A stretch of 64,000 nt of DNA from Acidobacteriota bacterium (GTDB taxonomy: Bacteria > Acidobacteriota > Terriglobia > Terriglobales > Acidobacteriaceae). Numbering within the stretch: position 1 is the first letter of the stretch; the number at the start of each line of letters is the position of its first letter. The DNA lies in contig QIAA01000051.1 in the NCBI GenBank assembly GCA_003224905.1, positions 516 to 64,515 of the forward strand, in the 5' to 3' direction. The notes under the pieces were generated by a model. The model had not been told where the DNA came from. It did no database searches and saw only the letters and a program-made list of their open reading frames with translations. A program made the position numbers and the translations under genes. Positions 1 through 64,000 of this stretch are shown here, one piece after another.

Positions 1-1252
1 ACCAGAAAGTATCGGTGGCGGAAACTGCATCGATATCGACGGTGGTCTGATCGAAGACGGCGGGGGTGATCTGCGAGGCGACAAAGCGCTGCCAGATCAG
101 CTTGTAAACCTTGTATTCATCTTCTTTCAGATATTGCTTGATCTGATCGGGATGGCGCATGGCCGAGGTTGGGCGGATGGCCTCGTGCGCACCTTGAGCT
201 TCCTTCTTCTCCTTATATGTATTGGGTGATTCCGGCAAATAAGAATCGCCATACTGCGATTTGATGTACTCACGGACCTCGGTCAGGGCGTCGTTCGAGA
301 CTCGGGTGGAGTCCGTACGCATGTAGGTGATGAGACCGATGGAGCCTTCCTCTCCCAGTTCGACGCCTTCGTAGAGGCGCTGGGCGATCATCATGGTACG
401 TTTCACGCTGAAGCGCAGTTTGCGTGAGGAGTCTTGCTGCAGCTTGCTGGTGGTGAAGGGAGCAGCCGCGTTGCGTCTGCGTTCTTTGCGGTCAACGGTG
501 CGAACTGTCCAGTCGGCTTTCTCAAGTGCGGCGCGGAGTTTCTCGGCTTCGTCGCCGTTCGGAATCTCGATCTTTTCTTCGCCTTTGCCGAGGAAGCGAG
601 CGTCGAAAGCTGGTGGCTTGGCGGCGGCAAGGTGGGCGTCGATCGTCCAGTATTCCTTCTTCTCGAAGGCTTTGATTTCGCGCTCGCGTTCAACGATCAG
701 GCGCAGCGCGACGGTTTGGACGCGACCAGCGGAGAGGCCACGGCGGACTTTGTCCCACAGCAAGGGAGAGACCTGATAGCCCACCAAACGATCCAGCACG
801 CGGCGGGCCTGCTGCGCGTCGACCAAGTGCTGATCGATGCTGCGAGGGTGCTCGAACGCCGCTTGGACGGCGCGCTTGGTGATCTCGTTGAAAGTAACGC
901 GGCGGAAGCGCTCGTCTTCCTCCGTTTTCTTTTTTCTTTTTTTCCTGGAGCCGTTGCCAAGTTCCTCAGCAAGGTGGGCGGCGATGGCCTCGCCTTCGCG
1001 GTCCGGGTCGGGGGCGAGATAAATGGTATCCGCCGAGAGGGCCAGCTTCTTCAGCTTGGCGACAACTTTCTCTTTGCCGGGGATGACGATGTATTCGGTT
1101 TCGAAGTCATTGTCGATGTCGACGCCCAGGGTGCTCTTGGGCAGATCTTTGACATGGCCGAGGGAAGCCTCGACTGTGTAGCCCTTTCCCAGATATTTTT
1201 CGATGGTCTTCGCCTTGGCAGGCGACTCGACTATTACTAAGCCCTTGGACAA
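1..1252 (-). CDS. topA: DNA topoisomerase I, N-terminal ~417 codons (gene continues past the window start)
   Basis: Absent from the ORF track because it runs off the window. My minus-strand translation from TTG at 1252 reads LSKGLVIVESPAKAKTIEKYLGKGYTVEASLGHVKDLP (Toprim). At the window edge it reads VYKLIWQRFVASQITPAVFDQTTVDIDAVSATDTFW. + strand ORF 434..1240 is its antisense shadow. Confidence 0.9.
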   Translation of the reverse strand, partial: MSKGLVIVESPAKAKTIEKYLGKGYTVEASLGHVKDLPKSTLGVDIDNDFETEYIVIPGKEKVVAKLKKLALSADTIYLAPDPDREGEAIAAHLAEELGNGSRKKRKKKTEEDERFRRVTFNEITKRAVQAAFEHPRSIDQHLVDAQQARRVLDRLVGYQVSPLLWDKVRRGLSAGRVQTVALRLIVEREREIKAFEKKEYWTIDAHLAAAKPPAFDARFLGKGEEKIEIPNGDEAEKLRAALEKADWTVRTVDRKERRRNAAAPFTTSKLQQDSSRKLRFSVKRTMMIAQRLYEGVELGEEGSIGLITYMRTDSTRVSNDALTEVREYIKSQYGDSYLPESPNTYKEKKEAQGAHEAIRPTSAMRHPDQIKQYLKEDEYKVYKLIWQRFVASQITPAVFDQTTVDIDAVSATDTFW

Positions 1253-1312
1253 CGTGACCTCGGTAGATGTGAAACTAGCATGAATGGGACAGAACTGTCA
1301 GCTACCCGCTTT

Positions 1313-1344
1313 AGCTCTTAGCTTTTAGCTCTTAGCTTTTAGCT
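1313..1344. repeat. Left arm of inverted repeat: 2.3 tandem copies of the 14-mer AGCTCTTAGCTTTT
   Basis: Read directly. 1320..1344 (AGCTTTTAGCTCTTAGCTTTTAGCT) is the perfect reverse complement of 1736..1760. It overlaps the stop and last five codons (LKAKS) of the four-helix-bundle gene. Confidence 0.9.
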
Positions 1345-1711
1345 GAACCACCTCAGCTCTCGGTTTGAGTCTTAGCGACAGCGACGACAGCATTCGCATC
1401 ACTTCGCTGAGATCCGACCGGAGGTGCTCGAAGCATGTCCTCGAGAGAAAATTCAAATCCCGCGCGAGTCGTAGATGATACGAAAGCTCTGCACCAGATC
1501 CCATTGCAATCTGTACAAATCTCGCCATTTCGGCGTCAGATCGTCTGCCACACCCCTCGGCGAGATTGGCGCCGATTGAAGAGCAAGACCTTTGAAATTG
1601 ACTCGTAAGCCCGAATCGTTCTTCGTTTGGAAAGCCTTGAGTACTTTTGTATATCGCAAGCGTCAGTCCATGCGCTTTCTGCCAAACTTGCAGGTCTTCG
1701 TAGTTTCTCAT
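1325..1711 (-). CDS. Four-helix-bundle protein (23S rRNA intervening-sequence protein / Avd-like family)
   Basis: 128 aa. YEDLQVWQKAHGLTLAIYKSTQGFPNEERFGLTSQFQRSCSSIGANLAEGCGRRS...FVQIAMGSGAELSYHL matches the family pattern LxVWQKA..IY..T..FP..E...L.SQ.RR...SI..N.AEG..R. Confidence 0.85.
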   Translation of the reverse strand: MRNYEDLQVWQKAHGLTLAIYKSTQGFPNEERFGLTSQFQRSCSSIGANLAEGCGRRSDAEMARFVQIAMGSGAELSYHLRLARDLNFLSRTCFEHLRSDLSEVMRMLSSLSLRLKPRAEVVQLKAKS

Positions 1712-1735
1712 AACAGCCCTCGGCCCTCGGGCTTG

Positions 1736-1760
1736 AGCTAAAAGCTAAGAGCTAAAAGCT
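1736..1760. repeat. Right arm of the 25-bp perfect inverted repeat
   Basis: AGCTAAAAGCTAAGAGCTAAAAGCT is the reverse complement of 1320..1344. It overlaps the dprA stop codon (1752..1754) and its last codons. Confidence 0.9.
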
Positions 1761-2993
1761 TTTAACAAAATTCTTGCCCGGAAGCTGCCTGACTTTGCCC
1801 GCGAGTTCCAATTCAAATAAGGCTGCGAAGATTTCGGAAGAGGAAAGCTCCCGCTCCAACTTCTCGACCACTTCGTCGATGTGAGTCGCTTCGTCGGCTT
1901 TCAGGAGGCGCAGTATTTTGCGCTCGTGCGGCCCCAACTCCGCTTCTCCGAATAGAGATGCGGTTTGAACGCCGTTGGATTCATTGCCGGCCGAGGGCTG
2001 GAGCGCAAGTCGCACATCTGCCGGTAGTTCCTCCCAAACATCGTCCCATGTAGCAACCAGTTTGGCGCCCTGCTTGATTAGCGTATTCGGACCCCAGGAA
2101 TTCTTGTTTGTGACGTTACCAGGAACGGCGTAAAGATCGCGATTCTGTTCCAGGGCGCAGCGCGAGGTGATACGCGTGCCACTGTACTCTGCGGCTTCCA
2201 CTACAAGCACACCTAGAGAGATCCCACTGATGATTCGGTTGCGGATAGGAAAATTCTGTGGGGCCGGGAAGGTGTTCAGCGGGAATTCGGAGATGATTGC
2301 ACCTCCAAGCCCGAGCATTTGTTCCACTAAACGGCGGTTCTCTTTGGGATAAATTTCGTCAACACCAGTGCCGAAAACAGCGACTGTCTTGCCTTTTGCT
2401 GTGATTGCGCCGCGGTGGGCAGCCGCATCAACTCCTCGGGCTAAGCCGCTGAAAATCACTAAACCGCGCGCGGCCAGATCACAAGCGAGGCGTTCGGCCA
2501 TGCCCAGCCCGTAGGGTGTGGGATGACGCGTACCGACGACTGCGATTCCGGGCTGCGAGATCGCTTGCGAGTTTCCGCGCACATACAGAATAAGGGGCGG
2601 ATCATAGATTTGCTTTAGCTGCGCCGGGTAGGCGGAATCGTCAAAGCAGAGGAGTGAAACATCAGCTTGCGCTGCGCGTCCAAGTTCGTCGTGCGCCAAT
2701 TCCAGCGAACGGCCAGTCGCGAGCGATTGAGCAGAGACGGCCTGCATACCAGTGCCTTCCAGCTCGGTGAGCGTTGCCTTAAGCACGTTTTCTGCGCTGC
2801 CAAAATGTTCGGCGATTTTGCGGGCCTTCAGTGGGCCTAAGCCAGGAGTAAGGGAAAGCGCCAACCAATGCAGGACGGGAGCATCAGCGGTAGTGGCACG
2901 TACTGTAGCGGCCTCTGGCAAAGCAACACCTCCGGATATAACTTTCGCGGACTCTATACATGACTGAAAAGCTCTGTCAAGGTAAGCCGACAC
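1752..2993 (-). CDS. dprA: DNA-processing protein DprA (Smf)
   Basis: 413 aa. Rossmann-like core GIAVVGTRHPTPYG...IFSGLARGVDAAAHRGA...AVFGTGVDEIYPKEN...LISEFP, plus a C-terminal winged-helix-like tail. Confidence 0.9.
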   Translation of the reverse strand: MSAYLDRAFQSCIESAKVISGGVALPEAATVRATTADAPVLHWLALSLTPGLGPLKARKIAEHFGSAENVLKATLTELEGTGMQAVSAQSLATGRSLELAHDELGRAAQADVSLLCFDDSAYPAQLKQIYDPPLILYVRGNSQAISQPGIAVVGTRHPTPYGLGMAERLACDLAARGLVIFSGLARGVDAAAHRGAITAKGKTVAVFGTGVDEIYPKENRRLVEQMLGLGGAIISEFPLNTFPAPQNFPIRNRIISGISLGVLVVEAAEYSGTRITSRCALEQNRDLYAVPGNVTNKNSWGPNTLIKQGAKLVATWDDVWEELPADVRLALQPSAGNESNGVQTASLFGEAELGPHERKILRLLKADEATHIDEVVEKLERELSSSEIFAALFELELAGKVRQLPGKNFVKSF

Positions 2994-3020
2994 ATTGCTT
3001 TGTTAGAATCGAACATAGGA

Positions 3021-3860
3021 ATGAAACGTCTTCGCATTTCTGCGATTTCCTACTTGAATACTGCTCCGCTCATGTGGGATTTTGAGCATGGGGATGCAGG
3101 GTCGGCATTCGAGATTTCCTACACTTTGCCTTCAGGCTGTGCGGCGGCCCTGGCAGACGGGTCGGCCGATATTGGGATCATTCCGGCTGCGGCGTACGCC
3201 ACGATCCCAGGGCTGGTGATTCTTCCTGAAGTGGCCATTGCGGCGCGTGGCCCAGTGCGATCCATCCTGCTGGTCTGCAAAGTTCCACTTGAAAATGTGA
3301 GCTCGGTAGCCCTCGATTCTTCCTCACTAACTTCGGTTGCGCTGACAAGAGTGTTGTTCAAGAAGTGGTGGGGAGCAGGCAGAAGATTCAGCTCCACGGC
3401 GCCGAATCTAGAGCGCATGCTCGAGGAGTGTGACGCGGCTCTGTTGATTGGAGATTCTGCCCTTAAAATAAATCGGACACGCTACCTCACCTACGATCTT
3501 GCGGAGGAATGGGTCCGGCTCACGAATAAACCTTTCGTTTTCGCGTTCTGGGCAGTGCGTCAAGCTGCCCTGGAAGAATGCTCTCCGACTCTGGATCTGA
3601 GTTCTGTATTCAAGCAATCGCGCGATCACGGACTGCTCACAAAGAATGTCGCCGATATCGCAAAGGAGTGGAGCCCGCGTATTGGACTGGACGAAAATGA
3701 GGTGAGGAGCTATTTGACCGAGAACATTCATTATCAGGTGGACCCAGAGTGCATCGAAGGTTTAAGCCTCTTTTATAGCTATGCCCAGGAATGCGGAGTG
3801 TTGCCTTCTGCACGGCCGCTGCAATTTCTCGAAAGTCCGAAATCCGCATTCGTTCAGTAG
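3021..3860 (+). CDS. mqnA: Chorismate dehydratase MqnA (futalosine pathway)
   Basis: MKRLRISAISYLNTAPLMWDF is a typical MqnA N-terminus (VitK2_biosynth family). ATG at 3021 is preferred over the TTG at 3000, which would sit 6 nt from the dprA start. Confidence 0.8.
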   Translation: MKRLRISAISYLNTAPLMWDFEHGDAGSAFEISYTLPSGCAAALADGSADIGIIPAAAYATIPGLVILPEVAIAARGPVRSILLVCKVPLENVSSVALDSSSLTSVALTRVLFKKWWGAGRRFSSTAPNLERMLEECDAALLIGDSALKINRTRYLTYDLAEEWVRLTNKPFVFAFWAVRQAALEECSPTLDLSSVFKQSRDHGLLTKNVADIAKEWSPRIGLDENEVRSYLTENIHYQVDPECIEGLSLFYSYAQECGVLPSARPLQFLESPKSAFVQ

Positions 3861-3905
3861 TGGCTCGGACCACTCAGAGTGGAAATTCTGCCTCTAACGT
3901 GAACC

Positions 3906-4556
3906 ATGCTGGCGCATCTCCACGTGCTATTCGCAGGAACTACTTTGAACTGGGTTCGGCGCCTGGGCGGTCCGGGACTAGTATTGTTGGGATTTGCCGA
4001 CAATTCTGTCGTGCCGCTGCCGGGGAGCATGGACGTGCTGACAATCTGGCTGGCTGCTCGACATCGTGACCTCTGGCCCTACTACGCTTTTATGGCCACC
4101 GCGGGTGCTGTGCTAGGCGGCTACGTCACCTATTCGCTAGGGCGCAAAGGAGGGAAGCAGGCGATCGAACGCAAATTGCACAAAGACCGGGCGCAGAGAC
4201 TCTTCAGCCGCTTCAGCCACTGGGGATTCAGGACGGTCTTCTTCAGCGCAATGCTGCCGCCCCCGTTTCCCATGGTGCCGGTCCTGCTGGCCGCAGGCGC
4301 ATTTCAATATTCGCGCAAGAAGTTTGTAGGAGCACTGGCCGCCGGCCGTGGTGTTCGATACACACTCGCCGCCGGCTTAGGTTCGCTCTACGGACGACAC
4401 ATCGTTGTGTTCTTCTCGCGCTACTACAAGCCGGCGCTAATGGTCCTAGTGAGCCTGGCCCTGCTGGGAGGAATTCTGACTCTGCTCGAATACCTGCGCT
4501 CGCGGCGGGGCCGACAACGGCAGCCGGAGCCGGTCTCGCATGGCCGCGCAGCCTGA
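3906..4556 (+). CDS. YqaA/DedA-type (SNARE-associated) membrane protein
   Basis: 216 aa, multi-TM. GFADNSVVPLPGSMDVLTIWLAA...ATAGAVLGGYVTYSLGRKGG resembles the YqaA family core. Confidence 0.6.
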   Translation: MLAHLHVLFAGTTLNWVRRLGGPGLVLLGFADNSVVPLPGSMDVLTIWLAARHRDLWPYYAFMATAGAVLGGYVTYSLGRKGGKQAIERKLHKDRAQRLFSRFSHWGFRTVFFSAMLPPPFPMVPVLLAAGAFQYSRKKFVGALAAGRGVRYTLAAGLGSLYGRHIVVFFSRYYKPALMVLVSLALLGGILTLLEYLRSRRGRQRQPEPVSHGRAA

Positions 4557-4577
4557 CCCTGCTGTTCAGCAGCCCAC

Positions 4578-5069
4578 TCACAAATGCAGAAAAAAGACGG
4601 GGGCCATGGATGCGAGCGCAGCTCCGGCTTGCAGTGCGAGTACATAAAGCGTCTGCCTTGGGGCTCGCGGCAGCCACTTGATTGCGAAGAATGCCAATAC
4701 CGGCATCTGACCAGCCATGAGTAGCTGCCAGATATGTGCAATCGATCCCTCATCTGGCGCGCGTACAAGGCCGCCGTGCCCCGTGGCCAAGCCAAAGATA
4801 TAGGCGCCGCCTAGAATGGCCAGCGCGGTGAGCGACATTGCCATTGGAACAAAGGCGCTCGGCTGCCTGACGATGGTGCCGAAGGAACGGTCCATTTTGC
4901 CTCCTACAGTCGGGAAAATACGCTCCCAAAGTGCCGACTGAACCACATCTATCAGCGCCCAAATGCCGCCGTTGCTGCGTTGCAGAAACCCCTCAAACTC
5001 CTCGCCATAGCGTTCTCTCCAGGCACGCGGATACAGGCGCGTCAACAGGCGAGTGAATCTCAAGGTCAC
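4578..5069 (-). CDS. Hypothetical membrane protein co-transcribed with PadR
   Basis: 163 aa. Its start overlaps the PadR stop (ATGA at 5066..5069). The N-terminus LYPRAWRERYGEEF is followed by hydrophobic helices. Confidence 0.5.
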   Translation of the reverse strand: MTLRFTRLLTRLYPRAWRERYGEEFEGFLQRSNGGIWALIDVVQSALWERIFPTVGGKMDRSFGTIVRQPSAFVPMAMSLTALAILGGAYIFGLATGHGGLVRAPDEGSIAHIWQLLMAGQMPVLAFFAIKWLPRAPRQTLYVLALQAGAALASMAPVFFLHL

Positions 5070-5401
5070 GCCTCCAACCTCTCCAGTCCGGCCTTTGCGA
5101 ACTGCCGAAGGGTGGTCAGTTTGGCGCGGAGAACGCGCAGACCCACAGCAGTAATGCGATAGGGCCGGCGTCGCTCCTCAGGGGGAAGTGGCTCGATCCA
5201 ACCCTGCTGCTCCAGGCGGGCAATCGCTCCGTATAGCGTTCCCGGCCCGAGACGGGTTCCGCAAAGGCGCACAATATCTTCGATCATCGCGTGCCCGTGT
5301 TTCGGTCCACTGGCGAGACTGGCCAGCACAAGCAGCGGCGGATCGGAATAGTGGCCCAGCCCCGAGTCCTGTTTCTGTGCTACGTCTTGCGTACTACGCA
5401 T
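5066..5401 (-). CDS. PadR family transcriptional regulator
   Basis: LLVLASLASGPKHGHAMIEDI...GPGTLYGAIARLEQQGWIE...RRPYRITAVG is a PadR winged helix. I place the start at the ATG at 5401 (MRSTQD). The longer track ORF reaching 5536 would abut the mqnC start at 5535. Confidence 0.8.
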   Translation of the reverse strand: MRSTQDVAQKQDSGLGHYSDPPLLVLASLASGPKHGHAMIEDIVRLCGTRLGPGTLYGAIARLEQQGWIEPLPPEERRRPYRITAVGLRVLRAKLTTLRQFAKAGLERLEA

Positions 5402-5534
5402 GACGTAGTTATTGCACAAGTCTGAACTCTGCTGCAAGGAGAATTTTCGTCCGGCGTGATTAGGCGTCCGGACGAGGGATGCGGGGGTCGGAGTTGGAGG
5501 CTCTGCGACGCCTCCGCTAGAATGATGTTTCACC

Positions 5535-6581
5535 ATGTCACTGACCCGCCAGCAAGCCCTCGATCTCTATCGCTCCGACGACCTGATCGGGATCGGGATG
5601 GAAGCCGATGGTGTGCGGCGCAAGCTGCACCCTCAGCACGTAGTTACCTACATCATTGACCGCAATATTAATTACACGAATTTCTGCACCGAATATTGTA
5701 CGTTTTGCGCGTTCTATCGTCCGCTGAAAGGCGTACGGGCGAAAGACGGTTATATCCTCGATTACGAGACCATTTACGACAAGATTCGTGAGACGGTGGA
5801 ACTTGGCGGGACGGGCGTGTTGATGCAGGGCGGGCTGCATCCCGATCTCAAGATTGACTGGCATGAGAAGATGCTGCGCGGCATCAAGCAGCGTTTTCCG
5901 AAAGTGCATCTGCACTGCTATTCGGCCTCGGAGATCATCGCTATCGCGGAATACAGCGGGCTTCCGATACGAGACACGATCGCGCGATTACGGGATGCTG
6001 GACTGGATTCGATCCCGGGTGGAGGGGCGGAGATCCTGGATGATGAAGTCCGCTACCGGATTGCCCGACTGAAGTGCCTGACAGATGACTGGCTGAACGT
6101 GCATCGCACGGCTCACCAGCTGGGGATGAGAACGACTGCGACCATGATGTTTGGTGTGGGCGAGAGCTATGAGCACCGGGTAAATCACTTTCAGCGGCTT
6201 TACGAGCTGCAGGAGGAGACCGGCGGCTTCACGGCATTTATTCCCTGGACCTTCCAGCCTGCGAATACTGCTCTCGGCGGGCGGCAGTGGGATGAGGCAA
6301 CTGCAGTTGAATATCTAAAAGTCTTGGCTATCTCACGGCTGTATCTTTCAAACTTCCTCAATGTGCAATCGAGTTGGGTGACGCAGGGACTCAAAGTCTG
6401 CCAGCTGGGATTGCGCTTCGGGGGGAACGATGTTGGGTCAGTAATGCTGGAAGAGAATGTGGTGCGTGCGGCCGGCGTCACGAATTGCACTACAGAAGAA
6501 GAGCTGCGCCGCATGATTCGTGATGCGGGGTTCAAGCCGGTGCAGCGGGACACGTTGTACAGAACGTACTTTTTGAATTGA
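5535..6581 (+). CDS. mqnC: Radical SAM menaquinone enzyme, most likely cyclic dehypoxanthinyl futalosine synthase MqnC (MqnE not excluded)
   Basis: 348 aa. VVTYIIDRNINYTNFCTEYCTFCAFYRP carries the CxxxCxxC cluster, and the length fits MqnC. Confidence 0.7.
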   Translation: MSLTRQQALDLYRSDDLIGIGMEADGVRRKLHPQHVVTYIIDRNINYTNFCTEYCTFCAFYRPLKGVRAKDGYILDYETIYDKIRETVELGGTGVLMQGGLHPDLKIDWHEKMLRGIKQRFPKVHLHCYSASEIIAIAEYSGLPIRDTIARLRDAGLDSIPGGGAEILDDEVRYRIARLKCLTDDWLNVHRTAHQLGMRTTATMMFGVGESYEHRVNHFQRLYELQEETGGFTAFIPWTFQPANTALGGRQWDEATAVEYLKVLAISRLYLSNFLNVQSSWVTQGLKVCQLGLRFGGNDVGSVMLEENVVRAAGVTNCTTEEELRRMIRDAGFKPVQRDTLYRTYFLN

Positions 6582-6609
6582 CTACCGAGGAACGAAGTAA
6601 GTCTATCCT

Positions 6610-8232
6610 GTGAACAGCCACTTCCCTTCTGCTTTTGGACTCTTCGCAATTACGCGTGGCCTTGGGCAGTACATACGCAATCATTTTCTTGATACGACTT
6701 TCAAGAATGTGTACCAGACCGACGCCTTCGATCTGGCTTTGCTTATTCCCTATTTCGTAGTCCTGATTTTGTTGGCCTCGTACGGAGTGCACCGCTACAT
6801 GCTGGTCTATCTTTATTATAAGAACAAGAGCAAGCGGACTACGGAACCGCCGGAGCGATTTTCAGAGTTACCTCGGGTCACCATTCAGCTGCCCCTGTTC
6901 AATGAGCAGTTTGTCGCGGAGCGCCTGCTGAACACAATCTGTGAGTTGAAGTATCCCCTGGATAAGCTTGATATTCAGGTACTTGATGACTCAACAGATG
7001 AGACACAGGCGGTCGCCCGAAGACTAGTTGAGCACTATGTGGATTGCGGATTTTCGATCAGCTATCACCATCGCACTGATCGTGCAGGGTACAAAGCGGG
7101 AGCGCTGGCGGAAGGCCTGAAAGCTGCGAAGGGCGAGTTTATCGCGATCTTTGACGCGGATTTCGTTCCGCCGGAAGATTTCCTGCTTCGCACCATTCAC
7201 CACTTTACGGATCCGAAAGTTGGCATGGTGCAGACCCGCTGGACACACATCAACCGCAATTATTCATTTCTGACCGAAGTTGAGGCCATTCTGCTCGACG
7301 GTCATTTTGTACTAGAACATGCAGGACGGGCGCGCAGCGGGGTGTTCTTCAATTTCAATGGGACGGCAGGAATCTGGCGGCGGGCGGCGGTTGAAGATGC
7401 CGGGGGCTGGCAGCACGACACGCTGACCGAAGATACGGATCTTTCTTATCGGGCGCAACTGAAGGGGTGGAAATTTGTTTATCTGCAGGACGTGGAGTGT
7501 CCGGCAGAGTTGCCCATCGAGATGACCGCGTTCAAGACGCAGCAGGCACGCTGGGCTAAGGGCCTGATTCAGACGGGAAGGAAAGTCTTGCCGCGAGTGC
7601 TCAAGAGTGACCAGCCTTTTCGCGTGAAGCTGGAGGCCTGGTATCACTTGACCGCGAATTTGAGTTATCCGCTGATGATTATCCTTTCCGTGCTGCTGTT
7701 GCCGGCAATGGTGATCCGTTTTTACCAAGGCTGGTTTCAGATGGTTTATATCGACCTGCCATTGTTTGTGGCTTCGACTTTTTCGATCTCAAGTTTCTAT
7801 CTGGTATCGCAGCGGGAGTTGTTTCCGAAGACCTGGCCGCGGGCGCTGCTGTACTTGCCTTTCCTGATGGCGTTGGGCATTGGCCTGACGATTACGAACA
7901 CGCGCGCCGTGATCGAGGCCTTGCTGGGCAAGCAGACGGCGTTCGCGCGGACGCCGAAATACCGCGTGGAATCAAGAAAGGATAAAGTTCTACTTACGAC
8001 GTACCGGCGGCGGTTGGGCTGGGTGCCGTGGGTGGAGCTTCTGATTGGCGGTTACTTTGCGCTAACGGTTTACTACGCGGTACAAAACGAAAACTACATA
8101 ACGGTGCCCTTTCTGACGCTATTTGTGGCGGGATACTGGTACACGGGGCTAATGTCGCTTCTGCAAGGGCGTTTCGCGGGATTGTCGCTTGGCACGGAAG
8201 CGCATAGCAAGCCGTTTCCTGTCGGCGTTTAA
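6610..8232 (+). CDS. Processive family-2 glycosyltransferase, CslA-like (beta-mannan/glucomannan synthase-like)
   Basis: 540 aa with a GTG start. Motifs: LDDSTDET, FDADFVP, TEDTDLSYRAQLKGWKFVYL, QQARWAKG (D,D,D,QxxRW). TM helices at the N- and C-termini. Confidence 0.85.
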   Translation: MNSHFPSAFGLFAITRGLGQYIRNHFLDTTFKNVYQTDAFDLALLIPYFVVLILLASYGVHRYMLVYLYYKNKSKRTTEPPERFSELPRVTIQLPLFNEQFVAERLLNTICELKYPLDKLDIQVLDDSTDETQAVARRLVEHYVDCGFSISYHHRTDRAGYKAGALAEGLKAAKGEFIAIFDADFVPPEDFLLRTIHHFTDPKVGMVQTRWTHINRNYSFLTEVEAILLDGHFVLEHAGRARSGVFFNFNGTAGIWRRAAVEDAGGWQHDTLTEDTDLSYRAQLKGWKFVYLQDVECPAELPIEMTAFKTQQARWAKGLIQTGRKVLPRVLKSDQPFRVKLEAWYHLTANLSYPLMIILSVLLLPAMVIRFYQGWFQMVYIDLPLFVASTFSISSFYLVSQRELFPKTWPRALLYLPFLMALGIGLTITNTRAVIEALLGKQTAFARTPKYRVESRKDKVLLTTYRRRLGWVPWVELLIGGYFALTVYYAVQNENYITVPFLTLFVAGYWYTGLMSLLQGRFAGLSLGTEAHSKPFPVGV

Positions 8233-8315
8233 TTACGCCGTTTCCTTTCCTTGCACCCGGGTTTAGAATGCCAACCGTTTCGCGCGTCGGACTCTTGTGC
8301 TTACAGGAGGGATCG

Positions 8316-9314
8316 ATGAAGCACCGAAGTCTGTTGGCTGTGATCCTGCCGGGTATTCTTCTTCCGCTTCTCAGCTGTGGATCGACACATGATCCTGACG
8401 AGAAGTATTTTCTGATTTCGACCAACATTCAGGTGCCGTATTGGCAAACCGCAGGGGCAGGTTTTTCGCAAGCCTCACGGCAGCTCAGGGTGCAATCCGT
8501 ATTTTCCGGACCTGATTCCTACGATCCGAAGGCACAGCAGCAAGCGTTGCGCGAGGCGGTTCAGAAAAAGGCCACAGGAATCCTGATTTCCGCGGCGGAC
8601 CCTGAGCTGATGAAGGGCGACATCGATCAAGCGATTGCTGCGGGGATTCCGGTGATTACGATTGATTCGGACGCTCCCGGAAGCAAGCGTCTGTTTTTCA
8701 TTGGCACGAATAATTATCAGGCTGGTATGACGGGCGGACAGAGGCTGGCGAAAGAGCTGAACGGGAAAGGCAACGTGGCGGTGTTTACCATGCCATCGCA
8801 GGCCAATCTGAACGAGCGCCTTCGCGGGTATCGGGATGTGCTGGCGTCTACTCCCGGCATCAAAATCGGCCGGATTGTGGACATCAAGGGAGATCCACGA
8901 GTGGCTTTTGATACGGCGACGCAACTCCTGGGCAACGATAAGAAAGAGAAGATTGACGCGTTCGTCTGTCTGGAGGCGCTCTCAGGCAAGGAAGTGGCGA
9001 CGGTGCTAAGCAACAACGGAGCGAAGGGTAAAGTTATTATTGCCATGGACACGGATCCGGACACGCTGGAGTGGATACAGAAGGGCGTGATCTCCGCCAC
9101 GATTTCGCAAAAGCCTTATACGATGACCTACTTCGGACTAAGGATGCTGGACAATCTATATCATCAGAAGCTGCAAAATCTGACTACGGACTGGTCCAAA
9201 GATAGCTTTGCTCCCATACCCGCCTTCGTGGATACCGGTTCCTCGGTTGTGGACAAGAGCAACGTGGACGCCTTCCAAGCCACGGCGAAGTCTGTGACCG
9301 GGAGTCCGAAATAG
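8316..9314 (+). CDS. Periplasmic sugar-binding lipoprotein (PBP1/LacI-type ABC substrate-binding protein), orphan
   Basis: AGGAGG sits upstream of the ATG at 8316. Lipobox LPLLSCGS. The body resembles ribose/galactose-binding proteins. No permease or ATPase gene is adjacent. Confidence 0.75.
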   Translation: MKHRSLLAVILPGILLPLLSCGSTHDPDEKYFLISTNIQVPYWQTAGAGFSQASRQLRVQSVFSGPDSYDPKAQQQALREAVQKKATGILISAADPELMKGDIDQAIAAGIPVITIDSDAPGSKRLFFIGTNNYQAGMTGGQRLAKELNGKGNVAVFTMPSQANLNERLRGYRDVLASTPGIKIGRIVDIKGDPRVAFDTATQLLGNDKKEKIDAFVCLEALSGKEVATVLSNNGAKGKVIIAMDTDPDTLEWIQKGVISATISQKPYTMTYFGLRMLDNLYHQKLQNLTTDWSKDSFAPIPAFVDTGSSVVDKSNVDAFQATAKSVTGSPK

Positions 9315-9383
9315 ATAGTAAGAGCGTCGTTGGTCGTTCGTCGTTGGCGGAGACGAAAGGCTCTCCTTTCGAGGCATACCTTA

Positions 9384-10700
9384 ATGCGAAAGCACCTGGT
9401 GGTTTTTTTTCTTTTACTTCAGGCGCTGTGCGCTCTGGAGCGGCAGCCGACGGGCAACTACCGTGCGCGACGGCAGGCGTTGGCGGCGAAGACAAATGGC
9501 GGCGTCGTACTGCTGTTCGCCTCGGCCGAGGCTGAAGGACCAAACGCGGTGTATGGCTATCGTCCCGAGGATAATTTTTACTATCTTTCGGGCTGGCCGG
9601 AGCCGGGAGCAGCGCTGCTGATCGCTCCTCCTGCGGAGAAGCAGTCCTACACTGAAATACTCTTTCTTCCCAACCGCAATCCCGCCCAGGAGAAGTGGAC
9701 CGGGACAAAGTTGGGCCCTCAAAACTCAGAGGCTGGGAAGATCACGGGTTTCGATCACGTTGAGGTACTCGACAACTTGCGAGCCGAGCTGGTCCGCTTG
9801 CTTCCGGCGCAACTGGCAACCATTTTCACCGACGTTCCTGGTGACGAACAGAATTCGAACTCAGAAGCCGCGCTCAGCTGGTTACGGCGATCTAATGCCT
9901 TTCCGCTTTCTACTAGTTTTAAAGATGTGCGGCCCCTTCTGGCTTCTCTTCGCACTCGCAAGGATTCGGGAGAGATCGACCTCATTCGCAAAGCGACGGA
10001 GGCCTCGGTCGCCGCCCACCTTGCGGCCATGCACACGATGAAACCGGGCATCACTGAACGTGTGGTCTCGGCACTGTTGCAGCATGAATGGGGAAAGCGT
10101 GGTTGCGAGCGGCCGGCTTACGCTCCGATTGTAGGATCGGGGTTCAGTTCGACCGTCCTTCACTATTCTCAGGATTCTCAAACCATTCAGGCAGGGGATG
10201 TCGTAGTGATTGACGCTGCAGGCGAGTACTCTATGTATGCGTCCGATATTACGCGGACGCTTCCCGCGTCGGGGAAGTTTACGGCACGGCAGCGGGAGAT
10301 TTACGACATCGTTTTGGGAGCGCAGCAGGCGGCAATTGCGGCGTTTAAGTCTGGCAAGTCGCGGCTGAGACGAAAGCAGCCGGATTCACTGTACGATATA
10401 GCTTATAGCTATATCAATTCGCATGGAAAGGATTTGCACGGGCAGCCGCTGGGGCAGTACTTCATTCACGGGCTGGGACATTACGTCGGGCTAGATGTTC
10501 ATGATGAGGGGGATTACGATGTCGCGCTCGACCCGGGAATGGTTTTCACGCTGGAGCCGGGGATTTACATTCCAGAAGAAAAGCTGGGAGTGAGGATTGA
10601 GGATGTGGTTTACGTCGACAAGGATGGAAAACTGGTGAACCTGGCTGCGGGGCTGCCGCACTCGGCGGAGGAAGTCGAGCGGGAGATGGCGAGGCGATGA
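9384..10700 (+). CDS. Xaa-Pro aminopeptidase (M24B), secreted
   Basis: Signal-like MRKHLVVFFLLLQALCA. M24 metal ligands lie in VVIDAAGEYSMYASDITRT, HGLGHYVGLDVHD, EPGIY and RIEDVV. Confidence 0.85.
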   Translation: MRKHLVVFFLLLQALCALERQPTGNYRARRQALAAKTNGGVVLLFASAEAEGPNAVYGYRPEDNFYYLSGWPEPGAALLIAPPAEKQSYTEILFLPNRNPAQEKWTGTKLGPQNSEAGKITGFDHVEVLDNLRAELVRLLPAQLATIFTDVPGDEQNSNSEAALSWLRRSNAFPLSTSFKDVRPLLASLRTRKDSGEIDLIRKATEASVAAHLAAMHTMKPGITERVVSALLQHEWGKRGCERPAYAPIVGSGFSSTVLHYSQDSQTIQAGDVVVIDAAGEYSMYASDITRTLPASGKFTARQREIYDIVLGAQQAAIAAFKSGKSRLRRKQPDSLYDIAYSYINSHGKDLHGQPLGQYFIHGLGHYVGLDVHDEGDYDVALDPGMVFTLEPGIYIPEEKLGVRIEDVVYVDKDGKLVNLAAGLPHSAEEVEREMARR

Positions 10701-10704
10701 AAAT

Positions 10705-10752
10705 CTTGACCGCAAAGTTCGCAAAAACGACGCGAAGAAACGCAAAGAGAAG
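10705..10752 (+). repeat. Purine-rich TTAACC-GCAGAG family repeat (A-rich degenerate copy)
   Basis: CTTGACCGCAAAGTTCGCAAAAACGACGCGAAGAAACGCAAAGAGAAG lies directly after the aminopeptidase stop. It aligns with the copies at 14561, 18057 and 19324. Confidence 0.6.
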
Positions 10753-10820
10753 CCTAAGAGCATCGAAATACGCTATGACACAGGCAACCTGACGTTTTGA
10801 TATTCTAGGTCGTCGTGCGG

Positions 10821-10949
10821 ATGATCTGGTGGTTTCTGATTCTGGCCTGCAGCGGCGGAGCATCGCTGTGGGCGGCACTGGCACTGTTTATCTACGTGAG
10901 GCGCCAGCTTAAAGAGGCAGCTACTAAGGAATCGCCAGAAAGTGAGTAG
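10821..10949 (+). CDS. Possible 42-aa single-TM peptide upstream of bioY
   Basis: My translation: MIWWFLILACSGGASLWAALALFIYVRRQLKEAATKESPESE. It is too short for the ORF track and I see no clear RBS. Confidence 0.2.
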   Translation: MIWWFLILACSGGASLWAALALFIYVRRQLKEAATKESPESE

Positions 10950-10969
10950 GAACTCCGGAGAACGTTACG

Positions 10970-11548
10970 ATGGCAAGAACTGATTCGGCGGTTTTACCTG
11001 GCAGCGATCGAGTACAGCCGTGGGTCCTGCAAACAAGCATCATTGTGGGCGCAAGTCTGTTCGTTGCTTTGTGCGCTCGGATCACACTGCCTCTGCCCTT
11101 CACGCCGGTGCCGTTAACTCTGCAGAATTTCGGCGTGTTGGTGGTGGGGTTGTTGCTTGGCAGCCGCCGTGGATTCGCCGCGCTGGCGTTGTATCTCACC
11201 GAAGGTCTTGCCGGGCTACCGGTGTTCAACCCCACTGGGCCGGGCGGCTTGGCACAGGTTCTGGGTCCGACGGGGGGGTATTTGATGGCATATCCGTTCG
11301 TGGCCTGGGTCGCGGGATGGATCTTTGAGCGTGGGAAAAAGAGTTTTGGCCGGGCTGTCACAGCTAATTTCGCAGCTGAGATCGTGCTGTTCGCAGGCGG
11401 ATTGTCGTGGTTAGGAATTCTGACGCATTCGCTTTCGCGCGCGTTTCTCTACGGACTTTACTGGTTTGTGTTTGCGGAAGTCATCAAAATCATGGTTGCC
11501 GGCGCTATTGCCGCCGGATGGCAGCGCGTTCACAGGTCGGAATCATGA
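10970..11548 (+). CDS. bioY: Biotin transporter BioY (ECF S-component)
   Basis: [27 protein letters not shown]...LAGLPVF...[19 protein letters not shown] matches the BioY family core. Confidence 0.85.
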
Positions 11549-12432
11549 GTCCACAGGCAACGATCCCCGTCACCCACAACTCTACCGACGACCGTGCGGT
11601 ACGGGAGATTACCGTTGCTCACAGTCCTGATTCCGATGACGCCTTCATGTTCTACGGTCTCGCGACCAATAAGGTTCGGGTTCCGGGGCTGCACTTCACG
11701 CACACGCTGTGCGATATCCAAACGCTGAATCAAAAAGCGATGGAGGATGGCGGGCTGTACGACGTCACCGCTATCTCGTTTCACGCGTATCCATACATTC
11801 AGGGTAACTACGCCCTACTCTCCAGCGGAGGTAGTGTAGGCGAAGGCTACGGGCCAATGATCGTGGCCACGCAGGCGTACTCTGAGAGTGAAATCAAGCG
11901 GAAACGCATCGCGGTGCCGGGAAAACTTACCACGGCATATCTTGTGCTGCAGCTTTTTGCTCCCGGAATCGAAACACAGGTTGTGCCTTTTGATCAGATC
12001 ATTCCTCAGATTTCGGAAGGCCGCCAGGACGCGGGGCTAATTATTCACGAGGGACAATTGACGTATGCGAAATCCGGGCTGCACCGCGTTGTTGATCTGG
12101 GCAGATGGTGGCGCCGCGTGACTGGCCTCCCCTTGCCTTTGGGAGGCAATGCGATTCGCCGCAGTCTTGGAGCTGAGGTGATTGCGCAGGTTGCAACCGC
12201 ACTGCGGCAAAGTATTCAGTATGCGCTTGATCATCGCGAAGAAGCGCTGGCTTATGCGATGCAGTTTGCGCGTGATCTCGATCCGCAGCTCGCGGACAAA
12301 TTCGTCGGCATGTACGTGAACGAGCGCACGCTGGATTATGGGCCTGACGGGCGGGAGGCGATCCGCCGTCTGCTGGGGATGGGGCACAATGCCGGGATCA
12401 TCCCCCATCCGGTAAAAGTGGATTTCGTGTAG
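11545..12432 (+). CDS. MqnD-like protein (MqnA/MqnD VitK2_biosynth family; probable 1,4-dihydroxy-6-naphthoate synthase)
   Basis: The start ATG overlaps the bioY stop (ATGA). [18 protein letters not shown]...[10 protein letters not shown]...[11 protein letters not shown]. The track ORF from 11407 is an unsupported extension that overlaps bioY. Confidence 0.7.
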
Positions 12433-12478
12433 CTCCATAGCCTCTCTTTCAACCTGCATTTCTCCTTTAAGATGAGGT

Positions 12479-13189
12479 GTGATGACTGCTGACGCAAATG
12501 GCGCGCAGACGCTGCTCATCGATGCCGACGACACGCTCTGGGAAAACAATATTTACTTCGAGCGCGCCATTGCGAATTTCATTTCATTTCTCAATCATCA
12601 CGAGTTCTCTCCCGAGCAAGTGCGTGAAGTTCTCAATGACGTGGAGCGCGAGTGCATTATCACGCACGGGTACGGATTGCACAGCTTCGCTCATGCATTG
12701 GTGCAGACGTTCGAACGGCTCGCGGTTGAGCCGCTCACGCCTGCTCTGCATGAAACCATCAGCGGGTTTGCTCATACCATCGCAGAGCATCCGGTCGAGA
12801 TACTGGCGGGAGTTCCGGAGACATTGCAGTACCTCGGCGGGCGGCATCATCTGATTCTGCTGACCAAAGGCGCCATGGCTGAGCAATCGGGCAAGGTAGA
12901 ACGGAGCGGGCTGAAAGAATATTTTTCTGCGGTTGAGATTGTTGCGGAGAAAGATGTATCGACGTATGAGTCGATAATCTCGAAGTATGGTCTTGTTCCG
13001 GATATTTCCTGGATGATTGGGAACAGCCCGAAATCGGACATTAACCCGGCTCTATATGCCGGACTCAATGCAGTCTTTGTTCCCCACGGGGATACCTGGG
13101 TTCTGGAGCATGAAGAGCTGGCGACTGCCCAGCCGCCTAGCCGACTGATTGTGGTGGAGAAGTTCGCGGGGTTAAGGGAACATTTCTAG
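12479..13189 (+). CDS. HAD superfamily hydrolase
   Basis: Motif I LLIDADDTLWENN, and later LLTKG and GNSPKSDI. Confidence 0.7.
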   Translation: MMTADANGAQTLLIDADDTLWENNIYFERAIANFISFLNHHEFSPEQVREVLNDVERECIITHGYGLHSFAHALVQTFERLAVEPLTPALHETISGFAHTIAEHPVEILAGVPETLQYLGGRHHLILLTKGAMAEQSGKVERSGLKEYFSAVEIVAEKDVSTYESIISKYGLVPDISWMIGNSPKSDINPALYAGLNAVFVPHGDTWVLEHEELATAQPPSRLIVVEKFAGLREHF

Positions 13190-13261
13190 AAGCGAGCAAC
13201 TGCACCAAACTAACCAACAAACCTCATCATCTTCCTGCAACATGCGCGTGATACTCTTTTT

Positions 13262-14545
13262 TTGCTCTGGTTTTTCTGCCTCCGCTCACGCGTGGCAGTG
13301 CAGAAAAGTAATTTCCGGCGGCTTCTGCGAACCGTGGAGTCCCTCGCCGATCTCGGCCCCGAGATGACGGCCGAGCGCGACTTTGCACAGACAGCACGTG
13401 CGATTGTCTCGGCGCTGCTGCAGGCCGGCAGCGCGCGAGAGGTCGTGCTCTTCAGATTCAGCGACAAGCCTTCGATGCTGACTTCCATCGCTTCGGAAGG
13501 CTTCGCGCTGATGCCGGAGCCTGCCATTATTCCTCTGCTGCCGAAGCACGTTTACGCACTTACGGCGGCGCGTGGGCCTGTCGTCCTGAGTTCGAATTCC
13601 TACGAGAATTTTCTAAGTTCCAACGGGAATGTTGCGCCTGAGCTCTTCAAATGCATTGCGCCGCTCAAGGTCGGAGGCAAGCTGGTGGGGATGGCAGCTT
13701 TGGGCCGACGGCAGGGCGATGCACTCTACGAACAGGACGAGCTCGAAGCTCTGGATCTGCTCTGCCATTACATTGCGCTGGGAATTCAGAACCAGGCACT
13801 GGCGCAGACTCTGGCGCAAAGGGTCTCGGAAAATCTGCGGCTCATGGCTTCCCTGCACGGTTTCTACGACACGGCGCTCGAGGCCTTTGCCGCAGCCATC
13901 GATGTGAAGCATGTGAACATTCATGGGCACTCTTTGCGCGTGGGGCGATATGCCGCGGGTATCGGAGAGGCGATGGGGTTGGAGCCGAACGACACGGGCG
14001 CGCTGCGCTCGGCGGGGTATCTGCACGATATCGGCAAGGTTGCGGTGGATAAACGTCTGTTCGGCAAGCCGACGTCTCTGGATCCGGAAGAGTTTCGCGA
14101 GATGGCGGATCACACGATTGTCGGACATCAGATTGTGAGCGGCGTGCAGTTCCCGTGGCCGCGAATACCGGAAATTGTGCGGTGGCATCATGAGCGGGGC
14201 GATGGATCGGGCTACCCCGACGGGCTGATGATGGAGGATGTGCCTATGCCGGTGCGCATTATTGCGCTGGCGGATACGTTTGACGCGATGACGAGCGAAC
14301 GTCCGTATCGTGAGCCGCTCTCGGTGGGCAGCACGTTGAGCGAGATTGTGCGGCTGTCGCCACAGAAGTTTGATCCGACTGCGGTGCACGGGCTGCTGGT
14401 GCAGATTCGGCGTGATGCGGTGGGCAGCAACCGGGCACCGTTTCTGGCGGACCGCATGTCGGTGAATATAGCGCCGGCGGATGTGGATCAGCTGGCTGCG
14501 ACCTTGCAGCATAAGATCACGCATGGGCGGCTGTATCTGACGTAG
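13262..14545 (+). CDS. GAF-domain HD-GYP phosphodiesterase (c-di-GMP signalling)
   Basis: HSLRVGRYA...GYLHDIGKV...HHERGDGSGYPDGL. The start is uncertain: TTG 13262, or in-frame GTG at 13292 or 13298. Confidence 0.85.
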   Translation: MLWFFCLRSRVAVQKSNFRRLLRTVESLADLGPEMTAERDFAQTARAIVSALLQAGSAREVVLFRFSDKPSMLTSIASEGFALMPEPAIIPLLPKHVYALTAARGPVVLSSNSYENFLSSNGNVAPELFKCIAPLKVGGKLVGMAALGRRQGDALYEQDELEALDLLCHYIALGIQNQALAQTLAQRVSENLRLMASLHGFYDTALEAFAAAIDVKHVNIHGHSLRVGRYAAGIGEAMGLEPNDTGALRSAGYLHDIGKVAVDKRLFGKPTSLDPEEFREMADHTIVGHQIVSGVQFPWPRIPEIVRWHHERGDGSGYPDGLMMEDVPMPVRIIALADTFDAMTSERPYREPLSVGSTLSEIVRLSPQKFDPTAVHGLLVQIRRDAVGSNRAPFLADRMSVNIAPADVDQLAATLQHKITHGRLYLT

Positions 14546-14560
14546 CCTCCGCTTGAGTGG

Positions 14561-14590
14561 AAAATCTTTAACCGCCGAGAGCGCAGAGAG
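14561..14590 (+). repeat. TTAACC-GCAGAG family repeat
   Basis: AAAATCTTTAACCGCCGAGAGCGCAGAGAG lies just after the HD-GYP stop. It shares the head GAAAATCTT(T)AACCGC with the copy at 10705. Confidence 0.6.
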
Positions 14591-14692
14591 TTGCCCAAAG
14601 ACCTCTAATCGCCTTGCACCTAAGACCTACGTAATCCCTCCGGGCGACAACTTTTCTCGTCATTTGGGTTCATAATCTTAAGGATCTAAGCG

Positions 14693-16681
14693 GTGTTTAT
14701 GGTCTTGTCGCGGCGGGTGACTGGGCTGATCGTGCTGATCGCGGGCCTTGGTGTCGGCACGAGCGTTTTGGCGTTCGGTAAGAAAGATAAGCACAGCCTA
14801 CCCGCGTCCCAAATGGAGGAATCGAAACGCGCGCTGCATGCGTTGAATCGGTTGACGTTTGGGCCGCGGGCGGGGGATGTGCAGCGCGTGCTTGCCATGG
14901 GGTTGGAGAAGTGGATCGACGAGCAGCTTCATCCGGAGAAGGTTGATGATCACGCGGTCGAGGCGCGGCTGGCGCCGTTCCGCACGTTGCGGATGGATAC
15001 GCGCGAGATCGTGGAGAACTTTCCGTCGCAGCAGGTGATCAAGGCGGTGGCGGAAGGCAAGCAGTCGATGCCCTCGGATGCAGCTCAGCGCGCCGTGTAT
15101 CGCGCACAGCTGGAGCGTTACGAGGAGAAGAAAGAGCGGAAAGAGGAGCCCGGCGGCTCGGAAGCGGCGACGGGAGGTGACAAGCTCAGCGATGAGCAGC
15201 GCGCGCGGCGGCGCGAGGACCGGTTCTATGCCGACGTCAAGGCTGAAGAGATGCTCGACCTGCCGCCCGATCAGCGGTTCAAAGAGATTCTGAAGATGTC
15301 GCCGGCAGAGCAGCGGGGGTTTTCTAACGCGCTGAAAGGCAACCGGCGAGACGACTTCATGGAAGGCATGGATTCGCGGCAGCGCGAGACTTTGATGGCG
15401 CTGAACAATCCGCAGCAGGTGGTTACGGATGAACTGGTTCAGGGCAATCTGCTGCGGGCCATCTACAGCGAGCGCCAGCTTGATGAAGTGATGATGGATT
15501 TCTGGTTCAACCACTTCAATGTATTTATCGGGAAGGGGGCGGATCGATATCTGCTCACCAGTTATGAGCGGGATGTGATTCGTCCGCATGGGCTGGGGAA
15601 ATTTGAGGAACTGCTGGTGGCCACGGCCCAGAGCCCGGCGATGCTGTTCTATCTGGACAATTGGTTAAGCGTGGGTCCGAATTCGGATGCGGCGAATGGA
15701 ATTCCGAAGCACGGGCCTGACCGGAACAGGCGCCGGCGAATGGCGCGGCGGTTTCCGCAGAAGCAGGCGAAAGGCAAGCGCAACGGCTTAAATGAAAACT
15801 ACGGGCGCGAACTGATGGAGCTGCATACGCTGGGCGTGAACGGAGGCTATACACAGAAAGATGTGACCGAAGTCGCGCGCGTGTTCACCGGCTGGACGCT
15901 GAAGCAGCCGAAGCAGGGCGGAGGGTTCACCTTCGAAGAGCGCATGCATGAGCCGGGAGACAAGATCGTGCTCGGGCATCGGATAAAGTCCGGCGGCGAG
16001 AAGGAAGGGCGAGAGGTGCTGCACCTGCTGGCGCGGAATCCGTCGACGGCGCGATTTATCTGCACCAAGCTGGCGGGGCGATTTGTTTCCGATAACCCGC
16101 CGACGAGTCTGGTGGATCGAATGTCACAGAAGTTTCTTAAGAAAGACGGCGATATTCGTGAAGTGTTGAAGGCTATGCTCGAATCTCCGGAATTCTGGTC
16201 GCTGGAGGCGTATCGCGCCAAGGTGAAAACGCCGCTGGAGTTTGTGGTTTCGGGGGTGCGCGCAACCGGCGCTGATGTGGGCGATGCCACGCCGCTGGCC
16301 CGGCAATTGCAATCGATGGGAATGCCACTGTACGGAGCGCAACCACCGACGGGCTATTCCACGAAAGCTGACGCCTGGGTGAATTCCTCCTCGTTGCTGG
16401 GGCGTATGAACTTCGCCCTGGCGTTGACCGGGGGGAAATTGAAGGGAGTGCGAGTGGATGCGGATACTAATGTTGCATCCCATGATCCGCCGGGAGTTCT
16501 TGCTGAGCTGGAGAATACCTTGTTGGCCGGCGATGTTTCGAAGCAGACGCACGACACTATTGCCGCGAAACTGGATGATCCGGCGATCACGCAGCGCAAA
16601 CTTGACGATGCCGCGCGGGCGCCGGATGTTAAGGTGATCACAGGATTGTTGCTTGGTTCGCCTGAGTTTCAGAGGAGATAG
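14693..16681 (+). CDS. DUF1800 domain protein
   Basis: 662 aa with an N-terminal hydrophobic anchor. FWFNHFNVF...RELMELHTLGV...YTQKDV is typical of DUF1800. It is paired with the downstream DUF1501 gene. Confidence 0.75.
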   Translation: MFMVLSRRVTGLIVLIAGLGVGTSVLAFGKKDKHSLPASQMEESKRALHALNRLTFGPRAGDVQRVLAMGLEKWIDEQLHPEKVDDHAVEARLAPFRTLRMDTREIVENFPSQQVIKAVAEGKQSMPSDAAQRAVYRAQLERYEEKKERKEEPGGSEAATGGDKLSDEQRARRREDRFYADVKAEEMLDLPPDQRFKEILKMSPAEQRGFSNALKGNRRDDFMEGMDSRQRETLMALNNPQQVVTDELVQGNLLRAIYSERQLDEVMMDFWFNHFNVFIGKGADRYLLTSYERDVIRPHGLGKFEELLVATAQSPAMLFYLDNWLSVGPNSDAANGIPKHGPDRNRRRRMARRFPQKQAKGKRNGLNENYGRELMELHTLGVNGGYTQKDVTEVARVFTGWTLKQPKQGGGFTFEERMHEPGDKIVLGHRIKSGGEKEGREVLHLLARNPSTARFICTKLAGRFVSDNPPTSLVDRMSQKFLKKDGDIREVLKAMLESPEFWSLEAYRAKVKTPLEFVVSGVRATGADVGDATPLARQLQSMGMPLYGAQPPTGYSTKADAWVNSSSLLGRMNFALALTGGKLKGVRVDADTNVASHDPPGVLAELENTLLAGDVSKQTHDTIAAKLDDPAITQRKLDDAARAPDVKVITGLLLGSPEFQRR

Positions 16682-16724
16682 ATGACAGCTATCAGCCCAT
16701 ACGTGATGAAGAAGAAAATGCATA

Positions 16725-16762
16725 GATCCTTCGGCGCAAAGAACGCGCCTCAGGATGACAGG
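16725..16762 (+). repeat. Hairpin repeat, TCCTTCG...CTCAGGATGACA family (copy A)
   Basis: GATCCTTCGGCGCAAAGAACGCGCCTCAGGATGACAGG. Nested stems ATCCT/AGGAT and GGCGC/GCGCC, read by eye. Confidence 0.7.
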
Positions 16763-16818
16763 TTTAGAGGGACGGCGTTAACTGAAAGCTGATCGCTGAT
16801 GGCTGAAAGCTAAGACTT

Positions 16819-18054
16819 ATGTCCATTACACGACGCATCTTTCTTCGGGATAGCGCGCTGGCGGTTGTGGGTACGGCCGCGATTCCCAGCTTCCTGACCC
16901 GTGCAGCGTTCGGGGCTGCTGCTGGAGCTCGGAACAAGCGTCTGGTTGTGATTTTTCAGCGCGGGGCAGCGGATGGGCTGAATATCGTCGTGCCCCATGG
17001 CGAGCAGGGGTATTACGCAATGCGGCCCTCGATCAACATTCCGCGCAACTCGGTGATTGATCTTGACGGGTTCTTCGGGTTGCATCCGGCTATGTCTCCG
17101 CTGCAGGCGCTGTGGGATCAGCGTCATCTTGCGATCATACATGCGGCCGGGTCGCCCGATCCGACGCGCTCCCACTTCGATGCGCAGGATTTCATGGAAT
17201 CGGGAACGCCCGGGTTGAAGGCGACCGAGGATGGGTGGCTGAATCGGGCCCTGCATTCTGCATTTGCGCCGGCTGAAAAGTCTGCGTTCCGAGCGGTTGC
17301 GTTGGGGCCGTCGCTGCCGCGGATTCTCACCGGAGGCGAGCCCGCAATTGCTGTGAATAACATCAACGACTTCGGGGTCGGAGGCCGGAATTCTTCGTCT
17401 GTAGCCAACACCTTTGAGGCGATGTACGCGAACTCGGTCGATGCGGTGCTGCACGGCACGGGCAACGAGACTTTCGAAGCGGTGAAGATGCTGAAGTCGG
17501 CGAATCCGGCGAAGTACGCTCCCGCCCCGGGGGCAAATTATCCGCGGGGGCGATTCGGGGAAAGCCTGAAAGAGCTGGCGCAGCTTATCAAAGCCAACTT
17601 GGGCGTACAGGTGGCGTTTGCTGACATCGGCGGCTGGGATCACCACGTCAACGAAGGCAGCACGCAGGGGCAGCTGGCGAATGTGCTGCGTGAATTCTCC
17701 CAATCGCTGGGGGCATTCTGGATTGATCTCGGCGATTTGGCGGAAGATACGGTGGTTATAACGATGTCCGAGTTCGGGCGGACGGCGCGCGAAAATGGCA
17801 ATCGCGGGACTGACCACGGACATGCCAACGTGATGTTCGTTATGGGTGGTCCGGTGAAGGGCGGCAAAGTTTACGGACGGTGGCCGGGGCTGGACCAGTC
17901 ACAACTCTATGAAGGGCGAGATTTGGCAGTCACGACGGACTTCCGGCGGGTGATCGGGGAGGCGGTGTATCAGCATCTGGGGAACAAGAATTTGGACAGG
18001 GTGTTTCCAACGTTCCCCAACCAGCCGGGAACGTTTTTGCATGTCTTAGGGTAA
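16819..18054 (+). CDS. DUF1501 domain protein (sulfatase-like fold) with twin-arginine signal
   Basis: MSITRRIFLRDSALAVVGTAAIPSF is a TAT-type signal. GGWDHH...EFGRT...GTDHGH is the DUF1501 core. Confidence 0.85.
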   Translation: MSITRRIFLRDSALAVVGTAAIPSFLTRAAFGAAAGARNKRLVVIFQRGAADGLNIVVPHGEQGYYAMRPSINIPRNSVIDLDGFFGLHPAMSPLQALWDQRHLAIIHAAGSPDPTRSHFDAQDFMESGTPGLKATEDGWLNRALHSAFAPAEKSAFRAVALGPSLPRILTGGEPAIAVNNINDFGVGGRNSSSVANTFEAMYANSVDAVLHGTGNETFEAVKMLKSANPAKYAPAPGANYPRGRFGESLKELAQLIKANLGVQVAFADIGGWDHHVNEGSTQGQLANVLREFSQSLGAFWIDLGDLAEDTVVITMSEFGRTARENGNRGTDHGHANVMFVMGGPVKGGKVYGRWPGLDQSQLYEGRDLAVTTDFRRVIGEAVYQHLGNKNLDRVFPTFPNQPGTFLHVLG

Positions 18055-18056
18055 AG

Positions 18057-18113
18057 TCAAAAGCTTTTAACCGCAGAGTTCGCTGAGGATGCCGCAGAGG
18101 ACGCGGAGAAAAG
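18057..18113 (+). repeat. TTAACC-GCAGAG family repeat (best copy)
   Basis: GTCAAAAGCTTTTAACCGCAGAGTTCGCTGAGGATGCCGCAGAGGACGCGGAGAAAAG lies between the convergent DUF1501 and Rieske genes. Confidence 0.65.
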
Positions 18114-18126
18114 CTATCAAACCAGA

Positions 18127-18501
18127 TTAGATCTCGATCATCACTTCGCCGTTCTCAATCTTTATCGGATACACGGCGACGCGGGCGTTTGGGTTGTGTG
18201 CGGCCTGGCCGGTCTGGGGATCGTATTGCCAGCCGTGCCAGGGGCAGACGACTTTGCCCTCTTCGATCATTCCCTGCCCCAGTGGACCGCCGTGGTGGAG
18301 ACAGACGTTGTCCATGGCGGAGATGGTGCCGTCTACGTTGGCGACGCAGATGATCCCGTCGCCAAGTTCGAATTCTTTGGCTTCGCCGGGGGCGGGGAGT
18401 TCGGATTGGGCAGCGAGTTTGACGAATGCCGGCATGGAAATCGCCGAGCTCTGCTCGGCTGGAACCTCCGAGTGCGCAACCAGGCTTGCGAGGGCGTCCA
18501 T
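18127..18501 (-). CDS. Rieske [2Fe-2S] domain protein
   Basis: CLHHGGPL...CPWHGWQY (CxH...CxxH). The start could instead be the internal Met at 18435. Confidence 0.8.
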   Translation of the reverse strand: MDALASLVAHSEVPAEQSSAISMPAFVKLAAQSELPAPGEAKEFELGDGIICVANVDGTISAMDNVCLHHGGPLGQGMIEEGKVVCPWHGWQYDPQTGQAAHNPNARVAVYPIKIENGEVMIEI

Positions 18502-18530
18502 CTCCCCCGTCTTCTCGTACCTTCTCTTTC

Positions 18531-18609
18531 GCCCCTTCGGGGCTCGCTCCCGTCCGACCTATGACCCAGGGCTCGCGCCCTGGGCTGCATTCTTCCGCCG
18601 CTTCGCGGC
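18531..18609. repeat. Composite GC-rich triple-hairpin element
   Basis: Three stems: GCCCCTTCGGGGC (18531..18543), CCCAGGGCTCGCGCCCTGGG (18565..18584) and GCCGCTTCGCGGC (18597..18609). The element lies between the nuoB stop and the Rieske start. Confidence 0.7.
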
Positions 18610-18658
18610 TGACTGGCAGATTCTTTCCGCTACGATACAGACCCCCAGGGGATCGCGG

Positions 18659-19219
18659 TTACTTTGGCTGCAGAGTCTGGGCGATCATGACCTGGCGCTT
18701 GAAATTCTCGACCATGTTTTCGTCCAGGCGGACTTCGGTCGGCTTCTTGGCCAATGACATCTGATCGATCTTGTCCTGCAACTTGAGCAGGGCGTAGAAC
18801 AGGTTCTCGGGACGCGGGGGGCAGCCGATTACGTAGACATCCGTGGGAACGATTTTGTCGACGCCTTGCAGAACGGCGTAGGTGTTGAACGGGCCGCCGA
18901 CCGAGGAGCAGGCGCCCATCGAGATCACCCACTTGGGGTCAGGCATCTGGTCGTAGATGCGCTTCAGCACCGGGGCCATCTTTAAGGTGACGGTTCCGGC
19001 AACGATCATCAGATCGCTCTGGCGGGGGCTGGGACGAAAGACTTCTGAGCCGAAGCGCGCGATATCGAAGCGGGCGGTCGATGAGGCGATCATTTCGATG
19101 GCGCAGCAGGCCAGGCCGAAGGTCATCGGCCAGACGGCGGATTTGCGCGCCCAGTTGAAGACGTAGTCGACCGTGGTGATCAGGAAATTCTTCTCGAACT
19201 TGTTCTGTAGCCAGGCCAT
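18659..19219 (-). CDS. nuoB: NADH-quinone oxidoreductase subunit B
   Basis: [14 protein letters not shown]...[13 protein letters not shown]...[11 protein letters not shown]...GCPPRPE carries the N2 cluster cysteines. No nuoA or nuoC gene is adjacent. Confidence 0.9.
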
Positions 19220-19323
19220 TCGAGTCCTTGGGAACCGCTAGAATGTTTGCGGCGGAACAAGAACATTTTAGCCTAGGTTGGGCCAAACAGGCTGTCAATT
19301 CACGTTCGCCGCGTAACGTCGTC

Positions 19324-19368
19324 GGTTAACCACAGAGGACACAGAGGGGCACAGAGGAAACACGAAGG
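19324..19368 (+). repeat. TTAACC-ACAGAGG family repeat
   Basis: GGTTAACCACAGAGGACACAGAGGGGCACAGAGGAAACACGAAGG has three copies of (G/A)CACAGAGG and ends 8 nt before the macro-domain start codon. Confidence 0.65.
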
Positions 19369-19375
19369 CTCTGCT

Positions 19376-19933
19376 ATGAAGATCGAGGTCGTTCAAGGCG
19401 ACATCACGCAGCAGGCGGATATCGATGCCATCGTGAATGCTGCCAATACGGAATTGATATTGGGCTCGGGCGTCGCGGGGGCCATCTTTCGGCGGGGAGG
19501 AGCTGAGATTGATCGTGAGGGACAGACGAAAGGTCCAATCAAGCTCGGCGAGGCCGCGGTGACAGGCGCGGGACGATTGCCGAATAAGTATGTGATTCAT
19601 GCGGCGGCGATGGGCTATCGCCCGGAAGATGCACAGGTTCCGAAGCGGGCGGGATCGCTTTCGAGCGCAGCGATTATTGCCGACGCTACGCGCAATAGCT
19701 TGCGGAGGGCGGACGAATTGAAAATAGCAAGCGTTGCCTTCCCTGCCCTGGCAACCGGCGTGGCGGCGTTTCCTGTGGACGAGTGCGCGGAGACGATGAT
19801 TACGGCGGTGCGAGAGTACGGGCGGGAGCATCTGGCGAGCAGTGTGCGGCTGGTGCGGTTTGTGGTTTTTGGGCGAGAGGACTATGGAATTTTTCAGAAG
19901 TATCTCGAGCCGGCGGAAAACAATCGAGCTTAG
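19376..19933 (+). CDS. Macro domain protein (ADP-ribose / O-acetyl-ADP-ribose hydrolase type)
   Basis: MKIEVVQGDITQQADIDAIVNAANTELILGSGVAGAI...YVIHAA...SVAFPALATG. Confidence 0.85.
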   Translation: MKIEVVQGDITQQADIDAIVNAANTELILGSGVAGAIFRRGGAEIDREGQTKGPIKLGEAAVTGAGRLPNKYVIHAAAMGYRPEDAQVPKRAGSLSSAAIIADATRNSLRRADELKIASVAFPALATGVAAFPVDECAETMITAVREYGREHLASSVRLVRFVVFGREDYGIFQKYLEPAENNRA

Positions 19934-19971
19934 GCTCGGATTCCAGGTTCCTGCATCGACTCCAAATGCAT

Positions 19972-20009
19972 GGATCCTTCGGGCTCGCGATGCTCACCCT
20001 CAGATGACA
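19972..20009 (+). repeat. Hairpin repeat, TCCTTCG...CTCAGATGACA family (copy B, degenerate)
   Basis: GGATCCTTCGGGCTCGCGATGCTCACCCTCAGATGACA. Confidence 0.55.
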
Positions 20010-20036
20010 TCGTAACAAGGAGTCGGAGGAAAGAGC

Positions 20037-20648
20037 TTGTCTCAAATCACTGCACTTTTCTGGGATGTGGGCGGTGTTCTCTTGACGAATGCGTGGGACC
20101 GGGAGCAGCGGGAACGGGCGCTTGAGGAGTTCAAGCTTGATGAAGTGGAGTTTCATGACCGGCATGAGATGGTGGTGTCGTCGCTCGAACGCGGAAAGAT
20201 TTCCTTTGATGAGTATCTGGATCGGACGATTTTCTATCGTCAGCGGTCGTTTACGCGCGAGACGTTCAAGCAATACATCTTTTCATTGTCGCAAGCGCAT
20301 GAGGATGTGCTGGCGTTCGCGCGCGCATTGGCGAATTGCGGCAAATATTTGATGGCAACGATCAACAATGAATCGATCGAGCTGAACCTCTACCGGATTG
20401 AGAAGTTCGGATTGCGGGGCGTGTTCACCGACTTCTTCAGTTCCTGCTTTGTAGGATTGCGGAAGCCGGAAGAAGGGATTTACCGGCTGTCGCTGGATGT
20501 CACGCAGAAGCAACCCCAAGAATGCTGCTTTATTGATGATCGGGATCTCAACCTGGAGTGCGCGCGGTCGCTGGGTGTGCATACGATCGAAATGAAAGAT
20601 CTCAGCCAGTTGCAGCAGGAGCTGCGGAAGCTGGGGGTCACGACGTGA
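20037..20648 (+). CDS. HAD family phosphatase
   Basis: TTG start 7 nt after GGAGGA. Motif I LFWDVGGVLLTNAWD. Later NNES and FIDDRDLN. Confidence 0.75.
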   Translation: MSQITALFWDVGGVLLTNAWDREQRERALEEFKLDEVEFHDRHEMVVSSLERGKISFDEYLDRTIFYRQRSFTRETFKQYIFSLSQAHEDVLAFARALANCGKYLMATINNESIELNLYRIEKFGLRGVFTDFFSSCFVGLRKPEEGIYRLSLDVTQKQPQECCFIDDRDLNLECARSLGVHTIEMKDLSQLQQELRKLGVTT

Positions 20649-20672
20649 CTTCGCCGGGAGACAGCTTGGAAG

Positions 20673-21647
20673 TTATGGCTTGCGGGGAATGCGCTGCGCC
20701 GGAGTGAGCGGCATACCAGGCTTGGGGGCGGGTTCCGGCGTGCCCAGGCTCAAGTCATTGGACCAGCTGTCAGCGGCTATCTTCCATTCGTTCGCGGCCT
20801 GGCGTTTCACCACGAGCAGATATTTTCCGCGTTCTTCCCGCCGTTTTCCCATGGCGATGGGAACGAGGCTCTTGCATTTGCCGGCTTCGTAAGCGATATC
20901 ACCAAAGATTTCCACCCGCAGGGTTTCGAGTTCCACCTCACCAAAGCCGCTGTCCAGGACGCCAAAAAAGAATTCGCGAATGGCCGCGGTGCCTCGAACG
21001 GCGGGAACATTGGGGCGGAGGACGGTGGCGTCCGCGAGGTAGAGTTCAATCAGGTCCTCAAGCTGTTTGGTGTTGCAGGACTGAGCCCAATCCTGAGTGA
21101 CGTTGCGTACAGCTGCTTCGGCGCGGCTGAGGCCGGCTCCGGCGAGCGGGCCGCGAATTCTGGGCATTTCCCGCGCGGCGCCGCTGTCGGGAGGAATGCG
21201 GGCGTCAAAAGGGGCGGACGAGGGCACCCCGTCTGCAGGGGAAAGGTAATGGTGGTGGTAGTGGTGATGATAATAATGATGTCCCGGGGACGCCGGCAGG
21301 GATGGGTTTGGCGCGCTCGCGACGGGCTGTGGCTCCGCCGAGGAAATGGGGACACCGCAATGAGCGCAGAACCTGTGTCCCGGACGGTTGGGCTTGCCGC
21401 AGGAGGAGCATATGGGGCCAGTTCCCTGCTCCGCTTCGGCGCTGAATGACTCTTCGATGTCTGCCTCCAGTGCCAGGCGCTGAATTGCCTGAAGGGCGGC
21501 GGCGACCGATTCCTCGCCAGATTTTGGGGACTTCAGGCCATCTTTGAGACGAGCCAAGAGCTCATCCACTTCGGCGTCGCGAAACTCCGATTGGCGCGCA
21601 AGCGGCTGATCTGTTCGGCCTGCTCCCTGATTCTGTTGCTGGTCCAC
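20673..21647 (-). CDS. Zinc-ribbon / His-Tyr-rich / DUF4440 (SnoaL-like) three-part protein
   Basis: CSSCGKPNRPGHRFCAHCG is a zinc ribbon. PGHHYYHHHYHHHYLSP is a His-Tyr-rich linker. The C-terminal ~120 aa has an NTF2-like pattern (LEDLIELYLADATVLRPNVPAVRGTAAIREFF...WKIAADSW). Confidence 0.6.
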   Translation of the reverse strand: MDQQQNQGAGRTDQPLARQSEFRDAEVDELLARLKDGLKSPKSGEESVAAALQAIQRLALEADIEESFSAEAEQGTGPICSSCGKPNRPGHRFCAHCGVPISSAEPQPVASAPNPSLPASPGHHYYHHHYHHHYLSPADGVPSSAPFDARIPPDSGAAREMPRIRGPLAGAGLSRAEAAVRNVTQDWAQSCNTKQLEDLIELYLADATVLRPNVPAVRGTAAIREFFFGVLDSGFGEVELETLRVEIFGDIAYEAGKCKSLVPIAMGKRREERGKYLLVVKRQAANEWKIAADSWSNDLSLGTPEPAPKPGMPLTPAQRIPRKP

Positions 21648-21717
21648 GTCCGCGTGCCCTGACAGGCCATTCTAGTCGAAAACGATGAGTATGCTGCCGA
21701 ACGGAAGTAATTCTCTC

Positions 21718-21736
21718 GACAATGCTGATGATTATG
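21718..21736. promoter_or_regulatory. Candidate Fur box upstream of the TonB-dependent receptor
   Basis: GACAATGCTGATGATTATG matches 14 of 19 positions of GATAATGATAATCATTATC by my alignment. It ends 20 nt before the ATG at 21757. Confidence 0.3.
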
Positions 21737-21756
21737 GTTTACACCTGCATAACTGA

Positions 21757-24060
21757 ATGGAGCGGACGCTGAGGCAATTTCGGATTCGGCCGGTTGTCTT
21801 GCAGTGGCTGATGATTGTATTGCTGGGACTCGGCCACTCGCGGGCGCAGAGCAGCCCAGCAGATCTGCTTCGCGGAGTAGTGAAGGATCAGACGGGCGCA
21901 GCCGTGGTTTTGGCGAAAGTGGTGCTGCGAAGTGAGCCGAACGCCACCCAGGCGACGAATGAAAGGGGAGAATTTGCTTTCTCGCCTGCTCCAAGAGAAA
22001 CGGCGCAGGTGGAGGTTTCGGCTAGTGGATTCGAGACGCGGATCGTGGAATGGCGGCCAGGATCGGACGGGGTGGAGATTGTTCTCAGGCCGGCAGTGCC
22101 GGGGCAAGAGATCACCGTCAGTGCCAACCGTACCAGCACCAGGTTGGTAGAGACGCCGACCAGCGTTGTCGTTCTTTCGCGGGATGATCTGAACGCAACC
22201 GCCGCTTTCAGAACGGATGACATGTTGCGCCAGGTGCCGGGCTTCAGCCTGTTCCGTCGAACTACAAGCCGGACCGCAAATCCGACGGCGCAGGGAGTGT
22301 CGCTGCGGGGATTGGGAGCGAGTGGCGCGAGCAGGGCTCTGGTGCTGGTGGACGGATTTCCGCTCAATGATCCATTCGGCGGATGGGTGTACTGGGACCG
22401 GGTGCCGCGGGAGGAGATCGAGAGCATCGAGGTGGCGGGCGGTGGAGCTTCGCACCTGTATGGTTCTGACGCTCTGGGCGGAGTTATCAGCATCCTGCGC
22501 AAGCCGGTGGACACGGATGAGCTTTCGTTGGAAGCTGCTTACGGAAACGAGAACACGCCTGACGTGTCGTTTGCCGGCAGCCGAAGGATGGGGCAGTGGT
22601 CCGGGGGATTGAGCGCGGAGCTATTCCGAACCGACGGATACATTGCAGTTCCCGGCGATCAAAGGGGGGTGGTCGATACGCCGGTGAACTCGCAGGACAT
22701 TACTGGCGGGGTGACGCTGCAAAGAAGGTTTGGAGACGTGGGATCAGTGTTTGTGAGGGGATCGGTTTTCGGAGAAGAGCGTAACAACGGAACACCGCTG
22801 CAAACCAACAGCACTACGATTCGCGAGCTGGATGTTGGCGGGGACTGGAATAGCAGGCTGGGTTCGTTTGCGCTGCGCGCGTACGCCGACCGGCAGCACT
22901 ATGCGCAGGTCTTCTCCAGCATTGCGGCGGACCGCAGCAGCGAGACGCCTACGCGAGATCAGCAAGTTCCGGCGCAACGGACAGGTTTTTCCGCGCAATG
23001 GCGTGACAGCATTGGAACCCGGCAGCATCTGGTTGCGGGGCTGGAAGAATGGAATACGCACGGCACAGATGATGAACTTGGGATATTCGTGGCCGGAGTG
23101 CCTACGGCCGAGTTGCTGGCTGGAGGGAGAGAAGTGAACTGGGGCGGGTACGCTGAGGATATTGTTCGACTCAGCTCGCGTTGGCTGCTGACCGTGAGCG
23201 GGCGCGTTGACCGCTGGCAGAATTTCGGTGCATTCACTTCGGGCCTGCAACCGATCGGTGGGGTTGCGGTGACGCCTTTAGCTGACCGAACTGAGAGATT
23301 CTTCAGTCCGAGAGTTGCCTTGCTGCATAAGCTGACGAATAGCATTTCGCTTACGGCGTCTGGCTATCGCTCTTTCCGCGCGCCCACTTTGAACGAGCTC
23401 TATCGCAGCTTTCGGGTTGGCAACGTGTTTACGCAATCGAATACTGATCTTCGGGCGGAACGGCTGACCGGAGCGGAAGGTGGAGCGATTCTTACCACCT
23501 GGGATCAACGGCTGATGCTGCGGAGCACGTTTTTCTGGAATGACATCACGCGTCCGGTGGGGAACGTAACACTCTCATCGACGCCGACTCTGATAACCAG
23601 AATGCGAGAGAACCTTGGGCGGACGCGCTCGCAGGGCGTGGAGCTCGAGGCTGCGGCACGCGTCAACAATGCACTGACGCTTTCCGGAGGCTATGAGTAC
23701 ACGGATGCGACGGTTGTCGATTTTTCAACTGCGCCAACTCTGGTTGGCCGGGATGTTCCGCAGATTCCGCGGAACGTATTCACTTTTCAGGCACGTTATT
23801 CCAAGCCTTTCATTCTGCTCGCAGTGCAGGGACGCTACATCGGCAATCAGTTTGATGATGACCAGAATTCGCTGCTGTTGCGGCGGTACTTCACTGTAGA
23901 CACCACGGTCTCGCACACGCTGCGGGCGGGAGCGGAGTTGTTCGTCGCCATCGAGAACCTATTCAATCGGCGCTACGACGTTGGGCGGACTCCGGTTCTT
24001 ACCATCGGCCCGCCGATCCTGGCGCGCGCGGGAGTAAGACTGCAGTTCGGCGGAAGATAG
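21757..24060 (+). CDS. TonB-dependent receptor with N-terminal carboxypeptidase-regulatory-like domain
   Basis: 767 aa with a signal peptide. GVVKDQTGAAV...GEF is the CarboxypepD_reg part. The plug is LRQVPGFS...SLRGLG...VLVDGFPLNDPFGG. The rest is C-terminal beta-barrel. Confidence 0.85.
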   Translation: MERTLRQFRIRPVVLQWLMIVLLGLGHSRAQSSPADLLRGVVKDQTGAAVVLAKVVLRSEPNATQATNERGEFAFSPAPRETAQVEVSASGFETRIVEWRPGSDGVEIVLRPAVPGQEITVSANRTSTRLVETPTSVVVLSRDDLNATAAFRTDDMLRQVPGFSLFRRTTSRTANPTAQGVSLRGLGASGASRALVLVDGFPLNDPFGGWVYWDRVPREEIESIEVAGGGASHLYGSDALGGVISILRKPVDTDELSLEAAYGNENTPDVSFAGSRRMGQWSGGLSAELFRTDGYIAVPGDQRGVVDTPVNSQDITGGVTLQRRFGDVGSVFVRGSVFGEERNNGTPLQTNSTTIRELDVGGDWNSRLGSFALRAYADRQHYAQVFSSIAADRSSETPTRDQQVPAQRTGFSAQWRDSIGTRQHLVAGLEEWNTHGTDDELGIFVAGVPTAELLAGGREVNWGGYAEDIVRLSSRWLLTVSGRVDRWQNFGAFTSGLQPIGGVAVTPLADRTERFFSPRVALLHKLTNSISLTASGYRSFRAPTLNELYRSFRVGNVFTQSNTDLRAERLTGAEGGAILTTWDQRLMLRSTFFWNDITRPVGNVTLSSTPTLITRMRENLGRTRSQGVELEAAARVNNALTLSGGYEYTDATVVDFSTAPTLVGRDVPQIPRNVFTFQARYSKPFILLAVQGRYIGNQFDDDQNSLLLRRYFTVDTTVSHTLRAGAELFVAIENLFNRRYDVGRTPVLTIGPPILARAGVRLQFGGR

Positions 24061-24223
24061 CGGACCATCTTCGGCAGAACAAATCCTCTACGCGATCCGG
24101 CGTGCTAGTCTGGTCGTTGCGGGAAACGAACGCAAAACAGCCACACCTCGGCGCACAATCAGGACACCAATCCGGTGTTCGCTACTCGAATGTCAGCCGA
24201 ACACTGAAACAGATTTCAATCGC

Positions 24224-24388
24224 TTATTGTATGGAACTGCTTACGGACGAGAAGACGTTGTTGGCGTTAGTTCCGACCAGGCGGATAGTGCCTACAACGA
24301 TCACCAGAATCACCGCCAACATGACGGCGTACTCGGCGATGTCCTGACCACGATCGTCATTCCACAAGCTGCGAAGGATACTTGTCAT
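24224..24388 (-). CDS. flp: Flp/Fap family type IVb pilin (54 aa), not in the ORF track
   Basis: My translation: MTSILRSLWNDDRGQDIAEYAVMLAVILVIVVGTIRLVGTNANNVFSSVSSSIQ. It has the Flp motif G/QxxxEY followed by a hydrophobic helix, and AAGGA lies upstream of the ATG. Confidence 0.75.
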   Translation of the reverse strand: MTSILRSLWNDDRGQDIAEYAVMLAVILVIVVGTIRLVGTNANNVFSSVSSSIQ

Positions 24389-24738
24389 TTTTTTCCTTTA
24401 TTGCGAATCACGCAGCCGGGGGCTGGATGATCCGGGGGAGTTGAATTCATTTATTGTTCGGCTGGATGCTTTGGACTGCGATGGCTGGTAGTGCTCTCTA
24501 CTTTCCTGCGATTCTGCACTTGGGATTCATCTCTGTCAAGCGCGTTTCAGTGCAGGAATTCACAGGTTTTGTTGATCGTTATCCACAATGAAAATATTCG
24601 TGCGTTATGCGATGAAATACACGTCCGTGTGCACACTCATCCCAGCACATAAGCGAGTTGACGGTGCAGGTGAGCTGCTTAGAAAAAGAGGATGTCGAGG
24701 ACACCGTTCGGGGGCTACAATTAAAGGATTAAATATCC

Positions 24739-25029
24739 ATGAACAATCCCTTTGAGAGCATCGAGAGCGCTCAGGAATACTTCCAATATCTCGCTGAGGC
24801 TATTCTTGAGGCTAAGGAATCGGTTAGGACCGACATTGCCGCGAACTCTACCCCGGAGCTGCGACGGCGACAGGAAGCGCTGAAGTTGGCTCTCTATAAG
24901 CTGGACAGGCTGGAACAGCACACAAAGTCAAGCCGGCGGTTGCTGAATGATTTGCGCACACTGCGGCGGCTTCTGCTCGAGGAGAGAGTGGAAGCGGGAG
25001 CCGTTGTAGAAGAGCAGCGGGGCGGGTAG
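24739..25029 (+). CDS. Hypothetical small helical protein
   Basis: 96 aa with charged heptad-like helices. AAGGA lies upstream. No family recognised. Confidence 0.4.
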   Translation: MNNPFESIESAQEYFQYLAEAILEAKESVRTDIAANSTPELRRRQEALKLALYKLDRLEQHTKSSRRLLNDLRTLRRLLLEERVEAGAVVEEQRGG

Positions 25030-25165
25030 TCTGGCGCAAGTTTCCTGAGTCAAATCCTCTACCGATCAGGCGGAGCACGAGCGCTCCCCAATTCTTCTGC
25101 GCTGTGATGGGAGCTACCGTGGGAAGAATTCCCCGATGCGGCACGGGTCCTACCGGCAGTCTCGG

Positions 25166-25222
25166 GGTCCTTCGACGGCATTGTCGTTTCGCTTCGCGAA
25201 CGACAACTCTGCTCAGGTCAGC
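25166..25222 (+). repeat. Hairpin repeat, GGTCCTTCG...CTCAGG family (copy D)
   Basis: GGTCCTTCGACGGCATTGTCGTTTCGCTTCGCGAACGACAACTCTGCTCAGGTCAGC. The central stem TTGTCGTTTCGC / GCGAACGACAA has one bulge. Confidence 0.65.
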
Positions 25223-25328
25223 GGATTTTCTTGCAAAACTCTTCATTCTTATTTCAGAACTGAATTCACGCGATGCGATGGTACCTGTTATGCTTTGCGG
25301 GCTTCACGCAAGGCGCGTGGCGAGCCAT

Positions 25329-26417
25329 ATGCAAACATCACGACTGAATGTGGCCATGATTGGGCACGGCTTTATTGGCAGAGTGCATTCCAATGCGTTT
25401 CATCAGGCCGCGCATTTCTTTCAAATCCCCTACGAGCTGAACCTCAAGGTGGTGTGCGGGCGCAATCGTGCCACGCTGGAAGCTATGGCATCGCAGTGGA
25501 ATTGGGAAGAGGTTGCAACGGACTGGACGCAGGTCGTGACCAGGCCAGACATTCAAGTTGTGGACATCGCGGTGCCGAATGTGCTGCACGCGCCAATTGC
25601 GATATCTGCGGCTCAGGCGGGCAAGATTGTTCTCTGCGAGAAGCCGCTTGCCGCGTCGGTCCAAGAGGCCGAACAAATGGCCGAGGCTGCGCGGCGCGTT
25701 CCTAATCTCGTGTGGTTCAACTATCGCCGGGTTCCCGCGGTTGGCTTCGCGAAGCGATTACTGGATGAAGGACGGCTGGGCAAGATTTTTCATTATCGTG
25801 CGCTATATCTGAATCAATCGGGCAACGATCCATCGAAGGCATCGGGGTGGAGATATCGGCGTGCGGAAGCGGGATCGGGCGTCAGCGGCGATCTGCTGTC
25901 GCACGTTATCGATATGGCTACCTATCTGAATGGAAACATCGCAGAGCTTTGTGCGACAACGCACACGTTCGCTTCCGGTCGCGATGTGGATGATGCGGCA
26001 ATTGTGATGGTGCGTTTTAAAAACGGAAGCGTGGGTAGTTTTGAAGCCAGCCGCTATGGAGTTGGATGTAGCAATCGGAATGTTTTCGAGATCAACGGCT
26101 CACAAGGCATGTTGCGATTCGATCTGGAAGATATGAACCGGCTGGAGTTTTTCGATGCCACGCAGCCGCCGAATTTAAGAGGCACACGGAAGCTTCTCGT
26201 GACCGGTCCCGACCAGCCATACGCAGAAAATTTCTGGAAGCCTGGACATACGATTGGGTACGAGCATTCGTTCATTGCCACTCTCGGCGACTTTTTCACC
26301 GCTCTGTCGCGGCAGGAAGTGTTCCGTCCCAGTTTTGGCGATGGCCTCGCTGTACAGCGGGTGCTGGAGAGGGTGCACAAATCTGCGGAGACAGGGGCGT
26401 GGATCAAGTGTAATTAG
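25329..26417 (+). CDS. Gfo/Idh/MocA family oxidoreductase
   Basis: LNVAMIGHGFIGRVHSNAF is the Rossmann N-terminus, followed by EKPLA. I place the start at the ATG at 25329. The track extension from 25104 runs through a repeat element. Confidence 0.8.
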   Translation: MQTSRLNVAMIGHGFIGRVHSNAFHQAAHFFQIPYELNLKVVCGRNRATLEAMASQWNWEEVATDWTQVVTRPDIQVVDIAVPNVLHAPIAISAAQAGKIVLCEKPLAASVQEAEQMAEAARRVPNLVWFNYRRVPAVGFAKRLLDEGRLGKIFHYRALYLNQSGNDPSKASGWRYRRAEAGSGVSGDLLSHVIDMATYLNGNIAELCATTHTFASGRDVDDAAIVMVRFKNGSVGSFEASRYGVGCSNRNVFEINGSQGMLRFDLEDMNRLEFFDATQPPNLRGTRKLLVTGPDQPYAENFWKPGHTIGYEHSFIATLGDFFTALSRQEVFRPSFGDGLAVQRVLERVHKSAETGAWIKCN

Positions 26418-26425
26418 GTCTACTT

Positions 26426-27616
26426 CTATGGAGAGGCGAGCTTCAGCACGTTTCCGCCACTATAGTCCAGAACGTACACTTCCCCGCTTTCATCCTGGCC
26501 GAAGGAACTGAGAGTTAACGCCTTCGAGAGCAGAGTGCTGCGCGTCCAGGTACCGGGAGCTGTCTCCTGCAATCCCCAGATCTTCCCCCCGCTGAGATCT
26601 CCAAAAACGTAGATACCGCTGAGGTTTGGAATGGCGCTGCCCTTGTATACGTAGCCTCCGATCACGGCACTGCCTTCATTGTGATCGTATTCGGCGATTG
26701 GCAAGATCTTATTGTTCATGTCGCAACCGCTGGATGGATTAAAGCAGTGGGCACCTTCCATGACACTCCAGCCGAAATTCCCGCCTTTCTGAAGGAGGTC
26801 GATTTCTTCAAACTGATTCTGGCCGACATCTGCACAGAAGAGGCGAGTTCCTTCCCGCTCGAAGGAAAAGCGCCAGGGATTGCGGAAGCCATATGCCCAG
26901 ATTTCCGGCAGCGCGCCTGAAGTCGAAACAAACGGATTGTCGGCAGGTATGGCGTACTGTAACCCCGGGCTGGTGTTACTCACATCAATACGGAGCATCT
27001 TCCCCAAGAGTGTGGCCAAGCTTTGTCCGTTACCGAAGGGATCGGGAGGGCCTGAATTTCCGCCATCGCCTAAGCCAATGTATAGAAGTCGGTCGGGACC
27101 AAAAGCCAACTGGCCACCTTTATGGTTTGGGAATGGCTGATCCACGAGCAGGAGAATGCGTTCGCTGTTCGGGTCGGCCTGGTCGGCGTTTGAAGAGGTA
27201 TGGTATTCGGCAATCACGGTCTGCATCTGAGATCCGGAGACACGGTCATAGTTCAAGTAAAAAAGATGATTTTGGCTGTAGTCGGGATGGAAAGCGAGAC
27301 CGAGCAACCCTTTCTCGCCGCCAAAATCGACTTTGCTGCTGATATCCAGGAACGGCACCGATACGAGAGCGCCGCCGGAAATGATGCGAATTGTGCCCGG
27401 CTGCTCCACGATGAAGAAGCGGCCAGATCCATCATTCGGGACCTGGAAGTCCACTGGGCTGGTCAGGCCACCCGCGACGTTGGTTAAGACCAGATTTGCG
27501 GGCGGCGGCGGAGGCGGGGTCATGGAATTCGACCGGCTTCCACCGCACGCTATTAGCGAGCTGCCGATTCCCAACAGAGCTGCGCCTAGAAGCATCCGAT
27601 ACGTTCTTGGCGTCAT
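26426..27616 (-). CDS. PQQ-dependent sugar dehydrogenase (soluble aldose dehydrogenase beta-propeller), lipoprotein
   Basis: Lipobox SSLIACGG. GLLGLAFHPDY...HKGGQLAFGPD..LYIGLGDGG...RNPWRFSF...DVGQNQFEEI is typical of the sGDH/YliI family. Confidence 0.8.
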   Translation of the reverse strand: MTPRTYRMLLGAALLGIGSSLIACGGSRSNSMTPPPPPPANLVLTNVAGGLTSPVDFQVPNDGSGRFFIVEQPGTIRIISGGALVSVPFLDISSKVDFGGEKGLLGLAFHPDYSQNHLFYLNYDRVSGSQMQTVIAEYHTSSNADQADPNSERILLLVDQPFPNHKGGQLAFGPDRLLYIGLGDGGNSGPPDPFGNGQSLATLLGKMLRIDVSNTSPGLQYAIPADNPFVSTSGALPEIWAYGFRNPWRFSFEREGTRLFCADVGQNQFEEIDLLQKGGNFGWSVMEGAHCFNPSSGCDMNNKILPIAEYDHNEGSAVIGGYVYKGSAIPNLSGIYVFGDLSGGKIWGLQETAPGTWTRSTLLSKALTLSSFGQDESGEVYVLDYSGGNVLKLASP

Positions 27617-28015
27617 GAGCAGTATTGGATGCAAATGGGACAGTAAACGACAAGAGATTCTGTCAATGCATGACAACAGCACGTTAGTGTCTGTCCAACC
27701 GCGTCGCGCGAGAATAATCGAGCATGGACCTCCTCGCCAAATCTCCTTCCACTCTTGGAAATAGCCAGTATTTTCGCGGCTTCTGAGTGGCTTCAGAAAT
27801 TAAAGCCGTGAGTACAACCCGAATGTACCGTTTTGAAAGTGACCTCTTGCGGTTCCCGTTGTGGACTTTGGGTACCTAGCTCCAATTACCGAGACGATAC
27901 ACACTGGCCCCGCTGCAACGTAGGCCGTTTTCAGTTATTCGCGTAACCGGACGGGTGAAGGCAGCTGATGTCAAATCCCCCGCCGTATCAGCATCTACGG
28001 CCAAAGAGGTCCTCT

Positions 28016-31000
28016 ATGAGAGATCTCGGTGCTCGCACGAAAGTAGTCCTCATACTTCTCGCAGTCCTGACAATGTTGGGCTGCCAGGCGCTGAACGCCA
28101 GCAAGCCCACGCAAGTCAGCCAATCCAGTCAGTCGAGCCAGACTGCTACGAGTCAAGACTCAGACCTTACTCCCAACATGGCGGTATTGGATTTTGGAAC
28201 CGTTACCGTCGGCGGCACGGAAGTATTGAGTAATACGGTGGTCAATAAGGGTGATTCGTCGATCAGGATCAAGAAAGCAGTACTTCGCAGATCGGAGTTC
28301 ACGATAGCAGGCGAGAAACTGCCTACGACGCTGGCGCCGGGTGAAAGTACATCGCTAGAAATTGCGTACAGTCCCCGCACGCATGGAAGCTCACAGGATA
28401 CGGTCACGCTTACAACCGACACCTCAAGCTTGTCCACATCATTCTCAGTGCGCGGACAATCCACGTCGCCTGGGCAACTGACCGTAAACCCAAGCAGCGT
28501 GACGTTTGGCATGGTGGCAGTGGGAAGCAGCCTGAGCAAGACAGCCACGCTATCAAATGTCGGGGGATCAGATCTCATAGTTAATCAGGTTAGTGCCAGC
28601 GACCTTAACTTTAGTGTGAGCGGAATTTCGGTTCCGCTGACCCTGGCGCCGGGCCAAAGTGTGGCCGTGGCGGTGACCTTCGCGCCAACGTCGAGCGGAG
28701 CTGATAGCGGTTCGGTTTCTATCATTGCGACGGTTTCAACTTCGGGCGGTGGCCACAAGGGCAAAGGTGGACACAGCTTGACGGCCGCTGCCAGCACATC
28801 GACGACGGCTACAGTCGCAGTCTCTGGCACGGGAGTCATGACGGGACAATTAGCCGCTGCGCCGGCCAGCATTGATTTCGGAAAGGTGCAGATCAACAGC
28901 AGCCCGCAGGTGGTGACCGGGACTTTGACCAACTCAGGCGGGACCAGCGTTAATATCAATACGGCGACGATTACCGGAGCCGGGTTTACGCTGAGCGGAT
29001 TGAGTTCGTCGCTCGCGCTTGCTCCGGGTGGAAGCGTTAGCTTCAGCGTAAGCTTTGCTCCTCAGACTTCCGGAGCGGTGTCGGGCAACATTGCCGTAAG
29101 TAGTGATGCTGCTAATTCCTCACTCAACGTGCCTCTTGCAGGTACAGGAGTCACGCCGGGGTCGGTGGTTTCAAGCCCTTCCAGTCTCGGGTTTGGGACC
29201 GTGCAGGTTAACACTAGTAAGACCCTCTCAGCCACGGTTACAAATTCAGGAGGAACGTCGGTCACAATCAGCCAGGCCACGGCGACAGGTACTGGATATG
29301 GTCTCGGAAATTTCAGCGTGCCGCTGACATTGTCGGCAGGACAGAGCAAGACGTTCAGCGTAACGTTTGCGCCTCAGTCGAGCGGATCGGCGAGCGGAAG
29401 CGTTTCAATTATCAGTGATGCTTCCGACCCCACGATGAATGTGCCGCTGTCCGGTACCGGCGCAACCCCAGGAACTCTTGGAGCAAACCCGGGATCTTTG
29501 AGTTTCGGGAACGTGCAGGTCGGCAGTTCGCAAACTTTGCAGGAAACCGTAAGCAACTCTGGGGGCTCAAGTGTGACCATCACTCAGGCGAACGTGCCGA
29601 GTGGGTTCACGGTTACCGGGCTTACACTGCCCGCGACAGTCGGCGCTGGGCAAAGTACAAGCTTTAGCGTGAAGTTCAGTCCGCAAGCTGGAGGGCCGGC
29701 AAGCGGAAATCTTTCCATCATCAGCGACGCGTCGAACCCGACGCTTGGCGTGTCCCTCTCAGGAGCTGGTACGACACCTGGTTCGCTTGCCGCAAGTCCG
29801 GCAAGTTTAAGCTTCGGGAACGTGCAGGCCGGCAATTCGCAAACTCTGCAGGAAACCGTAACCAACTCCGGTGGTTTAAGTGTGACCATCACTCAGGCGA
29901 ACGCGCCGAGTGGGTTCACGGTCACGGGGCTTACCCTACCGGCGACAGTGGGAGCTGGACAAAGTACGAGTTTCAGCGTGAAGTTCAGTCCGCAATCTGG
30001 AGGGCCGGCAAGCGGAAATCTCTCTATAATCAGCGACGCTTCGAACCCGACGCTTAGCGTGCCCCTCTCCGGATCAGGCACGACGCCAGGTTCGCTTGCC
30101 CCAAGTCCGGCAAGTCTGAGTTTCGGAAGTGTGCAGGTTGGCGATACGAAGAGCCTGCAAGAAACTCTAACCAATTCCGGCGGGTCAACCGTCAGTGTCA
30201 CACAGGCTAACTCCACGAACGCTGCTTTCGTCGTGAGCGGCCTAACTTTGCCGCTGACACTGGGGGCGGGGCAGAGCGCGAGTTTCAATGTCAGCTTTAA
30301 TCCGCAATCTGGCGGGCCGGCGAGCGGAAAGGTATCGGTCCTCAGCGACGCGTCGAATTCCACACTGGACATCTCTCTTTCAGGAACCGGAACCACGCCC
30401 GGGGTGCTAGGTGTGACGTCGTCTTCTCTCAGCTTTGGCAGCGTGGCGATTAACAGCACTGGGAGTAAAACGGAAAGCCTGACCAACTCGGGCGGTACGG
30501 CTGTGAAAGTCAGTCAGGCGAATGTCACTGGCACGGGCTTCAGCATAACTGGGCTAGCTTTGCCTCTGACCCTAAATCCAGGACAGAGCTTTACCTTCGG
30601 AGTGAACTTTGCACCTACATCAGCCGGCAGTGTCAGCGGGAGTATCGGATTTGTGTCGGATGCTTCGAATCCGAATTTAAGTGTGACACTTTCAGGCACG
30701 GGAGCGAGTGTGGGTCAGTTGACAGTTTCGCCTGCGACTCTGAGTTTCGGCAGCGTCATCGTGGGCCAGAATAAGACTATGAGCGCCACATTGAGTGCGA
30801 CCGGCGCCAACGTAACAATCTCCTCTGCCGGGTTTAACACTTCGGAATTCACTCTCAGCGGAGTCTCATTCCCACTGACGGTCACGGTCGGACAGAGCGC
30901 GACTGTGAGCGTGGTATTCACGCCGCAGGCGAGCGGCACGGCATCGGACAGCGTTTCGTTCGCCAGTAATGCATCCAACTCACCGGCTGTCGAAGCCTTG

Positions 31001-31270
31001 AGCGGCAGCGGCACACCGCCGCCGCAGCACAATGTGAATCTCTTATGGAGCGCGAGCAGTTCCAGCGTGGTGGGCTACAACGTGTACCGTGGCTCGAAAT
31101 CGGGAGGCCCCTACAGCAAGATCAACTCCGTGCTTGATGCGAGTACCTCTTATACCGACAGCTCTGTGCAGGCAGGCACAACTTACTTCTATGTGAGCAC
31201 AGCGGTCGATGGAAATGGCATGGAGAGCGGCTTCTCAAACCAGGTGCAAGCGGCAATTCCCACACCATAA
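28016..31270 (+). CDS. Paralog 1: secreted lipoprotein with nine ~100-aa Ig-like (choice-of-anchor-D / ASH-like) repeats and a C-terminal FN3 domain
   Basis: AAGAGG sits before the ATG at 28016. Lipobox TMLGC. Repeat consensus G.L...P.SL.FG.V.VG.S....TLTNSGG..V.I......G.GF...GL.LP.TL..GQS..F.V.F.P...G..SG......DA.N. Tail H.V.L.WSASSSSVVGYNVYRGSKSGGPYSKINS...TYFYV. Confidence 0.85.
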   Translation: MRDLGARTKVVLILLAVLTMLGCQALNASKPTQVSQSSQSSQTATSQDSDLTPNMAVLDFGTVTVGGTEVLSNTVVNKGDSSIRIKKAVLRRSEFTIAGEKLPTTLAPGESTSLEIAYSPRTHGSSQDTVTLTTDTSSLSTSFSVRGQSTSPGQLTVNPSSVTFGMVAVGSSLSKTATLSNVGGSDLIVNQVSASDLNFSVSGISVPLTLAPGQSVAVAVTFAPTSSGADSGSVSIIATVSTSGGGHKGKGGHSLTAAASTSTTATVAVSGTGVMTGQLAAAPASIDFGKVQINSSPQVVTGTLTNSGGTSVNINTATITGAGFTLSGLSSSLALAPGGSVSFSVSFAPQTSGAVSGNIAVSSDAANSSLNVPLAGTGVTPGSVVSSPSSLGFGTVQVNTSKTLSATVTNSGGTSVTISQATATGTGYGLGNFSVPLTLSAGQSKTFSVTFAPQSSGSASGSVSIISDASDPTMNVPLSGTGATPGTLGANPGSLSFGNVQVGSSQTLQETVSNSGGSSVTITQANVPSGFTVTGLTLPATVGAGQSTSFSVKFSPQAGGPASGNLSIISDASNPTLGVSLSGAGTTPGSLAASPASLSFGNVQAGNSQTLQETVTNSGGLSVTITQANAPSGFTVTGLTLPATVGAGQSTSFSVKFSPQSGGPASGNLSIISDASNPTLSVPLSGSGTTPGSLAPSPASLSFGSVQVGDTKSLQETLTNSGGSTVSVTQANSTNAAFVVSGLTLPLTLGAGQSASFNVSFNPQSGGPASGKVSVLSDASNSTLDISLSGTGTTPGVLGVTSSSLSFGSVAINSTGSKTESLTNSGGTAVKVSQANVTGTGFSITGLALPLTLNPGQSFTFGVNFAPTSAGSVSGSIGFVSDASNPNLSVTLSGTGASVGQLTVSPATLSFGSVIVGQNKTMSATLSATGANVTISSAGFNTSEFTLSGVSFPLTVTVGQSATVSVVFTPQASGTASDSVSFASNASNSPAVEALSGSGTPPPQHNVNLLWSASSSSVVGYNVYRGSKSGGPYSKINSVLDASTSYTDSSVQAGTTYFYVSTAVDGNGMESGFSNQVQAAIPTP
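29143..30690 (+). repeat. Five head-to-tail 309-nt coding repeats inside paralog 1
   Basis: Unit boundaries (S/A)G(T/A/S)G.TPG recur at 29143, 29452, 29761, 30070 and 30379. The units at 29581 and 29890 differ at about 12 of the 100 nt I compared by eye. Confidence 0.85.
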
Positions 31271-31293
31271 CGAGAACGTGAGGATCGCAGACG

Positions 31294-31320
31294 GGCCCGG
31301 AAACTCCGGGCCTATTTTTT
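31294..31320 (+). terminator. Rho-independent terminator after paralog 1
   Basis: GGCCCGG AAACT CCGGGCC followed by TATTTTTT. Confidence 0.8.
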
Positions 31321-31454
31321 GGCTAAGACCGCTCCATGCGGTGTTCCTTTTAGGAACAATCCCAGAAAACGGGAACTATCTGTGACACGAAAGTGTCAGG
31401 CTGGACCAGGGATATCTTCTCGCCTGATTCAGAGCCTAGAAGACTGTGGGTGCT

Positions 31455-33051
31455 ATGCGTACACCTCGTCGCACCCTCAACTCCGTCGTTCTTCTCTGCG
31501 CAACTTCAATGATGATTCTGTCGGTTGCCGCCCCGAAGTCTGCGATGGCTGCCACTGCGGGATTGGAGTGCAAACCAAGCAATCTCTGGTTCAAACAGGT
31601 CACGGTTGGCACGGAGAAAAACTTCAACGCGAGCGTCACGAACATTGGATCGAGCAACATCACAGTTTCTCAGGTGAGGGTGCAGGGCGCGGGTTTCCGC
31701 GTGGGTGCCGCGAACCTGCCCTGGACTCTGGCTCCGGGGCAGAAAGTGTGGTTTCAAGTCAGTTTCGCACCGCAGACGGCTGGTCATGTCGACGGGACAA
31801 TCGGATTCACCAGCTCAGCCAGCACTTCGGAGCAGTACCTGTTGAATGTTCATGGAACGGCTGTTGCTGGCAATGTGCTTAACCCCTATCCGGTAGGCAT
31901 CAGCTTCGGGAACGTGTCGGTGGGCACGACGAGCCAGCGAACTGAGGTTTTGACAAATTCCGGCACTTCGAACATCAACATTTCGCAGACGAATGTGGCT
32001 GGTTCGGGATTCAGGGTGAGCGGACTGTCAACACCGTTGACACTGGCCGCCGGGCAGAAAGTCAGCTTCATCGTCTCGTTTATACCCCAACTGACTGGAA
32101 TTACCAGTGGGGCATTATCGGTGATCAGCGATGCCGCCGATTCCACACTGACTGTAGCGCTATCGGCGACCGGGGTTTCTGCCGGCGCATTGACGCCAGC
32201 GGCGGCCAGCATCAGCTACGGCAGCGTCCAGGTCGGAAACAGCATTTCAAGGCCGGCAACGTTAACCAATAGTGGCACTTCGGATGTGACGATTTCGCAA
32301 GCCAGCGTTTCCGGCGCGGGCTTCAGCATCAGCGTTGGTTCCACCGGTCACACTGACGCCCGGGCAGAGCTACACGTTCCAAACGGCATTTGCTCCGAAC
32401 GCGGCGGGCAGTGTGAATGGCGCAATTACCGTGGCATCGAATGCGTCAAATACGACAGTCGATATTTCACTATCGGGCACAGCGACCGCAAGCGGCCTTT
32501 TGACGCTCAGTCCCGCGAGCCTAAATTTCGGCAGCGTGGTCGTCGGCCAGAACAAGAGCATGAGCGCGACGCTGGGTGCGTCCGGTTCGAGTGTGACGCT
32601 ATCTTCGGCTACGGCGAGCAGCCCGGAGTTCACCATGGGCGGTCTGTCCTTCCCTTACACGATCGCAGCCGGGCAAAGCGCGCAAGTGAATATCACGTTC
32701 AAACCTCAGAGCAGCGGCTCAGCTTCAGGCAGCGTTTCGTTCAACAGCGATGCATCTACTACGCCAATGACGGAAACTCTGCTGGGAACCGGCACGGCTG
32801 CAGTCCAGCATCATGTTGATCTCTCCTGGAATGCCAGCACGTCAACCGTAACGGGCTACAACGTGTACCGGGGTTCGCAGGCGGGTGGACCGTACAGCAA
32901 AATCAATTCGCTGGCCAACGCGGCAACCAATTACAGCGACAGCAGTGTCCAGGACGGGCAAGTTTATTTTTATGTGACGACGGCTGTCGATTCGACTGGA
33001 TCTGAGAGCCTCAATTCCAATGAAGTATCAGCCTCCGTGCCGAGCCCATAA
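31455..33051 (+). pseudogene. Paralog 2: four Ig-like repeats plus FN3, interrupted by a frameshift near 32334
   Basis: Track ORFs 31446..32819 (frame 0) and 32335..33051 (frame 1) join into one protein of this family. GAGFSIS then continues as LVPPVTLTPGQSYTF only in the +1 frame. This could also be a sequencing error. Confidence 0.6.
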
Positions 33052-33069
33052 CCGAGGTCAGTGACCGCG

Positions 33070-33079
33070 GTTTGCAAAC
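33070..33079. promoter_or_regulatory. Perfect palindrome GTTTGCAAAC, ending 67 nt before the paralog 3 start
   Basis: Read directly. The same 10-mer, preceded by G, recurs at 34171..34180. Confidence 0.4.
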
Positions 33080-33145
33080 TTGTGAGTCTCTAAATGAACT
33101 ATTGAGACCTTCTCTCCTCAGGTCAGAAGTGACAAAACTCGCTGC

Positions 33146-34129
33146 ATGCCCTTCCCCCAAGAAGCGCGAAAGCTGCTGGTGTTCGCAGGCGTGCTGCCGC
33201 TGGTGATTTGTGGAACTCTTAGCGTACCGGCGGCGGCGCGCTCGAGTTCAGCGACAACCCAACAAAAACTGGTGGCGAATCCGGCGAGCATCAGTTTTGG
33301 CAGCGTACAAGTCAGCAGTACCAAGAACTCAGGCGAGACGCTGACTAACGCCTCCAACTCAAAACTGACGGTTTCGCAGGCGACAGTGACTGGAGCGGGG
33401 TTCAGCTTTAGCGGCCTGGCGCTGCCCCTCACGCTTACGCCAGGACAGAGTTTCACTCTGAATGTCAGCTTCACACCAAAGTCAGCCGGCAGTGCCAGCG
33501 GGAGCTTGTCATTCAACTGCAAGCCTTCGAACTTCACGATCACAGTGCCGTTATCAGGGTCAGGAATAAGCGGAGGCCAATTGGGAATCTCTCCCACAAG
33601 CTTGAACTTCGGAAGCGTTGCCTTGGGAAGCAGCAAGAGTATGAGCGCAACGCTAAGTGCCTCGGGAAGCAGTGTCACCATCTCGTCGACGACCGTGAAC
33701 AGTTCCGAGTTCAAGTTAAGCGGGATGTCGTTTCCCTACACCCTTGCAGCCGGGCGGACCGCGGCCGTGACCGTGAGCTTTGTCCCGCAAGTCAGCGGGA
33801 CAGCCTCTGCGAATCTCTCGTTCAACAGTAATGCGACGAGCACAAGTGTAGAAGCGCTGAGCGGCACAGGGACGACATCAACGCAACATCGCGTGTCGCT
33901 GTCATGGAAATCCAGCAGCTCGCTGGTAGTTGGCTACAACATTTACCGCAGCTCGAAATCCGGAGGCCCATTCACTCGGCTGAATTCCGTACTCGATGCA
34001 AGCACAACATACGTCGACAGCTCGGTGCTAAACGGACAGAGCTATTACTACGTGACCACGGACGTGGACAGCAAAGGAATGGAGAGTGGCTTCTCGAACC
34101 AAGTGCAGGTCACGATACCAACTTCGTGA
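33146..34129 (+). CDS. Paralog 3: two Ig-like repeats plus FN3, secreted
   Basis: 327 aa with a signal peptide. It has the same repeat and tail motifs (HRVSLSWKSSSSLVVGYNIYRSSKSGGPF...SYYYV). Confidence 0.8.
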   Translation: MPFPQEARKLLVFAGVLPLVICGTLSVPAAARSSSATTQQKLVANPASISFGSVQVSSTKNSGETLTNASNSKLTVSQATVTGAGFSFSGLALPLTLTPGQSFTLNVSFTPKSAGSASGSLSFNCKPSNFTITVPLSGSGISGGQLGISPTSLNFGSVALGSSKSMSATLSASGSSVTISSTTVNSSEFKLSGMSFPYTLAAGRTAAVTVSFVPQVSGTASANLSFNSNATSTSVEALSGTGTTSTQHRVSLSWKSSSSLVVGYNIYRSSKSGGPFTRLNSVLDASTTYVDSSVLNGQSYYYVTTDVDSKGMESGFSNQVQVTIPTS

Positions 34130-34170
34130 CCTGCACCAATTCATGGTCAAGTTCGTTCCTAGAGAAGCTG

Positions 34171-34180
34171 GTTTGCAAAC
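34171..34180. promoter_or_regulatory. Perfect palindrome GTTTGCAAAC, ending 66 nt before the paralog 4 start
   Basis: Read directly. The spacing to the start codon nearly equals that of the copy at 33070. Confidence 0.4.
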
Positions 34181-34245
34181 CTTCGATTAGCGAATGTCCC
34201 ACTCAGACCTACTCTGGAGCTAAAGGAGCTTCGAAACTGTCCACC

Positions 34246-35502
34246 ATGCGATTTTCCCCCATCGCAACCCGAGGACTACTTGCCTTTTCTGTGGGCCTGC
34301 TGCTTACGCTGGCGGCCGAGCCGGTGTATGCGTCAGCGGAATTGTCGTCCAAACCGCAAGCCTTGTGGTTCGGACTGGTGGAGGTGGGAAAGGCAAAGAC
34401 CTCATCTCTCACGATCGTGAACACGGGTACCACGCGGTTCACGGTTTCGAAGGTGACCAAGAGCGCTTTCCAATTCGTTCCATCAGGGTACAGCCTGCCC
34501 TTCACGTTAGCTGTGGGACAGAGGAAGACGATCAAGGTTGCATTCAAACCTTCGGCGAAGCGGGAGGTAGATGGGACGATAACGTTCTCCGGCACTACGG
34601 CGGGACTGACAGTTCATGTTCATGGCACGGGTGTTACAGGCTACCTCAAAGGGAACCCGAGCAGCATTTCTTTCGGAACCGTTCAGGTGGGGTACCAGAA
34701 GAGTGCCCAGATTACGTTGACGAACAACGTCAGCCATGAGGTGGGGATACATCGATTGTACGTATACGGTACAGGATTCAGCTACAGCGGGCTGAGCGCT
34801 CCGATCTATCTGAGGCCGGGCCAGAGCTACACTTTCACCGCTATCTTCAGGCCGAAGTCGGCGGGGACCATCGGTGGAAAGATCTCGGTTGTATCGAGTG
34901 CACCGAATTGGAATGTCGTTGTTGCACTCTGGGGCACAGGCGGCTCCACCGGCAATCTGAGCCTGGGCGCTTCCACGCTTAATTTTGGCAACGTGAGCGT
35001 CGGCACAAGTAAAAGCGTCGGCGGAAGCCTCGCCGCAAGTGGAAAGAGCGTGACAGTGTCATCTGCCACAACGTCCAGTTCCGAGTTCACTCTAACCGGG
35101 CTTCGGTTCCCGTTTACTATTCCCGCAGGTCAGCACGTTTCATTTTCCGCGAAGTTCACGCCGCAGAGCAGCGGCACTGCTTCCGGAAGGATTTCATTCA
35201 AGAGCAACGCCTCGAATTCGCCCACGATCGAAAATGTCACCGGGAGCGGGATCAGCGCCGGGCAGCACCGTGTGACGCTCTCCTGGAAGGCAAGCGGGTC
35301 ACTTGTGGTGGGGTACAACATTTACCGCAGCGGCACGTCGGGCGGGCCGTACAACAGAATCAATTCTGTCCTGCAGCGGTCCACGTCTTACACGGACGCC
35401 TCGGTTCAAGCGGGAAAAACGTACTATTACGTCACTACTGCGGTTACGTCAGGAGGAAAAGAAAGCGGCTTTTCGAACCAGGTTCGGGCAGTCATTCCCT
35501 GA
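34246..35502 (+). CDS. Paralog 4: three Ig-like repeats plus FN3, secreted
   Basis: I place the start at the ATG at 34246 (MRFSPIATRGLLAFSVGLLLTLAAEPVYA signal). The track ORF start at 33904 overlaps paralog 3 in another frame. Confidence 0.8.
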   Translation: MRFSPIATRGLLAFSVGLLLTLAAEPVYASAELSSKPQALWFGLVEVGKAKTSSLTIVNTGTTRFTVSKVTKSAFQFVPSGYSLPFTLAVGQRKTIKVAFKPSAKREVDGTITFSGTTAGLTVHVHGTGVTGYLKGNPSSISFGTVQVGYQKSAQITLTNNVSHEVGIHRLYVYGTGFSYSGLSAPIYLRPGQSYTFTAIFRPKSAGTIGGKISVVSSAPNWNVVVALWGTGGSTGNLSLGASTLNFGNVSVGTSKSVGGSLAASGKSVTVSSATTSSSEFTLTGLRFPFTIPAGQHVSFSAKFTPQSSGTASGRISFKSNASNSPTIENVTGSGISAGQHRVTLSWKASGSLVVGYNIYRSGTSGGPYNRINSVLQRSTSYTDASVQAGKTYYYVTTAVTSGGKESGFSNQVRAVIP

Positions 35503-35515
35503 TGTGCAACCATGC

Positions 35516-35543
35516 AAAAAGGCGGGACGCCGGTGGTCCCGCC
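35516..35543 (-). terminator. Rho-independent terminator of the PEP-CTERM gene (hairpin shared with the convergent paralog 4)
   Basis: Stems GGCGGGAC and GTCCCGCC enclose a 7-nt loop. On the minus strand the hairpin is followed by TTTTT. Confidence 0.7.
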
Positions 35544-35561
35544 CTGGAATTCATTACTTGA

Positions 35562-36248
35562 CTACGAAGATTTTCGAAGCCGCAGTCCTATGGCACCGAA
35601 AAGAGTGGCGCCGCTCGGAAGTAAGAAGGCTAGCGACGCTGGTTCAGGAACTTCGGTCGGCGGCGTAGCGGTTGTGCCGAACTGGACCACAACGTTACTA
35701 AATTGTGAGTCTGCCGTAACGCCTGGCACGTAGAGCGTGAAGGAAACAGTTCCGACGAGAAAGGGATTGTGAGGGCCATTGTTGTTGATTGAAGAGTTTG
35801 CGTTCGCATACAAACCCCAGCCACTGCCGCCCACTATCGTCATCTCTGGCGCAGTCTGGTTCTGAACCGGTGAAGCGCAGATCACGCACAGGGTCAAGCC
35901 CGAGCCGAAGTTGCTGGCTACCCAGCCGGTGCTCTGAATGCCCTGCAAAAAGCCCAAGTGGCCGTAGATATCGGTCGTTTGTCCCGAGCTTGAAGACAGC
36001 GCAGCCCCGGAGCCGGTGTACCCCGTAACATCGAAGTAAAGGCCGCTAATATTGCTGCCAACGCTGGTCACCTGGGAATTCGAGAGAGTGTTCGTGATGG
36101 TGACGGTGACGTAGTTATTGGAGGTTACGTTCAAAGTGACAAGCGCGTTCTGATACGAGATCGTGTCTGCGTGCACTGGCACAGTTGCCAGCGCGCTGAG
36201 TCCGAGCACTAGGGTTAGAACCTTGGCCACGCCGAAGGACTTTTGCAT
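35562..36248 (-). CDS. PEP-CTERM sorting-domain surface protein
   Basis: C-terminus VPEPASLAFLLPSGATLFGAIGLRLRKSS (PEP, then a TM helix, then a basic tail). N-terminal signal MQKSFGVAKVLTLVLGLSALATVPVHA. An alternative start is at 36266. Confidence 0.8.
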   Translation of the reverse strand: MQKSFGVAKVLTLVLGLSALATVPVHADTISYQNALVTLNVTSNNYVTVTITNTLSNSQVTSVGSNISGLYFDVTGYTGSGAALSSSSGQTTDIYGHLGFLQGIQSTGWVASNFGSGLTLCVICASPVQNQTAPEMTIVGGSGWGLYANANSSINNNGPHNPFLVGTVSFTLYVPGVTADSQFSNVVVQFGTTATPPTEVPEPASLAFLLPSGATLFGAIGLRLRKSS

Positions 36249-36663
36249 TGAGCTTCCGCTCCTCATCGAAAACCTGGGATTTTGTGGAAGTCAACTCGGT
36301 AATCGGAGGGGGCCCGGAGGGATACCAGAGTAACGTACCAGCAATACGTAAGCATCCTGTTTGCCATACTGAGGTCTGAAAATGCAGATCGGAAGAGGGG
36401 CTAAGGTACTTGTTTTGTTAAAAATAAAAACTCTGCCTTGATCCTGAGAAGATGCATCCAAGGTGCCTGCAAATTCCATTGCAGGTTAAGTGCAGCAACT
36501 TGCGCTGTGATAAAGCCTCTTTTCAGGCGCAAATTCAGTTCGTCTACAAACGCCGCTTCGCCTATTACTGAAGTCTTGGGCCCCCAACGCTAGGAGTGCA
36601 TGTCTGTACGTTCTCTAGCGCCTCCGAGACGGGTCTCGGAAAATAAGTCTCAGTTCTTCAACG

Positions 36664-37317
36664 ATGCACAGGCAGATCAATCTGGCAGTGTTGTCTCTCG
36701 CACTTGCGACGCTGACCGCGTGCGGGGGAGGACTGGCCGCGACCAACAATTCGCCGGCCCCACCCCCGGGAACGCTGACTATCTCACCTACGACTCTGAA
36801 CTTCGGCACGGTCACAGTGGGAAAAAGCAAGACGATGACTGGGACACTTAGCGCCAGCAGTGATGTGACCGTGTCTTCGGCGGATTGGAATGGCAGCGGC
36901 TATTCAGTAAGCGGCATTACGTTCCCGACGACTGTCGCTGCCGGCAACAGTGTGTCGTTTGGGGTAACGTTCACTCCCGCATCCTCAGGCAGTTCCACGG
37001 GCAGCATCTCATTTTTAAGCGACGCTTCGAATTCTCCTGCTTCAGAGACGCTAACCGGCAGCGGAGCCCAAACCTCGCAGCACAGCGTTGATTTGTCATG
37101 GGATCCAAGCTCTTCGCAGGTAGCCGGATACAACATTTATCGTGGCACTCGTGCGGGCGGGCCTTATTCGCGGCTCAATTCGGCGCTTCAGGCGAGTACG
37201 AGCTTTACTGACGGCGGCGTCCAGTCAGGGCTGACTTACTTTTACGTGGCCCGCTCGGTCGATTTCAATTCCCAGGAAAGCGTTCCCTCGAATGAAGTAA
37301 GGGCCGCGATTCCGTGA
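36664..37317 (+). CDS. Paralog 5: one Ig-like repeat plus FN3, lipoprotein
   Basis: 217 aa. Lipobox LTACGG. It holds the single terminal-type repeat and the tail HSVDLSWDPSSSQVAGYNIYRGTRAGGPYSRLNS...TYFYV. Confidence 0.8.
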   Translation: MHRQINLAVLSLALATLTACGGGLAATNNSPAPPPGTLTISPTTLNFGTVTVGKSKTMTGTLSASSDVTVSSADWNGSGYSVSGITFPTTVAAGNSVSFGVTFTPASSGSSTGSISFLSDASNSPASETLTGSGAQTSQHSVDLSWDPSSSQVAGYNIYRGTRAGGPYSRLNSALQASTSFTDGGVQSGLTYFYVARSVDFNSQESVPSNEVRAAIP

Positions 37318-37338
37318 TTTCTGTCTAAAGGGCGCGGG

Positions 37339-37911
37339 TTATTCGAACACCTCAGCGTCACGGAAGCAAAGGCCCATGCGATCTTTCGCCGAGACGATCG
37401 GCTCGCCCTGAATCTGCCAGTCGATCTTCAGATGGGGATCATTCCAGGCCAGCGTGCGTTCACATTCGGGTTCGTGGAAATCCGTAGCCTTGTAGAGAAC
37501 GTGCGCGCCTTCCTCTGAAAGGACGGCAAAGCCGTGTGCCAGTCCCGCTGGAATCCAGAGCATGTGCTTGTTCTCGCCCGACAGCCTGGCGCCATGCCAG
37601 CAGCCAAAGCTGAGAGAACTTCGCCTCAGGTCCACGGCCACGTCGAAAATCTCACCCGAAACTACCCTAATCAGTTTGCCTTGCGGGCGTCGGACCTGAT
37701 AGTGCAGACCGCGCACGACATTTCGGGCAGAAAAGGAATGATTGTCCTGCACAAAATCTTGCGAAATGCCAACCTCGGCCATGCTTTTCTTATTGAAACT
37801 TTCGAGAAAGAATCCTCGAGTGTCACGAAAAACTCGCGGCTCGATTAAGAGCACTCCTTTTAGGGGTGTCTCTGAAACGTTCATGCTGGAACTGATCCTC
37901 TCGACGGCCAT
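37339..37911 (-). CDS. rfbC: dTDP-4-dehydrorhamnose 3,5-epimerase
   Basis: GVLLIEPRVFRDTRGFFLESF...VQDNHSFS...VRGLHYQ...KLIRVVSGEIFDVAVDLR. The true start may be the internal Met at 37884. Confidence 0.9.
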   Translation of the reverse strand: MAVERISSSMNVSETPLKGVLLIEPRVFRDTRGFFLESFNKKSMAEVGISQDFVQDNHSFSARNVVRGLHYQVRRPQGKLIRVVSGEIFDVAVDLRRSSLSFGCWHGARLSGENKHMLWIPAGLAHGFAVLSEEGAHVLYKATDFHEPECERTLAWNDPHLKIDWQIQGEPIVSAKDRMGLCFRDAEVFE

Positions 37912-38820
37912 TCAGAACACCTTGTCCCGGAGCAGTTGCAGAAGGTAGGAGCCATATCCATTGTTTTGCATCGAGGAGGCTGTGGCTTGTAATTGCTCGG
38001 CAGTGATGTAGCCGTAGCGGTAAGCAATTTCTTCTGGACATGCGACCATAAGGCCCTGGCGCGTTTCCAAGGTTTGAATGAAAAACGAGGCTTCGAGCAT
38101 GGCATCGTGAGTGCCGGTGTCGAGCCAGGCCATGCCGCGGCCCATGACCACGACTTCCAATTGCCCACGGCGAAGATATTCTTTGTTGACGTCGGTGATT
38201 TCCAGTTCCCCGCGAGCGGAAGGTTTCAGAGACTTGGCGATGGAGACCACATGTTCATCGTAGAAGTAAAGACCGGTTACCGCGTACCTGGATTTCGGAG
38301 CTTTGGGCTTTTCCTCCAAGCTTAAGGCTTTGCCCTTTGGGTCAAATTCAACTACGCCGTAACGCTCAGGGTCATTTACAGCATAAGCAAACACCGACGC
38401 TCCAAGGCGCTGTTGCACAGCTTGCGTCAAAGTTTTGGCCAGGTCATGGCCGTGGAAGATGTTGTCTCCAAGCACCAGGGCACAATGAGAGCCGGCGATA
38501 AATTTCTCTGCAATCAGGAAGGCCTGTGCAATACCTTCCGGCCTGGGCTGGGCGGCATAGTGCAAAGTGAGGCCAAGACAAGATCCGTCGCCGAGGAGAT
38601 GCTGGAACTTGGAGATGTCCTGCGGAGTAGAGATAACCAATATGTCTCGAATACCCGCCAGCATGAGAGTTGAAAGCGGGTAGTACACCATGGGCTTGTC
38701 ATAGATGGGCAACAAACTCTTGCTTACCGCGTGAGTCACCGGATAGAGGCGGGTTCCAGATCCACCGGCCAGAATGATGCCTTTATAGTGAGGTGACCCG
38801 CCGGAATGCGCAATCGCCAT
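37912..38820 (-). CDS. rfbA: Glucose-1-phosphate thymidylyltransferase
   Basis: [17 protein letters not shown]...[33 protein letters not shown]...LGDNIF is the canonical RmlA pattern. Confidence 0.95.
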
Positions 38821-38901
38821 AACTAATGATTATCGCTGGCTCAGAGGTTAGGAGCTATGTCTCGCAAGTACGGTATCCATTAGAGTAAACGACTGAGCAT
38901 T

Positions 38902-40071
38902 TTAGGATCCGGCATCGGGCGCGTGTTGTTTATAGAAGCTGGCCATCGACTGAACAACTAATTCCTGCTGATTGCGAGTGATTTCCGGATAGATCGGCAG
39001 CGCGAGCACTTCCCGGCTTGCGCGCTCCGCTTCGGGAAATTGTCCTGGCTTGTATCCCAAGTACGCGAATGCTGCTTGCAGATGCAAGGGAGACGGATAA
39101 TAGACTTCCGTCGGAATCCCCTCCTCGGTTAAGAAGGCCCGCAGTTCATCGCGCGTTCGGGCACGTATGGTGAACTGATTATAGACGTGGGTGCAATTGG
39201 CTGGTTCGCTTGGAGGACTAATGTATGATTGTAATCCGTGTTGCGCGATAAGCGCGCGGTAGTATTCCGCATTGTGGCGGCGTGCCGCGGTCCACTGCGG
39301 CAGGTATTTCAGCTTAACTCTCAAGATTGCCGCTTGAAGCGCGTCCAGCCGGCTGTTTACTCCGAGTCTCTCGTAATAATATTTTTGTGTGCTGCCGTGG
39401 TTCCGCAAGCGGCGCAGCACTGCGGCAATGCCAGCATCATTGGTCGTCACCAGTCCGCCATCCCCTGCACACCCCAGGTTCTTGGAGGGAAAAAAGCTGA
39501 AGCATCCGATTGAGCCAAAAGTCCCCACTTTTTGCTTCGCGTACTCCGCCCCAATTGCCTGGGCGGCATCTTCGATCACTTTAAGATCGCGCCTGGCTGC
39601 AAGCTCAATAAGGGGTTTCATATCCGCCGGCAAGCCAAACAAATGAACCGGAATAATGGCGCGTGTTCGGGGCGAGACAGCCGCTTCAATTTGCTCGACG
39701 TCGATGTTGTAAGTATCGGCCTTGATATCAACGAACACTGGCCGGACTCCCAAGTGTGCAGGGACGGCAGCTGTGGCAATAAAGGTGAAAGGAGTGGTGA
39801 TCACCTCATCGCCAGCTTGCAGGCCGTGCACCATGAGAGCGAGCAGCAAGGCGTCTGATCCTGAAGCGCAGGCTACAGCGTCCGTGGAACCAACATAAGT
39901 GGATACGTCGGTTTCGAATTTCTCCACTTCAGGACCGAGGATGAACTGCTGGGCCTGCAGCACACGGGAAACAGCGTCCATTACTTCCTCTCGGATGTTT
40001 GCGAACTGTGCCGCCAGGTCGAGAAACGGAAAGCGCAGCTTCGGCTTGCTGGTTAGAGAGGCCATTTTCAT
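38902..40071 (-). CDS. DegT/DnrJ/EryC1/StrS family sugar aminotransferase
   Basis: FPFLDLAAQF...FILGPEVEKFE...ACASGSDALLLAL...FFPSKNLG (PLP lysine motif). I place the start at the ATG at 40071. The track extension to 40317 overlaps the upstream gene. Confidence 0.9.
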   Translation of the reverse strand: MKMASLTSKPKLRFPFLDLAAQFANIREEVMDAVSRVLQAQQFILGPEVEKFETDVSTYVGSTDAVACASGSDALLLALMVHGLQAGDEVITTPFTFIATAAVPAHLGVRPVFVDIKADTYNIDVEQIEAAVSPRTRAIIPVHLFGLPADMKPLIELAARRDLKVIEDAAQAIGAEYAKQKVGTFGSIGCFSFFPSKNLGCAGDGGLVTTNDAGIAAVLRRLRNHGSTQKYYYERLGVNSRLDALQAAILRVKLKYLPQWTAARRHNAEYYRALIAQHGLQSYISPPSEPANCTHVYNQFTIRARTRDELRAFLTEEGIPTEVYYPSPLHLQAAFAYLGYKPGQFPEAERASREVLALPIYPEITRNQQELVVQSMASFYKQHAPDAGS

Positions 40072-40072
40072 G

Positions 40073-41041
40073 TCACAGGGTCCTGGAGACGCCCAGGCCC
40101 TGTGACAACGCATGTATGTATGCTGCATTGCATCCGCAGCATCCGCCCAAATACTGAATGCCCTCCGATTTCGCGCTGGCCGCGAATTTTTCGAATGCGC
40201 TCCGGAACAACTGGATGGATTCCAACCCGTCCGGAAATTCCGGCAAACGAGTGAAGCAAGGAGTCTCATCAGTGGTTCGGAATGTCGCGGGCTGTGCGGC
40301 GATGGGAACGTTGACAACGTGCCGCATCTCTCGCGTGATTGCCAGAATGCGTTCGGGTTCCTGTTCGCAATTTGCTCCTACGACGTGCGCGCCGGCATCC
40401 ACCATGGCTCGCGCGCAATCGGCGGGGGAGTGTCCGTCCGAACACTCAGTCAATTTCGGGCGGAAAGTCATGGTGGCTACAATCGGCAAACCGCTGGCCC
40501 GGGCGCACTCGATGGCGATCAACATTTCCTGGAGATGAAAGAAAGTTTCCAGGATGAGGAAGTCCACGCCGGCGTCAGCCAGCAGACGAATCTGTTCGGT
40601 GAGCAGATCACGCACGTGGTCTGCAGATGAAGGGCCTTCGCGTTCGAAAAGCTGGGTCCGCGAGACCGAGCCGGCGACTAACGCGCTGGTTCCGGCGATC
40701 TCGCGGGCGATACGGACGGCGGCCGCATTGATGGCTTCGGTTTGTCCGCCGTAGCCAGCGCGGTTCAATTTTTCTCGCGTGCCGAAGAAAGTGAGGGCCT
40801 GCAACACCTGCGAGCCGGCATTGAGAAACTCGCGATGTAGTTCGCGCAAGGCATCGGGATGTTCGATTGCTACTTCGGGGGTGAATTGGCCAGTTCCCTT
40901 CCCCGTGCCAACCTTTTCGCGACCGGAGCCGCTGTCGACCCAGCCGCGGCGCTCGAGTTCTATCAAGTAGCCGCCGTCCCCCAGCACAATTTCGTGTTTT
41001 TTGATCCAGTCCAGTATGTTTTCAGTTTTTTTCATGAGCAA
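40073..41041 (-). CDS. Homocysteine S-methyltransferase domain protein, BHMT-like
   Basis: VLGDGGYLIELERRGW...EHPDALRELHREFLNAGSQVLQALTF...GGCCGCNAAYI (zinc-binding Cys pair). The stop codon lies 1 nt before the DegT start codon. Confidence 0.8.
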   Translation of the reverse strand: MLMKKTENILDWIKKHEIVLGDGGYLIELERRGWVDSGSGREKVGTGKGTGQFTPEVAIEHPDALRELHREFLNAGSQVLQALTFFGTREKLNRAGYGGQTEAINAAAVRIAREIAGTSALVAGSVSRTQLFEREGPSSADHVRDLLTEQIRLLADAGVDFLILETFFHLQEMLIAIECARASGLPIVATMTFRPKLTECSDGHSPADCARAMVDAGAHVVGANCEQEPERILAITREMRHVVNVPIAAQPATFRTTDETPCFTRLPEFPDGLESIQLFRSAFEKFAASAKSEGIQYLGGCCGCNAAYIHALSQGLGVSRTL

Positions 41042-42020
41042 AGTGTGTTTTTTGAGTTTGCTGTTTCGCGAATACCGCGGCCGCCGCTCCTACAATGCCG
41101 GCGTCGATGCCCAACTTCGCAGAGACGATCGGTACCTGGCGGCTGTTATCGGCAAAAATGTGTTCGCGGCAACTTCGTTGGAATGTATCCCAGTACAGAC
41201 CGCCGGCCATACCCAAACCGCCACCGACAATGATTATTTCGGGGTCTAGCACGTTGACGAGAAACGCAACGCTGACGCCCAGCGCCTCGCCGGCAGACGT
41301 CAGGATTTCCGCAGCCAGCTTGCTTCCGTTCGATGCGGCGGCGAAGACTCTCTCCGCGCCTCCCTCAGTGGAGTCTCCGTTTTCGCTTACTTTGCCGACT
41401 GCTTGTGCGAAGCGCTTCGCAATCGCAGGGCCGGAGGCGAACTCTTCGAGCACGGGATGCAACTTGGCTCCACAATGAGTACATACGGTGCTCAGCGGAC
41501 TGCTCGCCAGAGTAATAGCATTGCCGTTCGCGCCTGTGAACGGATGCCCATCCTGCACCAGGCAGTAACTGATGCCGGTTCCAACGGTGACATACACGAA
41601 GAGATGAGACTGTTTGCCTGCGCCGAAAGTGGCCTCAGCCAGGGCAGCGGCGCGAACGTCCGATTCGACTACTGTGGGGGCGATCTCGGATAATCTCTGT
41701 TGCACGGGGACATCGCGCCAGTGAATCGTGCAACTACTGGTAACGTTGCCCTCGGTGTCCACGAATTCTGGAACGCCGGCGCCGATGCCGGCGACTTGAA
41801 TTCCTTCCAGCTGTGCCCAATCGTATAGTTGTTTGGAAAGATCCAGAGTGTCACTTAAAACCGGCTCACCGCCGCGAGTGGGATTTGTTGGAATTACCCT
41901 TCTATTGAGGATCTCGCCGGAGGACCACAACACTACGCCGGCGGCGATCTTGGTTCCGCCGATGTCCAAACCGATCGCCGCGAGTTGCTGTTTAGCGCTC
42001 ATTTTCGGCTCACTGCTCAT
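41022..42020 (-). CDS. ROK family sugar kinase
   Basis: IGLDIGGTKIAAGVV...GIGAGVPEF, a Cys-rich CTHCG region, and GGGLG. The start is either 42020 (overlaps the upstream stop) or 42002. Confidence 0.85.
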   Translation of the reverse strand: MSSEPKMSAKQQLAAIGLDIGGTKIAAGVVLWSSGEILNRRVIPTNPTRGGEPVLSDTLDLSKQLYDWAQLEGIQVAGIGAGVPEFVDTEGNVTSSCTIHWRDVPVQQRLSEIAPTVVESDVRAAALAEATFGAGKQSHLFVYVTVGTGISYCLVQDGHPFTGANGNAITLASSPLSTVCTHCGAKLHPVLEEFASGPAIAKRFAQAVGKVSENGDSTEGGAERVFAAASNGSKLAAEILTSAGEALGVSVAFLVNVLDPEIIIVGGGLGMAGGLYWDTFQRSCREHIFADNSRQVPIVSAKLGIDAGIVGAAAAVFAKQQTQKTHFAHEKN

Positions 42021-43116
42021 CGGCAGGACGGGTGTGGTCGTGGAGATGATGACGATCCTGCCGCTCCTCAAGCCGGAGATCAAGCGGCTCAAAGCGTGAT
42101 TCAACGGCGATGGCTCGCTTCTCCTTCGCCGCCCTGATGCTGGTTTCTATGACCTCGAGCAGATGGAGATCGTGGTCGAGGTTATGAAGAGGCGGCCTAT
42201 TCTCCTGCAATGCATGCACCATCTCGGCGAGGCCGTCGGCCCACAACCAAGTGGGGTCGATCGGCTCGAACTCTTCCCAGCAACCGGCGCTATTTCGCCA
42301 GATCTCGAAACCTCGGGGGTCCCAATCATCGCCAAGCAGGTTGGCGGTGCCTTCGGTGCCGTAGAACTCGAGGGCTGGACGGCGATAGCGCTGAATACAG
42401 TGACTGGAAATCAGCGACGACAACGTGTCGTCTTCGTGTCTTAGCAGCACGTGCGAGACGTCTGTACCTGCCGCTCCAATCGTTTCACCGTTAATCTCCC
42501 TGCGGTCCATGGCGCGTGCCTCCGCGGCCTGGACCTCAACCACGGGGCCAAGAACCGCAGTCAGGCTTTTGAGATTGTAAATTCCGACTTCGGCCAAGGG
42601 GCCGACGCTACCATCGTGATACCAACGGGCCCAGGTAGAGCCTGCGTTGCCGTAGAGGGCACGAGCGGAGTGCACTCTGCCGATTGCGCTGTCTCGCATC
42701 CGACTCCATAAAGCTCGAAAGGTCGGGGCAAGCTGCACGAAAGGGGCGCACATCAAGTGCAGATTGCGCTTGTGCGCGAGCTGGGCAAGTTGCTGGGCTT
42801 CGCAACGAGTGGATGCAGCCGGCTTCTCCACTACTACGTGCTTTCCGTGCTCGAGAGAGGTTCGCACCAGCTCGGAATGGCTCTCCGGAGGAGTGATGAT
42901 GAGAGCGACATCCACGTCCGCCTGTAAGACCTGGAGCGGGTCTGCAACCAATTCGATTCCGGGACGGCGAGTTTGAAGATGAGGCCAATTTTCCCGCCGA
43001 CGCGCGCAGACTGGTCCGAGCTGCGCGATACCGCGAGGGATTAAGCGGTCGAGAGCCTGAAGATATGCCCAGAGCACATTGCCGGCACCGATGATTCCTA
43101 CCTTTACTGGGCGCAC
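42010..43116 (-). CDS. Gfo/Idh/MocA family oxidoreductase
   Basis: MRPVKVGIIGAGNVLWAYL...VVVEKPAA. Confidence 0.8.
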   Translation of the reverse strand: MRPVKVGIIGAGNVLWAYLQALDRLIPRGIAQLGPVCARRRENWPHLQTRRPGIELVADPLQVLQADVDVALIITPPESHSELVRTSLEHGKHVVVEKPAASTRCEAQQLAQLAHKRNLHLMCAPFVQLAPTFRALWSRMRDSAIGRVHSARALYGNAGSTWARWYHDGSVGPLAEVGIYNLKSLTAVLGPVVEVQAAEARAMDRREINGETIGAAGTDVSHVLLRHEDDTLSSLISSHCIQRYRRPALEFYGTEGTANLLGDDWDPRGFEIWRNSAGCWEEFEPIDPTWLWADGLAEMVHALQENRPPLHNLDHDLHLLEVIETSIRAAKEKRAIAVESRFEPLDLRLEERQDRHHLHDHTRPADEQ

Positions 43117-43505
43117 TGAGGGCGCTCCTCGAGTGCCGGGGCAGCTGGTGGCTCATAGGACAACATGGCGCCGCCTGCCAGCGCCAGTGCAATTCCCAGC
43201 CATTGCAGAGATGAAGGGCGTTCTCGGAGGAATACCGTGGCCAGAATGACGGTACACAATGGATACAAGGCTGTGAGCGGAATTGCCACGCTCGCCTTTG
43301 CGCCTTTTTCGAGGGAAGCGAAAATTGCCCAGTTCCCCAGCCCGTTCACCATTCCGGCGATCAGTCCGGCGGAAATCGCGCCGGCGCTCAAGCCAGCGAG
43401 AGTTGTCATCCTGCACATGAAAGGGACGAGGACAACGAAGCCGATAGTCACCCAGATGACCATGGAGCGGGCCGAGATACGATTGGTGCCCAGCTTCATG
43501 AACAA
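43104..43505 (-). CDS. Half-size EamA/DMT transporter subunit (133 aa)
   Basis: Four to five hydrophobic helices. ALYPLCTVILATVFLRERPSSLQWLGIALALAGGAML is an EamA-type C-terminal helix pair. Confidence 0.6.
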   Translation of the reverse strand: MFMKLGTNRISARSMVIWVTIGFVVLVPFMCRMTTLAGLSAGAISAGLIAGMVNGLGNWAIFASLEKGAKASVAIPLTALYPLCTVILATVFLRERPSSLQWLGIALALAGGAMLSYEPPAAPALEERPQCAQ

Positions 43506-43569
43506 TCCGCAAACTCCCCACAGCGCAATTGCGAAGCCCGCGTTTGCCAGCCAGTGAATTGGGGGTTCC

Positions 43570-44001
43570 TCAAATCGAAAGAATTACGATCGACGCCAGG
43601 GCCAGAACTATGCCGCCCATCTGCACCTTGTTCAAACGCTCGCGCAATACAATGAATGCCAGCACCACAGTGAGCAAGGGAAAGAGCCCGGTGACCGGAG
43701 TGACGACCGAAGCGTCCTGTTGACGCAGAGCCGCGAAATACCCCAGAGCTCCCAGCCCGGTGAAAAAGCCGCTCAATATGCCGAATGCAGCACCGCCAGG
43801 GTTGCGGTCCAGCCTACCCCTCATCTGCAAGAGCATGCCAAAAGCCACGGGCAGCATACCGAAGGTGAATAGTATTTGCAGCTGTAAGGGATTCGCCGAA
43901 ACCGATCCAATCTTGGAAAAGAATCCCCACAGACCCCACCAGAAAACGCACAGCAACGCGTACCAAAGCCAGACTGGAAATCTCCGAGGCTCAGTCTGCA
44001 T
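43570..44001 (-). CDS. Half-size EamA/DMT transporter subunit (143 aa)
   Basis: VTGLFPLLTVVLAFIVLRERLNKVQMGGIVLALASIVIL parallels its neighbour. The start overlaps the SIS gene stop. Confidence 0.6.
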   Translation of the reverse strand: MQTEPRRFPVWLWYALLCVFWWGLWGFFSKIGSVSANPLQLQILFTFGMLPVAFGMLLQMRGRLDRNPGGAAFGILSGFFTGLGALGYFAALRQQDASVVTPVTGLFPLLTVVLAFIVLRERLNKVQMGGIVLALASIVILSI

Positions 44002-45073
44002 TCTGGGAGACCTCGGCTTTCTTGCGGAGCAGGCCGTGCTCGTCTTCGACTACATAAGAGCAGATCCGGAACGAGTCGCAATCTACTCCAGCCAGCCGCG
44101 ACAGGCGTTCGGCCGCAAGCTGAACAGGAAGAACATCGATCACAAACTGCCAGCGTGGCGGCGAAGTGGGGAGCTGGCAGACGAGGTCGGCCGCATCCTG
44201 CGGGAGGTTTTCACCGATGAGCATAACTGATGCCCCCAGTTCCCGGAGATCATGGGCCACGGCCAAATCCTGGGCGCGCATCTGAGATTGATCTATCCAC
44301 ATGCCAAACCGCATTCCCTGCTTGACAATCTCCTGTGGTCCATGGCGAAAGCTGCTCGTGCTCATTGCGGTCGCGGGCATTTTCACACCTTCTTCCCACA
44401 AGAGACGCGCTTCATGGCAGGTTGCCACACTGCCGGCGCGTGCAAGGAAATAGTACGGTGCCTCAGTCATGAGCCAGGCGGACTCTTCCAGTTGCGCTTG
44501 CCAGAATTCCAGACGGCGTCCAGCTTCACGCACAGAGTTGACCAACGCGGGGACAACAGACGGGAAGCCTGTCGTAGCCGAGCTAGCCAGCGCACCTGCG
44601 GCGACTAGGAGCGTGGAGAAGGTGTTTACGGAAATCGCATAGTCCAGCATCGCTGGCACAACGATGGCCACAGCCGATTCACTCGCCAGCGGACTGTCGG
44701 GGGAATTGGTTATGCCGATCACGGTCGCACCGCTGGCTTCTGCCTTGGCAAGGAGTTGGACGATCTCAATGCTGCGCCCAGTTCGCGAGATGGCGACGAT
44801 AACCGATCCACGTGGAACGGTTGTGAAGTGCAGCAATTCGGCGGCTTCTTCTATGTGAGCGGTGTGGCCTGCCTGGTGCAAGAGCGACACGGCGCCCATG
44901 GCAGCGTTCAGGCTGGCTCCGATACCGGTAATGACAACGTTGCGAGCCGACCGGATTAGCGCAGCGGCTTTGGCAAGAGCCTCTTGTCCCGCACCAGTGA
45001 GATAGTCGATGGTCCGTTGCATCTCTGCCGGTTGCCGCATTATGTCTTGCAGGAAATGGGTCGGTGCGGTCAC
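43991..45073 (-). CDS. Double-SIS domain sugar-phosphate isomerase/deaminase (GlmS C-terminal / AgaS / FrlB-like)
   Basis: 360 aa. FLQDIMRQPAEMQRTIDYL...VVITGIGASLNAA...VIVAISRTGRSIE... is followed by a second SIS repeat. Confidence 0.8.
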   Translation of the reverse strand: MTAPTHFLQDIMRQPAEMQRTIDYLTGAGQEALAKAAALIRSARNVVITGIGASLNAAMGAVSLLHQAGHTAHIEEAAELLHFTTVPRGSVIVAISRTGRSIEIVQLLAKAEASGATVIGITNSPDSPLASESAVAIVVPAMLDYAISVNTFSTLLVAAGALASSATTGFPSVVPALVNSVREAGRRLEFWQAQLEESAWLMTEAPYYFLARAGSVATCHEARLLWEEGVKMPATAMSTSSFRHGPQEIVKQGMRFGMWIDQSQMRAQDLAVAHDLRELGASVMLIGENLPQDAADLVCQLPTSPPRWQFVIDVLPVQLAAERLSRLAGVDCDSFRICSYVVEDEHGLLRKKAEVSQNAD

Positions 45074-45177
45074 GCTGCCCCTTGTTACGCGATCTATGAG
45101 TACAACTCGCGTGATTGTATCAAGAACACGTTCGTGCCTGGCTTGAACGGCCGAATGCCTAAGCGTGCAGGTTGGGA

Positions 45178-45831
45178 CTACTTTGTGAGGGGAATTACGG
45201 ATACTTCCCTGAAGTAAACCTCTGATCCCTGGTGATTCTGCAGGCCGATGTAGCCCGAGTCCGGCCGGGGGCCTCTGTCAGGATCATGAGAGCCTGGGGG
45301 TTTTGCCGGCACGGGCTGTCCCTCAGTGAAATCTGTGACTTTTATCGCGTTGAGGTACACGATCGTACGCGGGCCATCAATCGTAATATCCATGGTGTTC
45401 CATTCCCCGATGGGTTTGATCGGGCGCGCTAGTGCTTTCGTGAATGTGTAGAGCACGCCTGTACAGGAGTAGTCGTCGGGCCAATCGCCAATTTCAACCT
45501 CGTAACCGCGGTTGATTGGCATCCACGGCTCGGTAGGTTTTTCGGGTATGCGGATGAAGACTCCAGAATCCGATTCTTTCGCGGTGAGTTTGAATACAAC
45601 TCGAATTGTTGCTCGTCCGATTTTTTGCCGCGCGTACCAAAGCATGCCCATGCCGCCCTCAGTTTTCATCATGCCGTCTTTGACGACAAACGAACCTGGA
45701 CCGACTTGTTGCCATCCGTCCAGATCCTTTCCGTTGAACAGAGGACGGCGCGAAGTCTGGGCAGAGAGGGAGTGGGTGAGCACTAAGAGAAAGCCGACCG
45801 CCAGTGCGTATAATCCCAGTCGCATTCTCAT
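45178..45831 (-). CDS. DUF1080 (3-keto-disaccharide hydrolase-like) secreted protein
   Basis: LFNGKDLDGWQQVGPGSFVVKDGMM...YEVEI...GYIGLQNHQGSEVYFREVSV. Signal peptide begins at MRMRLGLYALAV. Confidence 0.8.
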   Translation of the reverse strand: MRMRLGLYALAVGFLLVLTHSLSAQTSRRPLFNGKDLDGWQQVGPGSFVVKDGMMKTEGGMGMLWYARQKIGRATIRVVFKLTAKESDSGVFIRIPEKPTEPWMPINRGYEVEIGDWPDDYSCTGVLYTFTKALARPIKPIGEWNTMDITIDGPRTIVYLNAIKVTDFTEGQPVPAKPPGSHDPDRGPRPDSGYIGLQNHQGSEVYFREVSVIPLTK

Positions 45832-46005
45832 TTGGTCCTTGGCATCCGTGGACAATAAGATTCCTGAATCAGTACCACGAGAGACATTGAGCGTCAAACT
45901 TGTTTAGCAAGTGAGCAGCGCGTCACTTGACACTGTATTCCGCGTGATGCTAGAAACCGTGGCTGAACAAAGCAGTTATCAAAACCATTTCATTGCAGGA
46001 GTCGC

Positions 46006-46683
46006 ATGGGCGGACAAGGCACTGAGCGTCGTGACATTCTTCGTTACATCGGCATGGCCGCTATCGCGGGGACGTTTCCTGGATTCAGTAAATGGGTTTT
46101 TGCCTGCCCTCAAGGTCACTCGGAAACCACGACAGCCTCACAGAGCACCGGTCCGTACAAGCCTCTATTTTTCTCTCCGCAGCATTACGCGATGCTCGAG
46201 CACATCGCGGAGATGATCATTCCGGAAGATGGCACACCTGGAGCCAAACAGGCGGGGGTCGCCGAGTTCATCGATTTCATGGTGGCGAATCGAGTTCCAG
46301 TGAGCGCATCGCATGATATTCGCTCGACCGAAGACGCAATCGAAATGGGCAATGGAGCTCAGAACCGATTCATTGCAGGACTGGATTGGATGAACGCTCG
46401 CTGCAATTCGGAGTTCGGGCGGAGCTTCATGGACTGCACCCCCGATCAGCAGAACGGCTTGCTGGAGGAACTTGCTTACAAAGCGAAATTCAAACCGACG
46501 ACGGAAAGTGGTCGCGCATTCTTCCAATTGATGCGGGAGTACACCGTGGTCGGTTACTACACAACCAAGATTGGTTTAGAAAGCCTTGGTTATCCCGGAC
46601 TCCGGACAGTGTGGCCGAAGATGCCGGGTTGTACTCATCCTGACGATCCGGAACACGCAAATCTTCGTGAACCGGTGAGCTGA
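46006..46683 (+). CDS. Gluconate 2-dehydrogenase subunit 3-like small subunit with TAT signal
   Basis: ERRDILRYIGMAAIAGTFPGF is TAT-like. It sits directly upstream of the GMC flavoprotein, the usual pairing. Confidence 0.7.
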   Translation: MGGQGTERRDILRYIGMAAIAGTFPGFSKWVFACPQGHSETTTASQSTGPYKPLFFSPQHYAMLEHIAEMIIPEDGTPGAKQAGVAEFIDFMVANRVPVSASHDIRSTEDAIEMGNGAQNRFIAGLDWMNARCNSEFGRSFMDCTPDQQNGLLEELAYKAKFKPTTESGRAFFQLMREYTVVGYYTTKIGLESLGYPGLRTVWPKMPGCTHPDDPEHANLREPVS

Positions 46684-46726
46684 TTCAGTTCGATGGCTGG
46701 CGAGGTGAACTTAGGAGGATTGTCCC

Positions 46727-48440
46727 TTGGCGATGAAAGTCTACGACGCGATTGTGGTGGGAACGGGGGCCGGCGGCGGCACTGCCATGAAATTGCTGTG
46801 CGAAGCGGGCCTGCAGGTGTGCGCGATCAATTCGGGGCCGCGCACTAACCCGGCGGAGGATTATCGCCGACACCGGCAGGTTTACGACTTGAAATATCGG
46901 GGATACGGCGACCCCTTGCGGCTCCAGGGCAAGGCACACCAGGAGCCGTACTCGGTGGAGGAGTCCGAGTACAGCGAAGTCCGAGTACAGCGAAGGCAGA
47001 GACCTCTTCGAGCACGATGTGGCGTACACAAACGCGCCAGGTACCGACTGGTACTGGAAGCGGTGCAAAGCAACCGGCGGCAAGGCCAATTTTTGGGGGC
47101 GCTCTTCGGCGCGCTTCGGGGATATCGATTTCAAGGCAGCGGACCTCGACGGGTTTGGCGAAAACTGGCCGGTAGACTATGCGGAAATTGCGCCGTGGTT
47201 TTCGAAAGCCGAGCGCTATATGGGGGTGGCCAGCACGGTTCAGAATCGGCCCAGCAATCCGGATGGCGAGTATCTGCCGCCAATGCCGTGGCGGTGTATC
47301 GATTACATTATCCAAAAGGCGGGCGAAAAGATCGGCGTACCGTATCTGCCGGACCGGTGTGCTCAACTGACGATCGCGCATAACGGCCATCCAGCATGTC
47401 ATTACTGCGGAAACTGCAGCCGGGGCTGTGAGGTCGGGGCGTTCTTCTCTCCCACGTGGTTCACGATACCGGAGGCCGAACTTACCAAGAACCTGACGCT
47501 TCTCACCAACGCTCTGGTACGCGGCGTGATCGTGGACGAAAACGGAATGGCAAAGGGTGTGGCATACGTTGACCGCGCCACCAAGAAAGAGGTGGAAGTG
47601 TATGCCAAGGTGGTCGTGCTGGCGGCGTCATGTGTCGAGACCGCGCATATTATGTTGAATTCGAAGTCACGCCATTGGCCGACCGGGATCGCCAATTCCA
47701 GCGGCCAGCTCGGCCGAAATTTGTGCGAGCACCTGTACGGCAACCCTGGGTACGGTTACTTGCCACGGCTGCTGGGTCAGCCTGCAACTCCTGACAATAT
47801 TGCCGATTCCACGGTGGCCTGGACGCCGCGCTGGCAGAATTTGAAAAATCCACGCGAAGAGAAATTCATTCGGGGCTACTCGCTGTACATCGGCGGTGGC
47901 TGTGGAGAGTTTCCGTGGTATTACGGACAGATCGAAGGTTTCGGAAAGAACTTTAAGCGCGAAATCAAGCGATACTATCCAACGCCGATTGGCGCGTTAA
48001 TCCAGGCTCCGACCCTACCCAGCCCTACCAACTACATCGATATTGATCCGGAAAAGAAAGACATATTCGGAATTCCGCAACTTCGCTTTCACTTCCAGTG
48101 GGGCCAGAACGAACTGTTGATGTGGGAACATTCAAAGCAAGTAATGATTGATCTGTTCAAAGCCATGGGTGCGGAGATGTGGGGCGCAGACGGCGAGCCC
48201 AACCGTCCGGGAACCAGTCTGCACGAGACTGGCGTCTGCAGGTTCGGGAACGATCCCAAGAGGTATGTCACCAACAAGGGGGCGCAAACTCACGACGTTC
48301 CGAATCTCTACATCTGCGATGCCAGCATTTTTCCGAGTTGCACGGATAAAACTACGACGATGCCGATCGTCGCATTTACGATGCGCACCTGTGATCACAT
48401 GCTCGAGAATTTCAAGAAGGGTGTTCACAAGCGCGCGTAA
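46727..48440 (+). pseudogene. GMC family FAD oxidoreductase disrupted by a 16-bp tandem duplication
   Basis: The N-terminal part (46727.., YDAIVVGTGAGGG) and the C-terminal part (47019..48440, ...HETGVCRFG...ICDASIFPS) are in frames 2 and 0. Deleting one 16-mer joins them as EESEYSEGRDLFEHDVAYTNAPGTDWYW. Confidence 0.8.
46963..46994 (+). repeat. Exact tandem duplication of GTCCGAGTACAGCGAA (2 x 16 bp)
   Basis: Read base by base: 46963..46978 equals 46979..46994. Confidence 0.95.
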
Positions 48441-48455
48441 AGAAGCAAGTTTCGC

Positions 48456-49262
48456 CTATAGCCGCACACGCGCGAGGGGATCGATTCCGGTTGACTTGAC
48501 CTGGGGTGCTACTGATTCCAAGACCTCAAGGAATACGAGTACGTTCGGCACTTTGTCCGACTTGACGTTAATAGCGGCCAGCCATTTTCCTTGCCGCTTG
48601 ACTTTCAAATAAATGCCAGCCAGTTCGGCCTTGCTGATCTCTGATACCGGTATGGAAGTGTTCTTCCAGATGACTGCCGTCGCGGAGAGGCTGATACCTG
48701 CGAAGTCCACAGTCTCGCCCCGGCGCAGCCTTGCTTTCACGCTCTCTACCATCGGGGGCAGAATCCGGGCAAGAATAATCCCAATCGCTTCATCGGCGTT
48801 TCGGAAAGTGGACGTGATCTTCAGCTTCTTGCCATCGTTGCTGATCAGTTCGAGTGTGAACAGCGCCCGGCGCGACTTGCTCGACATGGCCAGCAGGGCT
48901 CCGATGAGTCCGAAGTGTGAGTAGGTGCTGATCGGAACGACGCGATAGCGTGTCTCCACGATCTGGCTCCAAGCCATTTCCTGTTGTCCCAGAACTGACT
49001 CGCGGCGCACGCCCGAATCGCTGATGGTAAGAACGGTTTTACTCAGGACAATCCACAAGGCCACAACTGCGGCCACCAAACCGACAGAAATCCACACCAG
49101 CTCCGGATGAGATGAAGTACGCGGGTCTTGCTCCCCAGCCCAGAGTCCCACAATCAGGCCAAGCACTCCCAAGGTCACAAGAATCCGGACCGAATACGCC
49201 GCCCCGAAGCGGCGCTCGCCATATGTCGTAGCTGCGGTAGCCATAAGTGTCACCCGAAACAC
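48456..49262 (-). CDS. Hypothetical membrane protein
   Basis: 268 aa. Two N-terminal TM helices are followed by two similar soluble segments. No family recognised with confidence. Confidence 0.5.
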   Translation of the reverse strand: MFRVTLMATAATTYGERRFGAAYSVRILVTLGVLGLIVGLWAGEQDPRTSSHPELVWISVGLVAAVVALWIVLSKTVLTISDSGVRRESVLGQQEMAWSQIVETRYRVVPISTYSHFGLIGALLAMSSKSRRALFTLELISNDGKKLKITSTFRNADEAIGIILARILPPMVESVKARLRRGETVDFAGISLSATAVIWKNTSIPVSEISKAELAGIYLKVKRQGKWLAAINVKSDKVPNVLVFLEVLESVAPQVKSTGIDPLARVRL

Positions 49263-49402
49263 TGCCTCCGAACTGGCAGCGCTGTGCTGAGGATCATCCT
49301 AAGTGGAAAGTTTGGCTCAGGCGAATTACGGGGGTAACACTCGAAGCTGAAGGATCCAACGGTGTAACGCAAAACCTTCTGATGGACTCGTACGTCGTAG
49401 AA

Positions 49403-50209
49403 CTATCTTGGCATCCACTGCGGCGCGCTGGTTAGAAAACCACTACGGATGCAAATCCCGTATGCCAGCATCAGCCCGAAACCGAGGCTGAGCAGGCCGG
49501 AGGCTAATCCCAGCCGTCGAAAGAATACCTGGCTGCTGCCGAACAGCCGGAAAGTCGAGGCGATACTCATGGTGATAAGCATCATGCCGGCGATGGTTCC
49601 AATCCCGAAGACCAGCAAATAAGCGATCGCCCAACGAGAATCGCGGATTGTCGCCAGTACGAGCAGGGCGATAGCCGCTGAACCCGCCAATCCGTGAACA
49701 ACGCCGATGACCAGCGGACGAAGATGCTGGTAGACGGCCATTCTTCCCAGCACGTTATCCAGCCAAGCCACAGGTGTTTGTTCCGCAGGGTGAGGATGGT
49801 GCTCCGGTTCATGCCCGTGAGAATGGGAATGAACATAGTCGCCATGGCTGTGAAAATGGCAATGCATGACTCCGGAAGTTTGCTCGGCGTGCGAGGCGGA
49901 CTTGGGCATGGAACGCAAAAAACTCATCACGTTCATGAGGCCCAGAATGATCAGCATCAATCCCACTGATAGCTCCATGCTCAGGCCGAAGCGAGGAGGA
50001 ATGACCAAATCGAAGAGGATGATGAGCGCGCCAACGACGAAGATCGTGACTGTGTGACCGATTCCCCAAAAAGCTCCGACCAGAGCTGCGCGCGTGATAT
50101 TGCGTTGGCGACTGATGATCGTGGTGACAGCTATGACATGATCGGGATCGGTGGCGTGGCGCATCCCGAGAAAAAAACCCAATGCAATAATGGAGAGAAA
50201 GCTAACCAT
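49403..50209 (-). CDS. NiCoT/NicO-like nickel-cobalt transporter with His-rich loop
   Basis: GMRHATDPDHVIAV carries the Hx4DH signature. The loop is HCHFHSHGDYVHSHSHGHEPEHHPHP. About six TM helices. Confidence 0.65.
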   Translation of the reverse strand: MVSFLSIIALGFFLGMRHATDPDHVIAVTTIISRQRNITRAALVGAFWGIGHTVTIFVVGALIILFDLVIPPRFGLSMELSVGLMLIILGLMNVMSFLRSMPKSASHAEQTSGVMHCHFHSHGDYVHSHSHGHEPEHHPHPAEQTPVAWLDNVLGRMAVYQHLRPLVIGVVHGLAGSAAIALLVLATIRDSRWAIAYLLVFGIGTIAGMMLITMSIASTFRLFGSSQVFFRRLGLASGLLSLGFGLMLAYGICIRSGFLTSAPQWMPR

Positions 50210-51149
50210 GATCTTCAGAGCAGTGCTGCTGGATAAAAACAGTTAACGCGGCGCGATCGAGAAAAGCCTCTGTGCCACCTTCTTTTGTAGTCGAATACGC
50301 GCCGGCAATGTTGGCGTACGCCAGACAGTCCTCAAGTCTTGCACCTTGTAAGTATTTGTGCAGGAAGCCGGCACCGAAGGTGTCCCCTGCCCCGACGTAA
50401 TCAACCGGGCTGACGCGGGGTGGCGCCAAATTCCACTCTTGCTGGTCCGAACGGCAGATAGCAGGCGCCGAACCGCGCTTTACAACCACTACCTTGGCCA
50501 ATGCTGCCAACTGATCAATCGCCTTGGAAAGATCTTCCGTTCGCGTGATCTTTCTGGCTTCGGCCTCGTTTGGAAGGAAGACGTCAACGTATTTCAGGAC
50601 CTCCAGCACATCGGCTTCCCATTTGTCTTCGGGATCGTCGTTCGTGTCGAGCGACGTCGAGAGCCCCGCTTTTTTTGCTTGGCGAAAAAGATCGGTAATG
50701 CTCGGCCGCAGCGCCTTGTGAAGGAAGAACGACGAAAGATGCAGGTGCCGCGCCGAGAGCAAATACTCCATGTCGATATCCGAGTACTGCATCTCAAACA
50801 TAGTGCCGGGATAGGTGAGAATGTAACGATGCTGAGGTTGCGGCAGAATCACGGTAAGTCCGGTGGCAGTCCCAAAAGCCGCGTGCTTCACGTGAGTGAC
50901 GTCAACGCCTGCCGCAGAAAGCCGCTCCAGTGCTATGTTTCCTAACTGGTCCGGCCCAACTTTGGAAATGAAGCCGACCCCGGTACCAAGCACAGACAAG
51001 TTGTGCGCCAAAATGGCGGACGAACTGCCCAGCGTGAGCGCGAGATTGCTTGCCAGCAACTCACGATCCAGTACCAGTGGTTCTGGCAGGCCGTAAAGAA
51101 TCAAATCAAGATTGATCTCGCCAACAACGCACACCTCGATTTGCGGCAT
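50202..51149 (-). CDS. PfkB family carbohydrate kinase
   Basis: VVGEINLDL...GSSSAILA...DYVGAGDTFGAGFL (PfkB signature 2). Confidence 0.8.
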   Translation of the reverse strand: MPQIEVCVVGEINLDLILYGLPEPLVLDRELLASNLALTLGSSSAILAHNLSVLGTGVGFISKVGPDQLGNIALERLSAAGVDVTHVKHAAFGTATGLTVILPQPQHRYILTYPGTMFEMQYSDIDMEYLLSARHLHLSSFFLHKALRPSITDLFRQAKKAGLSTSLDTNDDPEDKWEADVLEVLKYVDVFLPNEAEARKITRTEDLSKAIDQLAALAKVVVVKRGSAPAICRSDQQEWNLAPPRVSPVDYVGAGDTFGAGFLHKYLQGARLEDCLAYANIAGAYSTTKEGGTEAFLDRAALTVFIQQHCSEDHG

Positions 51150-51203
51150 TCTCCTCCTGGGGCAGCGTTACTGGAACCGCAAAAAAGCAAACCGCACAAA
51201 TGA

Positions 51204-52304
51204 TCAATGCACTCCAGGAATCCAGTGAAGGGCATTGGTGCGATAGATTTTGCGCAGCACGGTTTCCGGTAATTTCAGCCCGTGCACACTCCTGCCATTC
51301 AGATCGAGGGTTTCGTCTGTTGCCATAAACCGCCAGTCGCGGATGTACGTTTTCTGCCACTCCTTCAGCGATTCCTGAGCGTTCGCATCCGCGACCAGAT
51401 CGAGGTCAGTGCCATACAGCACGCGATCCTGATACCTGGTTAGAAAGGCGCGGACTTTTTCCGTTGGCGTCAACATCAGGTACTCCATGCGGGCGCCAGT
51501 ATCTACGGCAAAGTTCGGATACTTGTCGAGGCGGCTGGCGATGCCGTCGAGGTCCTTTTCCATGCTGCCTAAGTGCACTCCCACCATGAGGAGTTTGGGA
51601 TTGCTGGCCAGTATGTGATCGCGCGCTTCGAGAATGGTTTTCTTTGCCGGGAAACCGGTCTTTCCGGCGACATACCATTGCGGATGCTCCTGATAGTAAG
51701 ACCATGAAGGATCGGAGGGATCGGCTGGTCCCCATGCCACGTCAGGCTCGGCCACGTGCGACATCAAAGTCTTTCCGCGTTTGGCGATCTCCTGGTAGAT
51801 CGGCGTAAATTTCGGATCATCCGGCAGGATGAACTTGCCGTTGCGGTCCTTGATCTCCATGCCGATGTTCTTCCAGATCTTTACCGCCACCGCGCCTTGG
51901 GCAAAGTTTTCATCTATTTGCTTGATGGCTTCAGTGGGAAAGGAAGCGTCATTGAACTTGTACGGATCGAAGGTCGTGCACAGGAGAATGTGACCGTGGC
52001 TGGAGTGCACCAGGTTCAGTGCGTCCGTTATTTGCGGCTGTAGTGCTTTTCGGTAGGGGAGCGTGTCATCCATCACCAGAATGTTCATCAGCTTCAGGTG
52101 GGTCGCTTCAAAAAAATTTTGAAAGGAGGGATCGCTCTTGAATATGTGAACGTGCACGTCTATGGGCTGCAGTGCGGCAAGGGAGTTCAGGGCTTGTTCG
52201 GAGCTGGTTTCATTAGCAGCTTGACCCGCGAGCAGCGGCCTTGAAATGATCCAGGCAGCGAACGTCAAAAACGCGACGATGAAAACGTGATTGCGGTATT
52301 TCAT
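51204..52304 (-). CDS. Amidohydrolase-2 family metal hydrolase with signal peptide
   Basis: N-terminal MKYRNHVFIVAFLTFAAWII. IDVHVHIF is the HxH metal motif. Later HLGS and TD. Confidence 0.7.
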   Translation of the reverse strand: MKYRNHVFIVAFLTFAAWIISRPLLAGQAANETSSEQALNSLAALQPIDVHVHIFKSDPSFQNFFEATHLKLMNILVMDDTLPYRKALQPQITDALNLVHSSHGHILLCTTFDPYKFNDASFPTEAIKQIDENFAQGAVAVKIWKNIGMEIKDRNGKFILPDDPKFTPIYQEIAKRGKTLMSHVAEPDVAWGPADPSDPSWSYYQEHPQWYVAGKTGFPAKKTILEARDHILASNPKLLMVGVHLGSMEKDLDGIASRLDKYPNFAVDTGARMEYLMLTPTEKVRAFLTRYQDRVLYGTDLDLVADANAQESLKEWQKTYIRDWRFMATDETLDLNGRSVHGLKLPETVLRKIYRTNALHWIPGVH

Positions 52305-52320
52305 TCTGCGCCTCCCTCCT

Positions 52321-53703
52321 TCACAGCAGAATCGGTTGGATACCGGTTATCTCGCAGAAGTCGGCCAATGCGGGATAAAGGTGAGAGCCATATCCAAGGC
52401 AAGCATACTCATTCGTCCAGTGTTGCAGCATTTTTTCGATGTCGCAATGCACCCGTACAAAACCGTGCGGCCAGAAAGGTATGCCGCATTCGTTTAGACG
52501 TCGTTCGATCTGATCCGCCGGAGGCTCGAAGACGGTAGCGCGCGTAACCACCATCTGAAATTCTCCGTTCACTCGTCCCAGCCGAGCCAGGACGCCCTCG
52601 CCCACCTTGCAGATGAGCTTTACTGAGAGCCCGCCAGCTTCACCTTCGGTCGGAATGCCGTGCTCGGCGAAACCTGCAGGGCCTAATTTTCCGGCAAGTG
52701 ACGGGGGACACGCGCCATCGCCGATGATCTTGATTTCTTTTCTGGCGACGTCAATGTGCTGCAGGTCTCCGTAATATACAGGCTCCTGGCTCAGCTTAGT
52801 AAGGAGCAGGACGGTCAGAACAGTATTGAAGTCGCCCAGGGTGGATGTGCCGTGGCCGTCTTCGAGCATCATGCTTTGCGCGAAGCACGTGGCAGCGTAA
52901 TCATCGCCCAGGCCGGGGAAGGATTGAATCGTATAGAAGTCGAACTTCTCCTGAGTAACAATTTCTTTGAGCGCAAGATAAAGCCGGAGCGAGCGTTCGT
53001 TGACGAGGGCAGGGTCTGGAGCCTTACCGAACAGTTTTTGCAAGCGCGGCGCGAGTGCTTCCAGCTTCTCTTTCGATACAGACTCTGCGGTGCGAATCAG
53101 CTCGGTGGTGTCGCGGGAGTCGATATCGACGCCAAACATGCGCATCCACTGCGAGGGATCGGCCACGCCGCAGGTCTGGCCCATGCCTCGTCCGCCGAAA
53201 GCCCCGATGGTAGAGAGATTAAGCCAATTTTTCATGTGTGCGGCGCGGGCGTAGCTGGTGATCTTTTCCAGCGTGGCCGCGTCATCTGCAGCACCGTAAA
53301 CGAACTTGTGCGGAACTCCGATTTCCAGCAGGCCGCCGTGCATCACCAACCCGCCAACTGGGCGCCATCCCTGCGACCCGGGATGCGTCCAAAGCAAGAC
53401 TGCTTTGCCGGTGGCGGCGTAGTCGCGGATGGCGCCGACCAAGTGCGCGGCCCACACCCAGGTGCCGGAAAAGAGCACAACCGCATCGATCTGCGGATCG
53501 TTTTTCATCTTCCGCAGCGCCGCGATCGCTTCTTCTTTTGAGGCGATAATCAACGGATGCCGGACGACCTTCAGTCCCGCCTGCGTTAGAGCTTTCTCGG
53601 AACCCGCGACGATTGATTCGTCGATGAAAGGCGTGCCCATCGGGTCTTTGAGCCCATCCTTGTGAACGCCATAGACAATGAAGCCAACTGTCGGTTGGAT
53701 CAC
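52321..53703 (-). CDS. L-fucose/L-arabinose isomerase family protein
   Basis: 460 aa. The N-terminal flavodoxin-like swivel region (VGFIVYGVH...DAVVLFSGTWVW) and the overall layout resemble FucI/AraA-like isomerases. This is the weakest call in the operon. Confidence 0.55.
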   Translation of the reverse strand: MIQPTVGFIVYGVHKDGLKDPMGTPFIDESIVAGSEKALTQAGLKVVRHPLIIASKEEAIAALRKMKNDPQIDAVVLFSGTWVWAAHLVGAIRDYAATGKAVLLWTHPGSQGWRPVGGLVMHGGLLEIGVPHKFVYGAADDAATLEKITSYARAAHMKNWLNLSTIGAFGGRGMGQTCGVADPSQWMRMFGVDIDSRDTTELIRTAESVSKEKLEALAPRLQKLFGKAPDPALVNERSLRLYLALKEIVTQEKFDFYTIQSFPGLGDDYAATCFAQSMMLEDGHGTSTLGDFNTVLTVLLLTKLSQEPVYYGDLQHIDVARKEIKIIGDGACPPSLAGKLGPAGFAEHGIPTEGEAGGLSVKLICKVGEGVLARLGRVNGEFQMVVTRATVFEPPADQIERRLNECGIPFWPHGFVRVHCDIEKMLQHWTNEYACLGYGSHLYPALADFCEITGIQPILL

Positions 53704-53713
53704 GAAGCTCTCC

Positions 53714-55222
53714 TCAGGAAGCTGTGGCGGCCTGGACCTCCCGCATTTTGGCCAGGCTGGAATACAACAGCTGATATTGTTGACGCTGCGCCCGATAGCT
53801 TTCCGCGACGCTTGGATCGGGCTCGATCGTATCGGCCACGTGCGCCAGTTGCGCGATGGCTTCAGAAAACCCGCTGTAGGTTCCCGCTCCGACGCCCGCC
53901 AGGATTGCGGTTCCCAGACAAACTGCTTCCGGACAGCGCATCCGGTGCAGGCGGCATTTTGTAAGTGCAGCGCGCAGCCGAAGCCCCAGAGCGGAGCGGC
54001 ATCCGCCGCCGGTGATATACAGATCGCTGAACGATCCCGACGCTCGGCGCAGAAGTTCAGTCATGTTGCCCAGTTCGCAGGCGATTCCTTCCAGAATTCC
54101 TTTGTATATATCTGCTGCGCTGGTCGCGGGACGAAGGCCCGCGATCACACCGGTGGCGTGCGGGTTGAAATCGGGATTGCAGGTGCCCAGTAAATGCGGG
54201 GCAATGCACAGCCCCGTGGGCCCGGTGGGCGCCCGTGCTTCTAATTCAGCACAGGCGTTGGCGATCGAGCAATCAGCGTTTCCGTACAGGAGTTGCAGGA
54301 ACCAATCCAGCATGATGCCCGAAGGAAAGTAGGCGAGGGTCACGTAGCGGTCTGGTACCACGTGACAGTAAGTGTTCAAATTCGCTGCGAGGGCTGCATC
54401 ATGAATCGAGGGCGTATCGGAGGACGCCAGCAAACACTCGTACGTCCCAAGGGAAGCAGAGACGCGGCCCGCATCGGTGACTCCCATGCCTAAGGCGGCA
54501 CAAGGCTGGTCATGACCGCCCACCACAACTGATGTTCCACTCTTTAAACCCAGGTGGCTTGAAACTTCGGCAGACAGCCGTCCAATCACCGTGCCAGCCG
54601 GTACAGGCGTGGCGAACCGGTCAGGAGTTAAGTGACAGACTCCGAGAATTTCTTCCGACCAACAACGGCGGCGGACATCGAAAGCCAGGAACCGCGAGGC
54701 GTGAGAATAATCAATGTGAGGCGGCAGACCCAGCCGGGTTAGAAGATAATCCGTGACTCCCAAAAATTGTGCTGCCGAGCAGAAAATTTCTTTCTGATGC
54801 TGCCGCATCCACAGCATCTTCGGGATGGGATACATGGGGTGCGCGGACAAACCGGTAATTTCAAACACACGCCTCAGTCCAATGGTCTCTGCCATCCAAT
54901 TCGCCTCGACTACGGCGCGGTTATCGATATTCAGAATGGCAGGCGACAGCGGTGCCCGATTCTGATTTACCGCTACGAAAGTCTCTGCATGAGAGCTGAT
55001 GCAGAGCGCTTCAATTGGATCGGCGATGGTGCTCGTAATCTGCCGGGTGACGCTTTGAAAGGCTTGCCAGAATTTCTCCGCAGGCATTTCGGCCCAGGAA
55101 GGACGGGGAATATCGGGTGAGTAAGATTGCCGCCGCTCTGCCAGCATGCGACCGTCGGGCGAAAATGCGATTGCCTTGCAACTGCTCGAACCCATGTCTA
55201 CGGCCAACAAGCTCATGTGCAA
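53714..55222 (-). CDS. FGGY family carbohydrate kinase (xylulokinase/LsrK-like)
   Basis: LLAVDMGSSSCKAIAF...GGHDQPCAALG...YITGGG. Confidence 0.85.
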   Translation of the reverse strand: MHMSLLAVDMGSSSCKAIAFSPDGRMLAERRQSYSPDIPRPSWAEMPAEKFWQAFQSVTRQITSTIADPIEALCISSHAETFVAVNQNRAPLSPAILNIDNRAVVEANWMAETIGLRRVFEITGLSAHPMYPIPKMLWMRQHQKEIFCSAAQFLGVTDYLLTRLGLPPHIDYSHASRFLAFDVRRRCWSEEILGVCHLTPDRFATPVPAGTVIGRLSAEVSSHLGLKSGTSVVVGGHDQPCAALGMGVTDAGRVSASLGTYECLLASSDTPSIHDAALAANLNTYCHVVPDRYVTLAYFPSGIMLDWFLQLLYGNADCSIANACAELEARAPTGPTGLCIAPHLLGTCNPDFNPHATGVIAGLRPATSAADIYKGILEGIACELGNMTELLRRASGSFSDLYITGGGCRSALGLRLRAALTKCRLHRMRCPEAVCLGTAILAGVGAGTYSGFSEAIAQLAHVADTIEPDPSVAESYRAQRQQYQLLYSSLAKMREVQAATAS

Positions 55223-56031
55223 TTCCTTAGCATCGGCTTGCTTGATCTGAGTTCAAGGTGGACGCGCTGCATGAGCGCAGGAATGTTCTCCGCTTGAAAC
55301 ACGTTTCTGCCGAAGAAGACGCCGGCGGCGCCGGATTGCATGATGCTGCGTACGAGTTCACAAATCGCTTCGTCCGAACCCGTGCGGCTTCCTCCCAGCA
55401 CCAGGATCGGAATTGCGCATGCTTCGACTACGGCGCGCATGGTTTGAGGATCGCCAGAATACTCTGTCTTGATGAGGTCGGCGCCAAGCTCGGCGGCAAT
55501 ACGGGTGTGCAGTTTCAACCAGTAAGGATCACGCGCGTTCTGTACTGCTGGCCCGCGAGCTACAGATTCAACGATCAGTGGCAAGCCGAGCCGCTCACAC
55601 TCGCGCGAGACGCCGGCAACGCGTTCGATTTCGCTTCGTTCAAATTCCGCATCGCCGCTCCCGATCACCAGGAATGTGATGACTGCATCTGCTCCGGCGC
55701 GGAGAGCCTCTTCCGGCTGCGCGACGAGGCAGCTGCGAAAGGCGTCTGGCGGAAGCTGGCTGGCGGTGCCCATTGCCGTGGTCCAGTCGAGGCGGGCGAT
55801 CAGGGCTGGCAGGTTTTCTGCCGTCGAGGTCTTCGCCAGTTGTCCAAACATCCCGAGGTTAAGAAGAAGCGCGTCCGCCTTGCCCTCGATGAAGCGGCTG
55901 ATCTGGCGCGTGGCATTCTCCGTGCCCGGAATCGAGCCCAGGACGAGTCCGTGATCGAAGGCCACGACCAGCGTGCCCCGTTCGGGCTGCAAGATGCGGC
56001 GAAGGCGAATGTGTTTTCCGTCGTGGCTCAC
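55213..56031 (-). CDS. Class I aldolase of the DhnA/FbaB/LsrF (DeoC-LacD) family
   Basis: VVAFDHGL...ADALLLN...ADLIKTEY (candidate Schiff-base Lys)...VLGG...GVFFGRNVFQ. Confidence 0.8.
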   Translation of the reverse strand: MSHDGKHIRLRRILQPERGTLVVAFDHGLVLGSIPGTENATRQISRFIEGKADALLLNLGMFGQLAKTSTAENLPALIARLDWTTAMGTASQLPPDAFRSCLVAQPEEALRAGADAVITFLVIGSGDAEFERSEIERVAGVSRECERLGLPLIVESVARGPAVQNARDPYWLKLHTRIAAELGADLIKTEYSGDPQTMRAVVEACAIPILVLGGSRTGSDEAICELVRSIMQSGAAGVFFGRNVFQAENIPALMQRVHLELRSSKPMLRNCT

Positions 56032-56164
56032 TTTGAGAGAGTAAAACGATACACCAGCGGGAAAATGTAGATGCTGAATTCTCGTCTGTCAACTATTCCC
56101 TTGAACAATGCTGCGCGATAAGTCATGATTGCCGAGTTTCTCGGGATGCAGCAGAGACCCTGAA

Positions 56165-57208
56165 ATGGTAACCATTCGCGATGTTGCAGGAAAGAGCGGT
56201 TTCTCCATCACTACGGTATCGATGGTGCTAAACGACGGCCGTGGCGCTGCCCGCATCTCCGGGCGGACCCGCACTCGTGTCTGGAAAGTTGCGCGGCGCC
56301 TGGGCTATCGGCCGAACCTGCAGGCCCGCTCGCTTCGCAGCAAACGAACTCACAGCGTGGGGGTGGTGGTTTTCGATCTTACCGATCCTTATTGCACGCA
56401 AATCTGGCGAGGCATTCAAAATCATCTTCGTCCCATCGGTCTGTTTCCGATTGTCACCGATCTGCAGGATGACCGTTCGCAATTTCAGCCTTGCCTGGAC
56501 ATGCTAATGGATCGCCGGGTGGAGGGAATTATCGCAATTGCGAATCCACTCTACCTGGACAACAAGCTGCTGTCCGACTTCGCGCATCGCGACGTTCCGG
56601 CGGTTGTGATCGGCCGCGAGCTGGCCAACGTGCCTGTAAGCTCCGTAGTTGTGGACAATGCAGCCGGTACGCGGCAGGCATTGCAACACCTTTATAATCT
56701 CGGACACAGCCGAATTGCTTTCATCAGAGGACCGTCGATTCTTGTGGATAGCATACAACGCTGGCAAGGACTCGAGGATTTTGCCAGAGAAGTAGCGCTC
56801 AAGCTCGATCCCCGGCTCATCCTCGAAATCAAAGGCCGCAACTCAACCTATACGGAAGCCTGCGAGCTGACCGAAGAGCTTATGCGACGCGGTCCGGATT
56901 TTACCGCGCTGGTTGCCTTCGACGATCTTACGGCGTGCGCCGCGATTCGCGCCATGACGAGAGCGGGCCGCCACGTGCCGAAGGATTGCTCCGTGGTGGG
57001 GTTTGACGATATCCCGAGCTCCGCCTTCTACAACCCTCCATTGACAACCGTGCAACAACAACTGGAGATGCAAGGATCGCTGGGAGCAGAAATTATGGAA
57101 GAATTGATCCGGGCGAGGGCGGAGAACCGCCAAGTCCAACCAAAACACAGGAGAGTTTCACCCAAGCTAATTGTTCGTGATTCGACGTGCTCAGCACCAC
57201 GTTCCTGA
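56165..57208 (+). CDS. LacI family transcriptional regulator
   Basis: MVTIRDVAGKSGFSITTVSMVLN is the HTH. A periplasmic-binding-protein-like sugar-binding core follows. Confidence 0.9.
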   Translation: MVTIRDVAGKSGFSITTVSMVLNDGRGAARISGRTRTRVWKVARRLGYRPNLQARSLRSKRTHSVGVVVFDLTDPYCTQIWRGIQNHLRPIGLFPIVTDLQDDRSQFQPCLDMLMDRRVEGIIAIANPLYLDNKLLSDFAHRDVPAVVIGRELANVPVSSVVVDNAAGTRQALQHLYNLGHSRIAFIRGPSILVDSIQRWQGLEDFAREVALKLDPRLILEIKGRNSTYTEACELTEELMRRGPDFTALVAFDDLTACAAIRAMTRAGRHVPKDCSVVGFDDIPSSAFYNPPLTTVQQQLEMQGSLGAEIMEELIRARAENRQVQPKHRRVSPKLIVRDSTCSAPRS

Positions 57209-57265
57209 TTGCGCGGTTCATCAGTGGGACACGATAAACCGCTGTAACGTTACACCGCAAACTGC

Positions 57266-58153
57266 ATGAGTGTGATGTCCAGAGCTAACCTCTACCGCTG
57301 GTGCAGCGTGCCGGCTCGGGACCTTCCAACCCATGCTGATCTGCGAGTGCGCTTCCGCATGGTGCGTGATTCGGCTGAGATGGGAATGCTGATGGCGCGG
57401 GAACTGGCAGATGAAATCGAAGGGAACAATAAGCAGAGTCGGCCAACACGCGCCATCATCCCGTGCGGACCTAAGTGCTGGTATGCGCCTTTCACGGAAC
57501 TGGTAAATGCGCGCAAAGTTTCTCTGCGAAGTCTCTTTGTTTTCCACATGGACGAGTGCCTGGACTGGCAGGGTCGCCCTCTGCCCGCGCGTCATCCTTA
57601 TAACTTCCGTTCGTTCATGGAAGAACATTTTTACGGTGGGGTCTTGCCGGCGCTAGCCGTTCCGCAAGCGCAGCGATTCTGGTTGTTACCATCGACCGCG
57701 GAGCAGGTCCGAGCCGCGATTGAAACGGCGCCCATTGACATCACGATAGGGGGTTGGGGACAGGATGGGCATGTTGCTTACAACCAGGCACGGCGACATC
57801 CTTATAGTTCCGTTTCGCTTGAGGAGCTTGCGAATTCGAGCGTACGGATTCAGGAAAATAATTTCGACACTATCCTCGCGCTGGCTCAGCGGACGTTCGG
57901 CGGGGCCTACCAATTTGTTCCGCCCATGTCGATTACTCTGGGAATCAAGGAATGCCTCTCTGCGAAAAAAGTGCGCGTGTACAGTGACACGGGCGCGTGG
58001 AAGCAGACCGCACTGCGAGTTGCGTTGTTCTCCGAGCCGACGCCCGAGTATCCGATGACCCTGTTGCAGCGGCATCCGGATGCGATTATCACTGCGACTG
58101 AGGAGACCGCGCGCCATCCCATCAGCGAGAATCCCGGCTGGGAGCTTCTGTAG
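57266..58153 (+). CDS. Glucosamine-6-phosphate deaminase / 6-phosphogluconolactonase family protein (NagB-like)
   Basis: FHMDEC...ITIGGWGQDGHVAYNQ parallels the NagB motif GIGxNGHIAFNEP. Confidence 0.75.
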   Translation: MSVMSRANLYRWCSVPARDLPTHADLRVRFRMVRDSAEMGMLMARELADEIEGNNKQSRPTRAIIPCGPKCWYAPFTELVNARKVSLRSLFVFHMDECLDWQGRPLPARHPYNFRSFMEEHFYGGVLPALAVPQAQRFWLLPSTAEQVRAAIETAPIDITIGGWGQDGHVAYNQARRHPYSSVSLEELANSSVRIQENNFDTILALAQRTFGGAYQFVPPMSITLGIKECLSAKKVRVYSDTGAWKQTALRVALFSEPTPEYPMTLLQRHPDAIITATEETARHPISENPGWELL

Positions 58154-58154
58154 A

Positions 58155-59240
58155 GTGGGTTCCACTCGCAAGAACACTTCCTACCAGCAACTGGTAGGAG
58201 TGGGAGGTCTGGGAACGGGAATTTTGTTCTCCCTCGAGGGCAACCACACACTCGGACGAAACGAAAGCCGGCCGGGCAGTTTGCTCGATGTGAGGGACTA
58301 CTGCAAGCTGCACATCGTCAGTCACTACGTTGCGAAATTGCTCGGGAGCCAGCAGTTTCGCGTGATTCCAGTTGGTAAGGTAGGGGACGATGCAGCCGGA
58401 CAATTTGTGCTCCGCGAATTGTCCGCTGCTGGCATGGACACGCGCTTCGTCCAAACGATCGCTCATTCGCCGACCTTATTCAGTGTGTGCTTTCAATATC
58501 CCGATGGGACCGGGGGCAACATCACGACCAACAATTCGGCGGCAGAGCAGTTGAGCGCGGGCGACCTTGACTTGGTTAAGGAGGGATTTTCAGCGTCGAG
58601 CACCATAGCTCTCACTCTCCCCGAAGTTTCGCTCGATGTGCGCCGACACTTTTTGCAACTGGCGAGCAAGGCGGGAGCGTTCCGGGCGGCCTCATTTGTT
58701 TCGTCGGAGATTGCCGCCGCGAAAGCAATGGGATTCTTCGAGCGGCTGGATTTATTGTCTTTGAACGAGAGCGAGGCAGGCGAGCTCATCGGGATGACCT
58801 TCAGTCCAGACAGCGCGCAAATTTTCGCGGAAGCGTGTGTCCGATTTCTTGTTGCAAACTATCCCTCTCTTCAGCTAGTCGTGAGTGCGGGGAACGCCGG
58901 GGCTTATGCTGCTACCTGCGATGTCTGGAATTACTGCCCAGCGCCGAAGGTGGAGGTTGCATCGACCGCCGGGGCTGGCGATTGTCTGCTCGGGGGAATC
59001 CTTGCCGCCATGGCGAGAGGCGTCCCGCTGGTGAGCGATTGTCCGCCGAGGAAGACCCTTACAGAACGTCCCCTGGAAAGTGCACTCGAGTTTGGCGTGC
59101 TGCTCGCGAGCTACAAAGTCATGTCGCCCCATACAATCCACCCGGAGGCATCATGGCCGGCGCTGGTCAGGTTCGCGAAGGAAAAAGGTATTGAACTCGG
59201 GGCTTCGCTTCATGGGGCATTCGATGAAGCAGGGCAGTGA
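58155..59240 (+). CDS. PfkB family carbohydrate kinase (second copy)
   Basis: GTG start 1 nt after the upstream stop. VGVGGLGTG...STAGAGDCLLGGILAAM (PfkB signature 2). Confidence 0.8.
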   Translation: MGSTRKNTSYQQLVGVGGLGTGILFSLEGNHTLGRNESRPGSLLDVRDYCKLHIVSHYVAKLLGSQQFRVIPVGKVGDDAAGQFVLRELSAAGMDTRFVQTIAHSPTLFSVCFQYPDGTGGNITTNNSAAEQLSAGDLDLVKEGFSASSTIALTLPEVSLDVRRHFLQLASKAGAFRAASFVSSEIAAAKAMGFFERLDLLSLNESEAGELIGMTFSPDSAQIFAEACVRFLVANYPSLQLVVSAGNAGAYAATCDVWNYCPAPKVEVASTAGAGDCLLGGILAAMARGVPLVSDCPPRKTLTERPLESALEFGVLLASYKVMSPHTIHPEASWPALVRFAKEKGIELGASLHGAFDEAGQ

Positions 59241-59317
59241 CTTCTTTCTACCTGATGCGGTACGAGGATAACGAAGAGAATTCCTGGAGCCGCCTGTGCC
59301 TATTCCTTCGGACAAGG

Positions 59318-59377
59318 GGTCCTTCGACTGCGCGAGCACTTCGCTGCGCGAAGTACTCGCTCCGCTTAGGATGACAA
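59318..59377 (+). repeat. Hairpin repeat, GGTCCTTCG...CTTAGGATGACA family (copy C, longest stem)
   Basis: GGTCCTTCGACTGCGCGAGCACTTCGCTGCGCGAAGTACTCGCTCCGCTTAGGATGACAA. The 13-bp stem GCGAGCACTTCGC / GCGAAGTACTCGC has one mismatch. Confidence 0.75.
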
Positions 59378-59392
59378 CCCTGGTGTTTTTGC

Positions 59393-59420
59393 TTGACAGT
59401 TGACCTGAATTGGGTATATG
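59393..59420 (+). promoter_or_regulatory. Candidate sigma-70 promoter for the glycosidase gene
   Basis: Perfect -35 TTGACA (59393..59398), a 16-nt spacer, then TATATG. This implies a very short leader before the GTG at 59434. Confidence 0.35.
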
Positions 59421-59433
59421 AAGACCCACTCCG

Positions 59434-61692
59434 GTGAAACGTTACACTAGACGAATTTGTCGGTTGCTCAAGGCGGGTGCTGCCGAAAAAGCAATAGCCG
59501 TTTCTCTCCTGGCCGTGGCCAGCGTTCTACTCTCGAGCTGCAATCGCCAGGAGACAGGCAAGGCCATCTCAGAGCCAGCCAGCAGCATCGATGTGGTCTC
59601 TGGAAATCCGATCGTGATACGAACTTCTGCCGCAGAATTCCGGCTGTTTCCGAGCGGCTACATGCAGGCTTCTCTTCTGAGCAAGGGGAAAGACTTGGGT
59701 CTGGACGACCCACGAATCGAGGACACAGGCGACGTACTGGTAAGTAATGGCAAAGAAATACGTGACTTCGCGCTCGACCTTACGCACGCGCATGTGAGCC
59801 CGACCTCCGGCCGGTTGGGAGCACGCGGGAAGCGGATCGAGGTTGCTGGGAAATCGCCCGTTGTGCCGGCACTCGAGAAAAGCTTAGCTGAAGAGTTCTA
59901 CGACGATTTTCCTAACGTCGCCCTGGCCAGTGTGTCCTACAAGAACAGCGGAAGCAGCGACATTGCAATCGATCACGTGAGCACTCAAGGGCACGTTCTG
60001 AATGCATCGTTGAGCGACCTGGGAGCGCCGCCTTATGCGATGTGGTCGTTCCATGGATCGAGTGAGGCCTGGGGCAAAGACGATGTGATGAAAATCACTA
60101 ACAAATTTTCCCGCTCGAACCTGATGCAAGCGGTCATGCACAACGATGAAAACCAGACCGGCGGCGGCATTCCGGCGGTGGCGTTCTGGACAGGTTCCGT
60201 GGGTGAAGCTATCGGACACGCGGAAACCGTGCCGCTGAAGCTCAGCCTTCCCGTGAAGACCGCGCCGGACGGGCGAGTCAGCGTGTCGGTTGCCATGGAC
60301 GAGCAAACCAGCCTGAAACCCGGAGAAACGTTTTCAATACCTCTTACCTTCGTTTCTGTGTTCCAAGGCGATTTTTTTCAGGCGCTCAGCCTGTATTCGA
60401 AGATGCTGCAAGTTCGCGGTGTGAGCCTCGCACATCCGAACGCCGCCGACTACGAAGCCAACTGGTGCGGCTGGGGCTACGAGATGGACTTCACGCCGAA
60501 GCAGATGCTGGGCACGATTCCGAAGCTGAAGCAGCTCGGGCTGAAATGGGCCACCCTCGATGCCGGCTGGTTTCGCGCGCGTGGCGATTGGGAGCCGCGT
60601 TTCGACACATTCCCTGATGATTCCATCCAGAAGGTGGTGAAGGCGTATCACGATGCGGGCATCCGCCTCACCCTCTGGTGGATTCCGCTGGTGGTCGAGG
60701 ACGGGCATGGCAAGGACATCCTGAATCACCGCCCGTACCAGCTGTCGAATGTGGTTCGGGATCATTCGGACTGGCTCGTGCTGGATAAGAACGGCAAGGC
60801 GGCCCGGGTGACTGCTGACCTGGCGACTCTCTGTCCCGCCGTTCCGGAAGTGAAGGATTATTACAAGCGTCTGACCGAAAAATTTGTCCGCGATTGGGGT
60901 TTCGACGGACACAAACTTGACTTCGCCTACACCGTCCCGGCCTGCTATAACCCAAAGCACCACCACAAATCGCCGGATGACTCCATTGCAGCAGTGGGCG
61001 ACATTTACAAGACCATTCTGGAAACCACGCGCGCACTGAAGCCGGAGAGCGTGACGCAGGCGTGTCCCTGCGGAACGCCGCCGAATCTGGCGTGGCTGCC
61101 GTACATCGACCAGGCGGTCACGGCTGATCCCGTGGGGTCGCGCCAAGTCCGGCTGCGCACGAAGATGTACAAAGCCTTGCTTGGACCTGCGGCTGCCGTG
61201 TACGGAGACCACGTCGAGTTGACGGAAGTGCAGCTCAGCAACACGCAGCACGAAGTCGATAAAGGACGAGACTTCGCATCGGAAGTCGGAGTCGGTGCCG
61301 TAGTGGGCACGAAGTTTACCTGGCCCGGTTATGGTCCGAAGTTCAAGACCGTGGAACTGACTCCTGAGAAAGAAGCGCACTGGAAGAAATGGATCGATCT
61401 TTACAACGCCAAGATGCTGTCGCGCGGAGAATTTCTTGGTCTATACACGTATGGTTACGACTGGCCTGAAGGCTACGCAATCGCAAAGGATGGGCGCATG
61501 TATTACGCTTTTTACGCGCCCGATAAAACCAAGTCGTGGAGCGGGCAGGTTGAGCTGCGCGGCCTGAAACCCGGCGCGTACCGGGTTGTGGACTATGAAA
61601 GCGGCAAAGATGTGGGCACGATTGATGCCAGCAGTCCGAAACTACAGGTGTCATTCAATGAACACCTGCTGTTGGAAGCAGACCCGCAATAA
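59434..61692 (+). CDS. Clan GH-D alpha-galactosidase-like glycoside hydrolase (GH27/GH36-like), lipoprotein
   Basis: Lipobox LLSSC. NWCGWGYEMDF...LGLKWATLDAGWF parallels GWNSW...IDDCW. GFDGHKLDF parallels the KxD nucleophile region. The family is assigned by motif only. Confidence 0.6.
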   Translation: MKRYTRRICRLLKAGAAEKAIAVSLLAVASVLLSSCNRQETGKAISEPASSIDVVSGNPIVIRTSAAEFRLFPSGYMQASLLSKGKDLGLDDPRIEDTGDVLVSNGKEIRDFALDLTHAHVSPTSGRLGARGKRIEVAGKSPVVPALEKSLAEEFYDDFPNVALASVSYKNSGSSDIAIDHVSTQGHVLNASLSDLGAPPYAMWSFHGSSEAWGKDDVMKITNKFSRSNLMQAVMHNDENQTGGGIPAVAFWTGSVGEAIGHAETVPLKLSLPVKTAPDGRVSVSVAMDEQTSLKPGETFSIPLTFVSVFQGDFFQALSLYSKMLQVRGVSLAHPNAADYEANWCGWGYEMDFTPKQMLGTIPKLKQLGLKWATLDAGWFRARGDWEPRFDTFPDDSIQKVVKAYHDAGIRLTLWWIPLVVEDGHGKDILNHRPYQLSNVVRDHSDWLVLDKNGKAARVTADLATLCPAVPEVKDYYKRLTEKFVRDWGFDGHKLDFAYTVPACYNPKHHHKSPDDSIAAVGDIYKTILETTRALKPESVTQACPCGTPPNLAWLPYIDQAVTADPVGSRQVRLRTKMYKALLGPAAAVYGDHVELTEVQLSNTQHEVDKGRDFASEVGVGAVVGTKFTWPGYGPKFKTVELTPEKEAHWKKWIDLYNAKMLSRGEFLGLYTYGYDWPEGYAIAKDGRMYYAFYAPDKTKSWSGQVELRGLKPGAYRVVDYESGKDVGTIDASSPKLQVSFNEHLLLEADPQ

Positions 61693-61735
61693 CGATTTCG
61701 TTTCACCCATCCCGTTGGGTAACAGGAGGTTCACG

Positions 61736-64000
61736 GTGCCGTACTCATGGAGAGCTTATTTTTTCCTGCTGGTGTTCTCGTCCCTGTTGCTGCTCTCGAG
61801 CCTGTGCCAAGCGCAAAAAGATACCGGCAACATCGTAGGCTCGGTAAAAGACAGCTCGGGAGCCGTTCTGCCGGGCTCGCAAGTCGTGGTCGAGGACGTG
61901 GACCGAGGCACGGCATTCCGTACGAAATCGAATGACCAGGGCGAATTTAACGCTGGCCCGCTGAAGCCGGGCCGCTACCGCATTACGGTTGAAAGAGAAG
62001 GGTTCAAGAAGACGGTCGTAGGCCCCATCGAGCTGAACATTCAGGAGCGGCCGTCCGTGGACGTGGTTCTGCAGGTGGGCCAAGTGAACGAGCAGATCAC
62101 GGTCAATACCCTGGGCCCGCAACTCGAAACGCAGAACTCCGATCTCGGGCAGGTGGTGGGCGCCAGGCGAATTTCAACGCTTCCGCTCAATGGCCGCAAT
62201 TACGCGCAACTGGCGCAGTTGAGCGTCGGCGTGGCTCCCGCTGAGCCCGGATCGCGCGCGGAGAAGACTTTCGGTTTCAGCGCAAACGGGGCGCGCGCCC
62301 TGCAGAACAATTTCCTTCTGGACGGCATTGACAACAACTCCAATCTGGGCGACCTGCTGAACGAGACCACATACGTGATTCAACCCTCGGTAGACGCAAT
62401 CGCGGAATTCAAGGTGCAGACCAACGCCTACAGCGCCGAATTCGGGCGCGGCAACGGGGCCATCATGAATGCCGTGATTAAGTCAGGGACCAACCAATTT
62501 CATGGCGACGTTTACGAGTTTCTCCGGAACGAGAAGTTCGATGCCAGGAATGTGTTTGACCAGTTTGGACGGCAACCCTATAAGCAAAATCAGTTTGGAT
62601 TCACCATAGGCGGGCCGATCGTCAAGAACAAGACTTTTTTCTTCTTCGACTACGAAGGCCTTCGCGTACGCCAGGCAACGCCAATCCTGCAAGTGATTCC
62701 CACTCCTGCGGAAGTTGCGGGGGACTTCAGTGGCAATCTGCAGAGCGCCTTTGCGCCTCAGGTGGACCCGGACGGAAATATCATCGATGGATCCAGGGCG
62801 AAGGACTGCAACAACAACGATACATTTGTCGGTGAAATCTTCGACACGCGGCTGACGATGCAATCAGGCCTGAATCCAAACGGCTTCTGCGGCGTGCCGA
62901 TCTCATCCGGCGGCAACCTGAACGTCTTCAGCTCCGTCGACCCCCTAGCGGCGCGCCTGGCGACTTTTCTTCCCGCTCCGAACACCAGCATTTCGGGGGC
63001 GAATTTCCTGACCGAGCCTTTGAGGAAGGAGCGTCGCAACAACTTTGACATTCGAATCGATCACAAGTTTTCGCAGACCAATGACTTTTTTGGGCGCTTC
63101 AGCTACGAAGACCAACCGAGCGAAATCCCCTCGACCTTTAACAATGTGCTCGATGGGGGAGGCTTTTTCGATGGACTGGAAGACAACTCATATCGAAGCG
63201 TCGCGCTGAGCGAGGCCCATCTGTTTGCCCCGACCGTGGTCAATGAGTTCCGGCTGGGTTACAACCGCATCAACTCGCATCGATACCAGCTGAATTTTGA
63301 CAAAGACATCGCAGGCGATCCCTCTTTCGGGATCAGTTTCCCCGGGGTGCCGTTCGCGCCCTTGAATGGTGGCCTGCCGGAAATTGATTTCGGCGACGGC
63401 ACCGCTACCATCGGCAGCGCCACTTTCCTTCCGTCGCGTGAAATACAGAACAGTTTTGTTCTGACCGACAACCTCACCTGGGTGCGCGGGCGCCACTCCC
63501 TCAGGTTCGGCACGGAAATTCGGCACGAGCAGTTCACGCTTTTTCAGCCGGCGGCCTCGCGCGGTAATATGGGCTTCGGCAGCGAGTTCACGGATAATCC
63601 TGCATCGCCCAGCACCGGAGGCTCGGCATTTGCCTCCTTCTTGCTGGGCATCCCCGATTTCGGCTCGATTACCAGCCTGCATAACGTGGATTACCGCAGG
63701 GAAATCTACAGCGGTTATGTGCAGGATGATTTCCGCGCTACCCAGCGCCTCACGCTGAATCTCGGTCTGCGTTATGAATTCTTCAGCACGATCAAAGAAG
63801 CCCATGATGAGGCAGCGACGTTTGATTTTGCCACGCAATCGCTGCTGGTGCCGAAAGGACAAGATCTGCAACTCACACCCACGCTGGCCCAGAGCATACC
63901 GATTTCGCGCACGGGTACTCGCGGATTGATCAATCGCGACTTGAATAACTTCGCACCTCGAGTCGGCCTGGCATTCCAGATCATGGATAAGCTCGTACTG
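61736..64000 (+). CDS. TonB-dependent receptor with CarboxypepD_reg domain (partial, runs off the window end)
   Basis: Absent from the ORF track because there is no stop in the window. AGGAGG lies 6 nt before the GTG at 61736. My translation: VPYSWRAYFFLLVFSSLLLLSSLCQAQKDTGNIVGSVKDSSGAVLPG...RISTLPLNGRNYAQLAQL...FSANGARALQNNFLLDGIDNN...GTNQFHGDVYEFLRN. Confidence 0.85.
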   Translation, partial: MPYSWRAYFFLLVFSSLLLLSSLCQAQKDTGNIVGSVKDSSGAVLPGSQVVVEDVDRGTAFRTKSNDQGEFNAGPLKPGRYRITVEREGFKKTVVGPIELNIQERPSVDVVLQVGQVNEQITVNTLGPQLETQNSDLGQVVGARRISTLPLNGRNYAQLAQLSVGVAPAEPGSRAEKTFGFSANGARALQNNFLLDGIDNNSNLGDLLNETTYVIQPSVDAIAEFKVQTNAYSAEFGRGNGAIMNAVIKSGTNQFHGDVYEFLRNEKFDARNVFDQFGRQPYKQNQFGFTIGGPIVKNKTFFFFDYEGLRVRQATPILQVIPTPAEVAGDFSGNLQSAFAPQVDPDGNIIDGSRAKDCNNNDTFVGEIFDTRLTMQSGLNPNGFCGVPISSGGNLNVFSSVDPLAARLATFLPAPNTSISGANFLTEPLRKERRNNFDIRIDHKFSQTNDFFGRFSYEDQPSEIPSTFNNVLDGGGFFDGLEDNSYRSVALSEAHLFAPTVVNEFRLGYNRINSHRYQLNFDKDIAGDPSFGISFPGVPFAPLNGGLPEIDFGDGTATIGSATFLPSREIQNSFVLTDNLTWVRGRHSLRFGTEIRHEQFTLFQPAASRGNMGFGSEFTDNPASPSTGGSAFASFLLGIPDFGSITSLHNVDYRREIYSGYVQDDFRATQRLTLNLGLRYEFFSTIKEAHDEAATFDFATQSLLVPKGQDLQLTPTLAQSIPISRTGTRGLINRDLNNFAPRVGLAFQIMDKLVL

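Follow-up and report, generated by a model that had tools for sequence, protein, structure and literature searches.

A four-helix-bundle gene bracketed by inverted heptad arrays between dprA and topA in Terriglobales: a candidate IVS-type cassette in a protein-coding operon

Introduction

What is a gene of the rRNA intervening-sequence (IVS) protein family doing between two protein-coding housekeeping genes, and why is it enclosed by inverted repeats? Proteins of PF05635/TIGR02436 number in the thousands across bacteria and were discovered more than 30 years ago in rRNA intervening sequences, and this widespread family is without an assigned function. The window considered here is a 64,000-nt stretch of Acidobacteriota DNA, to which all positions refer, and in it a four-helix-bundle (4HB) gene of this kind lies at the dprA-topA junction. 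A sequence-only reading had seen in it an IVS-like cassette in an mRNA context, with the insertion footprints of a small mobile cassette as an alternative. Our results indicate that the 4HB gene is kept inside this housekeeping junction across an order, always within co-evolving inverted heptad arrays, and that the heptad bracket also surrounds most sampled family members in four other phyla as well as a real IVS.

Results

An inverted-repeat search recovered the perfect 25-nt reverse complements that had been described at 1320-1344 and 1736-1760 around 391 nt (1345-1735); none is expected by chance. The full arms (1320-1347 and 1733-1760) measure 28 nt with 96% complementarity and stand 385 nt apart, and the whole element comes to 441 nt with a 25-28 bp stem. 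Matches to the 25-mer at up to 3 mismatches are confined to the two arms (0 in 100 shuffles), as are those to the 14-mer at up to 2 mismatches. One long open reading frame, 1325-1711 on the minus strand, occupies the bracketed interval and encodes the 128-aa 4HB protein, in agreement with the claim that the interval holds this gene only. Also on the minus strand are dprA (1752-2993; DNA_processg_A and DprA winged-helix domains, 389 aa as called on identical contigs) and the 5' portion of topA (1-1240; Toprim and Topoisom_bac), which starts with TTG at 1240 and runs off the window. The neighbouring genes of the locus are VitK2_biosynth, DprA, TopA and DUF4760.

The sequence bears out both the shared strand of the three genes and the reported overlap of the arms with the dprA and 4HB stop codons. 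In gene sense, the upstream arm (1736-1760, minus strand; AGCTTTTAGCTCTTAGCTTTTAGCT) carries four AGCT cores at 7-nt spacing and includes the dprA stop at 1752-1754, the final dprA codons AGC TTT TAG being the first heptad of the arm. The downstream arm is a heptad array at 1310-1344 on the same strand (AGCTAAAAGCTAAGAGCTAAAAGCTAAGAGCTAAA), of which 1320-1344 is the perfect complement of 1736-1760; it includes the 4HB stop at 1325-1327 and codes for a conserved C-terminal tail, QLKAKS. A short leader (1712-1735, minus strand) separates the upstream arm from the ATG and contains the two-copy heptad CCGAGGG CCGAGGG at 1716-1730, which carries a Shine-Dalgarno-like GAGG; such a motif is found in 60 of 74 orthologous loci. 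A promoter-like block for topA lies 3' of the cassette at 1272-1301 (minus strand), with CTGACA at 1296-1301, an 18-nt spacer and an extended -10 element, TGCTAGTTT, at 1272-1280. This block (GTAACTTGTTGC..ATTCGTGCTAGCTTCAAAAC, with a conserved TGCTAGCTT block), which was read from the sequence and is absent from the output of a simple consensus promoter scan, is at least 80% conserved over 74 elements (the window and 73 loci). An Rfam scan of 1-4000 gave no rRNA or other family, its sole match being a chance miRNA at E=0.82, and a PADLOC search for defence systems gave 0 matches.

The repeat unit itself had to be redefined. The arms had been described as built from a 14-mer, which proves to be two copies of a basic unit of 7 nt, AGCTNTT, together with its complement: TRF assigns period 7 to 1736-1760, and period 7 but also period 14 (2.5 copies, 100%) to 1310-1344. 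Nor does the 13/14 match at 16802-16815 occur alone, as had been thought. It closes a degenerate heptad array at 16788-16815 (GCTGATC GCTGATG GCTGAAA GCTAAGA), which has a weak inverted counterpart, GACAGCTATCAGCC, at 16686-16699, at the opposite end of the same intergenic spacer.

Assignment of the gene to the IVS-protein family is upheld by profile scores of 128.3 bits against Pfam PF05635 23S_rRNA_IVP (E=1.7e-37, cut-off 33.8) and 119.2 bits against NCBIfam TIGR02436 (cut-off 24), with matches to PDB 2GSC/XCC0516 (E=5.7e-18 over residues 2-118) and 2RLD (E=3.9e-7). By sequence comparison the 128-aa protein is a PF05635/TIGR02436 family member and a relative of a solved four-helix-bundle structure. 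The R-x3-S-x3-N-x2-E motif described for the family (PMC3936711) is present as R41, S45, N49 and E52 and is invariant in 26 homologues. The gene is under purifying selection, with dN/dS of ~0.13 and an intact frame in 69 of 74 orthologues. The original label of Avd/IVS type is correct as to the IVP type but not as to Avd proper: Avd models score below cut-off (bAvd 25.8 vs 40; DivGenRetAVD 26.4 vs 80), no reverse transcriptase or template/variable repeat pair lies nearby, and a DGR accessory role was rejected on these grounds.

Synteny of dprA, the 4HB gene and topA extends to 75 of 80 species loci, and all 72 analysable related species of Terriglobales show the arrangement with inverted heptad arms. 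Every relative retrieved carries the 4HB gene, the relatives having come from a genome-collection scan made to find them, and every relative with the gene carries the repeats (73/73 analysable elements; median arm 32 nt, median whole element 464 nt). The commonest array, at 32 nt, has five cores. The dprA stop falls within the upstream arm in 53/73 elements and the arm begins no more than 12 nt from that stop in 69/73, while the 4HB stop falls within the downstream arm in 44/73. Identity of the 4HB protein drops to 53% among syntenic Terriglobales loci, and its distances correlate with those of TopA (Spearman 0.40). The arrangement is inherited mostly vertically, and the cassette has probably been fixed at dprA-topA in the sampled Terriglobales since an early ancestor of the order. 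Synteny in 72 species and mostly vertical inheritance speak against the suggestion that the arms mark where a cassette recently inserted itself at this site. No difference separates ten same-species contigs drawn from different samples, and phase variation by array length within the population was rejected on that basis.

Heptad variants specific to lineages change in both arms together (AGCTTCT/AGAAGCT, GGCTCTT/AAGAGCC, AGCTGCGAGCT/GCTCGNAGCT and AGCTGTCAGCT/AGCTGAGAGCT). When a 501-nt sense RNA is folded, the arm stem closes both the MFE and the centroid structure (z = -4.6), and 66/73 orthologous elements retain it in their MFE structure, the median number of arm pairs being 27; the stem is near-perfect over 25-28 bp here and spans 16-54 bp in relatives. 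In a covariation alignment of 51 species and 25 pairs, 92.1% of cells are paired and 15/25 pairs have changed on both sides. Compensatory cells number 101 against 40±6 in shuffles, with 0/500 shuffles reaching 101, a figure that overstates independence because the alignment was made in a pairing-maximising register and from related sequences. Mismatches in the arms show no sense-strand wobble bias, whether counted by local alignment (G·T 94, A·C 82, other 112) or in heptad register (G·T 73, A·C 69, other 58). Helix selection is expected to favour G·U, so this result counts against the pairing of the arms as RNA; a sense-strand G·U excess, sought as proof of an RNA helix, is absent, and RNA-level selection on the arms is hypothetical. 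Complementarity of the arms is 88.0%, compared with 86.3±0.5% when heptad order is shuffled (2/1000 shuffles reach it), and for variable positions alone it is 81% in register, falling to 68% with an offset of 7 or 14 nt. Arm complementarity mostly follows from both arms being arrays of one heptad family, and strict mirror order of the heptads was rejected, the excess over shuffled order being small.

Heptad arrays are not themselves markers of PF05635 genes, since the reverse link fails: AGCTNTT arrays in metagenomes, which sit in DNA of 29-68% GC, adjoin a PF05635 gene in 5/63 assessable cases. The 80 related loci hold 29 further inverted heptad pairs, which are mostly empty with spacers of 39-199 nt; a few have unrelated small ORFs between their arms (a 152-aa membrane protein, a 184-aa ORF, DUF4760). 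At one orthologous junction the pair is empty in locus L049 and filled in L037. The inner sequences of empty elements are not conserved. Roughly 1 in 10 intergenic regions contains a heptad array, and hairpins with the T-rich arm 5' are in 48:11 excess, which looks like avoidance of terminator-like polarity.

Do other four-helix-bundle genes carry such arms? Analogous inverted 7-nt arrays, differing in their units, flank 5/5 paralogues elsewhere in Acidobacteriota and 12/14 sampled PF05635 genes from Cyanobacteriota, Bacteroidota, Gemmatimonadota and the Azospirillum 23S helix-45 IVS. Of the sequence patterns named beforehand as speaking against the IVS-like reading, namely relatives with the gene but without repeats and arms that lack related copies elsewhere, neither was seen. 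By paralogue the heptads are AGCTYTT, CAGTTNN, GCAGTCA, AGTAYTT, GGTTYAA, GGAGGGC and GAGGACG. The closest cyanobacterial homologues (~52% identical) share the AGCT-type heptad, and paralogues at 58-59% identity carry unrelated heptads. Copy number ranges from 3 to ~40, with ~17-40 reached in cyanobacteria. The Azospirillum lipoferum 23S helix-45 IVS with its PF05635 ORF is genuine (Rfam LSU 2504 bits) and has heptad-periodic arms (GAGGACG GATGACA GAGGACG GAGGACA). PF05635 genes also lie between co-oriented neighbours in unrelated operons, as in cas10-4HB-cmr3, cas6-4HB-cas4 and parA-4HB-parB. Our literature search returned no paper that links PF05635/S23p to heptamer repeats or describes a family-wide heptad bracket.

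Discussion

Our data lead us to a tentative model, to which we give slightly less than an even chance, in which the locus is an IVS-type cassette whose arms pair in a dprA read-through transcript as an RNase III-type duplex, with topA served by its own promoter. Observed in its favour are the anatomy and conservation of the locus, the concerted arms, purifying selection, the family-wide bracket and a stem that dominates thermodynamically. From there we infer co-transcription, pairing of the arms in vivo and RNase III cleavage with its consequences. In this model a promoterless PF05635 gene would sit in the loop of a long-range stem of inverted 7-nt arrays, and transcription from dprA would run on across both arrays and the 4HB cistron between them. 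The 24 nt between arm and start codon are too few to fit a promoter, which makes it most likely that the mRNA spans the upstream arm, and because the downstream arm overlaps the end of the ORF it must also be in the mRNA. The two arrays could then pair into a 25-28 bp duplex with the 4HB cistron looped out. A duplex of this length is a generic RNase III substrate, and its cleavage would part the dprA message from the 4HB message. topA would be insulated by a conserved promoter of its own, located immediately 3' of the stem. That stem is no terminator, given a T-run after only 9/73 downstream arms, and a terminator scan was empty at the arms. Several points weigh against the IVS-type model: arm complementarity owes most to the shared heptad family, most arrays of this type have no PF05635 gene, ribosomes terminating at both in-arm stop codons would compete with pairing, and a mid-stem cut would here remove the 4HB stop codon. 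The original proposal of an IVS-like cassette in an mRNA context keeps its footing in size and layout, which resemble those of 23S IVSs, and in the heptad arms of Azospirillum, but gains nothing from the negative G·U test; the RNase III cleavage or translational insulation that it envisaged is putative.

The arms may instead reflect a DNA-level phenomenon with no RNA role, a reading we consider unlikely. Slippage-prone heptamer repeats would give rise to inverted arrays, homogenised via slippage with template switching or gene conversion, their loops would be tolerated slots in which small genes, the 4HB gene among them, are gained, retained or lost, and the stem would be a by-product. The lack of G·U bias and the weak mirroring of heptad order between arms agree with this, as do the 29 mostly empty further pairs with their few unrelated ORFs, the junction that is empty in one locus and filled in another, the scarcity of PF05635 genes beside metagenome arrays in DNA of widely differing GC, and published reports of heptamer SSR over-representation and polymerase slippage (PMC4692102, PMC4679880). 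What it leaves unexplained is why PF05635 genes are so regularly bracketed (73/73 here, 5/5 paralogues, 12/14 in other phyla) when arrays occupy only about a tenth of intergenic regions, why a real rRNA IVS has this very bracket as its functional stem, and why hairpins with the T-rich arm 5' predominate. Arms 360-455 nt apart would also be poor substrates for template-switch correction. A rather improbable further reading takes the heptads as binding sites, on RNA or single-stranded DNA, for the encoded pentameric ring, with a 7-nt unit for each subunit, such that binding would autoregulate the cassette, modulate stem formation or processing, or aid cassette spread. TRAP, which binds repeated triplets, offers a model, and the Avd pentamer, related to the PF05635 protein, binds nucleic acid. 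The tight one-way association, in which a PF05635 gene is nearly always beside arrays, fits a protein reader, as do the pentameric rings of PF05635 proteins (2GSC), the separate heptad of each paralogue, the five cores of the commonest array, the AGCT-type heptad shared with cyanobacterial homologues, and the purifying selection and invariant polar motif of the protein. Yet copy number shows no fixed five, protein and heptad fail to track each other simply (paralogues closer in identity than the cyanobacterial homologues have unrelated heptads), an inverted second array is needless for binding alone, and most arrays have no such gene nearby.

Mobility and inversion are far less probable. It is very unlikely that a MITE-like, non-autonomous cassette landed between dprA and topA in the recent past and that the arms are its terminal inverted repeats or footprints: the same architecture does occur at unrelated loci, and over evolution such cassettes have come to occupy many sites, but synteny persists over the divergence described above, 4HB and TopA distances correlate, the ten same-species contigs are identical, and there is no second copy of arms or gene within 64 kb. 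Inner sequences of empty elements are unconserved, no target-site duplication was seen, and so far neither empty dprA-topA junctions in close relatives nor near-identical cassettes elsewhere in one genome have appeared. A REPIN-like mobile hairpin was rejected alongside, in a partial test, on the single copy in 64 kb, the variation of arms by site within a locus and the unrelated spacers. An invertible switch, in which recombination between the arms flips the 4HB segment, has a fitting geometry in 25-50 bp inverted repeats around a ~400-bp segment; we give it almost no credence, as every syntenic locus and all ten same-species contigs have the 4HB gene in the orientation of dprA and topA, and no recombinase gene is adjacent.

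The IVS-type model could be extended, speculatively and with a low probability, to the proposal that PF05635 genes and inverted 7-nt arrays together form one unrecognised multi-phylum element class, of which the 23S IVS would be the rRNA-resident form. By reading heptads in RNA or single-stranded DNA, the ring protein would govern how the cassette is excised, how stable it is or how it spreads, and gene-less hairpins would be empty or decayed relatives. If true, this would account biologically for the long-noted surplus of heptameric repeats between bacterial genes. The heptad bracket itself already connects that over-representation with IVS element biology, two puzzles so far treated apart. 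The bracket offers a concrete handle on the PF05635 family in the shape of a defined cis-plus-trans unit, which predicts that RNase III cleaves the stem and that the protein binds heptads. It also advises caution, in that PF05635 genes should not be taken as functional partners of their host operons, cas operons for example.

Among known systems, the DGR accessory protein Avd belongs to the same four-helix-bundle superfamily, and Avd and XCC0516/2GSC are both pentamers; the protein here differs in falling below the Avd model cut-offs and in having no adjoining RT or TR/VR repeats. Heptameric SSRs (cyanobacterial STRR, Xanthomonas/Nostoc GGGAATC-type, Beggiatoaceae TAACTGA; PMC4692102, PMC4679880) are likewise intergenic tandem 7-nt units that often abut start or stop codons and are stable between related species, but they are published as direct repeats, with neither inverted pairing nor a PF05635 link found in those reports. 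Correia/NEMIS, ERIC and REPIN/RAYT elements (REPINs: PMC3116915) resemble the cassette as inverted-repeat hairpins in operons and, for REPIN/RAYT, as a gene flanked by repeats with many gene-less hairpins elsewhere. Their arms are copies of one dispersed sequence, whereas ours are tandem 7-mers varying by site, the inner sequence is unconserved and the protein is not a transposase. Correia and ERIC repeats are transcribed along with their host genes and undergo RNase processing. Closer still are the cyanobacterial and Bacteroidota 'four helix bundle protein' genes, including those in cas operons (PMC3936711), which are also promoterless genes between co-oriented genes and mostly flanked by inverted heptad arrays, and which differ in heptad sequence and copy number; their flanking repeats go unmentioned in the papers as far as these are searchable. 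The ORF-bearing IVSs of 23S helix 45 in Coxiella, Leptospira and Azospirillum lipoferum share the PF05635 protein family, a near-perfect terminal stem of 25-28 bp, an ORF in the loop and co-orientation with the host transcript. Here the host is the protein-coding dprA-topA junction rather than the loop of an rRNA helix, two stop codons fall within the arms and RNase III excision is putative. The Coxiella ORF is decaying and apparently untranslated, in contrast to the intact ORF here with its Shine-Dalgarno-like motif and purifying selection. In size, the 441 nt of the present element compare with 428-444 nt for the Coxiella IVS, whose 28-bp stem RNase III cleaves in the middle in vitro (PMC4990558), and the 7-nt-periodic arms of the Azospirillum IVS match those at dprA-topA in kind.

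Results

The 128-aa four-helix-bundle (4HB) ORF (1325-1711) lies between dprA (1752-2993) and topA (from 1240 to beyond the window start), and all three genes, in the order dprA, 4HB, topA, occupy the minus strand, as the sequence-only reading had described. The ORF clearly belongs to PF05635 (23S_rRNA_IVP; E=1.7e-37) and also to TIGR02436. Of the Avd/23S-IVS type previously assigned to it, membership of the IVS (23S rRNA intervening sequence) protein family stands, but identity with Avd, the accessory protein of diversity-generating retroelements (DGR), does not, as the Avd models fall below their cut-offs and the gene is thus IVP-type. No second PF05635 gene occurs within the window. The perfect inverted repeats reported around the gene are confirmed: 1320-1344 is fully complementary to 1736-1760, the match lengthens to 28 nt at 96%, and neither shuffled sequence nor the rest of the 64 kb yields anything similar. 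The proposed 14-mer unit gives way to one of 7 nt, both arms being tandem heptad arrays that read, in sense, AGCTTTT/AGCTCTT upstream and AGCTAAA/AGCTAAG downstream. The upstream arm opens with the heptad that holds the dprA stop (AGC TTT TAG), and the downstream arm encodes the 4HB stop and the C-terminal tail QLKAKS. The long-range stem is present in both MFE and centroid folds of the sense RNA (z = -4.6).

A 13/14 match to the arm unit at 16802-16815, previously thought to stand alone, belongs to a further heptad pair of degenerate sequence that occupies the spacer 16682-16818 between plus-strand ORFs 14693-16681 and 16819-18054, with GACAGCTATCAGCC just past the upstream stop and AGCTGATCGCTGATGGCTGAAAGCTAAGA stopping 3 nt short of the downstream ATG. 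The window also contains a 309-nt tandem repeat at 29497-30188 (2.2 copies, 85% identity, TRF score 1013), presumably a repeated domain of a large protein, and a perfect 16-nt tandem duplication at 46962-46995 (AGTCCGAGTACAGCGA, 2.1 copies).

Many soil metagenomes contain contigs with an identical 4HB protein, in every case in the order dprA-4HB-topA and between identical arms, and proteins of 80-85% identity occupy the same junction. With each species represented by a single genome, a scan yielded 80 loci, their titles nearly all Terriglobales or other Acidobacteriota MAGs, and 75 of these are dprA/topA loci, where identity ranges from 83% to 53% for 4HB, 62-80% for DprA and 67-90% for TopA. 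4HB and TopA distances are correlated (Spearman 0.40), with 4HB diverging ~2.5x faster. The gene is intact in 69/74 cases, with an ATG start in 62/74, a Shine-Dalgarno-like motif in 60/74 and a dN/dS of ~0.13 (17 unsaturated pairs), and hence encodes a working protein. At the related-species locus L093, an IS (4267-6377), whose 468-aa DDE transposase (DUF772/DDE_Tnp_1) is encoded on the opposite strand, sits between upstream arm and 4HB, separating the arms by 2.1 kb with both arms and the gene still present. On the same-species contig L009, a 137-aa minus-strand ORF (1797-2210) is called where topA begins and topA is called only from 2288; the first 130 nt past the cassette match other same-species contigs exactly, and the anomaly is probably an assembly frameshift within topA.

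Each of the 73 elements open to analysis (the window and 72 species) has 4HB bracketed by inverted heptad arrays, with arms of 16-54 nt (median 32), spacers of 359-455 nt and a median element length of 464 nt. The upstream arm begins at most 12 nt from the dprA stop in 69/73, and the MFE fold retains the long-range stem in 66/73. Heptad variants are lineage-specific yet matched between arms (NTT/AAN, NCT/AGN, GGCT/AGCC, CGAGCT/AGCTCG, NTCAGCT/AGCTGAN). In a 25-pair arm alignment of 51 species, which are related and were set in best register, 92% of cells are paired, 15 of the 25 pairs show double changes, and there are 101 compensatory cells where shuffles give 40±6. Arm complementarity is 88.0%, compared with 86.3±0.5% when heptad order is shuffled, so that much of it is explained simply by the two arms drawing on a single heptad family, and arm mismatches show no excess of G·U over A·C (94 vs 82 and 73 vs 69 in two counts). 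The two arrays therefore evolve in concert, and the evidence stops short of selection for a sense-strand RNA helix.

The sequence-only reading had asked whether other four-helix-bundle genes carry such arms, and analogous arrays are indeed widespread. Elsewhere in Acidobacteriota, inverted 7-nt arrays (AGCTNTT, CAGTTNN, GCAGTCA, AGTAYTT) flank homologues at 5/5 loci, downstream of icd-like, nuoF/G-like, accC, tolC-like and thrS genes. Among PLSDB records, drawn from genera including Pseudanabaena, Calothrix, Nostoc, Anabaena, Picosynechococcus, Leptolyngbya, Geminocystis, Stanieria, Riemerella, Gemmatirosa and Azospirillum, 12 of 14 PF05635 genes have inverted period-7 arrays on both sides (roughly 7-8-nt in two cases), for example ~16 tandem copies of AAAAGCT, TCAGGAG/TTCTGAC, AGGGTGT/CTACACC, GGTTYAA/TTRAACC and GGAGGGC/CTCCTGCC; away from the gene, period-7 arrays are rare at these loci. 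The heptad bracket is thus a property of the PF05635 gene family. Most of these PF05635 genes from PLSDB are inserted into a variety of unrelated operons (cas10-cmr3, cas6-cas4 twice, parA-parB), in the same orientation as the genes around them. Those in CRISPR-cas operons of Pseudanabaena pPg_01 (L102), Picosynechococcus (L108) and Anabaena sp. 90 pANA02 (L111), ordered cas6-4HB-cas4 twice and cas10-4HB-cmr3 once, have long flanking arrays (~16 AAAAGCT copies; ~270 nt of GGTGACA and GGGAACA units) and resemble passengers more than cas components.

Heptad hairpins also occur without the gene. Other junctions in the 80 genome loci hold 29 further inverted pairs, with spacers mostly of 39-199 nt. 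In some of them the spacer contains a different small ORF (DUF4760, a 152-aa membrane protein, a 184-aa ORF), and two species differ at one orthologous junction, which is empty in L049 (11481-11641) and filled in L037 (11464-12059). This junction, from a gene ending ...EAKVDWV to a HAD-like gene, carries the bracket in many species (also L070, L093, L041, L029), either empty (70-115 nt) or occupied by a single small ORF, of which there are at least three unrelated kinds, one being the 152-aa membrane protein, which has no Pfam match; the hairpin there is a slot for gene gain and loss. An operon of L068 (nuoF-like, 2Fe-2S protein, glutamate-synthase-like) has a hairpin at each of two consecutive junctions, one empty (5114-5246) and the other filled by 4HB (5955-6410), both of the AGCTNTT family. 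In metagenomes, a search for (AGCTNTT)4AGCT returned at least 120 loci of 29-68% GC. Among the matches listed, a PF05635 gene adjoins only 5 of 63 assessable arrays, most arrays are hairpins with 10-120 nt loops, and the T-rich arm is 5' in 48 hairpins vs 11 of opposite polarity, independent of the strand read. Avoidance, within transcription units, of terminator-like hairpins (those whose 3' arm is U-rich) would be expected to give such a bias. At least five heptad hairpins lie within 14 kb in each of two metagenome loci, L201 and L233.

Discussion

Only 24 nt separate the upstream arm from the 4HB ATG and the ORF ends inside the downstream arm; the 4HB mRNA therefore almost certainly carries both arms, via read-through from dprA. 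A U-tract follows the arms in only 9/73 elements. Between the stem and the topA TTG start, which is shared by most aligned relatives displayed, lies a promoter-like block, GTAACTTGTTGC...ATTCGTGCTAGCTTCAAAAC, with an extended -10 (1272-1301, minus strand), strongly conserved in the equivalent region of the related-species loci (L022-L101) and followed by TGAGGA and then TTG. The most economical reading, which we favour tentatively, is an IVS-type cassette: transcription from dprA would run through upstream arm, 4HB and downstream arm, the arms would pair into an RNase III-type duplex that would separate the passenger cistron from dprA or insulate it, and topA would be expressed independently from its own promoter-like block.

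Arrays of purely DNA-level origin and maintenance, with no RNA role, are a possible reading to which we give less credence; stem retention in most MFE folds suits the RNA duplex. The nearest solved structure to the 4HB product is pentameric XCC0516 (2GSC), and the heptads could be binding sites for the ring-shaped 4HB protein, although we think this rather unlikely. RNA stem, DNA-level arrays and protein binding are compatible with one another. The arms had also been read as insertion footprints of a mobile cassette. A recent insertion, however, is contradicted by the shared dprA/topA placement; the cassette there is old and conserved, which leaves recent insertion highly improbable, and an inversion switch is no less so.

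Terminal stems on ORF-bearing IVSs, the dispersal of PF05635 genes through genomes and cas loci, and an excess of heptameric repeats have each been described before (PMC4990558, PMC3936711, PMC4692102, PMC4679880). In the literature open to our search we found no paper linking PF05635 genes to flanking inverted heptad arrays and no description of the dprA-4HB-topA arrangement. In Azospirillum the PF05635 gene is located within a 23S rRNA gene (Rfam LSU, 2504 bits), immediately following the helix-45 sequence CGAAGCUGCGGAU, with stem arms of GAGGACG GATGACA GAGGACG GAGGACA and complement, and is a textbook ORF-bearing IVS. We class the window element as an IVS-like cassette set in an mRNA and bearing a family-wide repeat signature. 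At 441 nt with a 25-28 bp stem, it matches the dimensions of the Coxiella IVS (428-444 nt, 28-bp stem), in which RNase III cuts mid-stem (PMC4990558). Unlike the S23p ORF of the Coxiella IVS, which is decaying (PMC4990558), the 4HB gene encodes a working protein.

Follow-up and report, generated by a model that had tools for sequence, protein, structure and literature searches.

Five tandem choice-of-anchor D genes with a common C-terminal head represent a conserved Terriglobia gene set and a possible envelope or matrix scaffold

Five tandem genes in the window, by which we mean the whole 64-kb stretch of soil acidobacterial DNA that was analyzed, appear to be an expanded copy of a gene set conserved in Terriglobia. 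Judged by their sequences, the members of the array are ancient, position-specific, and separately conserved paralogs. Their products consist of a variable number of choice-of-anchor D repeats closed by a common two-domain head, and we tentatively favor for them a role as a set of scaffold proteins of the envelope or matrix, connected with a glycopolymer locus that is linked to an exosortase, for example as a scaffold or adhesive of capsule or exopolysaccharide (EPS). Terriglobia rank with the most abundant bacteria of soils, and their persistence is attributed to capsule and EPS; to our knowledge, their envelope and matrix proteins are almost unstudied. A widespread, ancient, and ordered gene set that often lies near unclassified exosortase and dTDP-rhamnose genes is thus a candidate for a structural matrix protein system, the practical value of which is modest at present.

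Table 1. Features of the array region, with positions counted from the first letter of the window
Feature	Positions	Strand	Description
Gene 1	28016-31270	+	1084 aa, intact ORF; nine choice-of-anchor D repeats and C-terminal FN3
309-nt tandem repeat	29497-30188	+	2.2 copies, 85% match (TRF); repeats 5-7 of gene 1
Terminator-like hairpin	31293-31322	+	9-bp stem with 7 G-C pairs, then T-run; consensus scan
Gene 2	31455-33051	+	Four repeats and FN3; predicted signal-peptidase-I signal; frameshifted in the window
Gene 3	33146-34129	+	327 aa, intact ORF; predicted signal peptide, two repeats and FN3
Gene 4	34246-35502	+	418 aa, intact ORF; predicted signal peptide, three repeats and FN3
PEP-CTERM protein	35562-36266	-	234 aa, inside the array; C-terminus VPEPASLAFLLPSGATLFGAIGLRLRKSS
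Gene 5	36664-37317	+	217 aa, intact ORF; one terminal-type repeat and FN3
rmlC	37339-37911	-	Convergent with gene 5; Pfam dTDP_sugar_isom on the identical gene of locus L001
rmlA	37912-38820	-	Convergent with gene 5; Pfam NTP_transferase on the identical gene of locus L001

Four genes of the array are intact and one is frameshifted

The first-pass annotation had described a tandem array of five same-strand genes, and all five were indeed found on the plus strand at the coordinates it gave (Table 1). As intact reading frames, however, only genes 1, 3, 4, and 5 stood. The 1,597-nt length of gene 2 is no multiple of 3, and the gene falls into two ORFs that overlap (31446-32819 and 32335-33051) because two nucleotides are deleted (GGG to G) near position 32334, in the Gly codon of the motif GFSISGL in repeat 3. 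The identical allele is present in the near-identical contigs L002 and L003, and since it recurs in these two other independent assemblies, we rejected a sequencing error. In L001 and L004, gene 2 is intact and was called with 556 and 532 aa, respectively. The 1084-aa gene 1 was also called in L001 and L009, and the 418-aa gene 4 in L008.

The proteins share a terminal repeat and an FN3 tail

All 19 repeats of the five genes scored above the curated cut-offs for choice-of-anchor D. With NCBIfam model NF012200 (choice_anch_D; cut-off, 45 bits), we obtained 459.4 bits for gene 1, in which nine stretches were matched, 122.0 and 76.7 bits for the N- and C-terminal parts of gene 2, and 97.5, 134.1, and 52.1 bits for genes 3, 4, and 5. 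A home-made repeat HMM detected 19 domains, each with an E value of ≤1e-20, nine of them in gene 1. Together, these scores bear out the repeat numbers of 9, 4, 2, 3, and 1 proposed in the first-pass annotation. The related Pfam models were matched as well: ASH (PF15780; threshold, 27) with 268.8, 77.4/46.1, 62.6, 89.6, and 35.6 bits for genes 1 to 5, and HYDIN_VesB_CFA65-like_Ig (PF22544) with at least 25.9 bits against a gathering threshold of 25.5.

A structure prediction of the 217-aa core, suggested in the first-pass annotation as a check, agreed with these assignments. The AlphaFold2 model of gene 5 is all-beta and comprises two beta-sandwiches (pLDDT, 86; around 94 for the all-beta residues 140 to 215). 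Foldseek matched it to the ASH domains of HYDIN and CEP192 and to Ig-FN3 tandems, the best matches being ciliary central-apparatus chains, CEP192 (7ptb and 6fvi), and the HYDIN PapD-like domain (2e6j). Thus, NF012200, Pfam, AlphaFold2, and Foldseek concur that the repeats are beta-sandwiches of the choice-of-anchor D or ASH-HYDIN type.

In line with the earlier claim of a distinct repeat subtype closing all five genes, the terminal repeats are 45 to 59% identical to one another and cluster together. Across relatives, 154 of 155 terminal repeats fall into a subtype of their own, which is ancient. The tails that follow are 51 to 67% identical, making terminal repeat plus tail the core common to the five genes. 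That the tail is an FN3 domain was supported by profile searches, although the isolated tails stayed below the Pfam fn3 threshold (PF00041; 25 bits), with 21.9, 14.5, 24.0, and 18.6 bits for genes 1, 3, 4, and 5 and no match for gene 2. In a search of PDB sequences with profile A2, a five-sequence alignment of the core also used to find related loci, positions 106 to 181 matched 3mpc_A, an "Fn3-like protein" (E = 2.3e-13); 5g56_A (7.6e-12) and FN3con (4u3h; 1.4e-3) were matched too. In 142 of 151 relatives, the FN3 domain forms the very C-terminus of the protein.

Predicted export signals differ by position in the array

Export signals were assigned by eye and by regular expression (lipobox pattern [LVI][ASTVI][GAS]C), motif calls that are compatible with a surface and with a periplasmic location alike. 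A lipobox is predicted for gene 1 (LTMLGC/Q, of which TMLGC fits), followed by a Ser/Thr/Gln-rich tether, and for gene 5 (LTAC/GGG); these two genes belong to a "first/long" and a "last/short" class, respectively. Genes 2 to 4 have no fit and instead carry motifs of the signal-peptidase-I type (AMA/A, AAA/R, and VYA/S). At other loci, the lipobox GCQ(G/A)L recurs among first genes, and by regular expression lipoboxes were detected in 28 of 48 last genes, in 22 of 48 first genes, and in none of 19 middle genes.

At the other end, all five proteins close with the FN3 domain ([IV]P or [IV]PxP) and have no extension. The combination of PEP motif, transmembrane helix, and basic cluster is absent from all five C-termini. 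Because none carries a PEP-CTERM signal, the array proteins are not canonical exosortase substrates. We also considered the [IV]PxP ending as a truncated PEP-like motif and rejected it; it falls at the end of the FN3 G-strand, with neither transmembrane helix nor basic tail.

The array belongs to an ordered, position-specific gene set

At least 530 occurrences of the core module were found in the genome collection. The 79 best loci all belong to Acidobacteriota, mostly Terriglobia, and the genes are typically found there in arrays of two to five. Repeat numbers range from 1 to 10 per protein among relatives. In 52 of 66 adjacent pairs, the upstream gene is the longer one (52 versus 7). The length-ordered gene set, which synteny in related genomes had been proposed to check, recurs across the class Terriglobia. 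Furthermore, array proteins matched proteins of other genomes at 72% but their own neighbors at 54%, and in 96% of cases a protein of another genome was closer than the neighbor. Matches mostly stayed within a class, in 37 of 47 cases for first-type genes and in 39 of 47 for last-type genes; the closest relatives of gene 5 are the last genes of the arrays in L012, L013, L036, and L019.

The first-pass annotation had seen the longer genes as N-terminal accretions of the 217-aa core. The shared core held up. Accretion proved too simple an account for a set of ancient paralogs with internal-repeat turnover: when the internal repeats were compared with those of six relatives with 9 to 10 repeats, no diagonal signal of positional orthology was found, and for this reason we rejected stepwise N-terminal growth. 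Length change is better described as turnover of internal repeats, which have a distinct first repeat on one side and the fixed terminal module on the other. The only recent duplication of the array at the DNA level is the 309-nt tandem repeat of gene 1, whose repeats 5 and 6 are 87% identical as protein.

The labile repeat number, the lack of positional orthology of internal repeats, and the frameshift that part of the population carries in gene 2, a hint that this gene is dispensable, would also fit a generic secreted Ig-like family in which the array has no coordinated function and arose incidentally through tandem duplication and slippage of repeats. We consider this improbable, since the paralogs are ancient and position specific, the length order is strongly nonrandom, and both the positional lipobox pattern and the neighbors (see below) are conserved.

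A relative with 62% identity (P0052) has already been named choice-of-anchor D by NCBI, and a literature search on choice-of-anchor D, ASH-domain lipoproteins, and exosortase in Acidobacteria returned nothing on this protein family. Behind the generic label "choice-of-anchor D domain-containing protein" stands a well-defined subfamily, marked by its constant C-terminal head and by paralogs specific to array position, which could receive family models of its own.

Exosortase and dTDP-rhamnose genes are recurrent neighbors

In an unbiased clustering of neighboring genes, the most frequent real neighbors of the arrays were rmlA, exosortase, rmlC, and rmlB-like genes. Either rmlA or rmlC lies within 10 kb of the array in 23 of 79 loci, and an exosortase gene does so in 21, directly adjacent and convergent in 12; one or the other is found in 37 of 79 loci, fewer than half, and their enrichment is relative to an assumed baseline of a few copies per roughly 5-Mb genome rather than to sampled control windows. 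Synteny thus backs the link to sugar-polymer genes that the first-pass annotation had suggested. It does not prove a role in EPS formation, because rml genes are also used in making LPS O-antigen.

The exosortases at related loci pass the generic model TIGR02602 (109 to 118 bits versus 105.55) and stay below the named subtypes XrtA (126 to 142 versus 208) and XrtC (155 to 163 versus 300). FemAB-like, GT2, and PMT_2-like genes adjoin the exosortase at related loci, one FemAB-like protein scoring 97.7 bits against 260 for TIGR03019. Small membrane-anchored proteins with the same type of FN3 domain were found in 17 loci. The window itself holds no exosortase according to Pfam analysis of 30 further ORFs, and with generic TIGR02602 matches alone at the related loci, we do not class the array as an XrtA/PEP-CTERM EPS locus. 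The window is also rich in sugar-catabolism genes and contains a TonB-dependent receptor gene (21757-24060).

The PEP-CTERM gene embedded in the array, the only PEP-CTERM signal of the array region, had also been put forward as an argument for EPS. This argument failed. The protein is a weak match to the XDD4 family (NF045504; 23.9 bits versus a cut-off of 40), its homologs are confined to the close relatives L001 to L008, and in the 79 loci none was detected even at E ≤ 10. Elsewhere, only L013 and L074 have any PEP-CTERM-like gene nearby. We therefore rejected this lineage-specific protein as a conserved partner of the array.

Several readings of this neighborhood were weighed. If the array proteins were S-layer- or sheath-like surface glycoproteins, RmlA, RmlC, and RmlB could supply dTDP-rhamnose for a glycan on the Ser/Thr-rich repeats. 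Their Ser plus Thr content of 26 to 33%, which together with few charged residues fits extracellular proteins, their 2 to 18 N-x-S/T sequons each, the location of rmlC and rmlA directly after the array, both in the window and at roughly one locus in four, and the PMT_2-like GT-C glycosyltransferase and GT2 genes beside the exosortase in L036 are consistent with this. However, the PMT_2-like gene was seen in that one locus only, the array is not accompanied by any conserved oligosaccharyltransferase, and beta-sandwich repeats of bacteria are commonly rich in Ser/Thr, so that we regard surface glycoproteins as unlikely.

Among solved structures, the tail is closest in sequence to FN3 modules from glycan-active enzymes (3mpc, 5g56, and the pectate lyase 3b4n). 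Along with the catabolic genes and the TonB-dependent receptor of the window, these modules raise the idea of glycan-capturing lipoproteins for nutrient uptake, analogous to SusE/SusF, in which FN3 and terminal repeat would form a carbohydrate-binding tip. This has little probability in our view: neither a TonB-dependent receptor nor a glycoside hydrolase is conserved beside the arrays, receptor clusters occur in only about 9 to 10 of 83 loci and are not adjacent, and the conserved neighbors (rml, exosortase, FemAB-like) are biosynthetic, not catabolic.

PapD-like domains of TMEM131 and of pilus chaperones bind cargo, and the array proteins might likewise act in the periplasm as chaperones or scaffolds, holding or escorting the substrates of an exosortase or the machinery of polymer export. 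The ASH/PapD-like fold, a short lipoprotein-type gene that directly neighbors the exosortase gene at 12 loci, and a small membrane-anchored FN3 protein encoded directly upstream of the exosortase and apparently cotranscribed with it in L022 and L029 would suit such a function. Yet members with 9 to 10 repeats, if extended, would by their domain size far exceed the width of the periplasm, no PEP-CTERM cargo gene is conserved nearby, and the fold likeness is generic to Ig-like sandwiches; we hold this to be very improbable.

Proposed role of the gene set

The reading that we tentatively prefer is the envelope or matrix scaffold. The proteins would be rod-like, with 1 to 10 beta-sandwich repeats and the two-domain head of terminal repeat and FN3. 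Long first and short last members are predicted lipoproteins held by an N-terminal membrane tether, while the middle members are predicted to be exported without a lipid anchor. We infer that the shared head is the working end and would bind one common partner, most plausibly a surface or extracellular glycopolymer or proteins that an exosortase places there. The variable repeat stalks would present or cross-link this partner at different distances from the membrane, and the gene set could act as a scaffold or adhesive part of the capsule or EPS matrix at the cell surface. Granulicella EPS contains rhamnose (PMC5259719).

An extended version, which we think unlikely, would make the array part of an undescribed exosortase-associated surface system of Terriglobia, comprising the choice-of-anchor D/FN3 set, the small FN3-only membrane-anchored proteins, an uncharacterized 188-aa membrane protein, and the unclassified exosortase clade. 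Here, terminal repeat and FN3 would serve for docking or recognition, as a signal for partner or cargo other than PEP-CTERM, and the stalk lengths would set the layering of capsule or matrix.

Comparison with known systems

The array proteins have their repeat domain in common with choice-of-anchor D proteins (NF012200, overlapping PF15780, PF22544, and DUF1573 PF07610), a name that reflects homologs with varied C-terminal sorting signals. Unlike these, the array proteins have no C-terminal sorting signal but N-terminal lipoboxes or signal peptides, always close with the special terminal repeat and FN3, and are encoded in ordered multigene sets that, in the best 79 loci, are restricted to Acidobacteriota, mostly Terriglobia. 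With the eukaryotic ASH/PapD-like proteins (HYDIN, the SPD-2 domain of CEP192, and TMEM131), the beta-sandwich fold is shared; the likeness is one of fold only (9 to 16% identity), and those proteins belong to cilia and centrosomes and lack the FN3 end-piece.

The resemblance to exosortase/PEP-CTERM systems, such as the XrtA-type EPS loci of Haft, lies in the neighborhood, with exosortase, FemAB-like, and glycosyltransferase genes near many arrays and a PEP-CTERM protein encoded inside the array of the window. The difference lies in the array proteins, which have no PEP motif, transmembrane helix, or basic tail, and in the lack of an exosortase in the window. SusE/SusF-like surface lipoproteins of Bacteroidota and repeat-rich Ig-like adhesins combine an N-terminal anchor or export signal, a beta-sandwich stalk, and a distal functional module. 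The array proteins follow this general design; a likeness in sequence is not expected, and no SusC/D-type partner is conserved at the arrays. In the slg loci of Geobacillus and Paenibacillus, rml genes adjoin S-layer genes, so that a gene for a surface structural protein lies beside rmlA/C/B, an arrangement that some of the arrays would share. This is an analogy only: the protein families and the envelope type differ, and the arrays have no conserved oligosaccharyltransferase.

Transcription signals in the array region

A sigma-70 promoter scan of the region gave 2 sites versus 3.8 expected, and in the consensus scan the number of terminator-like sites was not above the shuffled expectation. 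One such hairpin begins 23 nt past the stop codon of gene 1.

Gene models of the array

The array comprises five plus-strand genes, g1 to g5 (see the table). ORF listing and translation confirmed all positions proposed in the first-pass annotation, but this annotation had overlooked a frameshift in g2. Comparison with near-identical metagenome contigs revealed that, in g2 repeat 3 of the window, the GGG run in the Gly codon of 'GFSISGL' is two G's short. The same allele is present in the close relatives L002 and L003, each from another assembly, which ruled out a read error, and g2 is intact in L001 and L004 (99.8-99.9% identical), where it is called as 556 or 532 aa. Because of this distribution, we conclude that the frameshift is a real population polymorphism.

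In L002, approximately 155 extra nt were found in the near-identical g1 repeats 5-6 (L002 ~1767-1868, corresponding to window ~29563-29617). They break the reading frame, while L002 is elsewhere 100% identical to the window; they reflect a misassembly induced by the repeats or else a second disrupted allele. The repeat region also contains long antisense ORFs, and a cluster of such ORFs is shared by 55 loci. In L002 and L003, the gene caller put four small antisense genes where the frameshifted g2 stands. We rejected the antisense ORFs as genes, since they are artefacts of repeat composition.

The sequence 3' of g1 contains a strong hairpin with a T-run, detected by consensus match only, which suggests that g1 and g2-g4 may be separate transcripts. 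The g2-g4 spacers are 95-117 nt.

Features of the window and of related loci (L-numbers)
Feature	Position	Strand	Remarks
g1	28016-31270	+	1084 aa, intact ORF
g2	31455-33051	+	1597 nt; two overlapping ORFs, 31446-32819 and 32335-33051
g3	33146-34129	+	327 aa, intact ORF
g4	34246-35502	+	418 aa, intact ORF
g5	36664-37317	+	217 aa, intact ORF
PEP-CTERM gene	35562-36266	-	weak XDD4 match
Glucose/sorbosone-dehydrogenase gene	26426-27682	-	
DNA-level tandem repeat	29497-30188		309 nt x 2.2 copies
Hairpin with T-run	31293-31322		
Antisense ORFs (rejected)	29893-30486, 33118-33714 and similar; L002 3742-4942	-	
Small FN3 proteins	L022 8211-8786, 11455-11979	-	
Small FN3 proteins	L029 8253-8831, 11475-11918	-	
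Small FN3 proteins	L060 12363-12833; L070 11520-12089	-	
~188-aa membrane protein	L070 12208-12780; L022 9020-9550	+	
~188-aa membrane protein	L010 9132-9704	-	
VitK2_biosynth (MqnA/MqnD-type, two) and CofH/MqnC-type radical-SAM (one) genes	3000-3860, 5535-6581, 11407-12432	+	
DUF1800 and DUF1501 genes	14693-18054	+	adjoining pair; 662 and 411 aa
Mechanical ORF	18194-18757		
Acido-Lenti-1 motif	18565-18610	+	Rfam RF01687
Sugar-catabolism cluster	50202-61692	both	

Repeats, FN3 tail and predicted fold

A repeat HMM built from g1 detected 9, 4, 2, 3 and 1 full-length domains in g1 to g5 (each E <= 1e-20), the same counts as in the first-pass annotation. The suggested choice-of-anchor-D/ASH identity was also borne out: all five genes scored above the 45-bit cut-off of NF012200 (choice-of-anchor D, NCBIfam), in 9, 3+2 (the frameshift splits one), 2, 3 and 1 stretches, and Pfam ASH, HYDIN_VesB_CFA65-like_Ig, Cep192_D4 and DUF1573 overlap these stretches. 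In an alignment of the 19 window repeats, the five terminal repeats formed one clade (45-59% identity), in agreement with the distinct subtype noted earlier, and repeat 1 of g1, g2 and g4 likewise formed a group. Repeats 5-7 of g1 arose by recent duplication (87% and 64-68% identity), and the one tandem repeat seen at the DNA level coincides with them.

The tails (~88 aa) share 51-67% identity. Their assignment as FN3 missed the 25-bit Pfam fn3 threshold (14.5-24 bits), but a profile of the core module, i.e., the terminal-type repeat plus FN3, matched the solved FN3 domains 3mpc (E 2.3e-13) and 5g56 (E 7.6e-12). An AlphaFold2 model of g5, which consists of one core module, predicted a disordered tether followed by two all-beta domains (pLDDT 86, pTM 0.55), in line with the expected beta-sandwich architecture. 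Foldseek matches of this model in the PDB were HYDIN and other ciliary central-apparatus ASH domains, the CEP192 SPD-2 domain and Ig-FN3 tandems.

By inspection, putative lipoboxes are seen in g1 (LTMLGC) and g5 (LTAC), and signals of the signal-peptidase-I type in g2, g3 and g4. Across arrays, a lipobox heuristic was positive for 22/48 first and 28/48 last genes and for none of 19 middle genes, with '...GCQGL' recurring in first genes (compare g1) and '...CGGG' in last genes (compare g5). Ser+Thr make up 26-33% of the array proteins and charged residues just 6-11%.

Conservation across Acidobacteriota

The window has a G+C content of ~56%, and its nearest contigs are soil metagenomes. We found 1192 database relatives of g5 at E <= 1e-5, most of 200-380 aa, and the core module at no fewer than 530 places in species-representative genomes. 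The best 79 of these at least 530 loci, scanned with HMMs made for this analysis, provided the family statistics. All 79 belong to Acidobacteriota, labeled mostly Terriglobia or Terriglobales. FN3 forms the extreme C-terminus, and the protein ends in [IV]P or [IV]PxP in 142/151 relatives. Complete proteins with 1 to 10 repeats numbered 33, 36, 32, 15, 11, 10, 5, 1, 6 and 1, respectively. Of 155 terminal repeats, 154 had another terminal repeat as their closest relative at a different locus, which shows that this subtype is ancient. The internal repeats of g1 showed no positional orthology to those of six relatives with 9-10 repeats, from which it follows that turnover of internal repeats alters the length.

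Among the 79 loci, the genes typically stand in same-strand arrays of two to five, and the upstream gene of adjacent pairs had more repeats in 52 cases, equal numbers in 7 and fewer in 7. The core modules of array members shared a mean identity of 72% with their best foreign-genome match vs 54% with their best neighbor, and the foreign match was the better one in 96% of cases. Furthermore, first-type genes matched first-type genes in 37/47 cases and last-type genes matched last-type genes in 39/47. Together with the terminal subtype, cross-genome identity and class matching show the 9/4/2/3/1 array to be an enlarged version of a conserved, ancient paralog set rather than a series of recent local duplications of the 217-aa gene.

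Genomic neighborhood and proposed role

The window array is flanked by the glucose/sorbosone-dehydrogenase gene (GSDH) on one side and convergent rmlC/rmlA on the other, beyond which lie DegT, an S-methyltransferase gene and ROK. No exosortase was found in the 64 kb of the window. Arrays in the equivalent position occur in L009 (GSDH - [9, 2, 2 repeats] - rmlC - rmlA - rmlB-like - exosortase) and L036 (GSDH - [10, 4, 3] - exosortase). An exosortase lies within 10 kb of the array in 21/79 loci, in 12 of them convergent and at most 150 bp from the last gene; 23/79 have rmlA or rmlC, and 37/79 have rml or exosortase. In unbiased clustering of all ORFs, the commonest genuine neighbors were rmlA (24 loci), exosortase (22), rmlC (20) and rmlB-like genes (17 and 13); next were an uncharacterized 188-aa membrane protein (17), a FemAB-like protein (8) and a 461-aa protein of unknown type (8). 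The exosortases passed the generic TIGR02602 cut-off only, and no named subtype. Assuming that a ~5-Mb genome has a few copies of exosortase or rml genes, ~1-2% of random 20-kb windows would contain one; the association therefore looks strong, as judged against these assumed copy numbers. Homologs of the PEP-CTERM gene embedded in the window array are confined to the window's close relatives.

Small proteins that consist solely of an N-terminal membrane anchor and an FN3 of the array-tail type, joined by a linker, are encoded in 17 loci, some with a conserved 'THRHTGIL' motif past the anchor. In L022 and L029, such a gene immediately precedes the exosortase gene and shares its strand. The ~188-aa membrane protein, without match in Pfam or NCBIfam, is conserved within or alongside arrays and often divergent from the small FN3 gene. 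Neither protein is encoded in the window.

We tentatively propose, as the best-supported reading, rod-like envelope proteins with a common C-terminal head (the core module) that would be functionally tied to an exosortase-linked glycopolymer locus. The head would be presented at differing distances from the anchor, or the proteins would be cross-linked via the head. Architecture, conservation, gene order and neighborhood are established here, and we infer the envelope location, head binding and the EPS link. The EPS of Granulicella includes rhamnose (PMC5259719), which fits this reading but is not specific to it. Rival readings seem less probable: rhamnose-glycosylated surface glycoproteins are unlikely, SusE/F-like glycan-capture lipoproteins and an array devoid of coordinated function quite unlikely, and periplasmic PapD-like scaffolds very unlikely. 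The domains themselves are already known, and NCBI would name the proteins 'choice-of-anchor D domain-containing protein', as it does a 62%-identical relative (P0052). We found no literature on the subfamily, the fixed head, the ordered arrays or the exosortase adjacency. With its candidate envelope role, the family offers a useful starting point for the envelope biology of acidobacteria.

Other features of the window

The Acido-Lenti-1 sRNA motif scored 54.4 bits (gathering score 37; E 1.7e-9). The mechanical ORF enclosing it has no Pfam match, so it may not be a real gene. The two VitK2_biosynth genes and the CofH/MqnC-type gene indicate the futalosine route to menaquinone. A DUF1800/DUF1501 gene pair was also detected. 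The sugar-catabolism cluster encodes two PfkB kinases, an FGGY kinase, a DeoC/LacD aldolase, an amidohydrolase, a LacI-type regulator and a 752-aa melibiase/GH31-like hydrolase.
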